Below, piece by piece: positions 1 to 64,000 of a stretch of DNA of 64,000 nucleotides. The position numbers were made by a program, and so were the translations under genes. Within the stretch, counting starts at the first letter, position 1, and each line of letters starts with the position of its first letter. A model generated the notes under the pieces. That model made no database searches. It was not told the origin of the DNA and saw only the letters and a program-made list of their open reading frames with translations. The stretch is from Spironucleus salmonicida (taxonomy: Eukaryota), in the NCBI RefSeq assembly GCF_000497125.1, contig NC_090602.1, forward strand, positions 1,426,001-1,490,000, written 5' to 3'.

Positions 1-278
1 CGCAGTACAAGTTAGTGCTAATTGCCTAACTCTTGAAAACTTTCATCAGATATGCTATCTGATATATCTGCATATAACTGAGATTAAATTAATTATTGAG
101 GTAATTCATCTGGTTAAACAATATTTCTGGAAGAGGATGGAGACGAAAGATTATCTAGAATACTTGGAACAAAATAAGTGCTTGAGTTGGAAATCGGTGT
201 GGTTAATTCCAATAATGGAAATTGTTGTATAAAGCTTTTCCCCTTTTGCTTTGGTATATTAGGTGGTTTGAATTCCAT
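1..278 (-). CDS. Hypothetical protein, N-terminal part (runs off the window start)
   Basis: ATG at 278 after tttttaaaaa; no TGA to position 1 in code 6 (MEFKPPNIPKQKGKSFIQQFPLLELTTP...). Other frames here are also open, so the frame is uncertain. Confidence 0.4.
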
Positions 279-1095
279 TTTTTAAAAATTAGTACAGCTC
301 ATTATTTAGAGTTGTAAACATTCTATTTACACTATTTCCAGAAAAAATTTATAATCTATACTTTAATCTATTATATTTATTCGAAATTAGTACTAAAAAT
401 AACTCTATATTTCCTTATTAATATCAATAATATAAATTTCCTGTCCAACGTCAAGTAAAATAATTTACTTAGAATTTAATCTGATAAATTTACTCAATTT
501 ACTGTATTTAATATTATTAATGGTCCTATGCCGAAAATTTCATAATGTTAGTTATACTTAATATATTAAATATTTCTTTTAATTTAAATGATTTATTATA
601 CTCCTAGTTTCATAAATTTAGAAATTAAATTTATAAGTAGAATTGATTTTAAAACTTAAAATTTAAACTTTCATAAGTTTAATAGGTTAGTACAACTATA
701 CTGTATAATTTTTATATAATATTAAATTTTGAATTAAGTTATACTATTTGATAAAATTTTGTACATAACTATATTTATGTAAATGTTAAATTTATTTTAA
801 AAAATAAATATTTATAGAAAATTAAATTACTCTGATTCACATATAACAGCTATCAATTAATTAGGTTAGTCTATAAAACTTTGCCTAAATACATCATAAA
901 TTACATAATTTTTATGAAGTGTTCAAATAAATCGTTAAATGCTCCATATACAATCAAAATAGAGCACATTTAGCAAATTTGGATCAACCAATTAATATCT
1001 CCAGTCTTAACCAATTTTCTAATACAAACTAATATATATCAAGATTTCATATCTTACCATTATTATAGATCGTATAGAAGTATTTATAACTCTAT

Positions 1096-2109
1096 TCACT
1101 TTTTCAACCTGCGTCCCAGCAACTTCTCGACACTGCTCAGAACGCTGGCTTGCTCGCTGAACTCAAGCTCCCGCCCTCCATCTAGCTACTTAATTTTACT
1201 CTGAAGCTCATTCTACAAAACGCTGAACACCGTTTTAACATTCTCCAGTTCTTCGTTTTTTTCGTTCAAAATCGACGTCAGCTCGCAGTTTTCGCGTTAC
1301 GTTTTGGAAACAAGTTACTTCATTTTTCCGATGATTTCTGCTTGTTGTACGCGCTTCTTACGCGTCAAATCAAGCTGGTTTTTAACCTTTTCAAGCTCCT
1401 GACCGTGGCGAAAACTGGCTAGTTCCAGGTCATTCTGGAACGTCTCCAAAGGTGTAAGCTCCTTAACCTTATTACTTAGATCAGTATTCTTAGCATTTAG
1501 TTGTGAGACTTACTCCCGTAAAATCTGCACTGATTTTGGATCGAAATCATCTAGAATTTTGGTAATTTTAAGCAGTTTTGGGGATATTTTCTCTGCAATC
1601 AGGAGCAGCATCTACGTGTGGCGCTGCTAGTGGAAGGACTACGCAGTTAGCAGATTTTCAAGAGCGTACGAAATCTGTGGAAAAAATGTGGAAATCTCAA
1701 ATTTTGGAAGCTCGAAGTCAGATTAGGCAGGTGCATTTTAGATTGCATTCAGGGTTGTGTGCAAATTGCGAATTTACTGGTTCAACATAGTGATTTCGGC
1801 ACCATACTTGGCGTGTAGTTGCTAGGTCGCGCATATGGTATTATGCTAGAATGAGCTGATTTATGAATATTGTGAGTGGTCGTTTTATAGCTAAATGGAT
1901 AGTTCTGTAGCAAGTTTGCTTAGGCGCTAATTTTCCTCAGTCAGGGTGACGATTTCAAACTGAAAATCGTGTTGAGGAATGATTGTGGTTTCGTGCTCAA
2001 TTTTGAGATCTTCTATTTATAAATAGAGTTTTTTAATAATTTTTTGATAGTTTTAATTCTCGTGCATGAGCTTCGAAAGGATTTTCTTCTCAATTAATAT
2101 ATTTTCCAT
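1096..2109 (-). CDS. Coiled-coil hypothetical protein (337 aa)
   Basis: MENILIEKKILSKLMHENQ...GRRLKK*. Rich in E/K/Q/L with heptad character; ends AAG TGA. Confidence 0.75.
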
Positions 2110-2167
2110 TAGAAAATAGTAATAAAAATCTAATATATAAGGTATAATAATAGCAAGTAATAATAAT

Positions 2168-3148
2168 TCATTACATTATTGTCGATAGTTTATAGTTCAA
2201 TTTCTAGATTTACTGATCTTTTAGAGAGTTCTTGTCTTTCAATTATGATATTTTTGTTTTCAGATTAAGGATATCTAATATCTTTGAGAGATCATCATAT
2301 TGCGTGCGGTTTATATCCTCTTAAGATATTGCAATTTCTGTAGGTTCTAATTTGATCATTTCTGCTAATTTCCTAATAGTATTACCTTATGAAATAAACT
2401 ATAACATTTGAAACTATTGCTAGATAAATGTAACATTATTATTGATAATATCTGTATTTTCAGGAATATTCTAATCTTAATTCCTAATTGCATTTAATTA
2501 TTGTAATTTATCTTGTAATAAACGTATAGTATCTTTTAAATTAGTGTTCTCTTCTAATAAAGAACTGAGTTCTTCGTCTTTTATACTATCGATATCTGCA
2601 ATACATAACATATTTTATTGTTACAAATTTTAATTTTATATCTATAGATTATCAATTAAAATCTCTAATTCTGCCATTCTTACACGACTAGCCTTTTCAG
2701 ATGGTGCAGATCTTTTAATTAGCAACTTATTAAGCTCATCGTTATGATCTTATAATAACTTAGTTTTTAAAATTATCTATTGCGATTCATCAGATATGTA
2801 TTTTATATCAATTTTTACTTGATCTAAACGTTATTCAAATGACTCGTGTATATTTATCATTGCGTCTTAAAATTGAGATTTTAAAATGGAATGATCCTCA
2901 TTTAGTTGCTACTACTACTAAACATAACGACATCTTTACTCCTCTAATTACTCATTATGCAATTGAATATCTGTAGAAATATTATTATGCGAGGTATTAC
3001 TTTGTGTTTGCTTAAGAATAACAGCTGAATGTTATATAGATTCTTTCAGTCTCTCATTTTTATCTTCTAATATTTTATTAGTTTAATAAAGAGAATGTAA
3101 ATTAAATCTAAGCTTTTTGTTTGCGTCGACTAAATTATCTATAGACAT
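2168..3148 (-). CDS. Coiled-coil hypothetical protein (326 aa)
   Basis: MSIDNLVDANKKLRFNLHSLYQTNKILEDKNERLKE...KLSTIMQ*. AT-rich region upstream of the start. Confidence 0.75.
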
Positions 3149-3245
3149 TTATAAATTAATATAAATTTAAATATTATATAATATATTTAGATAAATTCTT
3201 AATTTATGATTATACCCTTTTTATATATAATTTTAGATCATAATA

Positions 3246-3722
3246 ATGAACTTACTAATAACGCTAAATTCATTGTTTAAGTTTTCTGAATATGAAAATA
3301 AGCTAAAGCATTAATTTCATGGGTTGAAATTTGTTGAATCTTGTGAGTAAAATTTTTGCTTAACAAATCAAACATTTTTGGGATATGAAATTTATGATAT
3401 CAAGCACACCAAATTAGGTCAAACTTTCGAATCACACTCCCACAAATTCTAAACATCAGTTGTGGGATCTGGTTACATTACTTTAAATTTGACTATTTGG
3501 TAGTATCGTATTAAAATATAATCAATAAGGACCTTATGTGACTCAAATACTACATTCTTCAATAACTCTGGTGATCTTAAAATATACAACAAAGTTTACT
3601 GTAGATTTTAATCAACTGTTAAAATAGATCCTATTATGATGTATTTTAGAAAGAGTTTTGAAGCAATAATTCTTTAAAAAATAATTTCGTAGCAAAACGA
3701 ATCTTGGGCAAATTTGAAATGA
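3246..3722 (+). CDS. Hypothetical protein (158 aa), possibly secreted, beta-rich
   Basis: MNLLITLNSLFKFSEYE...VVGSGYITLNLTIWQYRIKIQSIRTLCDSNTTF...WANLK*. Divergent from the 3148 gene across a 97-bp AT-rich spacer. Confidence 0.55.
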
Positions 3723-3983
3723 ATTGTATATAATCATTTTTATTAATAATATACTGTTCTAAATCCATAAACTTAAAATCGGGTCTTTAAAATAACTTTA
3801 TAGAAAGAGGTATTATTTTACAAAAAAACTATAGTATAAAACTAACCATTTTTTAATTTTATTCAGTTATTATATTACAATTATATCGTAATCGGAATTT
3901 ATTTTTAATTCAATTTTAAAAATTAGTTATTACTATCACATAATAACTAATTTTAAAATACAAAATAACAATTCCCATCACTC

Positions 3984-4277
3984 TCACCTACTCTTGAAAC
4001 AGAGAAATTATATAGCACCAATAGTGAAATAACAGAAACGTTGGCTCTCATGGGTGCCATAAAATCCGAAATTTTTGCCCACAATAACATGCCAAGTTTA
4101 ACCAAATTCACGATTCAGATCACGCTGGAGCTATGATGCCATTTCACGTTCAACATTGAATTTCTCTAATGCAAAAACTGCCAGATCAATAATGCGTTGG
4201 TAAAGTTCCTCAGGCATGTCAAGTACCTTGAAGGTAATAGTATGATCGCCGCGTTTCTCTATGTTTTAAGATGACAT
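3984..4277 (-). CDS. Dynein light chain, LC8 family (97 aa)
   Basis: DMPEELYQRIIDLAVFALEKFNVEREMASQLQRDLNREFGQTWHVIVGKNFGFYGTHESQRFCYF...FKSR*. Contains the LC8 WHxIVGxNFG motif. Confidence 0.93.
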
Positions 4278-4285
4278 TTGAGTTT

Positions 4286-4292
4286 TGCGGAA
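4286..4292 (-). promoter_or_regulatory. Candidate promoter motif TTCCGCA, 8 nt upstream of the LC8 ATG
   Basis: Same heptamer lies upstream of two other likely flagellar genes (11188-11194, 35464-35470). Confidence 0.35.
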
Positions 4293-4403
4293 AGGCTAGA
4301 AATCCTTAATTTATGATATAATAAACTTATTAAAAATTATGGAGTGCTAAAATATTATCATAATATTATATATAAATTTATATATTATTGTATAAAATTC
4401 AAA

Positions 4404-5936
4404 ATGATTTATGTTTTCTGCATTTTTGTTAGTAACAGAGATTAATTATTAGAATAAATTGACAAAAATAAGAATAACATAGAATTATATAATGATATTG
4501 CAGTTGGTGAAAATCTTATCATTGGTAACATGACAAATCTGAATGGAAATAACTTCACACTTTATATAAATGAGCTAGTTATTAATAATTCAGCTAGCAT
4601 ACTTATTTCTAATGTTATTATAAAGTAAATTAAGCCAGTAATTCCAGTTTCTACAAGGTAGTAAACAATATTCAATAACACTCATGATCTTACTTTTGAC
4701 AGAGTCTAATTCGAAAATTTAGATATTCTCCAGCTAATAAACACATCATACGGTGTTTTAACCTTTAAAAACTGTATTTTTCTGAATTCAGTATTCGATA
4801 GAATCGCTAATGACACGTTGTTTTCATAGCAGTTTATAAACACGTTATTCCTGTAACCTACTGTAAATTTCCATTCTTAATCACCATACACAGTTATAAA
4901 GAATTCTTCTATTTTCACATAGAACTTAAATGTATAAGAACGCATATCTTCATCTGATTCGATTTATTCAATCTCAGAAACCGTAATTATCAATTCATCT
5001 TTAGATTTTAACTCTACTTAGGACCTTTTTTCGTTAGATCGTAAAATTACCAGTTTATTAGTTTCCGTTCAAGATAAATCGAGTTGTAATTTCCCAAATC
5101 TCTGCAAAGACAGAGTTGGAACCAAATTTAACCCCACAGATAGCACATTATCACTAACTTTCAAACCCTAAAACACCATTTTGGTCATTAACTACCAGAA
5201 ATCCAGTGTAAATCAAACCAATAAATTAGGAAATTTTTCGAATCTCTTTAGCGCAAATTGCTCTGAATTAGAGTCAGGATTCCTCTGCAAATGCGCTTTC
5301 CTTTATGACAGCACCGGAAAGTGCTCGAAATCATGCGAAACGTGCAACGGAATTTGCGAATTTACGTCAAAATCGCGCGATTTCGACTCAGTTTCTTGTA
5401 AAAGTTGCACCACTCCTTTCACGAATTTTGGAACTCAATAAATCTGCTTAAACGCAGATTGCGAGCTCAATTGCTCCGGGCACACTTGCTCCAAAGCAAT
5501 CAATTTGAAGACCTTTTACTCGTGCAAATGCGCGCAAAATACCACTGGAATTTATTGCGAAACGTGTCCAGCTGGTTTTGTGAAAGTGGGAAATGGATGC
5601 TTCAAGCAGGTTTTGGCAGGTGGCGAGTGCTATTTAAAGCAGGAAATTATTACTTGTAATTCATGCGATTCTGGGCTCGTTCTGCGGGGTGGGGCGTGCG
5701 TTATGGGGCTCAATAACGTCGAAAGCGGCAGTTTGAGCTTCTTTGTTCTTATTTTGATCATTTTCATAGTAGTGCTTATTATGTTTTTTGTAGTGCTTTT
5801 CAGGACGAAAATGCCGAAATTTCTTACGCACAAGCCGGACAGAAATGTTCATAACGACGGTGGTTTGAACGAGAATGGGAAGAAGGGCGTTAGTTTGAAC
5901 GTAATTTTGGAATAAGCATCGCAAATGCAGCAGTGA
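4404..5936 (+). CDS. Cysteine-rich type I membrane protein (CRMP/VSP-like, 510 aa)
   Basis: Short hydrophobic N-terminus, Asn/Ile-rich ectodomain, CxC/CxxC EGF/furin-like repeats (CSKSCETCNGIC, CKCAQNTTGIYCETCPAG), TM segment FFVLILIIFIVVLIMFFVVLF and a cytoplasmic tail. Joins track ORFs 5181 and 5505 in one frame. Confidence 0.85.
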
Positions 5937-5947
5937 GGGCTAATTGT

Positions 5948-6805
5948 TCACTCTTATTGCATGCCTTCAAAGCACTTATCGAGAACGAGCTTGTTCTCTT
6001 TGTATACGGATTCTAACTGTTCGGTGAACCATTTTTCATCAGCTTTTGCTATTGTAATAATTCTTGACAAGTTGTCCTTTCTAAAGCCACTGAAGCACAG
6101 TAGACCGTAAATTAAGCAAGTGTACTTAAAAACTGTCATCAGCTTGACTTTTTCGTCCTCGATTTTGATAAGCTAGTTCCTAGCTTTACCAACACAGTTA
6201 ATGGCCTGGTCAGGCCAATCACCTACACGCTTTCGAACTTCTACAATACATTCCCCAACGTCAGAAAAAGCTTTCACATTCAAAAATTTCTTTAAATCCA
6301 CAATTTAAGCTTCAAACGGATCCTTTCCTCGTCCCTTTCCACTACAAAATTCTACCAATTTCCCACGAATTTGGTTTAATTCTGGAGCTTCGTTCTCACA
6401 ATGTCTACCACATTTTCGGTTTTAGTCTAACTGCATTTGCAAGTAAATACAACCTGATAAAACCACTTCTAAATTACGTGATTTCATTGACTTAACCACC
6501 TCTGCAGCAGCTTAGTACTCGTAAAAAACGCTTAGCGCCTTCCGTCCAATGTCTTGCTAAATTCTACAGTGCATACACACTTGATGGGCAGCAGCCTCCG
6601 CCTTCTAATTAGTCTGGTTTCTATTGATTTGGGATCCAGTACGGTCCCTAGCCATTGTTGCTGCTGAATCAGCAAATTTACGTGCTTCTAGCTCTTTATC
6701 TATTATTTTAGAAAGTACCATAGAACACTTTGTGCAAAAATTCTGTCCGGCACGGCGGTCCATTCGAATGAAGATTTCTGCCGCATTACAGTAGGGGCAG
6801 TTCAT
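5948..6805 (-). CDS. TFIIB/BRF-family general transcription factor, TFIIB-like (285 aa)
   Basis: Zn ribbon CPYC-x17-CTKC, B-reader-like IIDKELEARKFADS...RDRTGS, cyclin-fold-like KSRNLEVVLSGCIYL. Joins track ORFs 6805 and 6139. Confidence 0.7.
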
Positions 6806-7439
6806 TTTGTTGCGAGATGGTAGTGAGTATTATCTACGCAAATATAATAATAAATATAGGAGAAAACTAAGGGAAGGAGCATATAAATTGCAAATACTAA
6901 ATAGGTTAAATAAATTAATTCAAAACAGAACTATTTAAAGTCACTTGCATTAATATGTTAATGAACTGTTTACAAATATAGAGTCCTGTATTGCTTGAGT
7001 ATATGATGTACATACGATTGATAGCTGAACTATGCATAGTTTTTAATATATCATATACAATGGAATAAATTGACATTGGAGGTTAATTTAGCACCATATT
7101 TATTTTTAATTTAGTACATAAATTTTTGCATGTAACTTATTAAGGAGTCTTAGTTTACTAGTTGTAGATTTTATAAAAAATCATTAAGCATCATACTATT
7201 GATAAATTTTAATTTAGCTCTTTAAAATTTACTTATGCATCTATAATTTAAAAAGATCTGTATATATTAATCATTAAACATTCTATATTTATAATGTCTT
7301 TGGATTATAAGCAAATTTATTTATTATAAAATATATAGAATAATTAAAGAATATTATTAACTATTTCTGATATTCATGATACTTTTACATCATTTCAACA
7401 TTAAAATAAGATAATAAATGAAAAGTAAGAATAAATTGA

Positions 7440-8012
7440 TCAGAAAAACTTACCAAGCCATTGGAATCCTTCAGCATATCCTTCTCTATTTATAACAGAA
7501 CATGGGAAAACCTCTAATGGTCTTTATCCAGTAGCAACTTTAGCGTCCTTTCCTGTAACTTAATCGTGTAGTCCCAAAGCTTAAAGAACATCATCAGGGG
7601 AAACAGCAGTTGGTTTATCAATTTTATTAGCTAATATCATTATAGGTAATTTATTAAAGTCTTTGTTTCTAATAATCTAGGTTAAAGCGTCTTTAGATTC
7701 ATTGAATCTAGATGGGTCAGCTATATCAACAAGATAGACAATACCTTATGCAGACTGTAAATACTCCTCCCATACACGTCTAGCTACCTCATGACCACCT
7801 AGATCATATGTTTTGAACTAAATTTAACCAATTTGTAAAACTTATGAAGTAGGATGCTGGGTAGGAGCGATTTATTATGCAGAAGAGTTCTTTAACATAG
7901 CTAATAATGTTGATTTTCCAGCATTATCTAATCCTAAAAATACTATATTAGCCTTCTTAGACCACAAACCTAAACTTGATAACACACCTCTAAACCAATT
8001 TAAGATACCCAT
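7440..8012 (-). CDS. SAR1: Small GTPase Sar1 (COPII), 190 aa
   Basis: [37 protein letters not shown]...PTQHPTS...[13 protein letters not shown]...ANKID...[10 protein letters not shown]...GYAEGFQWL. Confidence 0.97.
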
Positions 8013-9031
8013 TTAAATTAAAATGACGATATATTATAAAAGATATTATAAATATAATATACGTTTAGTTTAGCAAAGGTCCTAAATTTTGAATTACATT
8101 TGTAACATATAATAATATTAAATAATTTAGTAGGGTACACTCATAAATTATCTTATTCATATGGTATATTTTAATTATAAAATAGAAATAATATTTTATT
8201 TTAATGATAATTGGATCAATTTTTATTGTTCTATACTTGAATTTTACAGAACCATTACACTTTTGGATTATTACTACTTTATTTAACTTCAAATAGTAAT
8301 TTTTGTTACCTATCAGTTTGTACATTTCATTAATCTATGTTCAACATAGTAATTTGCTTGTATAAGCACTTTTATATTGTTTTTCCTAAATATAAATGAT
8401 AATTCTTATAAGCTACTCTTACTTAATACAGAAGTCTTTTTCAATTAATAATATCATGACTAATAAATTTTTCGTATTGTATTTGCTAGAATCTTTTTAT
8501 CATCACTAAGATTAAAAGATTCAGTTGCTAATAATAAGTTTCCTTATTTAAATTTTGTAAATTTTTCACAATAATATATATTTTTAGTCTACTGGTATGT
8601 ATGTTGATCATATGTTAAAAGTTGGATACCAAATATCATTTTAAACTTTTATACTTGATCATTTATTGATAGAGTAATTATTTAAAAAAAGAAACAATTA
8701 TAATATTATAGCTCGTTATACCGTTCAATATTGAATACGTTAAGTTAATATGTCATTAAACATTATTAATTTAAAATAATTAGAATCATAAAAATAAGTA
8801 AAATAAGATTGGTCTTAGGATTGTATTTTTTTAATTATAATTTTAGGGTGGCTTAATTATAAGATTAACTTAATGATAATTGATATTTAGGTAAATATAA
8901 TTTTAAAATTTTAATCAAAATTTGTCATTCATCAGATATGAATTCTGTAGAAGTTGTAATAAATTTACTTACTCAATTTATTTTACAATTTAGAATATTA
9001 TATAGTTATATATAATACCTATTTCGAAAAA

Positions 9032-10786
9032 ATGGACACGAACACTTTATTTCTTCATCCAGATGCAATTATATCTAGATCTATAGCATATCACCCATAT
9101 TTAGATATTCTTGCTACTGGTGGTGTTTCACAAGATGAAGGAGCTATTGTATTTTTACATTCGAAGTCATGCCTAAAATAACCATATGTCCATGCTTGTG
9201 TATAACACTTTAACAACTAGTTATAACTTCCGTAATAAGATTCAAGAATACCATCAGCTCCAGAACTTGCGATTCCAATGAATTCTGTTTTATCAATTTC
9301 ATTCAGCCCTTGTGGAAGGTTTTTGGCGGTATTAGGATCAGATCTTACGTCAGAGAAGATTTTTATATACACATTCACTCCTAATGATATAAACCATAAA
9401 AAACTCAAAATTTTCCGCAAATTCGATTTTCCACACCAATTTTCCGAAATTATTTGGTCCCCAGATTCGTCTTATATAGCTGCTGGTACACATGATGGTT
9501 ACTTACTTCTGATTCCTGTGAGGACGAAAATAGCGAACTACAACATTGATTACGATCAGATTAGAACATGTAATAAATAGTTTACAATCAAAGCTTCAAA
9601 CTCGTCGATTTTGGGTATTTCTTGGTCTAGGTGTGGCTTTTTACTTGCTATTTAAAGCTATAATGAGGTCCAAATTTTGATTTGTAAGTAAAATAAAAAT
9701 TCTATTAGTATAAGGAAAGGACAAAAAATTAGTTATATCAGGGAAGATTTTATTGGAGAAGGGATCCAATTTAAAGAAGAATTAACTAACTTCAAAACTG
9801 GTTTAAATATTCCAAAATATCTATTAAATGGCTCTTATTAAAATGTAAATTTTACAAGCCTCTTTTTGAACAGAGGTGCGGAAAAATTTTAAATTGAGTA
9901 GCAAAGTTTACGCACAGTCTATGCAATTGCACTATATAGGAGATAATGCGATTGGAGTCCAGATACGAGTTTTTTAGTACTCCCATGTGGTTAGTTACCT
10001 GTTAAATCTACTGAAAAAGATTTTATCAGTTAAACATTTTGCAGTTACGTTTATACTAAAACTGCAACACACACAGGTGCATAAGATCCTTCAATTGTAC
10101 TTCCCGGACTCCGTTTCCCTTCTACGACTATTAAGTTTTCTCCAGTTCTTTACCAGCTTAACAACGAGAAGTAGAATATCACCGATTTGCCTTATCGTAT
10201 GATTTTTGCTGTAGCTTCTGGATGCGATGTTACCATTTACGATACACAGACATTTACTCCTATAGCACTTTTCTAAGGAGAGTCGTTTTAATCTGATTAT
10301 ATCACTTCGCTATCTTGGGATTTCACAGGGTAGCAGCTATGCGCATTTGGAGCACATTTTTAATTTTAATTTCTGAACTTTTCTCTTCCGATTTACGGTG
10401 TTGATCTTTCAATTTAAGCAGCAAAGCTAGCGTAGGATAGCGAGATCGCTCGTCTAAAGTAAGACTATTGTGTGCGTTATTTAGGATACAGGAAGAAACT
10501 ATAATAATATTCAAATGGTGAACTTGACAAAAAGCCAAATGCACCAACGAAACCAAAAATACCACCTATTTTTGTCAGTCAGAGTGGTTACTAGTAAAAA
10601 TGCAAAATATACGCAGTCAGCGATTACTTTTAGAGCGATATTCAGAGTCAGCCATTGCTACACTTCGAAGTTGGAGAATTGGAGTGGTTGCTCGATCAGA
10701 TAAATGGAGAAACTTAGATATTTAAAGGATCAGAATAAGGTGCGTAGGAAGTAGACGAGAAAGTTGGCGAGAATGTTAAAGAGTGA
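9032..10786 (+). CDS. CHAF1B: WD40 protein, chromatin assembly factor 1 p60/Cac2-like (584 aa)
   Basis: WD repeats (ISFSPCGRFLAV, IIWSPDSSYIAAG) plus p60-type segments DWSPDTSFLVLPCG, IKFSPVLYQL and LPYRMIFAVAS...IYDTQ. Confidence 0.8.
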
Positions 10787-10812
10787 AGGATATGTTAGAA
10801 AGTAAAAATAAA

Positions 10813-11172
10813 TCAGTCAAATCTGAAGGTCCTCTTTGAGTGCTTGTCGACAGGGAATAGGTCAGCATCAATGTTTGTATCGGCCCAAATTCCGGTAACA
10901 TCGTTTTCTAGCTCGTAATGAACAGCTTTCTGCATTTCCTTGGGAAGAGTTTTAGCATTGAATAGTTCCACGTTTTAAGTTCTCACAGCTGGCTGCATAC
11001 CGAATTTTTCACGAGTTTCTGCTGCTACTCTGTGTGTTTCGCTCCATTTCTCACAATAATCTTCACCGTATTTGCTCTCCCAGATTTTTCGGCCTTTCGC
11101 TTCCTGCTCAATTGTATATCTGTGAAATTCCTACGCATCCCAAGCATTTAATGGCTCAGACTTTGGTGGCAT
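10813..11172 (-). CDS. Small hypothetical protein (119 aa), possible ciliary microtubule inner protein
   Basis: MPPKSEPLNAWDAQEFHRYTIEQEAKGRKIWESKYG...RTFRFD*. The ORF is clear; the family call is weak. Confidence 0.75.
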
Positions 11173-11187
11173 TTTTAGGGCTTAAAT

Positions 11188-11194
11188 TGCGGAA
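11188..11194 (-). promoter_or_regulatory. Candidate promoter motif TTCCGCA, 15 nt upstream of ATG 11172
   Basis: Heptamer shared with the LC8 and CYB5D1 upstream regions. Confidence 0.35.
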
Positions 11195-11247
11195 TGATTT
11201 ATAGCATATAATATTACATTTATAATAAGTTTAGCGTAAAATTCCAA

Positions 11248-11832
11248 ATGATGAAAATTGAAGATGAGATCGATATCGACGAACCCACCATCAACATGGT
11301 TGTGTCGCCGTTGCAAAAATCCTCGCACTTTCTCTCCAAATCCATTGTCACCGAGAACACAAAGTATACTGACTACTTCTAAACGTCCACCAACGACTTG
11401 CACAATATCCTAATTTCGGAAGAGACAAACACCTGCATGAACACTGTCAGCACCAATACCCGCTGGCTTAAAATTGTTCAATAGACTGCTACATTCCTGA
11501 CGATTTTCTTGTAAATTTCGGCGAATTTCACTCGATTTTTTACGAAGTAAAAATACGCCGAGTTCGTCCAGAATGCGGTTGCACTTCTGACGCTGGTTAC
11601 GATTTTGGTGATCTAAAGCCAGATCTTAAATGTCAACCAAAAGCTTTCCGGTTACGTTAAACAAGCGACCTACGACGTTGGCGTGGTATCGTTCTTAGCG
11701 CTACATGTAGTCCTGTTTGGTTATGGTTTTAGTAGCAAAATTGAGGTGATTGCCAGTGGATTTTGCCTGGCAAGCTTTTTGCCTCTGGGGGTTGCGGTGG
11801 CAGCCGGTGTAGTGATCATGAAGCGCGAGTGA
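11248..11832 (+). CDS. Multi-pass (about 4 TM) membrane protein (194 aa)
   Basis: Acidic N-terminus MMKIEDEIDIDEP, then four hydrophobic segments; ends VVIMKRE* (GAG TGA). Confidence 0.8.
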
Positions 11833-11901
11833 TTTAGACTAAATTTAGCTTTGTAATTAATATATTATAATACTAGTATTATAATAAAATTGGAAATTTT
11901 A

Positions 11902-12516
11902 ATGCGAGCACTAGACGAGGATTCCTCTGACATTGTGCTGCCATATAATAGTGGAAACTAGCCTGACAGCTTTAATGAATAATTGAAAGAAAATAGAAGC
12001 CTAACATAAGATTTTACCTAGCCTACAGTAAATTATACTTAGTATAAATCTGAATACCCCAGTATGCCAAAATAAAGCTAGTTTAATGTATCAAAATTTA
12101 TAGATGATGAGTAGCTAGGGAATCCGTACCCTAGATTGACAGGGATATTTCTACTTGTATTTAGAATTATAGTTTTAGTTTCCTTTGTTTTTTAAATAAT
12201 TGGTTATTTTATGTAATTCTTTTTTCATAAAGTTTATTCAGAGATCGTATTTATAATAATTTAGCTTTTTATACTCAGTTTTATTTTAATTGGATAGTTC
12301 TAAGTCAACATAGTAAAATAAATCATATTTTAAAAAGTCAAATTTTTGACAACGGAACTCGGAATAATTATTTACTTTATAATAAACATGATGTTATATA
12401 ACTACAATTTTTTATCTATTGTTCCAGTTGTTGCGTCTTTGTTAATGATTGTTAGTATAATATCAACAATATCGTTATTAGTATTATTTTTACTCGTTAT
12501 TATTTTAAGAAAGTGA
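11902..12516 (+). CDS. Multi-pass (about 4 TM) membrane protein (204 aa), probable tandem paralogue of 11248-11832
   Basis: Same layout as the neighbour; FVFQIIGYFMQFFFHKVYSEIV aligns with IFLQISANFTRFFTKQKYAEFV; ends VIILRK*. Confidence 0.78.
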
Positions 12517-12570
12517 TTTAGGTATTATCAATATTATATATTAAATTGCTAGAATTTAGAAAAATAATAA

Positions 12571-15500
12571 ATGTTTCTAAATGAATATGTTAAATATTCA
12601 AGATAGTCATAAATAAGCCCAGAAAGCCCATAAGGACTCTTTATTTTTATTACAGAATTATTCAGTTTTTAATTACCAACGTAAGTTGTCCCATCTTAGA
12701 CAACACCTTTAACTATATACCTTAAATTTTTCAACAAATTGCATACCTCAAATATCTTGTTTTCATAAAAATATGAATTTACAATAAGGCCTGCAAAAAT
12801 TGTACTTAAACTTCCCATTATGACGGTATTATCATAAAATGATGAGTTGTATATGCAGGTTCATTTGTTATGTGGATAATCTTAATCCATAATTTCAACT
12901 TTTAATTTTCCTATGAAATAAACCAACGATATATCATCTATTTTAACAGGATAATTAGAGGAGTAGGAATTTCATTCAAAAAATGCAAAACTACGGGGTG
13001 TAATTGCATCGCACTAACTATTGTCATATCCGCCAAACTTTATATTTAATTGCAATGAACCGCCTAATTTTTTAATTTAACAAGGTTGGTATAAATTTAA
13101 TATGTCTGATTCCGAACATTGGATTAATGCAACTATGATCAATAAACCAAGAAACAAGCCATTTTATAAAGTAAAGCTACAAGATTATGCAGTTGTATTC
13201 AGCAATTTTAACAGAAGAATTGGATTAGAGTCTCTCCACAATGATATTAAAGATGCAGTAATAGATAGCCTGGTTCAAGCTGTAGAACTAGCGAACGATG
13301 TGAACATTGACAGACAAAGTATTTCGTTCAATATAGACAGATATATACTACAAGTTACTTCCCACACTGGCCTAATGCCATTAACAAAAAAATAATTTTA
13401 GGTCACAAACAAGCCCCATCAAACAAATTTTGACGCAAATGCATACGATTTATTTAGCTCAAAATCGGATGTTTTCACATTTTCTAGTTCATCTAGCCTT
13501 GTTTTTGAATTCGTAGTCTAGCTCTCTATTTTCATAGGTGGTGCATCCTCACAATAAATTATAGAGCCGTTTTAAGATGCTTTAACTTATACAATTTGCT
13601 GGGGAACTTGGAGTCATGACAGTGGATAAAAAGTTAATTTAAACTAGTAAAAACCATTTTCTGAGAATGCTTTGCTCAAAATAGAGGATTTGGATGCATA
13701 AATCCATATTATTATAGAGTCAGAGCCATAATAAAAAGCTGATACGAGCAATCTTATTAATATAGAGTTAGTTCCTCCAGAAATCTATTTCTAGGATAAG
13801 GAAAAGGAGCAAATTTTCAATAATATGATTGAGTTTGATTCGCAAGAATTCAATGAGATCAAGTTTATTGAAAATGCACATGTTTAAATTACTGAAACAA
13901 CTCAAATCTAGCACCTTTAGGCATAAAAACAATATCCAGTTTCAGCAAAACTAAGAGTTTACTCATTCCAGCCGTTGATTTAAAACTATTTTAGGGATAC
14001 AGTAAAAATACGTTTTTTCGCTCGGTCAAGCTAAAATGAGATTCTATAATAAGATTCGAGCTATACAGATATCACATTTTCCAATCAAATAACAATTGAT
14101 TTATTTTCTAATTTCAAAGGTGTAATGACTTCTTTATATGTTTAGTTAATAGATAGAATTGACGGAATTGATTACGTTATTGGATAGTAAAAAATTCCTA
14201 TATCGAATACACAAATTCTTGAAAAATGTAAAGCCGATGCATTTATTTAAGATAGAAATAATTAATTTTCTTAACATGTTTTGGATGAAAATTTCTTTGA
14301 CTTATTGATTTTAGAAGCCGTAGGAGATAGTTATTTTGATTAAGAACCACCTGAAATTGCCGTTCTATAGATTTAAATATAGCTAATCAATAGTTAATAT
14401 GCAAATTATGATAATTTAGAGGACAAGGGAAATATAATGACTTAATAAGAACTTTTCCAAGCAGCTGTCCTAAAAAAACTAGGTGATTATGAAAAATATT
14501 TGGTTTATTAATAAACAATTAAAAATGCATTTTTTACTCCTTAAAGAATGCTCGCTATTAGCAAAATTGGATAAAATTCTATATATCGTCACTATGTAAT
14601 TTAAAATAATTAAGAACTACTTTTGGACATTTTATATGATTTGAAATTAAACCACAAAAATGTATACAAGCTTTCACTAATATCTCCGGATCCATTATAG
14701 GTTTCAGCGGTGAATTTCACTATTTCATTCGAAAAATTAAATTAATTCGAGAATATAGGAAATATTGAGGATTTAAAACTTAAATTTTCATTATCTTCAC
14801 CTAAAAAAGTTTTATTCTCACGTATAAAATTTGTATTTTCTCTGCATTTTAATGATCAAAATTTAGGCCATATTCACGTTGTATTTGATGTAGTAAAACC
14901 TTTAAAAAGTTTCTCCTAAATATCATTTTTAATTGCTTTCCCTTATAAAAATTAATAAACAAAAACAATTATTATACGTCGCTTAGGACCAGATTTTATA
15001 CTAATTTCACCGAATTGTAATGGAATCTTTCTGCCTAATTTAGAAGAAATAAACAGTAAAAAATCAATTTAAAATTATCATATTTATAACTAGAATAATT
15101 TATTGGATATAAACATTAATGTTATGATAAAAGAACAATTTGAATTTATTTTAGTTGAGTTCACTCCTGAAATTTTAAACTAGTTTTAGAAAACTACAAC
15201 AAAATTAGTATTAAAAAGTTAAGACTTTAGTGTTGATTTGAATATATCTTTAATGAATTATTGTGATGTATAATGCGAAACCGGAGATATGTTGTAAATT
15301 CCAAAATTTTCAGAAAAGAAATTGTTCTCTTATCCTCCACATGATTCTGGATCTATTAGAATTTTATCAATTTAAAAGCAATATGTGCGTAGTATTGATC
15401 CAAAATATCTAGTTGATATTATACCCTAGGAATCAACCAAAATTATAAAAAAGTATTTCTTGAAATCTAAAGGAAATGATTTAAAATACTTAATTTATAG

Positions 15501-15702
15501 TGATCATATGGGGGATATTTAAAGTTATTCAGAATTTCCAAGCTTAGTAAGAACCAGAAAATGTCGTATTTCAGACGAAGGGTGGATGATACCTATTCAG
15601 ATAAATATGGCATGTTCAAATCATCGATAGTCATTGCGAATATATGTTGTTTCTTAATCTATGTTTATGGGATATTTTTTATTGGAGATTTAGTGGGAGT
15701 GA
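12571..15702 (+). CDS. Large beta-rich protein (1043 aa), possibly nephrocystin-4 (NPHP4)-like
   Basis: Long code-6 ORF containing track ORF 13102. C2-like N-terminus, central helical part, and C-terminal Ig/ASH-like strands ending SLRIYVVSQSMFMGYFLLEIQWE*. The ORF is solid; the family is tentative. Confidence 0.6.
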
Positions 15703-15703
15703 A

Positions 15704-16855
15704 TCATTTAAAATACTAAATTAGTTTTTGAATAATTCTATCCTTTTAATTAACAGGATTTTCAAAATATATGATTATTTATTCTATCATATAATCGAAA
15801 AATTTAAAAATTTTTTATGGAACTTCAGCATAAATATCTTTTACCAAAACTACAAATTTAATACTTTTTGTTTTTAGGATACGAATAAGTGATAAGACAA
15901 ATTTATAATCCGAAAACTAGTCTACTATAATAACGTAATTTCTAATATCAGTAGTTATATATTAAACACTTCTAAAATCAAAAATTTTATCTCCAATTAG
16001 CTTTTCAAGCATACAACTTCCTAAAATTCCTACAATTATGTTTGCATAATTATTAATATCAATTCGACTATATTAATAATATTATGCAAGAATTTCTTCC
16101 GGATTAAGTCTAGCACTAGATTTTTACTATATCATGGACCTTATTAAATTGCTATAGAACTGTGGTATAATATGAACAAAATCTTTATTTCCTGTTTACT
16201 TGAATTACATTAAAGCAATTTCTCTTTAATTAGCAAATGGAGCTTCCCCAAATATTAAAAAATAGAGCACACAACCAGCTGCCCAAATATCTACTGAAAA
16301 TGTGTGTTCACCTTCTTACTATTCAGGTGACTAATATTCTCGTGTACCAGACATCTACTAAAGTAATGATTAACTAGAATATTCAGAACAACCAAAGTCT
16401 GCTAGTTTCAATTATAGTCTTTAGTTTTCATAGTTAAAAAGTACATTTGCAGGTTTAATATCTTTATGACAAATTCTAAGCTTGTGTAGATTTGCAAGCG
16501 CATTCATAAGTTAAATCATAATTTCATCGATGAGTGCATAAGTGAAGAGATAATTTTTAGAGTCTTAAAACTATTATAGGATAGTTTCTACGGTTCCAAA
16601 GTTACAGTATTCCATAATTATACAAAAGTAATTATCATACTAAAAATGATTTATTACCTTAACTGCACCATCAAATTAAACATTTTTCTGAAGATTGACT
16701 TCTAAAATAGCATCATTTAAAAAATCCGGAATATGCTCAAATATTTTGATCATTTTCAATGCATAATATTAATTTTCATATAATACTAGGTAAACAGTAC
16801 CAACTGCACCTTACCCTAGCTACTTAATAATTTAATAATTTTACAATGATGTCAT
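15704..16855 (-). CDS. Ser/Thr protein kinase (383 aa)
   Basis: LGQGAVGTVY, YALK, IMEYC, HKDIKPANVL, KLADFG, GTREYQSPE, DIWAAGCVLY. Confidence 0.95.
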
Positions 16856-16924
16856 TTTGATATTAGTTTTAATTTTTCATTATATTAAATATATTATTCG
16901 TAACCTCATTTTTTCTTTCCATTA

Positions 16925-19900
16925 ATGATTTCACGGGCAGGAAAACGATGTTCTTCTCCAGTTACGAAGTTATAAGTTCCATCTATTTTCTAAAAGTAGT
17001 AATTACAAGCTCCAAAACTAATTAAGGGGGGTTATTAACTGAGTTATAACACGAAGAATTTAGGTGATCAAAAATTTGCATTTTCTTCTGAGGAAGGAAT
17101 ATAACTTGTCAGCATAACGGGAGTGTCTTTAAAATTTAATTTAGTCTAAATAATACATTAGAATTTAGTTAAAATAGTTTCAAAAAATTTAATCTATTAG
17201 GTTTGTGAAATGCAATATGAGATTCCTTTATTTTAGTAAGATAACTCGAAACTTACAAGTGTAGATAATTATTATGATATAACTCAATATACTGAAATAT
17301 AACTTGACACTCTTGATGCCAAATAATATTAACCTATAAATCTTAGTGAAGGATGTACTTATTATGAAAATATTGCGTTTAGATTGTCAAATACTTATAG
17401 TAATGTGTTTAACTCAATAGAAATATAAGAAATTTTTAATGGTGCGGTAAATTTATATTTATAATAATCAAGATATGACTGGTATGTGCTAGAAGGTTTT
17501 GAAGAATTATTTACTGTTAGTGTTAAAATAGTATAAGATATAAATTAATACTTATACAAGTGTAAGTTTTACTATGGAGATTTCGATGTTAAAATTATTA
17601 GACCAGAATAAAAAGCGGATATCAGTTAGTTTATTCGATTTCGATAAGAGTATATTCCTTGTTTATAGTTAATGTAAATATTATTCTAATATTATACATT
17701 CTTAATGAATAATGCGTTAAATAATATTTATTATGAGGATTACAATGATTTTTAGTTTATGATAATGCAAAAAGTATTGCTTCTTGATGATTAGCTAAAA
17801 ATTGATGAATATACACGTTTAATTAATAGCTGTAATCTATTAAATATTACTGCATCTTAATAATTTTTACTTTTTAAATAGGTTTATCCTGGATTATGCA
17901 AAATGCTTTATGTAGACCTATTAAGGTAATTTTTTGATATTACTATTACTAAAGCCCATAGAATGTTTACTGTTTAATTTTAAAAATTTATTGCTGAAGA
18001 GAATATATTCATGTTATAAAATCTGGAAGGATTATTAACGCCTCCGTAAATTAATTATATAAGTAATGAGCTTGAAATTTTAATTCCATTTAATAAAGGA
18101 ATATCTTCTAAAGAAGACTTTAATAAATAAATATCATAAACTTCTTCTTCTGTTTAAGAAGATGTACGTAAGAAAAATTTATCTTTATTAACATTTTTAC
18201 GTTAATTGCATTTTATGGAATTTCAGGAAGATCATTATGATAAATTTCCAATTCATATTAATATTTAATTTATTTAGAAAGTTATTGATAACAAAGATTA
18301 TTTAATAACTGAGCCTTCTTTAGATTATGCAGTAGAATAACTAACAATATTTTTAAACAATATTTTGTATATGGTGCAAGATTTTTCATTTTAAGATTTT
18401 TATTCTTATGCTTAAAAGTAGGACATTGATTATTTATAAAGAATAAAGGAAGAAATTAATATTCTTTTTAATAATTTACCTTCTGAATAGCAATCTAATT
18501 TTTCTTATATTACAGATTAAATCTAGTTGATAACATATGAAATAGATATACCAGATTTTAAACTACTAACATATAAAATTCAATCAATATTAAGTATGTC
18601 AGTAGATATCATCATAGATAATTTTTCTTTGGATGACGAGTTAAATCAAATTGATTTATTTTATAAAGATGGATTTTTAAAATAAATTTAAGAACTTACA
18701 ACTAATTTATCTGCTAATACAAAAAGCATTAATTAGTTAATTTCTACAGGTAAAATTTAAGATGTGAATTTAACTGATGTGTATTTTGTTGAATTATACA
18801 ACCAAGTCATTTAAAATAAATAATTTTTACCAGATATAAATTTTACTGATCTATTGGATGTTTTGGAATTTAAGATTAGTGTCAAAAAAGCCTTTACATA
18901 TTTATTCTAGGACAACTTATTTTATTATTGTTTTAATATTGATACTGGATAATTGGATAGTTTCTTTAGTAAATTTGAGAAATAGTGCTACTCAATTGCA
19001 TAATCAAAAATGCTTTAAATAATGCTAGATTTTTCGTAGTCAATAATTGATAATATGCGTATATTCTTATAGCTTTTTATGTACTTTGAAACTAAGCCAT
19101 TACATTTCCATAAAATATTCGATATTCAAAATATTTTCACTAAACACTAATTCAAAGTATTTTATCATCGAATTTTTGATTGGTTCTTTAATTTTTTATA
19201 AAAAGTTGTATCTACATTTGGATCAGAAATACCTTCGTTATAGTAAATTGAAAAAACTTATCTTTTTATGAAGGAACTAAATGATATAGAAGCTTCTTAT
19301 GGGAATAAGATATAAGATGAAGATTATCCAGATAACTTTTAATACTATAAGTTAGCAGAAGTAGGTTAAATCTTAAATAAAAAAGTATAATAATATTTTT
19401 CTTTACTAAATGAAATAGAAATGGATGAAATTGATAAAGTATTCTTAGTAATTGTTGCAACGCATAAAATTGGTTGCGTTGTTCTTACAAAACTTAATGT
19501 AATCCATTTGAGATCATAAGCATATTTACACTATTTACAAAGTATTAATCTTTCAATTATTAGTTTATCATCGAAAGTTACAATTTTAGTATAAAATATT
19601 TTATTTACCGGAGAACTCGATAAAGTAGACATATATATAGACCTTGGAATTGAATTTGAGTAATTAGACTATGATGTCGAAAATAAGTTTGAAATTGATT
19701 TTTTCACAGAGATTTAAAAACATTCAAAATTAGTACTTCACACAGATAATTTTAACTAATCATAGGAGAAAAATATACTTGATGATCATTTGATGAAACA
19801 TTTATTAAATGATAAGAATAAAAAAGATGAAATGGTATTTTTAATTTATTTAAGAAAAATTATCTTTATTATAAAAGAAATATTATAGCTATCATTTATA

Positions 19901-22900
19901 AAAGATTAATGGTATAGTTGTTTTTCAATTATTTAGAAGAATGATTTTAGTAATGATTAATCTTTCTTAGGAACAATAAAATACTATTATGAAAATCTGA
20001 CATTAGTTTATACAACAATGATATTCGCGTATCTTAATAATGCATTATTACTAAAGTAAAAAGATGTACCTATACGATTTATGAAAATTGATTGTCTTAG
20101 ATCTATATCAATGAAATTTTTGCTTTCTATTCAAAACTTGAGATTAAATTGGAGTTAGTTTTAAAATTTTTTATTTAGTTAGTCGATTAATTTTACAGAG
20201 TCATATATTAAAATGATTGAAAATATTGCTGGATCTTAGTTAAATAATATTAAATATATTTAAATGTTTTAATCTATTTTTGATAAAAATATAAAACCCA
20301 CTTAAATTAAAAACTTAACAACGTAGTTTGGTATTAGTGCTGCATAAAGTTTAGCACTATCTGGACAAGATATTATCGGATCATATATATAGTATTAAAA
20401 TAAATTATTTGATTATTGTCTTCATGTTAATAAGTAATTAGTGCATACAAAATCAGTATTTGGTTTGTTATCATAAATTTATGTTGGCTTATAATAATTT
20501 GAGGTAGATTTTAAATAAAATGGTGATATTTGTATTATATAATTCTTAAGTTATAATTAGATTAGTTTTCTTTAAAAAAATAAGCTAGTAGTTCAACATG
20601 TGATAATGTAGTAACATTTGATTAGTGTCAATTTAGTATAGTTTGCTAGAGATATAGAGTCAATAATTTATATTATGCTTGATATTTTTTATGGTATTAA
20701 TATATTATAATTGTTAACAACTGATTTAGATTTAATTAGAACAAGAGGTAACATATTATAATTCAATATTTCACATATAGAAGATGATATCCATTAATAA
20801 GCCATAAATTAGCTTAAAAAACGATAAACACCTACGTTAAAAAAATTTACGACTGATATTAATAATCAGGATGAGATGACAATCAAATAGTCGGTGCAAT
20901 AAGTAAAAAAGATATTACACGATAGAAAAGAATACAAAGAAAATGAGAAGATTGAGTCTATAAATTTACTAGGTAGTCAAGAAGCTAATACAATTCTTGA
21001 TGCCTGTAAATTTTTGAATTAACTTGCTAAAAAAATTATTAAACAGAAAGCATAATTATTTTCATTAGTCATATATTTTAAAAATGTTAAGGTGGAACAA
21101 TAAAAAGTTTCTTTGAAGGAATTATATAAATTGGTTGTAGAGTTGTACCATGTTAGAGATCGTTTGCTCAAGATACCGTATAAGCACATTTTTGAAAAAA
21201 TATAAAAATAGATGTTATAAAATAATTAAACTGGTTAGGTGGTATAATAATAATACGAAATATTTGACTTAGAAGATTCATATATTTCTAAAAAATAACC
21301 TCTAGAACATTATTATAATAAAATTAAAAAATTCTAAACACACTAAATGTATCTTAAATAACTAGAATTTAATAATTTCGAATAGAATGCATATATTATC
21401 CCACACTAATTAGGTTAGTATTTTGTCTATGCGTTATCATATTCTATTACTCCGTTTATATTAAACTAACATTTTGAGGCTTCATTAATATATTTACTTG
21501 AAAATTAGGCCGTTAATTTATAGATATTTGGAAATCTTACGGGTTTTATTATAACAGATTCACCCATTAGAGGGAGAGTTATTTTGTCATTATAATCTAA
21601 TGATGAAATATTTAGACTAAAAAACCCTATAGTGGTCCCATAAAATTTATATTAGTATGAATACTTGTTAAATTAGTAATACTAATTATCTATAACTTAA
21701 TAAGTATAAGAAGCTAATGCTTAATTAGAAAATCAAAATTTTTAAGTTTTTTTGAATTAATATCCTTATATTATTTAATGGTATTCACTTATGTAATTTC
21801 CATCATTAGACTAACTTAAATCATTTTTATTACAAGAGAACTAAAAATTACCAAAAAATATAGCTATTGCATGTAGATTAAACGATATAATTAATTTCAA
21901 GATAAATTGGTTTGTAAAACCTGTGGGAGACGATAATTTTTTGATGCCTTACAATTTAAAATTGGGATCTTATTGGGGTGGCTCAGTGCAATAAATAGAA
22001 TAATTTTAATTGACAGAAATTTTAATTAGTGCTTTAAATACTATTTTTTAAAGTTTTTATGACAAAGTCCCTGTATTTTTATTTTCTAGATCTGAACCTC
22101 TACCATAATTTGTTAAAGACTATAATATAATCACTAAAACCCTATAAAGAGTACTATAAAGAAGGTTGCAACACATGTATTTAACAGATTAGAATTTTAA
22201 CAATCAGTATTCTGCAATTAAGCGTTATCTGGTAGCAGGAGATATTGTCATAATTATCAACTTTCAATTTTTATCACTAGAGTTTTAAAATCGTATTCAT
22301 GATCTTTTTATCAAATTCACATAATTATAGGGATATTTTGACGAGATATACAAACCGACTATAAATCCAATTACTATACGAAATGCAATTAAATCAGAAA
22401 TTAAAAAACTATTGCATAAATAGTTAGATATTGAAGAATAATAAAGTATTACCTAGGATGATATAGTATTGTAGTAACTTTCATATTTGGATGTAAAAGA
22501 CTAACTAGGCTTTCTTATATTTTCAGTTCCTTTAAATGATTATAACATTTAGCAAGATATTTCTAAGCAAAGTTATTTATTTTTTATAAATAAATTTAAA
22601 TCTGTAAGTTAATCATATACTTATAATGTTAATTAAAATCTTTAGGTAGAGTATGAAAAAATTAATGATGTCTTTGCAAATAAATTTTTAAATTTGTAAA
22701 ATATTTTAAAATATTTTAATACTAAAATCTAACTAATAACAGTCAAAGATTACAAAATGGTGACTAGTTTATTAGCAGAGTACAAAAATATTGGTTATGC
22801 TGTTTTATTTTTAGATATTGTTTTCAAGTCATATGTCTGTAGTAATACATAAAAAAGTTAAGGTAAAAATAAGGCATAGTAGATCTTAGGCTTTGATGAA

Positions 22901-25900
22901 TATTCGTTTAGAAGCTCAAAAGTAGTTATTCAGTAACTTAGACTTAAAGGAAAAATTAATGATTAATAAGGTTAGTATTAAGAATTTACCAATGACTTAA
23001 TGCTAATAGCTAATTTATTGATATAAATATTTAATCTTAACAAATAAGAAACTGGTATTATTAATCATATGACAGTTTTATTCTGTAACATTTTAATTAA
23101 GTCTTAAAATGATAATAAATCTAGAAGGCATAACTATTCAAAATACACGAATGATTTCATAAAACCGTATTTAAATAAGTAAGCAAATTAATTTATAAAA
23201 TACTGTTGTCAAAAATTTTAATTGACAATGGGGATTGGTTTAGAAGTTTTTTAATTGATGAATTTATTATAATTTAAGAAGCCCATATTATTATTGACTA
23301 ATAATTTGTATAATATTATTTACATGGCATAAATAATTTAAGATTTATCGAATATTAAAAATGATGTTAGTGTAATTACAGATGTATCAGATTTTAGTAT
23401 TTAACAATTATCTATTAAAAAAATTTATATTATTAATCCTACAAGCTATGAATAATTCGAATTATTTACATAATATTTAAATAGACATGAGGTTTCAAGC
23501 ATTATAAATAGAGTATTTATTATTTGCCCGGCTGTTAAAAAAGATACTTTATGGTAAACTTATTAATTTAGATATTCTTGTTTAGCAGAATTTAGTTAGA
23601 TTTTGCCAATTAATCTTTTTATTTTTTCTAATAAGAAAAAATTCGACATCTTTTAGCTTTAACGTTTTTATATTACTAATATATATGAAGGAATCGATGT
23701 GACACCTAAGAGTTTTTATCGATTAAAACACTTATAAAATTTATTTAAGGGTATTACAACAAATTTATTTAATTTATTTTTAAAGGAATTTAATTTAGGA
23801 AATAAATAAGAAGAGTTTATTCATTTGAGATCCATATTTGATTTCTTTTTGTTAAGGTTTAATATTATGGTAATTATAGAGGAAGATGTTAAATATACAG
23901 AAAGCACTAATAAAATGGAAAATTTTTTCACAAAAATTCAAAATGTTAAAATGAATTCTCAAGAATATAAAGATAGTGTTAATTCAAAAGAAAAAGAGTT
24001 TATTAGTTAGATTGAAACAGTAGATATAAAATATTAAGGATTAGATGCTGAGTATGTTTCATCAGTCAATAAGATTGATATTGAGAATGTACAGTTGTTG
24101 TAATAAATGTAAGGTAATTTTCAGTCGTATGGGATAGGAAATTTATCAGGTTGCTAAATCAAATTTAGCACTAATTTTTTAGAATAATTTATCTAATAAG
24201 AAACTGCTTATGATTCATTTAAATATTTATAAGAGGTAGTGTTCATTAGCCTATGGAATACTTTTAGTTTGTTTGGATAATTTTATATTAAAAATATAGT
24301 TATAGATAAAAAATGGAAATCGATCTACAAAACTTTAGAAGAATATGATCTAGAGAATTACAGGCCTGGAATTGAAAAATACTTCTTACAAAATTACATT
24401 AAGTTAATAGAATATGAAAATGTAGAGAAGTATATTATTTAATTAGAGCAATCTAAGTATTCCACGTTAGCACAAGTTGTTAAAATAGGATATCAGTCTT
24501 TATCTGCAGTAATGCCGAAGTAGTTTTATTATAGATAGTTTTGCTATATTAACTATTTTAATAAAGATGATATAGGTCAGTATAAATGGCTTAGTTATTG
24601 TTTAGGGAAAGGTATATTGAAAAATGTCAATTTGCATAAATTTATAAATATCTAAAAGCAAACTGGACAATCACTTAAAAAGAATACTAATTTTACAATT
24701 TTAAAATAGTAAACATTTGTTGATGGAATGTGGGATATTAATGGACTAGTTAATAATAGTACATAAATAGATGACAATAATATTAATACAGAAGAGTAAT
24801 TATTAGAATTTATGAAATTAGGAAACGTATCATTTAAAGATAAGTAATCAACTGAATAAATATTAGGATTTACAAATAAATAGGTACAGAATAAGTTTAA
24901 AAAAGAATTCAATACAAATTAAATTAACTTATAGCAAGATATTTAACCATTATTTGAAACATGGCAATTTATTTTTTTAGATGATGAACGAATAGCTCTT
25001 TCAACATTAATTGCATGCTGTTTTATGTCACCATCTACGTTTTGTTTAAAAGGCTAGAAGTATAGTGGAAAAACAACATTAATTAAAATTGCTAGTGTTA
25101 TCATTAAAGATTTAATTGATTTTAGTAATTCAATGACCATGAACTTAGATGACGATTCATAGTTTAATTCGCTGGCTTAGGGAATTATAGAAAAATTTGA
25201 ACTAGTTAGTATCTATAAACAGAGTATTATAGATATAAGTGATGATACAATAGACGATATAGGGTTAGATATAGCTAGATATAATTCAATCTAATTCTAT
25301 GAGATTGAATAATATTTACTAAAGAATATTAATGAACTATAATTATCTCATGCTGCTATAAATAAAATATATGAAATAATTACCAATTTTAATCAACTAT
25401 AACAAGTAGAAAAAGTAGATGTAATAGAAAATAAACTTGAAATAATATAATAACTTAGATTTTTAAAATTTACTAGAGGAATCAAATTTCCAGTTTTCGC
25501 ATTTGAATTCAACTAACAACAATTCTCAAGTATTTCCCATAGATTTATGTCGTTTATTAGGGACCATAGAATCATTCTTTCCTAGGTATGGAGTTTAGGG
25601 TTAGAATCTCAAATTGTTAGTGTTATGGGGTAAGTTTAACTTTCGGATTGTTCAGTTATTATAGAGTTAGATGAAAATTAGTCAATAGATTTAGATGTAG
25701 TTGAATTTATTATGCCAAACTTATCAATGTAGTATTTGCGTCGACTATTTAGATAATACGGATAAACTTATAACATTAACATGAATGATGATTGGATTCA
25801 ATCTTTCTACTATGGAATTAACCTAATTCAATCTTCACTTCCGAACGACATATTTAATAATTTTAAATTTATTGAAAGTTTTATGTTTTCTTAAGGTAAT

Positions 25901-28900
25901 TTACTGCCATCCTATATATCTTTGGTTAAAGACTCACGTAGATTTAATAAAACAATGGATATTGCGATTGAAGATTTAATTTAAGAAATGAAACCAGAAA
26001 TTTGGACTATTTTAATTTCAAATTATGAAAAATTTAATGATTAAATTGAAAAATCACAAGAGACAGATTTTAAGAAAACATTAATGTAATTTGTGGAAGT
26101 AATATCTTAGTAGTAATAACAAAATCCTACTTATTTATAAAAAATTATAGCTCTAAACTAAGATTTTTTATTTAAATCAATAAATATTTTCACACTATTC
26201 CATGTCTTAAGCGAGTAAAATATAGCAAATTCATGTTTTTCTTAATGTCTGGAGAGATTTACTTCTTTGAATTTATTAGGTTATCTTAATATTAGTTCTA
26301 ATACTGATTTAACTACTAAGAAATATAAATTAATTCATCCATGGTAAGAAACTTCATCATATACTTATTTATACTAAACATTTTAATCTGTTATTACATA
26401 ACTTTGCTTAACTTCAGGTAGAAGCGAGTAAACATAAGCTTTAACTAGCACAGCTTTTTAGAATAAGTTTGCAAGAAAGTTATTTTATTTTATGAAACCA
26501 CTTGTAGTTGATCATAAGATTTTTGTTCAAAAATTTCCATTTACAAAAGTTCTTTAAAAATTTATAAAGAAACTTCCAGCGTAAGAAACTATTGTTTATT
26601 AAATAGAATAGTTTTTACTTTAAAATAAGATGAAAAGCTTGTACGATGCTGGGCTCATATCTGCAGGTATTTATGAAACCAATAGTTTTTTTAATGCTCA
26701 TATCATCTAATTATATTCATAGGCTGCCACATAATATGAACCAATGCTACTAATTGTTGTTTACTAAATGCTAATGTATATTTTAAAGCTAAAATAAAGA
26801 AATGCTTCTATTGTTTAACTATAAATTTAACTTACAAATGGAGAACCATAAGATATATTCGATATACTTAACAGAGATTCGATTTATAATTTCAAATCCT
26901 ATTTTATATCTATAATTAATTAATTTTTGTCCTAAAAAATTTCCAAACCAAATGGATCATAACATTCTGTACATAAATAACATTCTCAGGATGATTTAAT
27001 TTCTGAAGATATAGCAGATGAAGAATTTATTGAATAATAGGTGGATTCATCTGAATCTAGTGAAAATGATTCAAATGATGAACTTGAAGATAATAATCAT
27101 TTCAACGGCTTTTAAAATCAGGCAGTATCGAGTATAAGATTTCCTATTATAGAAATAAAATTAAATACGAATTCAGGATCCAATTAGTATAATATGCTGA
27201 TATAATTACTCTCAACTGTTTCTTAATATAAAGTTATGCAAGCAGATTAGTTTAAGATAGCATTTTAATAAATGGGTAAAACAGATGAACAGTTATAAAA
27301 TGAGGATATGGACGATGATATATCTGCTTATTCAAAAGGTTCTAAAGCATCGTCTGCTTAATCTGGATCTGTTGCGCATTCCAATTACAGTAATTTCGAA
27401 TAAACAGCAAATTATGACAAACTTATGTATACCAGTTTATCTTAATAATAATTACTATTTGTTAATAATTTAAAGCATGATAGAAAACTAATATTAGATG
27501 TTTAAAATATTTTAAACATGTTGACTACTTACACTCATAATTCAAACAGATAGCATAAAAAGGCATAAAGTTAGCTTAATTCTGATTTAGTATAATATAT
27601 AAAAAATTTTGTTCAGGAACTATAAAATTTATTGATAATTGATGATGATGCTATAGAATATTTAGTTTTGCTTTAAATTTTCAGGTTTGCTATTCTAATG
27701 TCTCTAGGTATTAAACCATCTTTAGCATTTAATTAAGGTACATATAATAAAAATACAATGTTATTTAATTACAATATTTAATCGTTTTTCACAGGTATTT
27801 GTTTATAATCAGGTTTATAGTAATTTTAAAATACATCTAAATTAAAGGTAGGTATTATGTCAGCAGAATTTACATTAAATGGGTTCCCATCATTTCTAGG
27901 TTAGCGTTGTCAATAGTATAACTAGCTAAAAGAGGAAGAAGATATATTAATATCCGATGTTATATCTGGAAATTAATTTCCAGACAATAAAGAGCAGGTA
28001 AAAAATTATATATAAGATCCTTAAGATGTTATTTTAATTTTGCCGAAATCATTTTTGTAAAAAAAATCATATTCATAATTTTCACTACAATCCACATTAT
28101 TGTCATCCCTCTAAAATAGTTCATTCGTATAGTTTTTATTCGATTAATAGGAATTATAATCTATTCTCAAACTATTATCTATAGGGTTAGATTTGTATGT
28201 AGAGCTAGATAATAAATCTTTTTATGCGTTATTATCACTGACATTCTCTATTATTATAGTTGATGATTTACCATCCTAAAAAACAGATGAAATTGGGAAC
28301 TTTAAATTTAATTAATAAGGCATTAAATCTTTTGGCTAGATACCAAATATTTTAGAATAATCTGTTAAGTATTTAAATAGCTAAAATTATAATAAAACGT
28401 AGAATTTATAAAATATGTCTCATGTGTAATTTAATACAATTAACTATTAAGCTGGAGATTTACCACACCTTTTTAATGTCAGTGGATGTGTGCTGCCAGA
28501 AGACAGTCCAATTTTTGAATAATTTTAACATGGATATCCCTTTATTATTTAATAGTTTTGTCATATTACTATAAATTTATTTAATACATTAATTAACTTT
28601 TGCAAATAAAATACTTTAAACTTCGTGGAGTTCACATAGCTTGCTTCAAATATAGTTAATTTTTACACTAAATAAATATTTGAGTTCTTTTAAAATGCTA
28701 ATTATTTGTTTTTAATTTATCATTATTATGAAGCGTTATCATCTCCTTTATAAAACAAACCATAGTTAGTAGATTCATTATAAAGTTGTCAAGACTTGTA
28801 AAAATAAATCTCTGAAGAGCTTATTAAATATAAATCAGGAGTATAAGGTCAATATTTTGATTTTTATTTCCTTAAAAACGTGCAGAAAGTTTTAAAATAT

Positions 28901-31900
28901 GATAAAATCAAATATATGAATCAAAAATCAAAATAAACAGATTTTGATTCTTAGCTACTTATTTCAACTTTTGAATCATATATTATTAGAAATTTACTGT
29001 ATACTATTATTGAAAAGATAAAGCCTAAATATAATTATTACCAAACTATTGCATAATCTTCATATATTGATGGGATCATTTGTGCATGCTATTTAGTATT
29101 TTAATAATCAAATATTTTAAATGATTAAATGTTATTTAATTAATTAAGGCGAATGAAATTTAGCCATGTGTTTGGCTAATGTTAGCATATTATTTAAAAT
29201 ATTAACGTCACTGATAATATTAACGAAATAAATGGAAAATACGACTATTTATTAGTTTATCTAATTAGCTAATGTCAGGAATATGGATTTACAATTGATG
29301 TATAGTAAAATCTTTCTTAATAATCTTTATTCGGATAAATTACAAAATTCGAGAAAATTAACTATACTTAGAACAAACCGTTAATAGTTAATGGTGGATT
29401 TTCATTTTCACGATCCATTTAGCATCAAATTTATTAAATTGGAATGTTTAATTATCCGATTATAACCTTTATGTAACAATTACATATTCCAATTTAATAC
29501 AACGATCCTGTATACGAATAATTATATAACATCGCATTCATGAGCCAGAAATTGTTTAAAACAACATTTTTAGTTAATGAATCTCTGTTGCTTATTACTG
29601 CATGTGTATTAGAGGTTATTAAATTCTCAGATACCGCCAGGGAGGAATATTTACGTCTAATTTAAATGACGTTAGATGAATAAGATTTATTAGGGAAGAA
29701 ATCTATTGCACAAGATATTGCCAAGAAACTTCTTATAGTAGATTTATCTGCCCCATCTAAAGAATTCCAACAAGCATTAGCCAGAGCCATCTCAATTTCA
29801 GATTCTATAGTTTCTTTTACTAATTTTTCAGATAAAGCTTCGAATTCAAATCTGGTTATATTACGGAAATTCTTGTCTCTTAGGGGAAGAAAAGTTATAT
29901 AGAAGAGATAAACTATTTTAATTGGTCTATAAACTACTATTACAAACTAAGCATTACATAAATATAAAATTGTTATTGGATGTAATAAAGAAACCCTACA
30001 ATAAACGCTGCAGCGAGCAAATATGGATACCCAAGAGTTTTTAGATTTATTTTCAAGCTTGTACTAGGATGATAATGTTGATATTCAAAGCTAGTAAATC
30101 TTTATTACAACCTAAAATCTCATAAAAAGTGTTTTCTCAAATCAGGCAACAATTAGATATAAAGTAGAGAGACACTACCAGCTAAATACGCAAATCATGG
30201 AGACTATTAAAATATTTAAGGAAAAGGTCAAAAAATATTTTAGTCATTTCGTATTCGATGCTGTAAATCTAACAGTTTAAGAACAGGTTCCAATGAGTGT
30301 TCTCATGCAGAATTAAGTTGAGCCAGAGGAGGAGGAAAACGATGCTAATATCGATGATTTCGACTTCTCACAGCGCATAAATTCGCTTATTAAAGACGCT
30401 GACACGATTTTGAGCACATCAATTAAGTCATCGGCGTACGTCTCTGCGAACAGCTCCCAAATCCAAGACCTGCAGGACATTCTTTCGTACATTTAGGACA
30501 TTGACACCAGCGTGCACTTCCAGGATACCGTCCAGCTCAATCAGGACATCGACATTACACAGAAGATCGTTTTGAAGGATTTCGATTACCCAATTAACGC
30601 AAAAATCCAGGCAGCGCGCGTTATCCAGCAAATTGGTTAACCGTCCTGCTAGCAGTTCGCGCTTGCGATCCAGTTCATTATCTCGCTTTTCGAGAACTAT
30701 GCGAGTCAGAAACTGCAGTTTATGAGCTTCCTGGGCCAGGATTTCATCGCAAATATCTGCGGCCACATCACGTCCCAATGTGACCTGCTCGTCACGAATT
30801 CGCTGGCAGTGGTGGCGCAAAATCCTAGCTAAATCCAAGCGCAGCCGCAGCTGAAGGGGATGGTGCGGGCGACGCAGATCTACCCTATCGTGTACGCGCT
30901 GACAATCAAAAAGCAGCTGCTCATTGAGTTCTTCATTTTTGCAGTTCTGCCGCAGGTCCTGAAAATCACATCGGCGATGACGGAGCAGAAGTACCAATTC
31001 GCCCTCTTTTCGTACATCAATATGGTATTTTTCTCGTTTATGCAGTAGGAGCGCCAGATAACGTCATTTGACGAAATTCGCGAATTCGTGCAGCAGTACC
31101 TGTAGACTACGCAGCTTAATCAGTAGACGGAGCTGTAATTCTGCTTCGCACAGCAGATTCGACTCATGTTTTCTAACAACTCAAAATTTAAGTTACAGAG
31201 CTAGAAATAGTTGCAGCAGTTCAGGGACATTTTGCCGTCAGTGGTAACACTTTCCACCCGGTTAGAGCAATATTGGATCAAACTGGCTAGCCTGTCATAC
31301 AATAATATTATTTATAACATTTTGCCATGGTTTTTAAAATATCATTCCATTTTCGTCTAGTTAAGTCAGTGTCAAAACATATTTGCGGGTATAGTAGTTT
31401 ATTGGTAGAAGACTCAGTGTGTGACAATTTCATAAATGTTAGGTAAAATTTAGATGTAAAAGCCCAAAAAGCTTATCGAACAATAGACTAGTTAGACTTA
31501 ATTATTAGATGGCGAAGAGTAAGAAGAAAACAGCGAGGATATCGTTGAGGAAGAGGATCAGTAGGATGAACCAGCTTTGATTAAAGATAGAATTACGCTT
31601 ATTTTGGATAGATAGTAGAAATCAGATAGACAGATTTCAAACTTACCGTAAAAGTTACAAATACCAAATCCTGATACGATATTTGCAGCATTTTTGATTG
31701 GGAACTAGCTATAACCGCATCTTTTATAGGATAATCTTACCCTTTATACACATTTAATTTATGGTATTTTAGACTTGTAAAAGTCAATTAGTTTGGAGAT
31801 AGTAACTAATCACTCAAGCGCGTCAATTCACAATATTGCTACAGGTTTAATTAAAACTTGCTAACTGACTACATAGACAGAACGATAAAGAGTTTTAGTT

Positions 31901-34045
31901 AAGTTTTGGTATGATATTTAGGCTCATTTTGAGGTAATTATGAAAATTTTATCGCCAAATATAACATATAATGACATAAATCACCATTAGGTTATTATTT
32001 CAGATTAAATGTTTACAATTGCAGAGTTCTTTAATACTATTTCTATCGAATACCTCAAATATTTCTAGAAGATAAAGCTACTTATGGTTTAGGATGAGTA
32101 TGATTCTTCTAAACATTATTAATAATTAATTAAGATAGGATCCCCATAAAATACAGTTTTCATAATTTATTATGACAACGCAATTGATATAAATTCTTTA
32201 TTATCTTTTGTTTATGATAGCTCTGATTTGTAGGTATTTACGAGTATTCCACTAATATTTACTAATAAGCTTACACTATAACAATTAAGAGATATGATTT
32301 CGGTTATTAATATAGACCCAACTTATAACCTTTAAGAGCTTTAAAACATAATATCCTTTATTAAAAATAAACAAACAGTATATCCATATCATACACAGCT
32401 CCCTATAATTATAACAATTCCTACAAATACGCACAGATATTCAGCTTCAAAAAAGTATATACAATAGTTTAAACAATTAATAACATAGTTAATTTAGTTA
32501 AGTGATCCTTATATAGCATAAATACGATAGTCAGATACATTGGATAACTCGTTTAGACATATTTTGTCATTATTTATGTTAGAATTATTTGATATGTAAA
32601 CAAAGAATATAAAAATTGACACTAAATATTAGAATAATCAAATTCTAAGCTATATTTTAATAATTTCTATTATTAAATTATAATTTGATATTCCAGATGT
32701 AGAAATATGCAAAGTGTTTAGAGATCCACACTAAATGAAACACCTAAACTAAATTCATTCTGTGTCTGTGGTAAATTAATATGATAGAATCAAATAGAAA
32801 TTGGGAGATTCTAACTAATATTAATAATAAATATTAGAATATTTCTTGTAACCTTAAGTGTCTAGTAAATCAAAGTCAGTAAATATTTACGAAGACGATT
32901 TTGATATTTTTGATGATTTTGAATAAGATCTAGAGGAAGTTATAATTGTGGAATAACAAGAGGAAGAAATAAAAGATGAAGAAAATCTTAGTGACTGGGG
33001 AAATTTCTCAGATTATGAGATAGAGGAAGAGGAAGACATATAGGAATAAGAATTGATTGATGTAGGATAAAGCAAAGAATAAAATTTCTATTTAAATTTA
33101 ATAACATAAATAAATATGTTTGAAACATAAAATGAAGTCTAAAAAATAATTGATATTAACTCATTTGAACATTAAGTTAAGTAGATTCTCATTTAAGGAT
33201 AAAGAGTAATTTAAATAAATAATTAGAATCAGATTTAGTAAATTATTCTTTAAAGATAAACACAGTCAAATCAAAAAGTAGATAATTGTTTAAATATCTT
33301 TAAGTAGTTAGATAAATTTTTGCTCTAGAAACGAGCAAAATAAAATATTAGAATGTTCAACAACATAGAAAGTATTAGAAAGACTTCGTTTAATGAAGTT
33401 AAAAGTATAGAAAAGCAAATACCGAATCTTCTAAAGAGCTTTTTAAATTATATTACTCAACCGGCAATGGAATCCTTTTCTCTTTAAACACCACCAGAAA
33501 TTATGTTTTAAAAATTTATTTCATATTAACTAAATACTCCAATTGATGCTGTAATAGGTACATAAACTTTCGGAATTTTTGATGGCCAATGGATATTTAA
33601 TATTAATACTTTTAAATTCTGCTTTAATGAAATTCTATTATTTATTAAATTTAGGGATGCTTACATGCGCTAGATATATTTATGTGATATTTAGTTAATT
33701 TTTATCAGCAATAAATAACATGGATTCCCTAAAGTGGAAGATAATGAATTAATATTATCAGATACTCATGATGACGTTCGAAATACTGTATTCAGAGACT
33801 TTATTTTAATAAATGGATATATAGATCCAATCTTGAATATGATTACTCATGATTCACCTGAAGCTAAGAAAGGGTTTATTGATACTGCTGAACTTTACGT
33901 ATACTCAGTAGTTGCAAAAGAAGAGATTCTACGATGTTAGGGCTATGTTTAGGTTCCACTAAAAATAATTGATACAATTATATGCTAAGTTTTTGTTAAA
34001 TCTGAATCTGCATTAGATGGAATTCTAATATCGACTATGGAGTGA
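16925..34045 (+). CDS. Giant, highly divergent dynein-heavy-chain-like protein (5706 aa)
   Basis: Every TGA in 17.1 kb was checked by hand and none is in frame until GAG TGA at 34043. Remnant motifs occur in DHC order: ILDDHLMK and YLNNALLLKQKDVPIRF (linker), AAA4-like FIFLDDERIALSTLIACCFMSPSTFCLKGQKYSGKTTLIK, coiled coils, AAA5-like KTTFLVNESLL...AREEYLRLI, AMTEQKYQFALFSY. The ORF is certain; the family is inferred. Confidence 0.65.
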
Positions 34046-34073
34046 AATATAATATATTTATTTTACTTTCAAA

Positions 34074-35432
34074 ATGTCTTAATTCTTTCCCGTCAATTAC
34101 TAAGCAAAATATGCATTAGATTATGAATAAAAATCAATTAAATCAAAAATTAAGACATAACATTATGAAAGAGAAGTATTCGAAGATAAAGATATAGTCA
34201 CAATTAATTAATATTTTGATATATTTTCAAAAATTTATAACAGGACATTTGATATCACAACTATAACTAAGTTAAAGGTTTATCTAACATAATTGTAAGA
34301 ATAATTGCGAATTTAATGCAACTTAGAGCAACCTATCACAATATATTAATTTTTAAAAAATAACTATACGGCTTCATTATAGTTTAGACTAAATGCTACA
34401 TTTGAATATTAATCTGTTTTTAATTAATTACAGAAATTTTTCGTCACTGAATCTCAACTTAAAGATATTAAAAAATGTTATAAATTAACTTTACATTATA
34501 GGGTAGATAGTCTAATATTAAATATGAGTTATCATCTCATGAAGTTTTTACAATAGTTTAGTGACTTAAATACAGATCTTATAGGGTTATCCAAAAAATT
34601 TTATTAAAGGAATGACATAAATTCAGACAACTCAGATTCATATGTAGTAATGAAAGATATGACACATTATCCTTAAAAACACATTGACGAAGGAAACATA
34701 GTATAATTGTTTAATGATATTTATAAGCCTAATGTCAAATGTTTGTCATCATCTGATATGCTTAAAGAAGTAAAACTTCTTCATGCTGAAATTTAGAAAT
34801 TAGGTAGTTTTGTTACAATTAAGTAATATATCATTTCAAAAACATAGGTTTCTTGTGACTGTTGTTTTAAAATTAAGAATTTAATAATAAATAAATCAAT
34901 TGAAAACCTTTAAAAGTATATTTTAAATGAATAGTTTCTATCAGATGATGTTAAAAATATAAGTATGACCTATTATAGATTATGTTGTGAATTTTTATAA
35001 ATATTTTGCATGTTTAGAACATATTTAGTTAAATTAAATAATCTATAATAAGATAAAGATTTAGAAAATACCTCTGTATTTGATTTACTGTAAAAAATAA
35101 CTCGCACTAAGTTAGAAGTTGATATCATAGATAATTATAATATAAATCTATAACCAGAATATTGTAATGATATTACAAAAGAGCAATCGACGTAACAAAA
35201 TATTTTATAAGATATCATACCAGATCCAGAATATTATACTCAATAATAATAAATATAATTAAATGAATGCTGTTGCTAAACTGAAGACATTTTAATTGAA
35301 TCTAGACATAATTAAGAGTTTAATTTAGAATTAAGAGTAAATAAATTATAACATGATGTTAACATCATTAAATAATAGCAAACTTCCATATTAGACATAT
35401 TGTAATTAGTTTTGGAATAAATAAAAAAGTGA
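34074..35432 (+). CDS. Hypothetical protein (452 aa)
   Basis: MSQFFPVNYQAKYALDYEQ...VLEQIKK*. Starts 28 nt after the previous stop; ends AAG TGA. Confidence 0.72.
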
Positions 35433-35463
35433 ATTTTATACATTATATTAATATATTTTTTCT

Positions 35464-35470
35464 TTCCGCA
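35464..35470 (+). promoter_or_regulatory. Candidate promoter motif TTCCGCA, 3 nt upstream of the CYB5D1 ATG
   Basis: tctTTCCGCAtaaATG; shared with the LC8 and 11172 genes. Confidence 0.35.
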
Positions 35471-35473
35471 TAA

Positions 35474-36160
35474 ATGCATACCCATACATTTTTTACTCCA
35501 AAAGAGATAAAGGAACATTGCACTCCTTCTGATTGCTGGGTTTCAAAGTTTGGTAAAGTATATGATTATACCAATCTTATTAAAAGGTCCCCAGCAAAAT
35601 TAGTTGAAGCATTATCGCGCTCGGCTGGAGAAGATGTTTCATCTTGGTTTGATCCAACAACTGGAGATTTTTACAAAATTTCTAATCCATTAGACGAAAA
35701 TGATCGTTATCGCTTACCCTTAGGATTACCAACACTTCATACAGCTGATGTATATTCTCCTATTTAATAAGAGATTGACCATCAGCCGATCACAACAGTA
35801 GATGCAGCATCACCCACTGTAGAAAATCCATGGTGGAGAGATCAATCATATTGCATTGGAAATTTAACAAAAAATGCCAGAGAAATTGATATACTGAACA
35901 GTCTTACTAGCTAAAAACATAGATTAGAAGTTGCAGATGAACTTACCATTGCTGAAATTGCTGGAAGATATAACAGATTTAACTCAAATTGTTTGACTGG
36001 ATATTAGTGGCGATTTGACGGTTAGCCATTGAAAATGGATGATACCTTAACAAATAATAAAATCATGGATGAAAGACCAATATTTTTAAAATTAGGATGG
36101 CCTTAGGATTAGTGGCATATTCCATGCATAATTTTAGTTTGGAAGGACGAATGTATGTGA
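35474..36160 (+). CDS. CYB5D1: Cytochrome b5 domain-containing protein 1 (radial spoke), 228 aa
   Basis: FFTPKEIKEHCTPSDCWVSKFGKVYDYT...AGEDVSSWFDPTTGD...PWWRDQSYCIGNLT...ILNSLTSQKHRLEV...YQWRF...LKMDDTL...IPCIILVWKD. Matches the CYB5D1 b5 plus ubiquitin-like layout. Confidence 0.9.
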
Positions 36161-36170
36161 TATTTTAATT

Positions 36171-36569
36171 TCACTCATATGCCATTAAAAGCGTCGTATA
36201 AGACCCAGATCCACCATAATTTTCTAAAATTTCATATCTTAAAAATTATGATTCTGCTTAAACATCAAATATCCATTCACCAGGGCGTTAGGTTAAAGTT
36301 TAAGAAGTAATAACTTACCACTCATTCTATATTTTGGCATAAAACTTAATAACCTTAGGGTTTTGATTATTTTCACCATGTAAAAATAATCCTATTTATG
36401 TAATTTTAGATACTTTTTAAAGTTCAAAATCAATATGTTAAGGTAATGGAGCATATGCTGAAGAAAACCAACATATCGAAGGGTCTCTTTATAATAAATT
36501 ATCTATACCACAACCGTGGTGATATTAAGAAGTAAAGTCTAATACTTTTGCTGAGTTGAATAAATTCAT
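36171..36569 (-). CDS. Galactose-binding/discoidin (F5/8 type C)-fold protein, IFT25-like fold (132 aa)
   Basis: FTSQY...DNLL...CWFSS...LPQHIDFEL...NPKVIKFY...FLRYEILENYGG. Confidence 0.75.
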
Positions 36570-36630
36570 TATTCAGGAAAGAAATAAGAACATATAACTC
36601 TTATTATTATATTATATATACATTTAAATA

Positions 36631-38994
36631 ATGATAGAATGGCCAGTTCCTATTGTGCTTGAGGAGTTTACTTTTGACGAAGACCTACTTTTAATGTCTA
36701 CCTATTTTACAGAAAATGAATAAACATTACATGCTTAACTTTTAAATAGATACCAGCAAGCCCATTAGAAGTTTCCATAACAATATCCAAAATCACTATA
36801 ATTTAATAAAAATTCGAATATCTTGAATCATCGACTGACAAATTTACTTTTAGATAAATAATACAATAATTATCGAGAGGCAATCGTCAGATCACTTAAT
36901 GTGGTTGAAAAAGATGAAGAAATACTATTTGATGATTTTGCTTAATCTTACATGCAAGAGAGAGCAGCTCTAGCAGAAGATGCTAGAATGTATGGAAAGG
37001 ATAAACTCAAGGTTACACTTGGAGGTCCAAAAGCTCCAACTTATTAAATGCGCAGAGTTTAAGTTTGCTCTTGTTCAGATCTATTAACAAGAGAGGCATT
37101 AGCAGCAAATGATCTGCTATAACAAGAGGAAACAGCACTGTTAGTTTATCTTAATGATGAGGAATGCCGCTGCCCAGTGCCACATACACCAAACCATATT
37201 TCACCTTAACTTTTCGAAAAATTTCTTTTATTCACTCGTCACCCGTTTATAGTTCAAGAATTAGCCAACATTGATGAAATACTTGAAGATCATAGTAACA
37301 AATCTGAATTTTTATTACAATCAATATTGGATATGTTAGTCGGAAAAAGAAAATAGAAAATTAATATTTTAGAGGAGTGGAGAAACATTATGGAGTCAAA
37401 AGTAGTGAAAGAAGTACTAAAAGAATTTGAATTAGCGATTCAGGCTATAAAAGGGAAATATGAGAAACTACTTCAGTCGGTTTTGAACAAATTAAACGAT
37501 AATTATTCAGAAATTTTAGTCAATATTATGCAATTTTATGAGAATTAAATGAAAATTTGCACCGAAAAGGTATCAGTTTTCTCTAAAGTGTAATTACAAA
37601 ATGATAATATCATAATAAAATAAAAACACTTAACTAACATAAATACTGCAATATTTTAACCGTTTCAGATATTACCTAATTTGCTGACGTCTGCACTTGC
37701 GTTAGAGAGCGATAAATTTATAGATGCTTGTATTGTGAATATAGCACTCAATATTGACTAATAAGAAATATATGGCAGTTTTATTCTAAGTGAATGTTAA
37801 TTGATTACACCAGAAATTTGTCGCAAAATATTATAGAAAATTTAGACCTAAAAATTAGGTAATTATTATAAATAAGCTATTTCAAATGGAAGCATTAAAT
37901 TGGAAGACTTTTAAAGTGAAAATTTCCAAAAAGAGATTATTACTTATTCACAGAAGAATGTAAGATATAACTCTTAGTTAATGCTTAGTAAAGAAAAAGA
38001 AAAAGAAGATATGACGATTACGATGCTGTAATATTAATAAAGTACTTAGAGCAATTCAAGTTTCGAAAGCTTAAATAATGTACCATTAAGAAACTGTCTG
38101 ATACCATTTGAATACCTAATAGAGGAAGTAAATGCAAGAAAAGTAGTGCTTAAATAAGAATATTCCAAATTATCGGAACAAAATTTGAAGGATTTAATTA
38201 ATTAAGGTTAAGAAGCATTTCCTGAACTTTTATAAGAAATATTAGATGAAAGAATATAAATGTTATTAAGTAAAACTTATAATAACATAAACTCAAACCA
38301 GTTAGTTATAAAGTATGATAAATCTTATTCATTAGATCCATCTTTGTCTTAAGCAACAGTTTCTTTAAGAAATTAGTTTATAAGGATATAACCAAATAAG
38401 TATTTAACAAATAAATCATAATCTAAGATTTATGTGGAGATATTGTTAAAAGATATCAAAGAAGCAACGGTAAATTTGGGTATCTTTGATGAAAATAATT
38501 AGGATTAATTGGTATATATTACGTCAGATGGGTATGTTTAAACTATGACAGAGAAGAAATATCTTGGCTTCGAACTTCCTGAAAATTGTATTATTTCCAT
38601 TTTAGTAGATTGTTATGCTTAAATAATTGAATACAAAAGTAATGGGTAACGACTTTAGTGTAGCGATGGGACATTATTAGAAGTAATTTCATTTTAACCC
38701 ATGGATTAAAAATTAAACAATAAGAATAAACTTTCTAATAAAGGGTTTTTAAATGAAGAAACTTTATAAAATTTTTTAGATATCTATAACATCACTTAAA
38801 AGTCAAAGGATAGATAAAATGTATAGGAAATTCAAAACTAAGCAAATAAACTTGACAATAGGAATGAAATAGAATTCTATATTGGAGCAGAAGTATATAA
38901 GTATGGAAAACAAGATATTAGCGTTAAATTTTAATTTGGCGAACCATATTTGTTAAAGTGTCCTGCAGGATATGGAAGTAACGGGTGGAAGTGA
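36631..38994 (+). CDS. Hypothetical protein with coiled-coil segments (787 aa)
   Basis: MIEWPVPIVLEEFTFDED...KCPAGYGSNGWK*. Start and stop are in frame; internal segments spot-checked as open. Confidence 0.8.
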
Positions 38995-39001
38995 AATTAT
39001 A

Positions 39002-40285
39002 TCATTCAATATTATTAACCCTAAAACCACCTGCATTTCCATCTTCAAATATATCATCCACTGGTACATCGAGTATATCTGAGAATTCTTTACATACGCT
39101 AGAAACAAGTCGTTTTGCATCTTTAGAGGAAGGTTTTTCATCTGCAGTAATCATCTTATCAACTTCTTATAGTTCTACCATTTCAATCTGCTACTTGATA
39201 TCTTATAATTATTCATTAATTTCATCATTAAACTAAAATTTATCATAAATGTTTGAGCATGTATTAATCCAATCATCTGCATAAACCATATAATCTAACT
39301 ATTATCCCCAATCTTCTAGTTCTGCATAATCATCTAAAGTTCCCAAACCCAATTTTTCCATTATAAACTTTTTTCTAGATTCTTGCTACCATTTTAGTCT
39401 TCTTTATTTTTTACATAATTCTACCTAAGCTTTAGTTGCTGCTGGCCTGGGTACAGCTTTAGACTTTAAAAAAATTATATCCTCTTTGCCATCAATGGGC
39501 GTCCATGGTTGATTTGTAACCCTAATGTACCACAATCTTTTATCAATTACACCGGTTTCTCTTTCTATAGCATAATTCCTTGGTGCAGTTACAGAAACAT
39601 CAGTAACAGATTATCCGACTAGAAAAATTTTATAATATATTTTAGGTAGAAATTAACCGTCACAGCTTCCAAGCCTAAACTTTAACGTAAAAGGAGTTTG
39701 AAATGAATCTAATAATGAATATTAAGAATAATCTAACAATTTCATAAGAGATAATGGGTTAGTCTATTAGGAATCTGATAATCTAAATATGGACTATTTA
39801 ACTAATATAAAATAATTTCTATAAATAATTCCTTTCATCATTCGCTACAATCTTTTCACTTTAACTAAAAATATATATTCATTTTAACTAACTGGTGATT
39901 TCTTATATGCATTAAAAATAACAGAAGCTGCGTTAACGTAGATCGGCTGACTAGATTGATAATATTTAAGATAAACTTATGATTGTATATATTTTTATAA
40001 AATTATTCTACCACAATAATCTCTAAATGCTACATTTCTAAATTCAGGTTATGAGTTAATTATAGGTTCTTTATACTTTACTTCATAGAATGTAACGAAT
40101 TTTTTAATTAATTTCATTCTGGGTGTTTCTTCTATCTCATAAGATGAATCATTCTATTTATAAAGCTTATTTAAATAAATTTTATTTTTAACACATCTTT
40201 TAATAATAAATATTGACATGGAGTACTACAAAAACTAATGGCTCCTCTTCCTTCTAAGTTTTCTTAGTAGTTATATTTCTAACAT
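39002..40285 (-). CDS. IQ-motif protein, C11orf65/MFI homologue (427 aa)
   Basis: IQ-like VKRLQRMMKGIIYR; LKFRLGSCDGQFLPKIYYKIF, APRNYA, LWYIRVTNQPWTPI, RLKWQQ, EDWGQQLDYMVYADDW. The start could also be 40219. Confidence 0.75.
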
Positions 40286-40346
40286 TTTTGCGATGTTAAT
40301 AATTTCAATATAATATATTTAATATACATCATTCCTTATTATTTTC

Positions 40347-42440
40347 TCATTCGCTTTTAAATTCCATTATGAGCGATTAAACATAACTTTGTATCTATTA
40401 ATAACTAAATTCTACAAAAAGATTATCTTACCAATAGCCTATTATTTCCTTAATAGCTACTATTTCCTTGAATTTAGTTGGTACCATTGTATTTTATATG
40501 TCAGATCCTGATTAGAGCAACTATTCTTTGATTAAGGTCAGCCTATACTTTTATAGATGATTTCCTATAATAATAGGGCTCAAATTCCACTCTGAAGGCA
40601 TATATCTTTAGATTGAGACTGGTTTTACTTTTTGGATGCCTAAAGCAGTTGCTACGACAGCAAAACATTAGGATTTAAGAGAATTCCATTAAAATGAAGA
40701 TTTATTGAGTATTTCTTCATCTAGATGATATTATTTGCGGCAGGATGGTAGGTTTTTAAATTATGAAGAAATAATTATACCAGAAAGATTGTAGGCTTCA
40801 GTAAAGTTAGTAAATATATATTCTAGGTCTATATAGTGTTCTCCTCTCACTTAAACTGTTGTAGTTTAACTTAATAACTATTAGCTGTAGGAATCATAAT
40901 CATCCATCATAATAAATATTTCAAATATAGTATATAATAATCATTTAATTTGCTTTTCCAACTTAGCTACTTTCGAATTTAAATCATCTACTTTCATAAT
41001 AACTTCTTAATATTAAATCGAAATTAGATCTAATTTATTTGTTAATTTTTGCTCTAAAAGTTATAGAAACCTTTTAATTTCTAACAAATCATGAGATTAT
41101 TCCGGTTACTATTCAATTTCAACAGTCTGAATTGATTATATTTAGCATAAACTTTTCTCTGTTTATGTTGACTGTTATTATACTTATTCTTTCAATAGTT
41201 CTTTTTAGTTACTTAAAAGCAATTTTGCGGACTCCTTAGAAAATAATATTTCATTTCTTATTTCACTTTCATTGGAAAATTCTACATATTTTTACTATTC
41301 TATACATACTGATTATATTAATTTTTCCTAAACTATTAAACTATCAATAGAATTTTCAGAATTTTCTTTTTATTATTAAATTAAACCGGTTTGTACTAAC
41401 TATAATGGATATTAAATTTTAATCCTTTTATTCTCTTTTAATAAAAACAATACACTTTTATCATCTTAAAAAATTATTCTAGAATTATTTTTAGTCTCAA
41501 TTTCATTCAGTAACCAATTTCTTAGTATACATAAGCTTTTGAGAGATTTAATTAAAATTTAATTAATTCTTTTTACGTGATCTGGCAAACTTGATTTAAT
41601 CCCACATTAAACTGCTATCTTTTCTATTGAACTTGATATAATAAGACCTGATATTTCAAAATTACAAGTGCACACCTATGGAATTTTCAAATGAGTTATA
41701 AGTTATATCAATGAATCTGAACTATAGTTTTATTTTATATAACTACTAAATTAATCCAAAGCTTTAAAAACATCTGCACTAGACAGACAATTGTTTTATG
41801 GCTAGTAAATTTGATTAAAAAGTGTGCAAAATATATCCTGCTCTTATTTTATAAAGATCATATGTGGTGTTACTTTCTGTGTCGTCAAGAATTCAAATTC
41901 AATAGGATTTTTTGGTTAAAAATGATCTATTGATTCTATTAATGGTATTTCGTATTCAGTAAATTACGATAAAAATTAACATAAATGATGAACTAAATTC
42001 AATATTAAGGAGTCGTTACGATAGGTGCTGTTAAGATGATAAATAGTTATAATCTTTTCCTTCTACCTAGATGTAAAAAAAATATTTGCTATCTCATCTA
42101 GAGGCTAATAATATTCAAATCCACAATAAAATTTAAATTATAATGATGCAGAGATGTTCATTTTAATAAATGAAAATATTGTTATTCTGGAATCAGTTGG
42201 CATGCTTTAGTTAAGTTGTTTAGAAACTACATTGAAATATTCTTTAACACGCAAAAAATTATAAAAATGAAATTTAAATCCACAAATCTATGATAACTTT
42301 TAGAAATACTCATCTATAGTATTAATAGTTACTAAACTATCAAAGTATTTTAATTATTAACTTTTAGATACAATACTGGAGTTATTTTTTAACTAACGAG
42401 GAGATTATTCATATTTTTAATTTTTAATATATTCTGTCAT
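40347..42440 (-). CDS. Hypothetical protein (697 aa)
   Basis: MTEYIKNQKYEQSPRQLK...LIMEFKSE*. Start and stop in frame; shares a divergent spacer with GPN1. Confidence 0.7.
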
Positions 42441-42520
42441 TTTTTAAATACATTTAAATTTTTTATATATAGAAAATGTTATATTATTAAATTAACGTTG
42501 ACTATTGTACCCACTTTAAA

Positions 42521-43426
42521 ATGACATGTAATATTATTATTGGTATGGCCGGTTCTGGAAAGACAACATTAGTATCATAAATTGTATAGCGTGAGAAAGC
42601 ATATGTTATTAATTTAGATCCTGCTGTTTAAACTTTGCCATACTAACCGAATATTGATATTCGAGATGCAATAAATTATTAATAATTACAATAAACACAT
42701 TAACTTGGACCAAATGGTGCAATATTAACTGCACTTTCTTTGTATGCAGCAAGAGCTCCGTAATTAATTACGCTATGCAAGAATGCTATTTCTGAAGGAT
42801 ATGAATAAATAGTGGTAGATGCTCCAGGATAAATTGAAGTTTTTGCATGGTCAGCGTCAGGTGAAATTATCATTTCTCTATTTCGAGAAACTTTTCCTAC
42901 TGCTGTTATATACTTAGGCGATGGTAAAAGGGCTGCATTGCCTAATAATTTTGTATCTGGTATGCTTTATTTCTTAAGTATAAAGTAAAGACTTCAGTTA
43001 GAAGGATAAATGCTAATTTGTTACAATAAAATTGACTTATTGGAAAAATAAGATTTAGCTAGACTTTAAAGCTATTATTAAGATTCAATAGCTCTTTACG
43101 ACGCATTTGACGATTCAAATTTAATGGATCAGAATGACTTCTCATCTCCATTTCTAGAACAAATTGTAACTAATTTAGACGAATATTGGCTTAATGAATA
43201 ATTCTGCACCATATCCTGCTTATCTGGAGAAGGCTATGCAGATATGATGGATAAATGCAAAAATATCCAAACTATATCCCAAAAGAATATGGACGATTTA
43301 AAGTAATAGGTAGGCCTCGAAAAGTTCAATCAGATTAAGGAATCTTTTGCAACACTGAAAATTGACCTCAATGAGGAACACCAGTAAGAAATCGAAGACT
43401 AAGACAATCTTGATGGGGTTGACTGA
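42521..43426 (+). CDS. GPN1: GPN-loop GTPase 1 (XAB1/Npa3), 301 aa
   Basis: IGMAGSGKTT, YVINLDPAV, IDIRD, LGPNGAILT, DAPGQIEVFAWSASG, NKID, acidic tail. Confidence 0.96.
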
Positions 43427-43439
43427 AATAATTCAAAAT

Positions 43440-45500
43440 TCACTATAATACCAACACGCAGATCCCGTTCCCCAAAATTGCAATACCCCGCTCTATTTTA
43501 ACCATCTAATGTATTTGGTAAATAGGCACTTAAACGACTTGCTAAAGTTTCCCTTTCTCATAAATTTTAACTTTGCGATCCCAACCGACCAAATACTCGA
43601 AATCTCCTTCGCGCAAGCATGTAAGAACTCCAGAAATTGCCCCAAAACCAACGCCAGAATCGTACGCAAATAGGCCTTTTGACGTGCAGTGAACAACGGT
43701 GTCTTTGGCTAGAATAGTTGTAGAAATGACTAGATCTTATACCAAATTTTCGCAGTTTTTAACTTGCTGGAAAGTTGATTTGATAGTTTCTAAGTTAGAA
43801 ATTTATAATAATCTAAAATCAATAACGAATTAGACAACTCCGCGAGAGCCTGATACTATCAAGCTCTCGTTATGAAGCTCTATGAAAAATATAGAAAAAT
43901 CTACTTATAGGAAGGAAATTAAGTGAAATTCCTTTTATTTAAACAAATATATGAAAATCTTTCCTGTAGAATCACCTGCTGCGAAAACAGGAAATTCTCC
44001 AGATAATATCGTGCAAAGAGCATTATATTTCATGTTTGCAGTAAGTCTTTTAAATTTTGAACAGCTTTTTGATTGAAATAACAGGATCCCATCTTAATAG
44101 GTAAATAGAAATACGTAAAGTTGGTTTTAGCAGCATCCTACTGCAATTTGGATGGTCTAGTCTGTACTATTTAACAGTGTAATTGATTTTATACTAGTAT
44201 GCAAATTTAAATGAAAAATTAACTTTAAATTAGAATTGTAAACTTATAAATTACCATCTTCTGAGCCAGTAAATAATAACTATGTGTATTTTGAGTAACA
44301 CCCCGAGTTTATTTCTTTATCTGCTAACTATTGGCTTTAAATAACCTTTACCTTTTAATATAGATTTGTTATCTATAGAATCGTATTATCAAGAAAATGG
44401 CAATTTACTCGATTTTATTACGCTTAAATATTGATCTAATTCTTAATTCTTATCCCTTAAATGAATTCTTCTTTAATTAAAAATAAAACTATAGTACCGA
44501 ATTCTTCTAAGTGAACTTGATAAAGTTTAACCGTTTTATTAAACTCTAGCAGATAAATGGTGTCTTTAAATACAAACAAACCACTATTTTATGATGTTTA
44601 TTATAATTAAAGAAAATTATTTTTGTATGATGAAATTGATCCATTTTTATGCAGGCAAATGATGTCTTCATTAAAGTGGATTGCATTAATAACAGTTTGT
44701 TGCTTTGGTAAAGTTATAGTCGCGTTTTTTGTCTTAATAATACCATTTTTGTAAAATTCTACATTGTTTACTGTGAAACATTACGGTTACTGTTGAAAAT
44801 TAATATTCTATTATAAATCAGTTTTAATTGTTTCAAAATTTATTAACTGTTATTGATTTTAAATTTACAGTATTGCACCATTATTTTATATTATAACATT
44901 ATCTGTAATTTTACGAATTCCAGCTTTATAAAGTTGAATCTCACCAAAATTTTAATCGAAAAAATTTCCATTTTCGCTACCTGCTGAAAAATCAGTGATA
45001 CTGAATGTTCTTGACTTAAATATATGACATGAATCAGTAAATGTAGCTATTTTTCCAGACGAAAAATTATTCTTATGAATACAAAATACTGGATAAGATG
45101 GTGCACGTATCTATTTATTATCATCTCCATATATAGTACTACCTGATCCTCCAAATTTACCATCTCCATAACTAAAAGCTGTACCAAATTTTTATCTGGC
45201 CGAAACTAAATTAGGATAAATCGATAGAGGGAGAGTGTTAACTTAAGCATACTTAACCGTCTATTATATTAAATCAAATTCTAGAACTTGATATTATCCA
45301 GCTAAATAAAACACATTATTATGTTTTTGAAATGCTTTTAAAATATGAGTAAACTAATCAAATATAGGAGAAATTTTTTTAATTTGATGACAATTATTAA
45401 TATCTATCTGCATTATTTATCGTGATTGATAGTAATATACAAGGTCCCCTTCTTTTAATAAATGACTGGTTGGAATTAACTCTATAGAATATTTAAGCAT
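43440..45500 (-). CDS. WD40-repeat / beta-propeller protein (686 aa)
   Basis: LLFTGSEDGNLQVYN, FAAGDSTGKIFIY, YLVGWDRKVKIYE; ends TAG TGA. Confidence 0.75.
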
Positions 45501-45719
45501 GACAAGGAGTGGTATATTCTAAATATTATATATGTTTAATTGTTTTATATAGCCGCTAATATATATAGAATAATCTTAATTATTAAAAGAAAAACATTAT
45601 ATTTTGTTCTGAATTTTAATTTTATCACTTTCTTTTAATTAATATTAGTTTTTTCAAATATACTGTTAATTATAAATATATAATAATAAGATTATATTTA
45701 CACTCCTAATCCATATAAA

Positions 45720-47309
45720 ATGGATATAAAAGAGCCGTCAGTGCATGCGTCAGCACGTTCGCGCTCTTAAACAGCACGTTCAGCTGTCTCAGCATAGCAA
45801 ACAATTGAATCTGTAACCATGAAAATTACTATAGACCCAGTTAATCTTCTCTTAAGAAAGGAAACATTCCCAATGTTGTTCACCTACGTTTTAGATATGT
45901 TAGTTATGGCATTTTAAATGTATATTGTATGGCACTATATCGGTGCAGCAGGTGTTGCTTAATTATCATGCTGCTATCCAATCTGTTATTTTGTCTCATA
46001 GGGTGTTCCTCGTGCAATTGCATAAGGCGCAGTATCAACGCTCACCAAAAACATTGCTGACAATAAAATCAAAGATGCCGATAAAACAGTCATTTATTGT
46101 TTTGTTATCCAGTTTATTTATCTTATTATTGCCTTATTTTTGGCATTCTTCCTTTCAATTTCTTTCTCCCAAGTTGCTGGACTCGCAGATACTGATACTA
46201 ACTATGCCGCCGGATACATTCCAATAATCTGTACACTTGGAACCCTCTTTGGAATTTTCAATTAAGCGACCATAGGTCTCTTATTAGCAGAAAATAAATT
46301 CGTTATAAATATGATCAGATCTGTAGCTTCATCTCTTTTAACTCTGCTTTTCCAACTTATTTCTTATTAATATTCATTGGCTCAGGATTCTAAAATTTCA
46401 TTAACTTAGCTTGCAATCGGTTAGGTTATTGGTTAATTCTTTCCTGCTGCGATCATGGCCGTTTATTATTAAGATTTCAAGCCTGTTTCATTTTAAGGTG
46501 TTATTAAAGCAAAACTAAGCTTATTGAAATTCGCAAATTTCGGTGAAATCGGATAAATTGCACTCATGGCAGCACCTAAAATTTCACAATTTGGTTCATC
46601 AAGTATTTTATAGTTATCATGTAATATTGTTGTTACCTTAACTTTCACAGAAGCCTCTGATATTGAAGTTGCACGGATTGGACTATTTGTTTATTGGCTC
46701 TTTTTCATGTTATTTGGATTTGTTATGCAATCTTATATTTATATATCTTAAGCTGCATTAGGCCTGAATTTAATTCTCAAAAAATATATTCGTACTAAAG
46801 ATATTTTAATGTAATCTCTAATTTGGAGTATTATTTTGCAAGGAATAATGTTGATTTTAGGCTTTGTTATGGCCTCTCAGATTGTAGGATTTTTTATTCC
46901 TGCAAGTTAGTAATAGTCTAAAGATTTCTTCCTTCTCTATGGCAAATTATATATAGAAAATGCACCATTATTACCAATTATCCTTATTCCGTATCAATTC
47001 TGTTAAGCACTTTATTCTATTGAAAATAATTGGAAAATGAATTTATTAATCAATCTCATGCATCCAGTTATTGGAATTGTTACTTTATTGACTATTTAAT
47101 TCACTGTTGGCGATCGTGCAGATCTTTATTACGTCCAATTCTATGCAGACTTATTCTCAGGATTTGCTGCTTTGGTATTATTAGCCAGAAAGCTTTTCGA
47201 AGTCATGTAACTTGCTAAAATCGAACTTAAACGTCTTAAGAAGATGAAAAAAAAGATGGAAGAAGAAGGTTTAGCCCCTCACGAAGACGAAATCGACAAG
47301 ATGGATTGA
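45720..47309 (+). CDS. MATE-family efflux transporter (529 aa)
   Basis: Many TM segments arranged in two halves; PMLFTYVLDML...YIGAAGVAQLSCCYPICYF...AIAQGAVSTL is typical of the MATE N-lobe. Confidence 0.8.
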
Positions 47310-47322
47310 GTTATAAATTTAG

Positions 47323-47574
47323 TCACTTAGAATGTTATTATAATTTAAATATTGCCTTTCTAAAAGCTTCAATAGAGTTAATTTATACATGTGTTGCAGC
47401 AGACAAGATTTTGTAGATTTATTCTATTTCGTTTATAGTTTCTTGATGTTTTTTGGATAGTTCATCATATTGCTCTTATTAATGTTTCAAATCATTGAAA
47501 ATAGAATTATTTTCTATAGAGAACTTGAGCTTGTGCTGATTTTATTGTGCCTCATTGGTCATGCATTTTTTCAT
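47323..47574 (-). CDS. Small coiled-coil protein (83 aa)
   Basis: MKKCMTNEAQQNQHKLKF...LQQHSK*; ends AAG TGA; start could be 47562. Confidence 0.55.
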
Positions 47575-47597
47575 TCCAAGTATAATAACAATAATAT

Positions 47598-48182
47598 TCA
47601 CTTAATAGTACTTTTTAATTAAATCATCAGTTTTTCCAGCTTCTATTCAAGGATGCCTACTTTTTACTCTGTAACGTCCTTAATCATTGATTCTAATATT
47701 GTTTAGTTTTGGTACATCTGCTTTTGAGCTTTAGACTATTTAGTAATCTTAGCCTCTATGTCTTAAGACATACATCTTTTGATTTCTTCAATATCACGCC
47801 TTTATGACTATTATTCATCAATTATTTAGTTCAATTACGATTAAATTTTGATCATGATATTAGTATCCTCATCTGAGCTAGTTTTTTAAAATGAACCCTT
47901 TCGTGAAATAGGTTCAATTTCAGTTTTTTCATATTCATTATGATATCCAATCTAAAGGTCATATAGACTATCATTATCTGCCTCAGCTTCTGATTCTGGT
48001 ATATTTGCGTACTCTTTATATTTTTCCTAAGACGGAAAAAACTATTCTAAGTCTGTCACAGATTCTTAGCTTTTATGTACCAAATCTTTAGGTAAACTAT
48101 TTAGTAAATTTACATCGTTCTGCTACATCTTAGATGATGAAGGGCGTTTAATTGCTGATTTAAATGGTGCTTTACCTTACAT
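47598..48182 (-). CDS. Hypothetical protein, low-complexity plus coiled coil (194 aa)
   Basis: MQGKAPFKSAIKRPSSSK...LEKLMIQLKSTIK*; ends AAG TGA. Confidence 0.72.
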
Positions 48183-48212
48183 TTTAAATACATTAAATAC
48201 TTATATATAATA

Positions 48213-48650
48213 TCACTCAAAATACTTTTGCAACACTTGAAGTCGCTAGGTTTTCAATAATTTTAAATTAATAGTATTTACACATTATCTTAGCGGCTAT
48301 TCATTTTTCTATTCTGAAATTGTCTTAACGAAAAAACTAACCGGTGAATTTGGAGGTTTTTACTATTTTAATGTTGCCGAAAGCTATGACTTGTGTGCTG
48401 ATTTTAATCTGCTTGATGGTATTTTAGGTAAATCTGTATCTTTGCAGAATATATCATATGATATTGTTCTATCAAAGTTGTTGTTATCATATAACGACAG
48501 AGAAAGGTTTTATGTTTTATATAATTATGGTTTTTGCTATTAATTCTATCTAAATATAGTTTATTCATCAGAAAATTATAGTGTATTTAGCCTTAACTTG
48601 TTTTTAGATCTTAATTTAGTAAAATAATCAACAAAGTCAATTTCTTTCAT
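48213..48650 (-). CDS. Hypothetical protein (145 aa)
   Basis: MKEIDFVDYFTKLRSK...VLQKYFE*; ends GAG TGA. Confidence 0.68.
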
Positions 48651-48694
48651 TATATAAATACAATTTGGCTTAAATAAATTACCATATAATAATA

Positions 48695-50281
48695 TCACTT
48701 TCTTTTTTTGAGTCGTTTTTTAAGTTATATTTGGAATACAACCATACCACCAATCGAATAAACGATTACAAAAACTAAATAAATCCCACCAATAACAAAA
48801 ACTATTATCAGAACAATAAGATAATTACTATTGACTATTTAGTCTAAGAAAACTGTTGAATAACTTTTTGTTCCCGCCGGTGATGCCCCTCTAGTTGTTA
48901 TATTAACTAGGACAGCATGACCATCAAGACTCCAGTCTATATATTGTTAGCAAGTCCAACCTAACACATTTTCTATTAAATCATCACACGTCATACAAAC
49001 TTCTGGAACAGTATTAACATTATAAGTTATATTTCTTTCAAACTTTCCAGGATAGCTTTCAGCAGCTCCAAAATTGGTCACCCAAACTTTATAAGTAACT
49101 GGATATGAAGTAGTAAATAAGCATGTATCTAAGTTTGAGCTAGGTGGGAGTCTAACACAGAACTAACCAGACTTTACTATTAGTTGTCCAGATGATGAAC
49201 AAGCTAGAGACGACTTTAAATTTGTTGCCTTTATCATACCAAGTATCGTAAAATCTTAGTAAAATATTATAAATCCTTCATATTATAATGTTTCTGTAGT
49301 TGCCATTTTAACTGTTAAATCAATACATTCCTCTGGTCCAATTGTCTAAGTAACTTTACAGGATATCCTAATAGCCTAAGAAGGTTGTAAATCATATTTA
49401 CCATAATCTCTTGAGAATTAGTAAACTGTATTATTTGATGTCTTAACTGTTATCTTATATGATACTCTATTGTATTTCTTTTGTACCATTTATTCAAAAT
49501 ATATTCTCTAATATGTCTGATTCATATTGTTTTGAAATGTTACTGCCCCACTAACAGCTAAAACCCTGACATAATTGAATACTTCCACATTCCTTGGACC
49601 AACTATGATATCCTAAAAGTCTATTATTAAACTACTTCCTGATTTTAAAATAAACTAAATCATCCCTGACAAAAAGGGCTGAATAAGGACTGATTAATCT
49701 ATGTTCATTTCTGACAAAAGTAAATTAGTTTATCCAGTAGCATAATCAAATCCTATAAAATCTTTCAGTAATCTAGTGAATTCTTACCCACCAAATGTTA
49801 TTCTAACCTTCAAAATTTATGAATCTTTGATAATATCTGCACAAAATCCAGTAGAAACAAGAGCTGCTGAGAAAGATTGTTCAAATATAGTTACCACTGG
49901 TAGTATATTAAAACAATTTTGGAGTTAAAGCTTTAAGTCTTCAAATGCACCTATCTCAATCTCAGTAAACTCTGCATAAGAAGTCATTATTACTCTTGCT
50001 GTAATAATATCGGAAGAAAACACCTTCCCTGCTGGAATGCTTAAAATAATTGAAGTAGTATTTACATAAATAAAATTTGATATATCTTATGTGAATGATA
50101 AATTTGCTGAGTCTTCATAAGTTACAGACAATCCGTCTGGTAAAATTTCACACGCTGTATTTCCAGTAGAAGCTAAAGATACAATAATCTAACTTGTAGC
50201 TGCTATATGCTGTATTTTAGAAGATATATTGTAACAACTAGTAAGATTAACAAGCTATACACCAGCTAATAAAGTTATCAT
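48695..50281 (-). CDS. Type I membrane (surface) protein with polybasic tail (528 aa)
   Basis: Short signal-like MITLLAGVQLV, repeated ectodomain units with spaced Cys, C-terminal TM, tail LKKRLKKKK*. Confidence 0.82.
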
Positions 50282-50359
50282 TTTATATTGGTTAATTGTT
50301 TATATTTAATTATGATATTATAAAAACTATTAAATAAAACTAAAATGTACCACAGTCAA

Positions 50360-51244
50360 TCAATACATACCAGACAGTTTCGTTAAGATAGATTTACAAT
50401 GTTTATAGCTTTTTTCTATCCTATCTTTCACCTATTGTTGCCCTATAAGGCTTGAGAGTATTGAAATTTCCCCTTAAGTAAATGGTACTACATCAGCAAA
50501 AAATCCTGGTACTCTCTTTTTAACTATAAGACCTAAAACTTCAGCGGCATAACCTGTGATAGCGATAACTTTAGCATCAGATAAGGCTTATGTTTCAGGA
50601 TTGAGTCTAAATTAAATATCTAATTCGGAATCATCCTAAAAAATAAAAGTTAAAGCAAATCCTGGAAAATCAGTTGGTGAAAGCTCTACATCATCATTCT
50701 GTATATAATATGCAGCAAGCTTAATATTATTTGGTGAAAATGAAGCATATTTAATGTTCGTAATTTTAGTAATGTGCTCATCCCCTGGTCCTTCAGCAAA
50801 TGAGTCAAAAGAAGTTAAGAACTCTTTTATATATTGTACATTTGTCATTCTTAATTTTTAGAAGAATTTATCGTGAATAGAAGATATTTATTAATTAAAT
50901 TGTTTTTCTGCTTCAGCACGAATTGCAGCCGTTGCTAATGTGAAACTAGTGGATAATGCTTGTGAGTCCATTGAATAGTCTAAACCATCACAATATACTC
51001 CTAAATCCACGGAAGGTTATACCTATTATTAACACTGCATTAATTTTTACAGAAGCTCCTCTGCCGTGGGAGCCTCAGAATTAGTCTATTATTAGAGTGC
51101 ATTTGCCTTGTAAGAAAAAGTCTCCAAAGATGCAGCCAAAAGTGAATTAGATGGTGCTGATGCACCTGATAATATTTAAGAGAACATATCCATTTACTTT
51201 TGTTATTCAACATCATCGTTTATTTCAAAATTAGGAAGATCCAT
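50360..51244 (-). CDS. Hypothetical protein (294 aa), possible divergent NAP-family histone chaperone
   Basis: Contains track ORF 50848; AEAEKQFNQQISSIHDKFFQKL, DEHITKITNIKY, PGFALTFIF. The ORF is solid; the family is tentative. Confidence 0.7.
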
Positions 51245-51373
51245 TAATTTAGTGGAGTGGCAATAAAATTAGTATCACATACATATAATATTTATATAAT
51301 ATATTAGTAATATGTAAAAATCCTACTTATGATACAATAATTTAATGATTATTTAATAAGTAATAATTGAAAA

Positions 51374-52666
51374 ATGGATTTAAATATATGTAGTTTAAAT
51401 CTTTAAGAACAAATATAATTATTAGCTAAGCAAAATATGTAGAATATGAATCCATAGGTAATATCATCAGACATATTTGAAATTATACGAGGATATTTAC
51501 AACAAAATTCAGAATAATAAGTTTTATTATCGTAAGATTTAAAAAGCTCGTTAGAACAAAGAATTTTATCTTAATTGTGCTACAACTTTAATACGTTTAT
51601 TGAGTTGTTAGCTTAATAAATTAAGTAGTTCAATAATAAGATTATTTAGAAATTAGTCTTTGATCCTACACTGATAAACTATTAATAGCTTGACTTTAAT
51701 GTTGACAAAACACTTTATAAAAATTATTTAAAGATAGATATAATAGAAAGTGCTTAAAAAATTTAACTAGATTCTATAAATAATTCTTCATTATAACATT
51801 ATGATTATTGCAGCATGATATCCAAACATTATTGGGTAGCTTAATAAAACTATTATGAAGTAGATTCTATTTTTAATATAAGTAGCCATAAATACTAAAA
51901 ATAATCTCTAAAGTTATTGTCAAAGTAACATCTTATATAAAAACTTTAACCATTATATAAAGTAAAACAACAAAAAATTATCGATCATGAAGTTTAATTA
52001 TTAATATAAGACGGTATATAATTTCCAGTAATATAATTATTAACGTCTGATCATAAATTCATAAATAATTCTGGGTAATATTGCCTAAATACACATACAA
52101 ACATGCCTCTATCATAATATCCAGTAATTTTAACTGAAGCATTATATTAAACAGAGTATCTTAAATAATTTAAGATAGTTAGGCGACAATTAATCTTATC
52201 ATACATATATCTGAATTAGTGTTAATAATGCAATACTTAAATAGACTCATATTTTAGGTAAAACTATTCGTAATTATTTTAGTTTTGTTAGCGATAATAA
52301 GGTAGTTTTGAAATTAATCCTTCATTCTTATTAGGAGTAGGAAGGGATCATTTAGCTGTTCCTGAATAGAGTTTGGCATTTTAATCATTAAAAACTAATC
52401 TAACTGTAATTTGTTCTGGGGGTTATTTAAGTGAACGTGACGTATTTGAAATTAATGAAGGATTATTATAACGAACTATACTTAATGCATTAAAAGTAAT
52501 ATAAAAACATGCTGAACACTGTGAATTTTGCAGTGCAAATATGAAATAATTTTGTTATTGTGGATAATAACTATTATGTTGTTCATAACATACGATAGTA
52601 TGTTAGTATTGTGGTAGTTATTAGTGCAAATCCTGTGGATCTACATGTTTCATTTGTCAAAAATGA
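51374..52666 (+). CDS. Hypothetical protein with C-terminal Cys-rich zinc-finger-like domain (430 aa)
   Basis: C-terminus HCEFC...FCYC...CCSQH...CQYC...CKSC...CFICQK*. Confidence 0.75.
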
Positions 52667-53771
52667 GTTAGCTACAATTTAATTTTTCATAGAATTTAAT
52701 TGTTTTTATGAAGTCTAACGCCTCTATTTGTATCATTTCTATATGGTCTAAATATCTGTAGTTTAAATAACTTATCACCTGATTATCCAATATATTACTA
52801 CCCTTAACACAATATTATTAGCAATTTAATGATTTAATATTAGAAAATAAAAAGTTAATATTTTAGAGATCATCATTAGTTATCAATTATAAAGGATTTC
52901 TTTAGTAAATTTAACCAAACTAAGTATTTACGTATGATAATTTATTTATCAATATTCCATCAACTAAATTTAAGCAACTTATTCTACAATTAACTAATGA
53001 AATTTATTCTAGACTATTTGATTCAATTTTTAATTATCCAACAAACTGTGAAACTTTCAATGATTTTAAGTTTTTAAAGTATTTAAAATTTATGTTTTAA
53101 ACTTGATTACAAGACTCTAGCTCTAAACTTTATAACAATACAAGTTAGCTGGCGTTTAGAATTGAACAATTTCTCAGAACTAGTATGTCTGTAAACTAAC
53201 AGAAGTATGGAATGTCAATTTGTGTCCCTGTTATCTATAATATTTCACAAATATGGGAATTAATTTATTGAAATATTGTTCTAGCTTAAATAACTAGCTT
53301 TGAACATTAAAATGATGCAACATCGAAAATTAAACTTTCCGTATGAATACTCAAAAACTGCACAAAATCACCAGCGAAGTCAAGTTCAGAAAGGGAGAAC
53401 TAGTGAGTTGTTCGTATTTCTAAATGTTCTAGAAATAATAGACTTTGAATATTAAAAAGTGGAGTCTAAGGTTTTACAAGTGTTAGTTTTTTTACTTATT
53501 AGACTAGAATTAAAGGCTAAAATGACGAAAAATTGACAATATTTAAGGTATTTGATCTGCAGAAGATAGCAGAAAACTACTTAAGGTTTTAAATTACATC
53601 ATTCATTACTTCTATTGGTTGATCATTTATTTCTTAAATAATATCGTTAATTATTGGTAATTTTAAGAAAAGCATAGTTTGTAATTTATTAAGGGTTTAC
53701 ACTGGTAACCGACCGTCTTGGAGATATAATTGAAAATGAAACCCGAATTCATCCCAAGAAAGCTATTTCAT
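52650..53771 (-). CDS. Leucine-rich-repeat-like protein (373 aa)
   Basis: MKQLSWDEFGFHFQLYLQ...; LxxLxL repeats (LQSLELESC, LKSLKVSQF, LEQISLVNC). Its 3' end overlaps the previous gene by 17 nt. Confidence 0.7.
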
Positions 53772-53831
53772 TTTTTATTCAATAAATTTTATTAATATAA
53801 TACTATAATTAATATATTTTTCAGCTCTTTA

Positions 53832-54941
53832 ATGTCAACTGAGGAATATTCCATGTTATCCTCTGATGGCTCTCAAGAAGTTATTAAAACAAAGACTAAA
53901 ACAAATACTAAAACAAAAACGGCCACAAAAGCAGCTCAGCCATAGGAATAATAAGTTTAAAACTAGACTTTCTAGGTGCATGAAATTGATAATCTTACCT
54001 CTGCCGGAATTGCTGCTGGTGATATTTCTCGTCTGAAAGAAGCTGGAATTTAAACAATTGAAGGCCTCTAAATGATGACCAAAAAGTAGCTTTCTGTGAT
54101 TAAGGGTATTTCCGAAGCGAAAGTAGATAAGCTTATTTCCGCTGCCATTTCTCTTCTCAGTAGAGATTAAATAGTGACTGCCGATGTTGTTTTGGCAAAA
54201 AGAGCCAACCTTTTACGTCTATCAACAGGTTCTAACGACCTTGATGCACTTCTAAAAGGAGGTATTGAATCAATGCAAATATGTGAAGTATTTGGTGAAT
54301 TTCGTTGTGGAAAATCATAACTTTGCCATACTTTAGCTGTTACAGGACAACATCCAAATATTGCTGGAAAGTAATAAGAAGGAGCATATAAAGTAGTATA
54401 TATTGATACAGAGTCAACATTTAGGCCTGAAAGAATTGATATGATTGCAACTCGATATGGGTTGGATCCAAAGTAGGTTCTTAAAAACATTTACGTTTCT
54501 AGGGTTTATAACCATGAGTAGCAAATGTAGGCTCTTTCGTTACTCCCTTAATTGTTAGTTAAGGATAAATTCAGTATTATTATTATTGATTCGATTACTG
54601 CTCTTTTTAGAGTTGATTTTTCGGGTAGAGGTGAGCTTGCTGATAGGTAGTAAAAGTTAGGTTAACATCTATCTCAGTTAATTAAACTATCTGAAGAGTT
54701 CAATCTCGTTGTCTTCATCACAAACTAGGTAATGTCAGACCCTTCAGGTGCTGTATTTGTTGCTAATTCGTCAAAACCAATTGGTGGCCACGTTTTAAGT
54801 CATGCATCAACAACCAGAATCAGCCTTAGAAAAGGCCGGGGCGAATGCAGAATTGCGAAAATCTACGATTCACCTAGCCTCCCTGAGGGAGAAGCTACTT
54901 TCCAAATTACTGATGGAGGAATTGATGATGCCCAAGAGTGA
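53832..54941 (+). CDS. DMC1: DMC1-type RecA/Rad51-family recombinase (369 aa)
   Basis: [94 protein letters not shown] and GGH are DMC1-type rather than RAD51-type. Confidence 0.93.
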
Positions 54942-54946
54942 AAATT

Positions 54947-56041
54947 TCATTTACTGTCCTCTTCCTTAATGATTGATAACTCTTCAACCGGTTTCTCAAA
55001 CTAGACTTAAAACAGCTAAATGTAAGTATTCCCAGTTGCAAAAATGAAGCCATCAATGAACTAAAGAAGAGGATATTTGTCTTAAAAAAGCTGCTAATCG
55101 TAATTTTTAATAAGCGATATTTTGTCCTCTTCAGTAGCTACAGTTAGCTGCTCTTAAAGTTGTAAGTCATCCCCACAGAGAGGGGTGAATTATAATAACT
55201 ACTTTTAATTATGGAAATCTATTATTATACAAGAGTTATTATTCATACTAATGCAAATTAAGGGAATGAGACCAAATTAAGTTGGTTAAGGGAATATTAT
55301 TGTATTTACAATAGGAAGACTACCAGGGAAACTATTTTTAACATCTAGATTCTCTGTTAACTGGATTAGGCTATCACTCTCAATGTAAAGGTAATCTAAC
55401 TTTCTAAAACCGTATATTATATTCGATAACTCCTGTACTGAATTTTATTTTATTGTAAAGTTTTTATTCAAAATGACTTTTATTAAAATGGAATCTTAGG
55501 CTATTAATAAAACATAATTTTAATAGTAAACCATTGTACCTTAGAATGTTTTATCTTTTACAATTATTTTTAAATGCTACATATCGTAGATTATTAAATT
55601 ATTTCCGATTAAAAATAAAATATTTGATAATTTGTCTATTACAACATCTGTATATTTACCTTATATATCATTAGTCTGTTATATTATTGAATTATCAATT
55701 TAATAAAAAGAAACTCCAAAATTATATTGTAGTAAAATAATAGTAGAGTCGTGAACTATAACTTTTTGTGGTTAAACAACACTAAGTATATTTAAAATTT
55801 CTAATTAGAAATTTATCAAGTACATTAAATTCATATCTGTAATAATAATAGCTTGTTAGTTCTTAATAAACTTAATTTAGATTATTTCTCCTTTTAACTA
55901 AACTTTTTATATAATATCATAGTTCGGTAAATGAATATGCACTAACTCTCCTGTTTCAGATCCAATAAGCATATTTTCTCTATGCTTTTCAAATGAAGTT
56001 ACATCAGAATCTGTAACTTTGATACATTTATATAATGTCAT
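54947..56041 (-). CDS. WD40-like beta-propeller protein (364 aa)
   Basis: MTLYKCIKVTDSDVTSF...NMLIGSETGELVHI...GFIFATGNTYIQLF. Confidence 0.68.
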
Positions 56042-56070
56042 TTTTACTTTAATTATTTAAATATAATATA

Positions 56071-57060
56071 TCAAATCATTTCTAATACTTTATAAACATG
56101 GTCGTTATCATCCGCCTGCTAATTAACAAAATCATCGCCTAAATTTACTAAACTACCTAAATTATCCTCTTTAATGCCAATATGATTAATAGATAGTGCA
56201 ATACATCCACAAATGACTAAAAATATGCCTACACCAAATAAAACACCTTAAACAACTGTTATTCCACTCAAATACTTAAAAAAGAATATACCGCTTAAAA
56301 TATTTAATAGTAGAGTTGATGTAAAGAAAATTGGTATAATAATCATATTATCATACTTGCTGTTAGCCCTTTATAAAAACTCGTTCATCAAAAGTAGAAA
56401 TATAATTAGAGCTCCTAAGCACGCCCAATACTCTATGTATATCATTTAATTATCACCGCCAAGTGTTTTCAGTGTCATCTATCCGATTATACTCCCGAAC
56501 ATTATTGTAAAAACACTTGTTATCCCAGGCATTATTCCAGCAGTAAAAGCATTTTTCCAAAAGATTGAAATAAAAAATAATAATATTATTATAACTATCA
56601 TCGAACCAAAGAACCATAAACCTTCATTTTTGAAAATTTCCCGTAGTTGCACAATACCGATTTAATCCATTTCCTGTACCTGAAGCCCAATTACAAAGCA
56701 AGCGCCGCAAACACAAAGAAAACACCCAATACCATCGTAAAGCGTGAATTTTTCGTGGAGAAGAAACCGTGCAAATACGCAGTTAAGGCCAATACCGACC
56801 GAACCTACAGGAAGCGTTACCGTGAGTGGAATGATTGCCAACGCAACGAAATCTAACACAACACCAAAGATGTATACAAACATTGCAAAGAACCATTTTG
56901 GATTTCTGCAGTAGTTGATCTTTTTGTTGAAATTTGAAGCTATTTCACGACTTTGGATCTGGCGTCGGTGTGCTAGGCGTTATAAGTTGAGCCCAAGATT
57001 TTGAAAGGTTGCTGATACGAGCTCAATAACGATTCCGAGTATGGAAATTGGCGCCAACAT
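56071..57060 (-). CDS. NIPA-family (DMT superfamily) Mg2+ transporter (329 aa)
   Basis: LGLNLQRLAH, YCRNPKWF, LDFVALAIIPLTVTLPVGSV, FARFLLHEK, multiple TM segments. Confidence 0.9.
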
Positions 57061-57116
57061 GAAGTTTGTTGGGGTCGTAACGGATAGTAAAGGATAGAAC
57101 TAATAAATCGATAATT

Positions 57117-57121
57117 AAAAA
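57117..57121 (-). terminator. Oligo-T Pol III terminator candidate
   Basis: TTTTT on the minus strand, 2 nt after the tRNA discriminator. Confidence 0.55.
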
Positions 57122-57123
57122 TT

Positions 57124-57197
57124 TACCCTATAAGGGACTCGAACCCTCAACCTCTAACTTAGAAGGCTAGCGCTCTATCCAATTGAGCTAATAGGGC
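57124..57197 (-). tRNA. tRNA-Arg, anticodon UCU, intronless
   Basis: GCCCTAT TAGCTCAATTGGATAGAGCG CTAGC-CTTCTAA-GTTAG AGGTT GAGGG-TTCGAGT-CCCTT ATAGGGT A. Full cloverleaf with GGTTCGA T-loop and a G1-U72 pair; CCA not encoded. Confidence 0.96.
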
Positions 57198-57481
57198 ATA
57201 GTTAAATATTTATACATTATATTAACTTATATTTTAATAAAACAATAATGAAACTTGATTTGGCTATAATCCATAAAATCAAATAAATACAGTATTGATC
57301 CATATATAATATTTAAAATATTATTACATAACTAAGAGCATCATATTAGATTGGTTACCTCATCAATTCAATTTTATTCAATAATCTCAGATTACCACCA
57401 TTTATATTATAGTAATTATTCAAATCAACAAATGTATTAGTAATTACATAAATCTGATAAACGCCTTAATAATACAAAATC

Positions 57482-60400
57482 TCACTAAAGTAATTTTTCT
57501 ATTTCTTTTACTATTGAACTAATGCGCCAGAAGTTCTTATCTTTCCCCTTAAGCAGTTTCGCTGCTTAATCTATCTCAATCGCCTAAAACATCCCTTTAT
57601 CGAATTCAACCTTTAAGCACAATTTAGATTTTATTTTAACCTAGAAATCACCACGCATTAAACCAACCACGCGAGCTTTATTAATTAAAAATTCTATATC
57701 TGAAAACTGGGACTGAGCTTTTTTCCCAGGATATTTAACGTAGAGTTATCCTATTGTTATAGAATCATAATAGGCTTCAACACATGCTATGAGTTCCAAA
57801 TTTTTAGTCAATTTGAACGAAAGTGGCATAGAAATATCTAATATTGGGGAGAACTCAGCCAAAGGTAGAAGATCCGGCAGATTAAATGGATGGATGCTTC
57901 TTAATAGAACCTGGGGTCTAATCTTTTCTTCGAATATATTCAGCTTTAAGTCGATTTCCTTGTAAACAATAAATTAGTTTTCAATATTATGTAAATTTGA
58001 AAATTTGTTTATATATGCTTTTTCCATGTAAGGAGTCTTTTCCATAAATTCTTAAATTTATTTGGTTTACTCCTTGCAATAATCTCTTAAATCTATTTAT
58101 TTAATATTATATCTATTTTATCTTAAAATATCAGTTGTACCTACATTTCTCAAATATAACCTGAGCAGTGATAAATGTAGCAATTCCATCTCTTATTAAG
58201 TTGGCTTGTTTGGTTTCGAAATAATGTTCAAGTCTAGACCTAGTATCTTAGCTAGTTAGAAATAAACTTTTTAACAGTCTTGATATTTTTAAGTTACCAG
58301 CTAATTCTTTTCACAAAATTTAACTTTTTCCTTCTCATTAAATCTTAGATACGCGCCAAAAGTAAATACTGCATCCATAAAATCACCTTTTCCTGTATTC
58401 ACTGGTAATTATCTAGTAATTCCTTCCATAACTCCAGATTGAATAACAGCCGCAGCCATAACATTTATTAACTAGTTAGTTATACTTATTAAAGTTGCCG
58501 CTGGTAAACTTACTGGAAAATCAGAAATTTTCTTACCAAATTTCGTCAAAAATGGTAATTTATTCTTTTCTACAATGGCGCCTAATTAAAGTAGTCTATC
58601 CAATGCTTTTGGTATTCGAGACCTATCGAAATCTTCAGGCCATACAAATCTTCTTGGATCAGGAACCCCAATTCTTAGCAGAAGTAAACATGTTTATTCG
58701 AGACCGATTCTTGCAATTTCGGGAACTTAGAACTCTCGCATTTAACCATATATTCCTGGAGAAATCAGTCGAAATGCGTGTCCTGGGCATGTTCTACCGG
58801 CTCTTCCGGCTCTTTACTATAAATTTGCCTTAGATGCATATATCTCTTACAATTAAACCACCTCATTCTCTTCGGTTTTTTCTTTAACCTTTGCAGAATC
58901 AATAACATATCGAACACTTGGAACTGTTATTGAAGATTCCGCTACATTTGTAGCCACTACAATTAATCGCTATGTTTTGTTATCAAAATTTTAATAAATT
59001 CTTTACTAAAGTTAGAGTGATAGTGCACCATACAGAGGCAGTATTATTACTTCTTTGGGAATTTAAAATCCATTTGGAGCACCAATTTCTGCTTTAAATT
59101 CACTCTAAAGAGTTTCAATTTGAATTTAAGCCTCCTAATCAATTTAACCATCAAATTCTATTATATTTAACTATTTATCACTGAGTTCTTCTTATTTATC
59201 AGGGAAAATCTATAAACTTGGCTTTAAAAACTAATAAAATTCATCTTCTTCGCTAGGAATATCATCATCAATTTATTACTTAACTGGTAAATCACTGTAA
59301 AGTGCATCTTCAAGTAATTCACAACATTTTTTCACCTCACTTTAACCAGTTAAAAAAATGAGAATCGCGCCTGGAGGGTACTTTCTGTGTACTTCAACTG
59401 TCTTATCTGCAGCAAACTAAACGATGTCCAAAGGAGTTTACTTTTCATAATGAACTGATATTGGAAATGTTTTTTTCTGAAGCTTAATAGTAAGTGCAGT
59501 TTTAAGGCCTGAATAATTGCTATGCTATAATGTTGCAGACATAATTATGAGTTTTAGTGGTGTTATTTTATACGTTGATTTATAAGAAGAATATGAGTAA
59601 GTTTGGTCATCTATTAAAGATGATGTAAATAAAGATCTACGCTATTAAACTATTTGTTATAAAATACCAAGACAGCAATCCATTTGCTGAGAACGTTCGT
59701 GAGCTTCGTCAAGAATTACGCAGCTTACGTCTGAAAGAAGTGCATCCTGTTTCAATATTTATAATAGCACTCCTTCGGTTAAATATAAAACCTTAGTTTC
59801 CTTATTAGTATTACTTTCATTTCGAACAGCATACGATATCTATCGATCGCTACCCCATTCTTATGCTACTCTAGATGCCAGTCCGATTGCAGCAATTCTT
59901 CTTGGTTAAGTTACAAGTATTTTACCAAAATAAGCCGGTCTTCCAACACCATACCCATGAGAAAGCAAATATTATGGTATCTATGTTGACTTTCCTGTAC
60001 CAGTAGCTGCTTATAAGATAAGTATATCTGTATTTTCCAGTGCCTCAAAAATTTCAAATGCTTTCTCTCCAACTGGTAACTCGGATGTGTGATCTTTGGG
60101 AATTGGAGCATCTTTTACGATGTGATATTTTTCTGCAAAGTCTGATATGATTGCCAATGGATCTGATATCGATGATTCCTACATCGATGGGGAAAGCAAT
60201 AAAGTTCCTTTATTCTAAACTATTTATGGTATTGAAACTTCCGCTAGTGGTAGCACAATTTCATCTAATATAAATTACTGTCCATCATACTAAATAGATT
60301 CGATTATTTGCGTTGCATCAGAGTCAGCTACAATGATCTATTTATATATTTTCTTCTTTTCCTACTCTGTAATAGAAATTCCAACCTTCTCTTTAAATGA

Positions 60401-60589
60401 AATTGTCTTCCTTTCAGTTGCCTTACTACTATCTTTTCTATTCGACTAAATCAATATATGCTACTACTCATTAATCTAATTAGTATTTTAACGAATCTGA
60501 GAAAATAAGTATTCTCGTTATTCTAAGGTTCTTTTACGTTTTAATTGTTAAGCTCTTAAAGCCTCTTTCTTAACTTTGTTTTTAGACAT
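57482..60589 (-). CDS. DHX37: DEAH-box RNA helicase, DHX37/Dhr1-like (1035 aa)
   Basis: TGTGKSTQIPQYL, TQPRRIAA, DEAHERS, IIMSATL, PPGAILIFLTGQ followed by a long acidic insert, VATNVAESSITVP, RAGRAGR; ends TAG TGA. Confidence 0.85.
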
Positions 60590-60713
60590 TTTTTTAGAAT
60601 GGAAAAGTAACTTATTTAATAAAAATATAATATCATAGATATAGAACTGATTTTCTTATAATTTGTATATTTTTTATATTAAATACAATTTTCTAATCCA
60701 GCCTTTTCGTAGA

Positions 60714-61757
60714 ATGCTTGTTGCTCTTACACTATCGACTTAAATTTTCACTGGTTAGAAACTTACAATCACATAAAGAGGGGTATTAAACTTTGGAGAG
60801 AATGTTCTTAAAGCAGCCCCTGATATCATTGCTCAGTTAAATATCAAAGATATTGAATAGGTTGTTGATCTTGGAATTACCAAAGTAAAGGCAAAATTCT
60901 CTGATATAAAACTATTAGATTTACAATATGAAACATTTGATGTAAATCTAGAGTAATAAATCTTGATATTAAACAATGCAAACTTAAATGGTTAACTTAC
61001 TTATGAGCTCAATTAACTCTCATTTCCATATTTAAGAATATAAGGCAGGGCAATTGTAGATGCAACAATGGATATTGTACTGAATGTTAAAATTTAAGTA
61101 GATGAGTCTAAGAAACTAACTTTTGATGTAATTTCTATTAAAATTAACATCAAATAATTAAATGCAGATTTTCAAAATGCATTTGTAAATGGGGTATTTA
61201 GATAATTTAAACCAATATTAACCAAAATAGTATAAGATTTTATTTTACCGTAATTGTTTAATATTTTAACTAATAATTTCAAGTTATTTTTAGAATAAGT
61301 TTAAAATTAATAAATCATATCCGGAGACTGTATCTTTGACTACAGATTTAATTCAATACTATTTGATTAAAGATATCTAACCTTTTAATTTCCTGGATTT
61401 TGTAACTAATAAATTGAGACATCTTTTATTCCAGATAATTACACCAATGATGATATAAATATGATCATTTCAAAATAAGTATTTGAATCTGTTATAAGAA
61501 ATTCTTTTGATATTAGAATTGGAAATGGAATTATATTGTAAAAAGACGAGTTTAAAACTTTATGTAAAATTTAAATTAAGCATGTGTTGGATATGAAATT
61601 TGGAACATCTAAACTAATACTGGAGTGTGATAAAACTCACCCACTTATCAACTAGTATAATAATAATGCCATATAGATTTTCAATATTATTAATGCTTCT
61701 TATGATAATATCATTTATTAACCAGATTACATAATAATAGTTTAAACTATTAATTGA
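60714..61757 (+). CDS. BPI/LBP-like (TULIP) secreted lipid-binding protein (347 aa)
   Basis: Short signal peptide, KLTITQRGVLNF, NIKDI...DLGITKVKAKFSDIKL, FPYLRIQG, DYRF, DINMIISKQVF. Confidence 0.75.
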
Positions 61758-61772
61758 ATGATTAATTATTTA

Positions 61773-62261
61773 TCAATATTCAAAATCAAAATAAGATAAA
61801 AAGCTATCAAAGACTAAATCATCAAATTCATAAAGTTCCTCAAATAAGTCATTAGTTAGCATATTTTCTAAAACTCTATCTAATTCTAGGTATTCTTATG
61901 TTTGGTCCATAAAATCAGCACTGTTAAGGCTATTTGAAGTGGAATATAACAGTTCGCTGTCCTATTGTTAAACTCTTTTATTATAATGTAATTTGAATTT
62001 TAATACCAATTCTTGTTTTGGTAATATACGTTACAATGCAAAAATCATATTGACCTCATTAATTTAAAATCCAATCGATATTATGTTAGTATCTTCTGGA
62101 CAAACACTAAGTAAAAATCCTTAGAAAATATAATCATAGTCAAACTACTAATATAAATTATTCAATATCATCAATAATTGATAAATATTTGTTTTAGCAT
62201 TATCTAGAGGAAACGGTTTAGTCATAAGATACTAGTTAATAACTTTTATTTAAATTGACAT
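61773..62261 (-). CDS. Hypothetical protein with acidic C-terminus (162 aa)
   Basis: MSIQIKVINQYLMTKPFP...FDSFLSYFDFEY*. Confidence 0.65.
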
Positions 62262-62321
62262 TTTATTATGTTTGTAATATATATCATATTTATGTATTAT
62301 AAATTTTCCTTTTCAAATTTA

Positions 62322-64000
62322 ATGGAGTTTGAAAAATTTTCTATACCACCATTTGATTAAATGTGTATGATCGATTCAACATAGTTTTTAGCATCTTCAA
62401 TTATAAATGATACCTTACATTTACTTCATATTAAAATTTCAAATAACTAATTAGAACTGTTATTTGATAAAGATGTGACATCTACTTTACCTGATATTAC
62501 TGCAGGATTAATTTAAGATTTAGCAAAACATTTTACTAAGAGAAGATTTGAATCTTTTAATATTGCAAAAATGATTTATGGGTAAGGTATTTTAACTATT
62601 CTTTTATCATCTTAAACCCATTCTTATATTCTTCAGTTTTAAATTAATAATGAAATTATTTTAATATCTCATTTCCACCTCAAATATTTACCAATAAACA
62701 TCATTGCAATTGATGATAGCTTTTATATTATATCCCCATCCTTAATCTAAAAACTGTAATATGGAGTAATATCAACATCGTTTGACTAGTTTGGTAAAGA
62801 AAAAAGTATTCATGCTGTTGATTTCGACAATAGAATTGCAATAGCTTTGGATAGTTCAAATATTGTTATTTTTGATCCTTTATCACAAACGATCGACAAA
62901 AAAATAAAATGCCCTCAGATTACCTAACTTTACTCAGAAAATAATGTTCTTTTAGCACTTACAATTACATAAAATTAGCTTAGTCTTCTTCTTACAAACT
63001 AAGCTTTAGAACAACGATCGTATTAATTTGCTTTATCCCAAACAGACTAGATAATCGAAATATCTAAAATTTAATCATACGAAAATGAAATTATTGTTAT
63101 TTTTTCAGTAGAAAATGGGCCAACTTTTTCAGCCGTATTAACAACTTAGAATGGATAACTACTTGAAATTAAAGGAACTGGGTAAAAGCTTGCACACGTT
63201 ACCATACATGAAGTTGTTAGGATCTAAGAAACCAGAGACATATTATACGGTGTTATGAAGAATTCTTAAATTGATTAGCTTATCCCAGAACTTTATGACT
63301 GTTCAGAATTGTATACTTAAGAAAAAGTAAAAGGTAAAATAAGTATAATAGGAGAGATAAAATGTGAATTCATAGGTTATACTACTATTACCAATTAATC
63401 ACTCTATCATTAATAATTTTTAATGTGTAAATCTCTATAAAATAAAGACTTACCGATAAGCGAGCTATTTTAATATGCTGTTTAGTTATTTACTACAAGC
63501 AAAATTATTAAAGAAGAAAGAGTATTATTTGAGAAGGAAATAGGAATATAAAATATGTTATCATAATTTTATTAATCATCTCATGAAAAATTGGCAGAAA
63601 TAGTAATTTTTGCATGCTTAAGATACCAAGAATTGTTACCTTTATTAGCATACTTTGTTGAACGCTAAGAATAGCGTTTGGACATTCTAAATAATGCTCC
63701 AGTTTTTTCTATGACTAATGTAAGGCCACTAGCTAGTTTTTTATAATATTTAGTAGATGAGGCGTGTAAACTATTAGAATAAACATTTAGTCTTTTTAAA
63801 TAGCTAAGTACATCTAGTTTGGAATATGAAACTTAATTTTTTATTAATATTGATTAGCTTGACGCATTGCAGCCTATTGTTTAATCTTGTGTTCAAATCA
63901 TGTAGTTATTAGTTTCTACAAGATCATAGTTTAATATATTTTCAGATGTTATTAAATAAGCTTATTATACAATAATGGCTGGAATGGCATTTATTTCTAT
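62322..64000 (+). CDS. Large hypothetical protein, N-terminal part (beta-rich then helical); runs off the window end
   Basis: MEFEKFSIPPFDQMCMID...; appears open in code 6 to the window end. Confidence 0.7.

Follow-up and report, generated by a model that had tools for sequence, protein, structure and literature searches.

A 17.1-kb open reading frame in the genome of Spironucleus salmonicida raises the question of what an apparent dynein heavy chain can be for once the features of a motor are gone. The frame (16925..34045, + strand) lies in a 64,000-nucleotide stretch of contig NC_090602.1, hereafter the window, and a first-pass annotation, made from the letters alone, had read its product as an enlarged dynein with a dead primary ATPase site. 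The evidence set out below leans towards the protein (P0001) being a non-motile, nucleotide-binding and highly divergent dynein-derived scaffold. Furthermore, P0001 belongs to a set of at least eight related, intact genes in this genome, a family membership which that annotation had missed.

Reading frame and acidic inserts

As annotated, the frame is free of internal TGA: it stays open from 16925 to 34045 under translation table 6, the sole TGA being the stop, and encodes a putatively dynein-heavy-chain-derived protein of 5706 aa in which 473 TAA/TAG codons are decoded as Gln. Under the standard code, the whole window holds just two ORFs of at least 100 aa. Of the four acidic inserts proposed earlier, those near 27000, 31520 and 32900 pass a threshold of 11 D/E in 25 residues (26990..27097 in the AAA3-AAA4 interval, 31484..31600, and 32879..33088 upstream of the C-sequence; all + strand), while that near 30320 (30320..30370, +), which follows the strut helix, is visible in the translation, shorter and below the threshold. 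Enlargement of the chain by inserts is supported.

The paralogue family

The eight proteins (4088-6144 aa) share 17-30% identity with P0001 and 17-39% across the family, and the branches of their tree measure 0.7-3 changes per column. All eight frames (12-18 kb each) are TGA-free and consistent in phase, and each paralogue carries exactly one GxxxxGK[ST] motif, at the same aligned place in 8/8. The family alignment holds 26 invariant columns among 1211 ungapped ones, the G, G and K of this P-loop being three of the 26. Long purifying selection is needed to account for eight long in-phase frames at such identities together with a conserved P-loop. The same genome has about 15 stalk-bearing dynein loci, and its divergent, Pfam-detectable dyneins include one of 5504 aa (P0002) which keeps its MT domain.

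Searches for relatives outside the genome (queries aa 1400-3000 and aa 1501-2700) returned only the query itself; a local phmmer rerun finds two paralogues, which were therefore absent from the searched library, so that these blanks are no proof of absence in other species. A family-profile search outside the genome covered proteins of 969-2765 aa, without full-length relatives, and a metagenome scan gave 54 pattern matches, of which 0 were confirmed. No publication on the eight-gene family was found in a literature search with thin coverage of subscription journals.

Homology to dynein

Pfam scanning, which the annotation had suggested as a check on dynein ancestry, returned zero dynein domains: neither P0001 (in 4 windows, then 23) nor the paralogue pieces (22 + 7) matched a dynein family. 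PDB sequence searches with the P0001 protein and three alignments yielded nothing relevant, P0001 was not matched by BLASTP or by HMMs built from the ordinary dyneins of this genome, and hhalign of the family with dynein profiles of just 9 or 11 rows gave nothing significant. Against a profile of 46 dyneins, for which the best of 220 reversed controls scored 22.3, the family profile scored 42.5 at the linker, 31.3 at AAA3 and 27.4 at the AAA4 anchor. The hhalign C-half alignment contained three misaligned downstream fragments, with noise beyond aa 3950, and these fragments were dropped for regions before aa 4800 in the offset, Z, spacing and HMM-placement tests. Whole-motor alignment was uninformative at its first setting and reached z 3-7 against most nulls in three of five later settings; its middle path was unstable, and module boundaries were not drawn from it. 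ESM Atlas features of aa 1401-3000 fell with clusters bearing dynein-type AAA families or names in 8 of the 10 listed (score 0.90-0.91, weak) and those of aa 3495-5192 gave no dynein match (best 0.79), both recognition values being below the reliable level.

The N-terminal tail (16925..20026, +; ~1030 aa, its boundary set from the linker matches) is related among the paralogues and has no significant match to the class tails of four ordinary dynein groups. An early linker segment (20231..20380, +; aa 1103-1152) corresponds to DNAH17 1338-1387 (hhalign 26.2), and a late segment (21479..21775, +; aa 1519-1617) to DNAH17 1595-1695, at the end of DHC_N2. The latter match has an hhalign E of 1.4e-4 over 98 columns and a Z of 9.4, and is the best place in 22/46 dyneins. 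The text SITPFILN...ITDSPIRGRV, which had been noted at 21400-21590 as the site of AAA1, does occur at aa ~1507-1552, with no GPAGTGKT anywhere in P0001; the stretch with ITDSPIRGRV aligns to the linker end instead. At the opposite end of the chain, the dynein C-sequence (33542..34042, +) has a Z of 5.2, and its block aa 5618-5650 falls best at DNAH17 4369 (z 4.7 vs 3.8 reversed), with an hhalign score of only 21.5, under the reversed maximum. At the level of sequence, these alignments show the linker and the C-sequence to be homologous to those of dynein.

A template-free fold model of residues 3495-4460, built from five family sequences only, adds a structural line of evidence. Foldseek with this model retrieved dynein motors first (best E 2.8e-7): 41 of the 46 listed rows are titled dynein and the other five are axonemal-repeat chains of 2700-4100 residues, all at low TM-scores (0.07-0.15) and with a model of middling confidence (mean pLDDT 48.5, pTM 0.32; stub region 454-516 below 50). 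A low-confidence single-sequence AlphaFold model of aa 1601-2800 (pLDDT 31) gave no fold match and no dynein row. The dynein ancestry proposed in the annotation is therefore supported by the linker and C-sequence matches and by the Foldseek rows.

The AAA modules and the single P-loop

The AAA1-position module is placed, by eye and by order after the linker, at 21962..22564 (+), further downstream than had been supposed. We infer its Walker A slot to lie at about 22085-22108, with no Gly or Lys motif, and its Walker B slot at 22238-22273, where Ile-Asn replaces Asp-Glu and where DE is absent in 8/8 paralogues (both slots placed by eye). The module gives an AAA-type hhalign match of 29.2 to the AAA5 template, has Z 2.8 for AAA1 and 3.8 for AAA5, and is in place in 0/46 dyneins by HMM placement. 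Upstream of the one conserved P-loop, a search for GxxxxGK[STQ] found none in 8/8 paralogues, whereas 46/46 ordinary dyneins retain an intact Walker A at AAA1. Since no family P-loop motif lies between the linker and aa 2710, a dead AAA1 is independent of its exact placement. That AAA1 has lost its Walker A, as annotated, is supported in every paralogue.

The AAA2-position module (23117..23629, +), without a P-loop, is weakly placed (Z 2.7, best in its row; in place in 2/46). It is followed by the module with the sole P-loop (24947..25774, +; hhalign match over 70 columns), whose Walker A, GQKYSGKT (25052..25075, +; aa 2710), is, as had been noted, the only GxxxxGK[ST] in P0001; G2710, G2715 and K2716 are invariant in 8/8 paralogues, and 63/2000 shuffles contain a GxxxxGK[ST]. 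Its Walker B slot has no acidic pair in 7/7 aligned members, and Glu2914, near the sensor-I position, is invariant in 8/8. The annotation had assigned this P-loop to AAA4, and one global test gives that assignment a slight lead (AAA4 Z 4.3 vs AAA3 Z 3.7); spacing and the 70-column match favour AAA3. The P-loop stands 691-1108 aa before the AAA4 anchor in the seven members measured, against 83-100 for the AAA4 P-loop and 424-500 for the AAA3 P-loop of ordinary dyneins, and the linker-to-P-loop distance of the compact member (829 aa) falls in the AAA3 range (664-1063) and below that of AAA4 (1011-1459). From its sequence context, the surviving P-loop is thus most likely that of AAA3, and its retention in all eight paralogues suggests nucleotide binding.

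The AAA4 module (27452..28618, +) lacks a P-loop and carries an LFxxxE anchor (aa 3739-3743) which matches AAA4 2881-2895 in the hhalign comparison; the fold-model start aligns into human dynein residue 2955, and the global Z is just 0.7. The AAA5 module (29372..30079, +) is the best-predicted part of the fold model (pLDDT close to 80 over model positions 770-880), in which it is shown to adopt an AAA+ fold (VIA-align Z 10.5, rmsd 3.1, 132 aligned). The best domain in this comparison is a generic AAA+ fold, for which Lon, RFC and Clp rank level with dynein. A long helix after AAA5 (30104..30286, +; model helix 900-960, pLDDT below 50) would occupy the strut/buttress position, and an AAA6-position module (31892..32524, +) is assigned by order, with no statistical support (Z -0.7, 0/46). 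Among the six tandem modules, AAA3, AAA4 and AAA5 are therefore supported, AAA2 weakly so, AAA1 is AAA-like without specific placement, and AAA6 is unsupported.

The stalk region

The stalk-like coils of the annotation are replaced in the fold model by just a short helical stub. Measured between the CC1-start anchor, placed by eye, and the CC2-end anchor, this stub spans about 150 aa (28619..29068, +), so that no room is left for a full coiled coil and microtubule-binding domain (MTBD). The interval is 80-154 aa in the family (80 in the compact paralogue) vs 331-349 in the 46 dyneins, and from the AAA4 anchor to the CC2-end anchor (the AAA4-to-AAA5 interval) it is 219-322 aa in 8/8 members vs 454-543 in 46/46 dyneins. 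Among about 3300 offsets, the CC2-end block is best at exactly the predicted one (z 4.4 vs 3.6 reversed); the CC1 anchor is outside the top four, and both stalk flanks are placed by HMM in 2/46. Judged from these spacings and the model, the stalk and its microtubule-binding domain have quite probably been deleted.

Proposed role and alternative explanations

In the proposed scheme, the chain would retain the dynein order of tail, linker, six AAA-position modules and C-sequence, with acidic inserts enlarging it. With Walker A and the Walker B acids of AAA1 lost there would be no power stroke, AAA2 and AAA4 would contribute no P-loop, and a head that has only a short hairpin of helices for a stalk, and no MTBD, should not grip microtubules. 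The AAA3 Walker A, alone kept in 8/8, may bind a nucleotide that sets the shape of the ring, with hydrolysis doubtful. The probable job would be that of a static, nucleotide-tuned scaffold or regulator of the flagellar apparatus, acting via tail and ring and either partnering true dyneins or occupying dynein docking sites, as proposed for DNAHX and DNHD1. We infer this scaffold or regulatory role, together with the analogy to DNHD1 which the annotation had also drawn, by comparison with those proteins, and the flagellar location and the partners are guesses on the same footing.

Loss of motility could also have left microtubule binding intact, with a stalk and MTBD located elsewhere (e.g. aa 3000-3500 or 4400-4700) and the protein serving as a static cross-linker or axoneme brake. 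Partial support for the stalk anchors, a whole-motor alignment path that put stalk columns over aa 3435-4214 and long predicted helices downstream of AAA5 would fit such a reading, and the blank for Pfam MT means little, since Pfam missed every dynein family. Nevertheless, aa 3520-3780 form an alpha/beta module in the model, whose only long helices are at 3900-3939 and 4002-4061, the anchors of the compact paralogue lie only 80 aa apart, and the shortfall recurs in 8/8 although the P-loop-to-AAA4 interval exceeds that of ordinary dyneins; a hidden stalk is thus considered unlikely. Stalkless six-AAA chains are known in RNF213, a dynein-like ring with a RING/RZ ligase module, and in midasin, which has an N-terminal six-AAA ring, a long linker and a C-terminal MIDAS domain. 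A dynein-derived ring acting like these outside the flagellum, as a nucleotide-driven remodeller or scaffold in which AAA3 is a slow active site and Glu2914 substitutes for the Walker B acid, would suit an invariance limited, in 8/8, to the AAA3 Walker A and a single Glu close by, the several specialised jobs suggested by eight long-diverged copies, and a tail that matches no axonemal class. The absence of Walker B acids in 7/7 aligned members and of an identified arginine finger speaks against it, as does the statement, in the accessible part of Kollmar (PMC5100056), that orphan dyneins have, with few exceptions, tails indicative of the axoneme, and we hold it to be a little less likely again than the hidden stalk.

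An origin outside dynein, from another giant AAA+ chain of the midasin/RNF213 type or by chance resemblance, is very improbable. The blank Pfam and PDB sequence searches, and Mdn1 at Z 9.7 among the generic AAA+ VIA-align matches, are in its favour; however, the two strongest matches, the linker and the C-sequence, lie outside the AAA modules and so count against it, the listed Foldseek rows are dyneins or axonemal chains, and a separate midasin-lid locus exists in the genome (G000:C7:941440). Midasin itself is rejected because some 1650 aa of tail and linker precede the ring, the C-terminus matches the dynein C-sequence and the lid family maps elsewhere; no RING family appeared in the Pfam scans, and RNF213 is not among the listed Foldseek rows. 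Scarcely credible is a decaying relic without function, even though sequences so extremely diverged, with catalytic motifs lost, would suit one and such a 'ghost gene' has been suggested for DNHD1 in the available part of PMC8754002: eight in-phase TGA-free frames of 12-18 kb with a conserved P-loop oppose it, and on the same grounds a pseudogene is ruled out.

Significance and comparison with known systems

The non-motile dyneins DNAHX and DNHD1 are, in the accessible parts of the sources, recent, poorly understood and so far from animals. The P0001 family goes beyond them, with the AAA1 P-loop erased, the stalk probably deleted, a single site (AAA3) maintained by selection and as many as eight copies although the genome measures 14.5 Mb. 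If dynein-derived, it would enlarge the dynein-related inventory of the species by about half, would show that dynein surveys by Pfam and BLAST can miss whole classes, and would offer a natural test of the function of the dynein ring and AAA3 site without motility in an organism which, per the portion of PMC6429047 available, can be tagged. A bolder proposal, which we consider possible at somewhat less than even chances, is that in Spironucleus an overlooked family of dynein-derived rings, anciently expanded to at least eight members, has lost power stroke and microtubule binding and been kept for its nucleotide-sensing AAA3 as a stalkless switch or scaffold, and that the giant hypothetical proteins of other fast-evolving flagellates may include comparable families which Pfam and BLAST do not see.

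Ordinary dyneins (reference P0029, DNAH17; PDB 9dnb, 8dzz, 4w8f) share with the family the linker, module order, AAA3 P-loop, AAA4 anchor, AAA+ fold and C-sequence, and differ in their AAA1 Walker A and full stalk interval. As far as the available part of PMC11785096 describes it, DNAHX (sea urchin XP_041462850; 5272 aa) is likewise an enlarged heavy chain with many inserts and a degenerate AAA1, proposed to be non-motile; it partners normal dynein and is said there to be absent from protists. Unlike the P0001 family, it is detectable by BLAST, its AAA1 binds ATP and keeps Walker B, and its stalk is folded back with an MTBD, whereas the family has an AAA1 Walker A wholly gone, a seemingly deleted stalk and eight paralogues missed by Pfam. 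DNHD1 (Kollmar class 11), compared by description from the accessible parts of PMC11785096, PMC8754002 and PMC5100056, is also an orphan heavy chain with inserts and without catalytic Walker B residues in AAA1, and is linked to ciliogenesis; it differs as a metazoan class with a single copy in humans. In the portion of PMC5100056 available, the stalk of class 12 is stated to lack both coiled coils and a typical microtubule-binding site, and a supplementary legend (Fig. S1) gives classes 11-13 as 4800-6000 aa with weak TBLASTN homology; class 12, also compared by description, is, in contrast to the P0001 family, holozoan and TBLASTN-detectable, with a stalk that is unusual, not shortened. The best reading of the likeness to DNAHX, DNHD1 and class 12 is convergence. 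The family has diverged too far for a motor-domain tree with these classes to be dependable. Closest in species label are SsaDHC_A and SsaDHC_B, known by name from the tree legends (PMC5100056 supplement, Figs S3-S4), where they are unclassified long-branch diplomonad orphans, two only, each paired with a Giardia gene (GilDHC_A, GilDHC_B); one of them may be one of the eight genes, or both could be Pfam-detectable divergent dyneins of this genome such as P0002.

A giant gene and its family

The giant gene at window 16925-34045 (+) encodes 5706 residues under NCBI table 6, with 473 TAA/TAG codons read as glutamine. Its sole TGA is the stop, in line with the long TGA-free frame described in the first-pass annotation. 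The single clean P-loop reported there was also recovered by motif scan, the only GxxxxGK[ST] lying at aa 2710 (one such motif arose by chance in 63 of 2000 shuffles). Of the four acidic inserts proposed, three exceed a simple threshold, while the fourth is visible but short. The window spans C7:1426001-1490000 of the genome (14.5 Mb, 42 contigs). Searching this genome with the giant protein, and then with its paralogues, revealed seven further related genes, 17-30% identical to it; since the search scored first-look candidates only, the family has at least eight members. The paralogues (lengths from the first Met) are located on contigs C2 (1365185-1383523, +, 6092 aa; 1504568-1523008, -, 6144 aa), C7 (978042-995849, +, 5919 aa; 1549653-1566809, -, 5698 aa; 200431-216831, -, 5438 aa), C5 (1598089-1615020, +, 5637 aa) and C3 (523818-536105, loci L095-L097, -, 4088 aa). 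All their frames are in phase and closed by TGA. The giant gene joins the two C2 genes in the tree (support 100/100). Every member carries exactly one GxxxxGK[ST] at the identical aligned position, and its G, G and K are three of the 26 invariant positions (1211 ungapped columns, eight members). The compact C3 paralogue is the best target for structural work, as inserts are few and its stalk interval is the shortest in the family.

Third-position GC is high at window 30301-31300 (0.47-0.79 vs ~0.2 elsewhere). This island within the ORF has many CpG, a CAA/CAG preference and a genome copy number of one, and the frame and homology continue across it; paralogue C7b has a comparable island of ~5.5 kb from ~C7:988000.

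Evidence for dynein ancestry

Standard searches recognise no dynein. Pfam, which had been proposed as a check, matched no dynein family in four long and 23 short windows of the protein, nor in the paralogue pieces that were scanned. AAA_6 (20 genome places) and MT (15) do not fall within the gene, and phmmer against PDB gave no relevant match. Two large protein searches returned the query only; these blanks are weak, since local phmmer at the same database size does find two paralogues (E 1e-55 or better). In the ESM Atlas, aa 1401-3000 adjoin dynein AAA clusters (0.90-0.91, with a low recognition value) and aa 3495-5192 found nothing.

Profile comparison proved more informative. A dynein profile was built from 46 low-redundancy ordinary heavy chains, picked from 120 among the matches listed, with domain numbering from the ordinary dynein DNAH17 (P0029). 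With five family members, the top hhalign matches (late linker, P-loop and AAA4 motif) all exceeded 210 reversed controls. With eight, the linker scored 42.5 (E 1.4e-4; 98 columns, aa 1519-1617 to dynein 1595-1695; best of 220 reversed controls, 22.3), an early linker match was added and the P-loop match covered 70 columns of AAA3. A ten-by-ten segment test placed the linker (Z 9.4) and C-sequence (5.2), with row bests for AAA2 (2.7), CC2-end (2.3) and AAA5 (1.7) and low scores for the AAA4 (0.7) and AAA6 (-0.7) modules. Family HMMs hit the predicted place in 22/46 chains for the linker, 19/46 for AAA3, 8/46 for AAA5, 7/46 for AAA4, 6/46 for the C-sequence, 2/46 for AAA2 and for each stalk flank, and 0/46 for AAA1 and AAA6, where about 1-3 each are expected and the 46 dyneins are related to one another.

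A template-free AlphaFold2 model of aa 3495-4460 from five family rows (mean pLDDT 48.5) gave 42 Foldseek matches at E 0.001 or better (best 2.8e-7) with low TM-scores (0.07-0.15); among the matches listed, 41 of 46 titles were dynein and five very large axonemal chains. VIA-align placed an AAA+ fold, not dynein-specific, at model residues 685-890 (Z 10.5, rmsd 3.1, 132 aligned), and one row paired model 26-891 with human dynein 2955-3705, which we take to run from AAA4 into AAA5. A low-confidence single-sequence model of aa 1601-2800 retrieved no dynein; thus, large targets are not matched by default. The linker and C-sequence profile matches and the Foldseek dynein rows uphold the dynein identity proposed earlier: the gene is real and dynein-derived, and the family almost certainly descends from dynein.

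Corrected domain anatomy

The region 21400-21590, formerly assigned to AAA1, belongs to the linker end (profile match over aa 1519-1617). Next comes a module (aa 1680-1880) that by eye resembles AAA1: W-x-G occupies the GYEYLG position and a strand stops at the expected Walker A place; statistics gave no specific placement (segment test 2.8 on AAA1, second to AAA5). Its Walker B slot, placed by eye, lacks DE in all eight members. No P-loop motif occurs in any member between the linker and the conserved P-loop, so the absence of GPAGTGKT from AAA1 stands; the AAA1 motif is kept in 46/46 ordinary chains.

The conserved P-loop had been considered AAA4-type, and the segment test alone leans that way (4.3 on AAA4, 3.7 on AAA3). 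It lies 691-1108 aa ahead of the AAA4 LFxxxE anchor (seven members measured); in ordinary dyneins this distance is 83-100 aa from the P-loop of AAA4 and 424-500 from that of AAA3. Its distance past the linker in the compact member is 829 aa, inside the AAA3 range and under that of AAA4, and an ungapped scan ranks AAA3 (5.1) over AAA2 (4.3) and AAA4 (3.5). On these sequence grounds, it is very probably the AAA3 site. The acidic pair is absent from its Walker B slot in the seven members aligned there, and Glu2914 is invariant.

The AAA4 and CC2-end anchors lie 219-322 aa apart in the family (8/8) vs 454-543 in dyneins (46/46), and the presumed CC1 start and the CC2-end anchor 80-154 vs 331-349. 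In the AlphaFold2 model, ~60 low-confidence residues separate two helices (aa 3900-3939 and 4002-4061). The CC2-end block tops the ranking at the exact predicted offset (z 4.4, reversed 3.6) and its longer version ranks third; the CC1 block is absent from the top four offsets, HMM placement of both flanks is at chance level, and one unstable whole-motor alignment path laid the stalk over aa 3435-4214. The giant protein is probably stalkless, and loss of the microtubule-binding domain (MTBD) from the family appears likely.

Neighbouring genes

A protein kinase gene (15704-16855, -) and the giant gene are arranged head-to-head, 69 bases apart, and a CAF1B/HIR1-type WD40 gene (9032-10786, +) lies farther upstream. 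The 1043-aa ORF at 12571-15702 (+), without a Pfam match, recalls nephrocystin-4 by eye. The cytochrome b5-like domain protein at 35474-36160 (+; Pfam E 3.9e-8) resembles flagellar CYB5D1. Two ORFs without Pfam matches, 33849-35432 (+) and 40941-42848 (-), look mutually related by eye; the former would overlap the giant gene's end if translated from its first ATG.

Proposed role and comparison with known dyneins

Since AAA1 hydrolysis drives the motor and the MTBD sits at the coiled-coil tip (as excerpted from PMC8754002), a chain that lacks both the AAA1 Walker motifs and an MTBD can neither step nor slide doublets; the giant protein is very likely motor-dead. Long intact frames and one site kept in eight diverged copies would imply selection for AAA3 nucleotide binding. 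The simplest role, by analogy with DNAHX and DNHD1, would be a static ring and tail acting as a partner of ordinary dyneins in the flagellar apparatus, or alternatively placed at its dynein-type docking sites.

Kollmar (PMC5100056) lists two Spironucleus orphan dyneins, SsaDHC_A and SsaDHC_B, each with a Giardia partner gene; compared by description, these could be divergent, Pfam-detectable dyneins that lie elsewhere in this genome. P0002 (C5:~1320830-1337450, -; L027/L028/L049), a separate divergent 5504-aa protein labelled 'Dynein heavy chain', has an altered AAA1 P-loop without GPAGTGKT, an AAA_6 match (E 4e-19) and a stalk-family match, and is a candidate for one of these; a dynein at C3:473479-474453 (-; L011/L038), with AAA1 P-loop GKAGSGKT and a weak stalk match, is a further candidate. 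The AAA_6 matches at C6:120696-121688 and C6:153741-154733, separated by 33 kb, score identically and apparently reflect a recent dynein duplication, and C7:941440-943743 (+), matching the midasin lid domain, is likely the midasin of this genome.

Motor-dead and stalk-altered dyneins are already-known kinds, given three precedents: in the excerpted text of PMC11785096, DNAHX (so far from animals only) is a non-motile chain of 5272 aa with inserts, a degenerate yet ATP-bound AAA1 and a folded-back stalk, and DNHD1 is without catalytic Walker B residues; class 12, in the excerpt of PMC5100056, is without typical MTBD and coiled coils. The literature search found no account of a Pfam-invisible protist family of eight. 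Whereas DNAHX retains an ATP-bound AAA1 and folds its stalk back, the present family has its AAA1 P-loop erased and its stalk probably shortened; the apparent novelty lies in a protist family of eight genes with these features and AAA3 as the sole conserved site.
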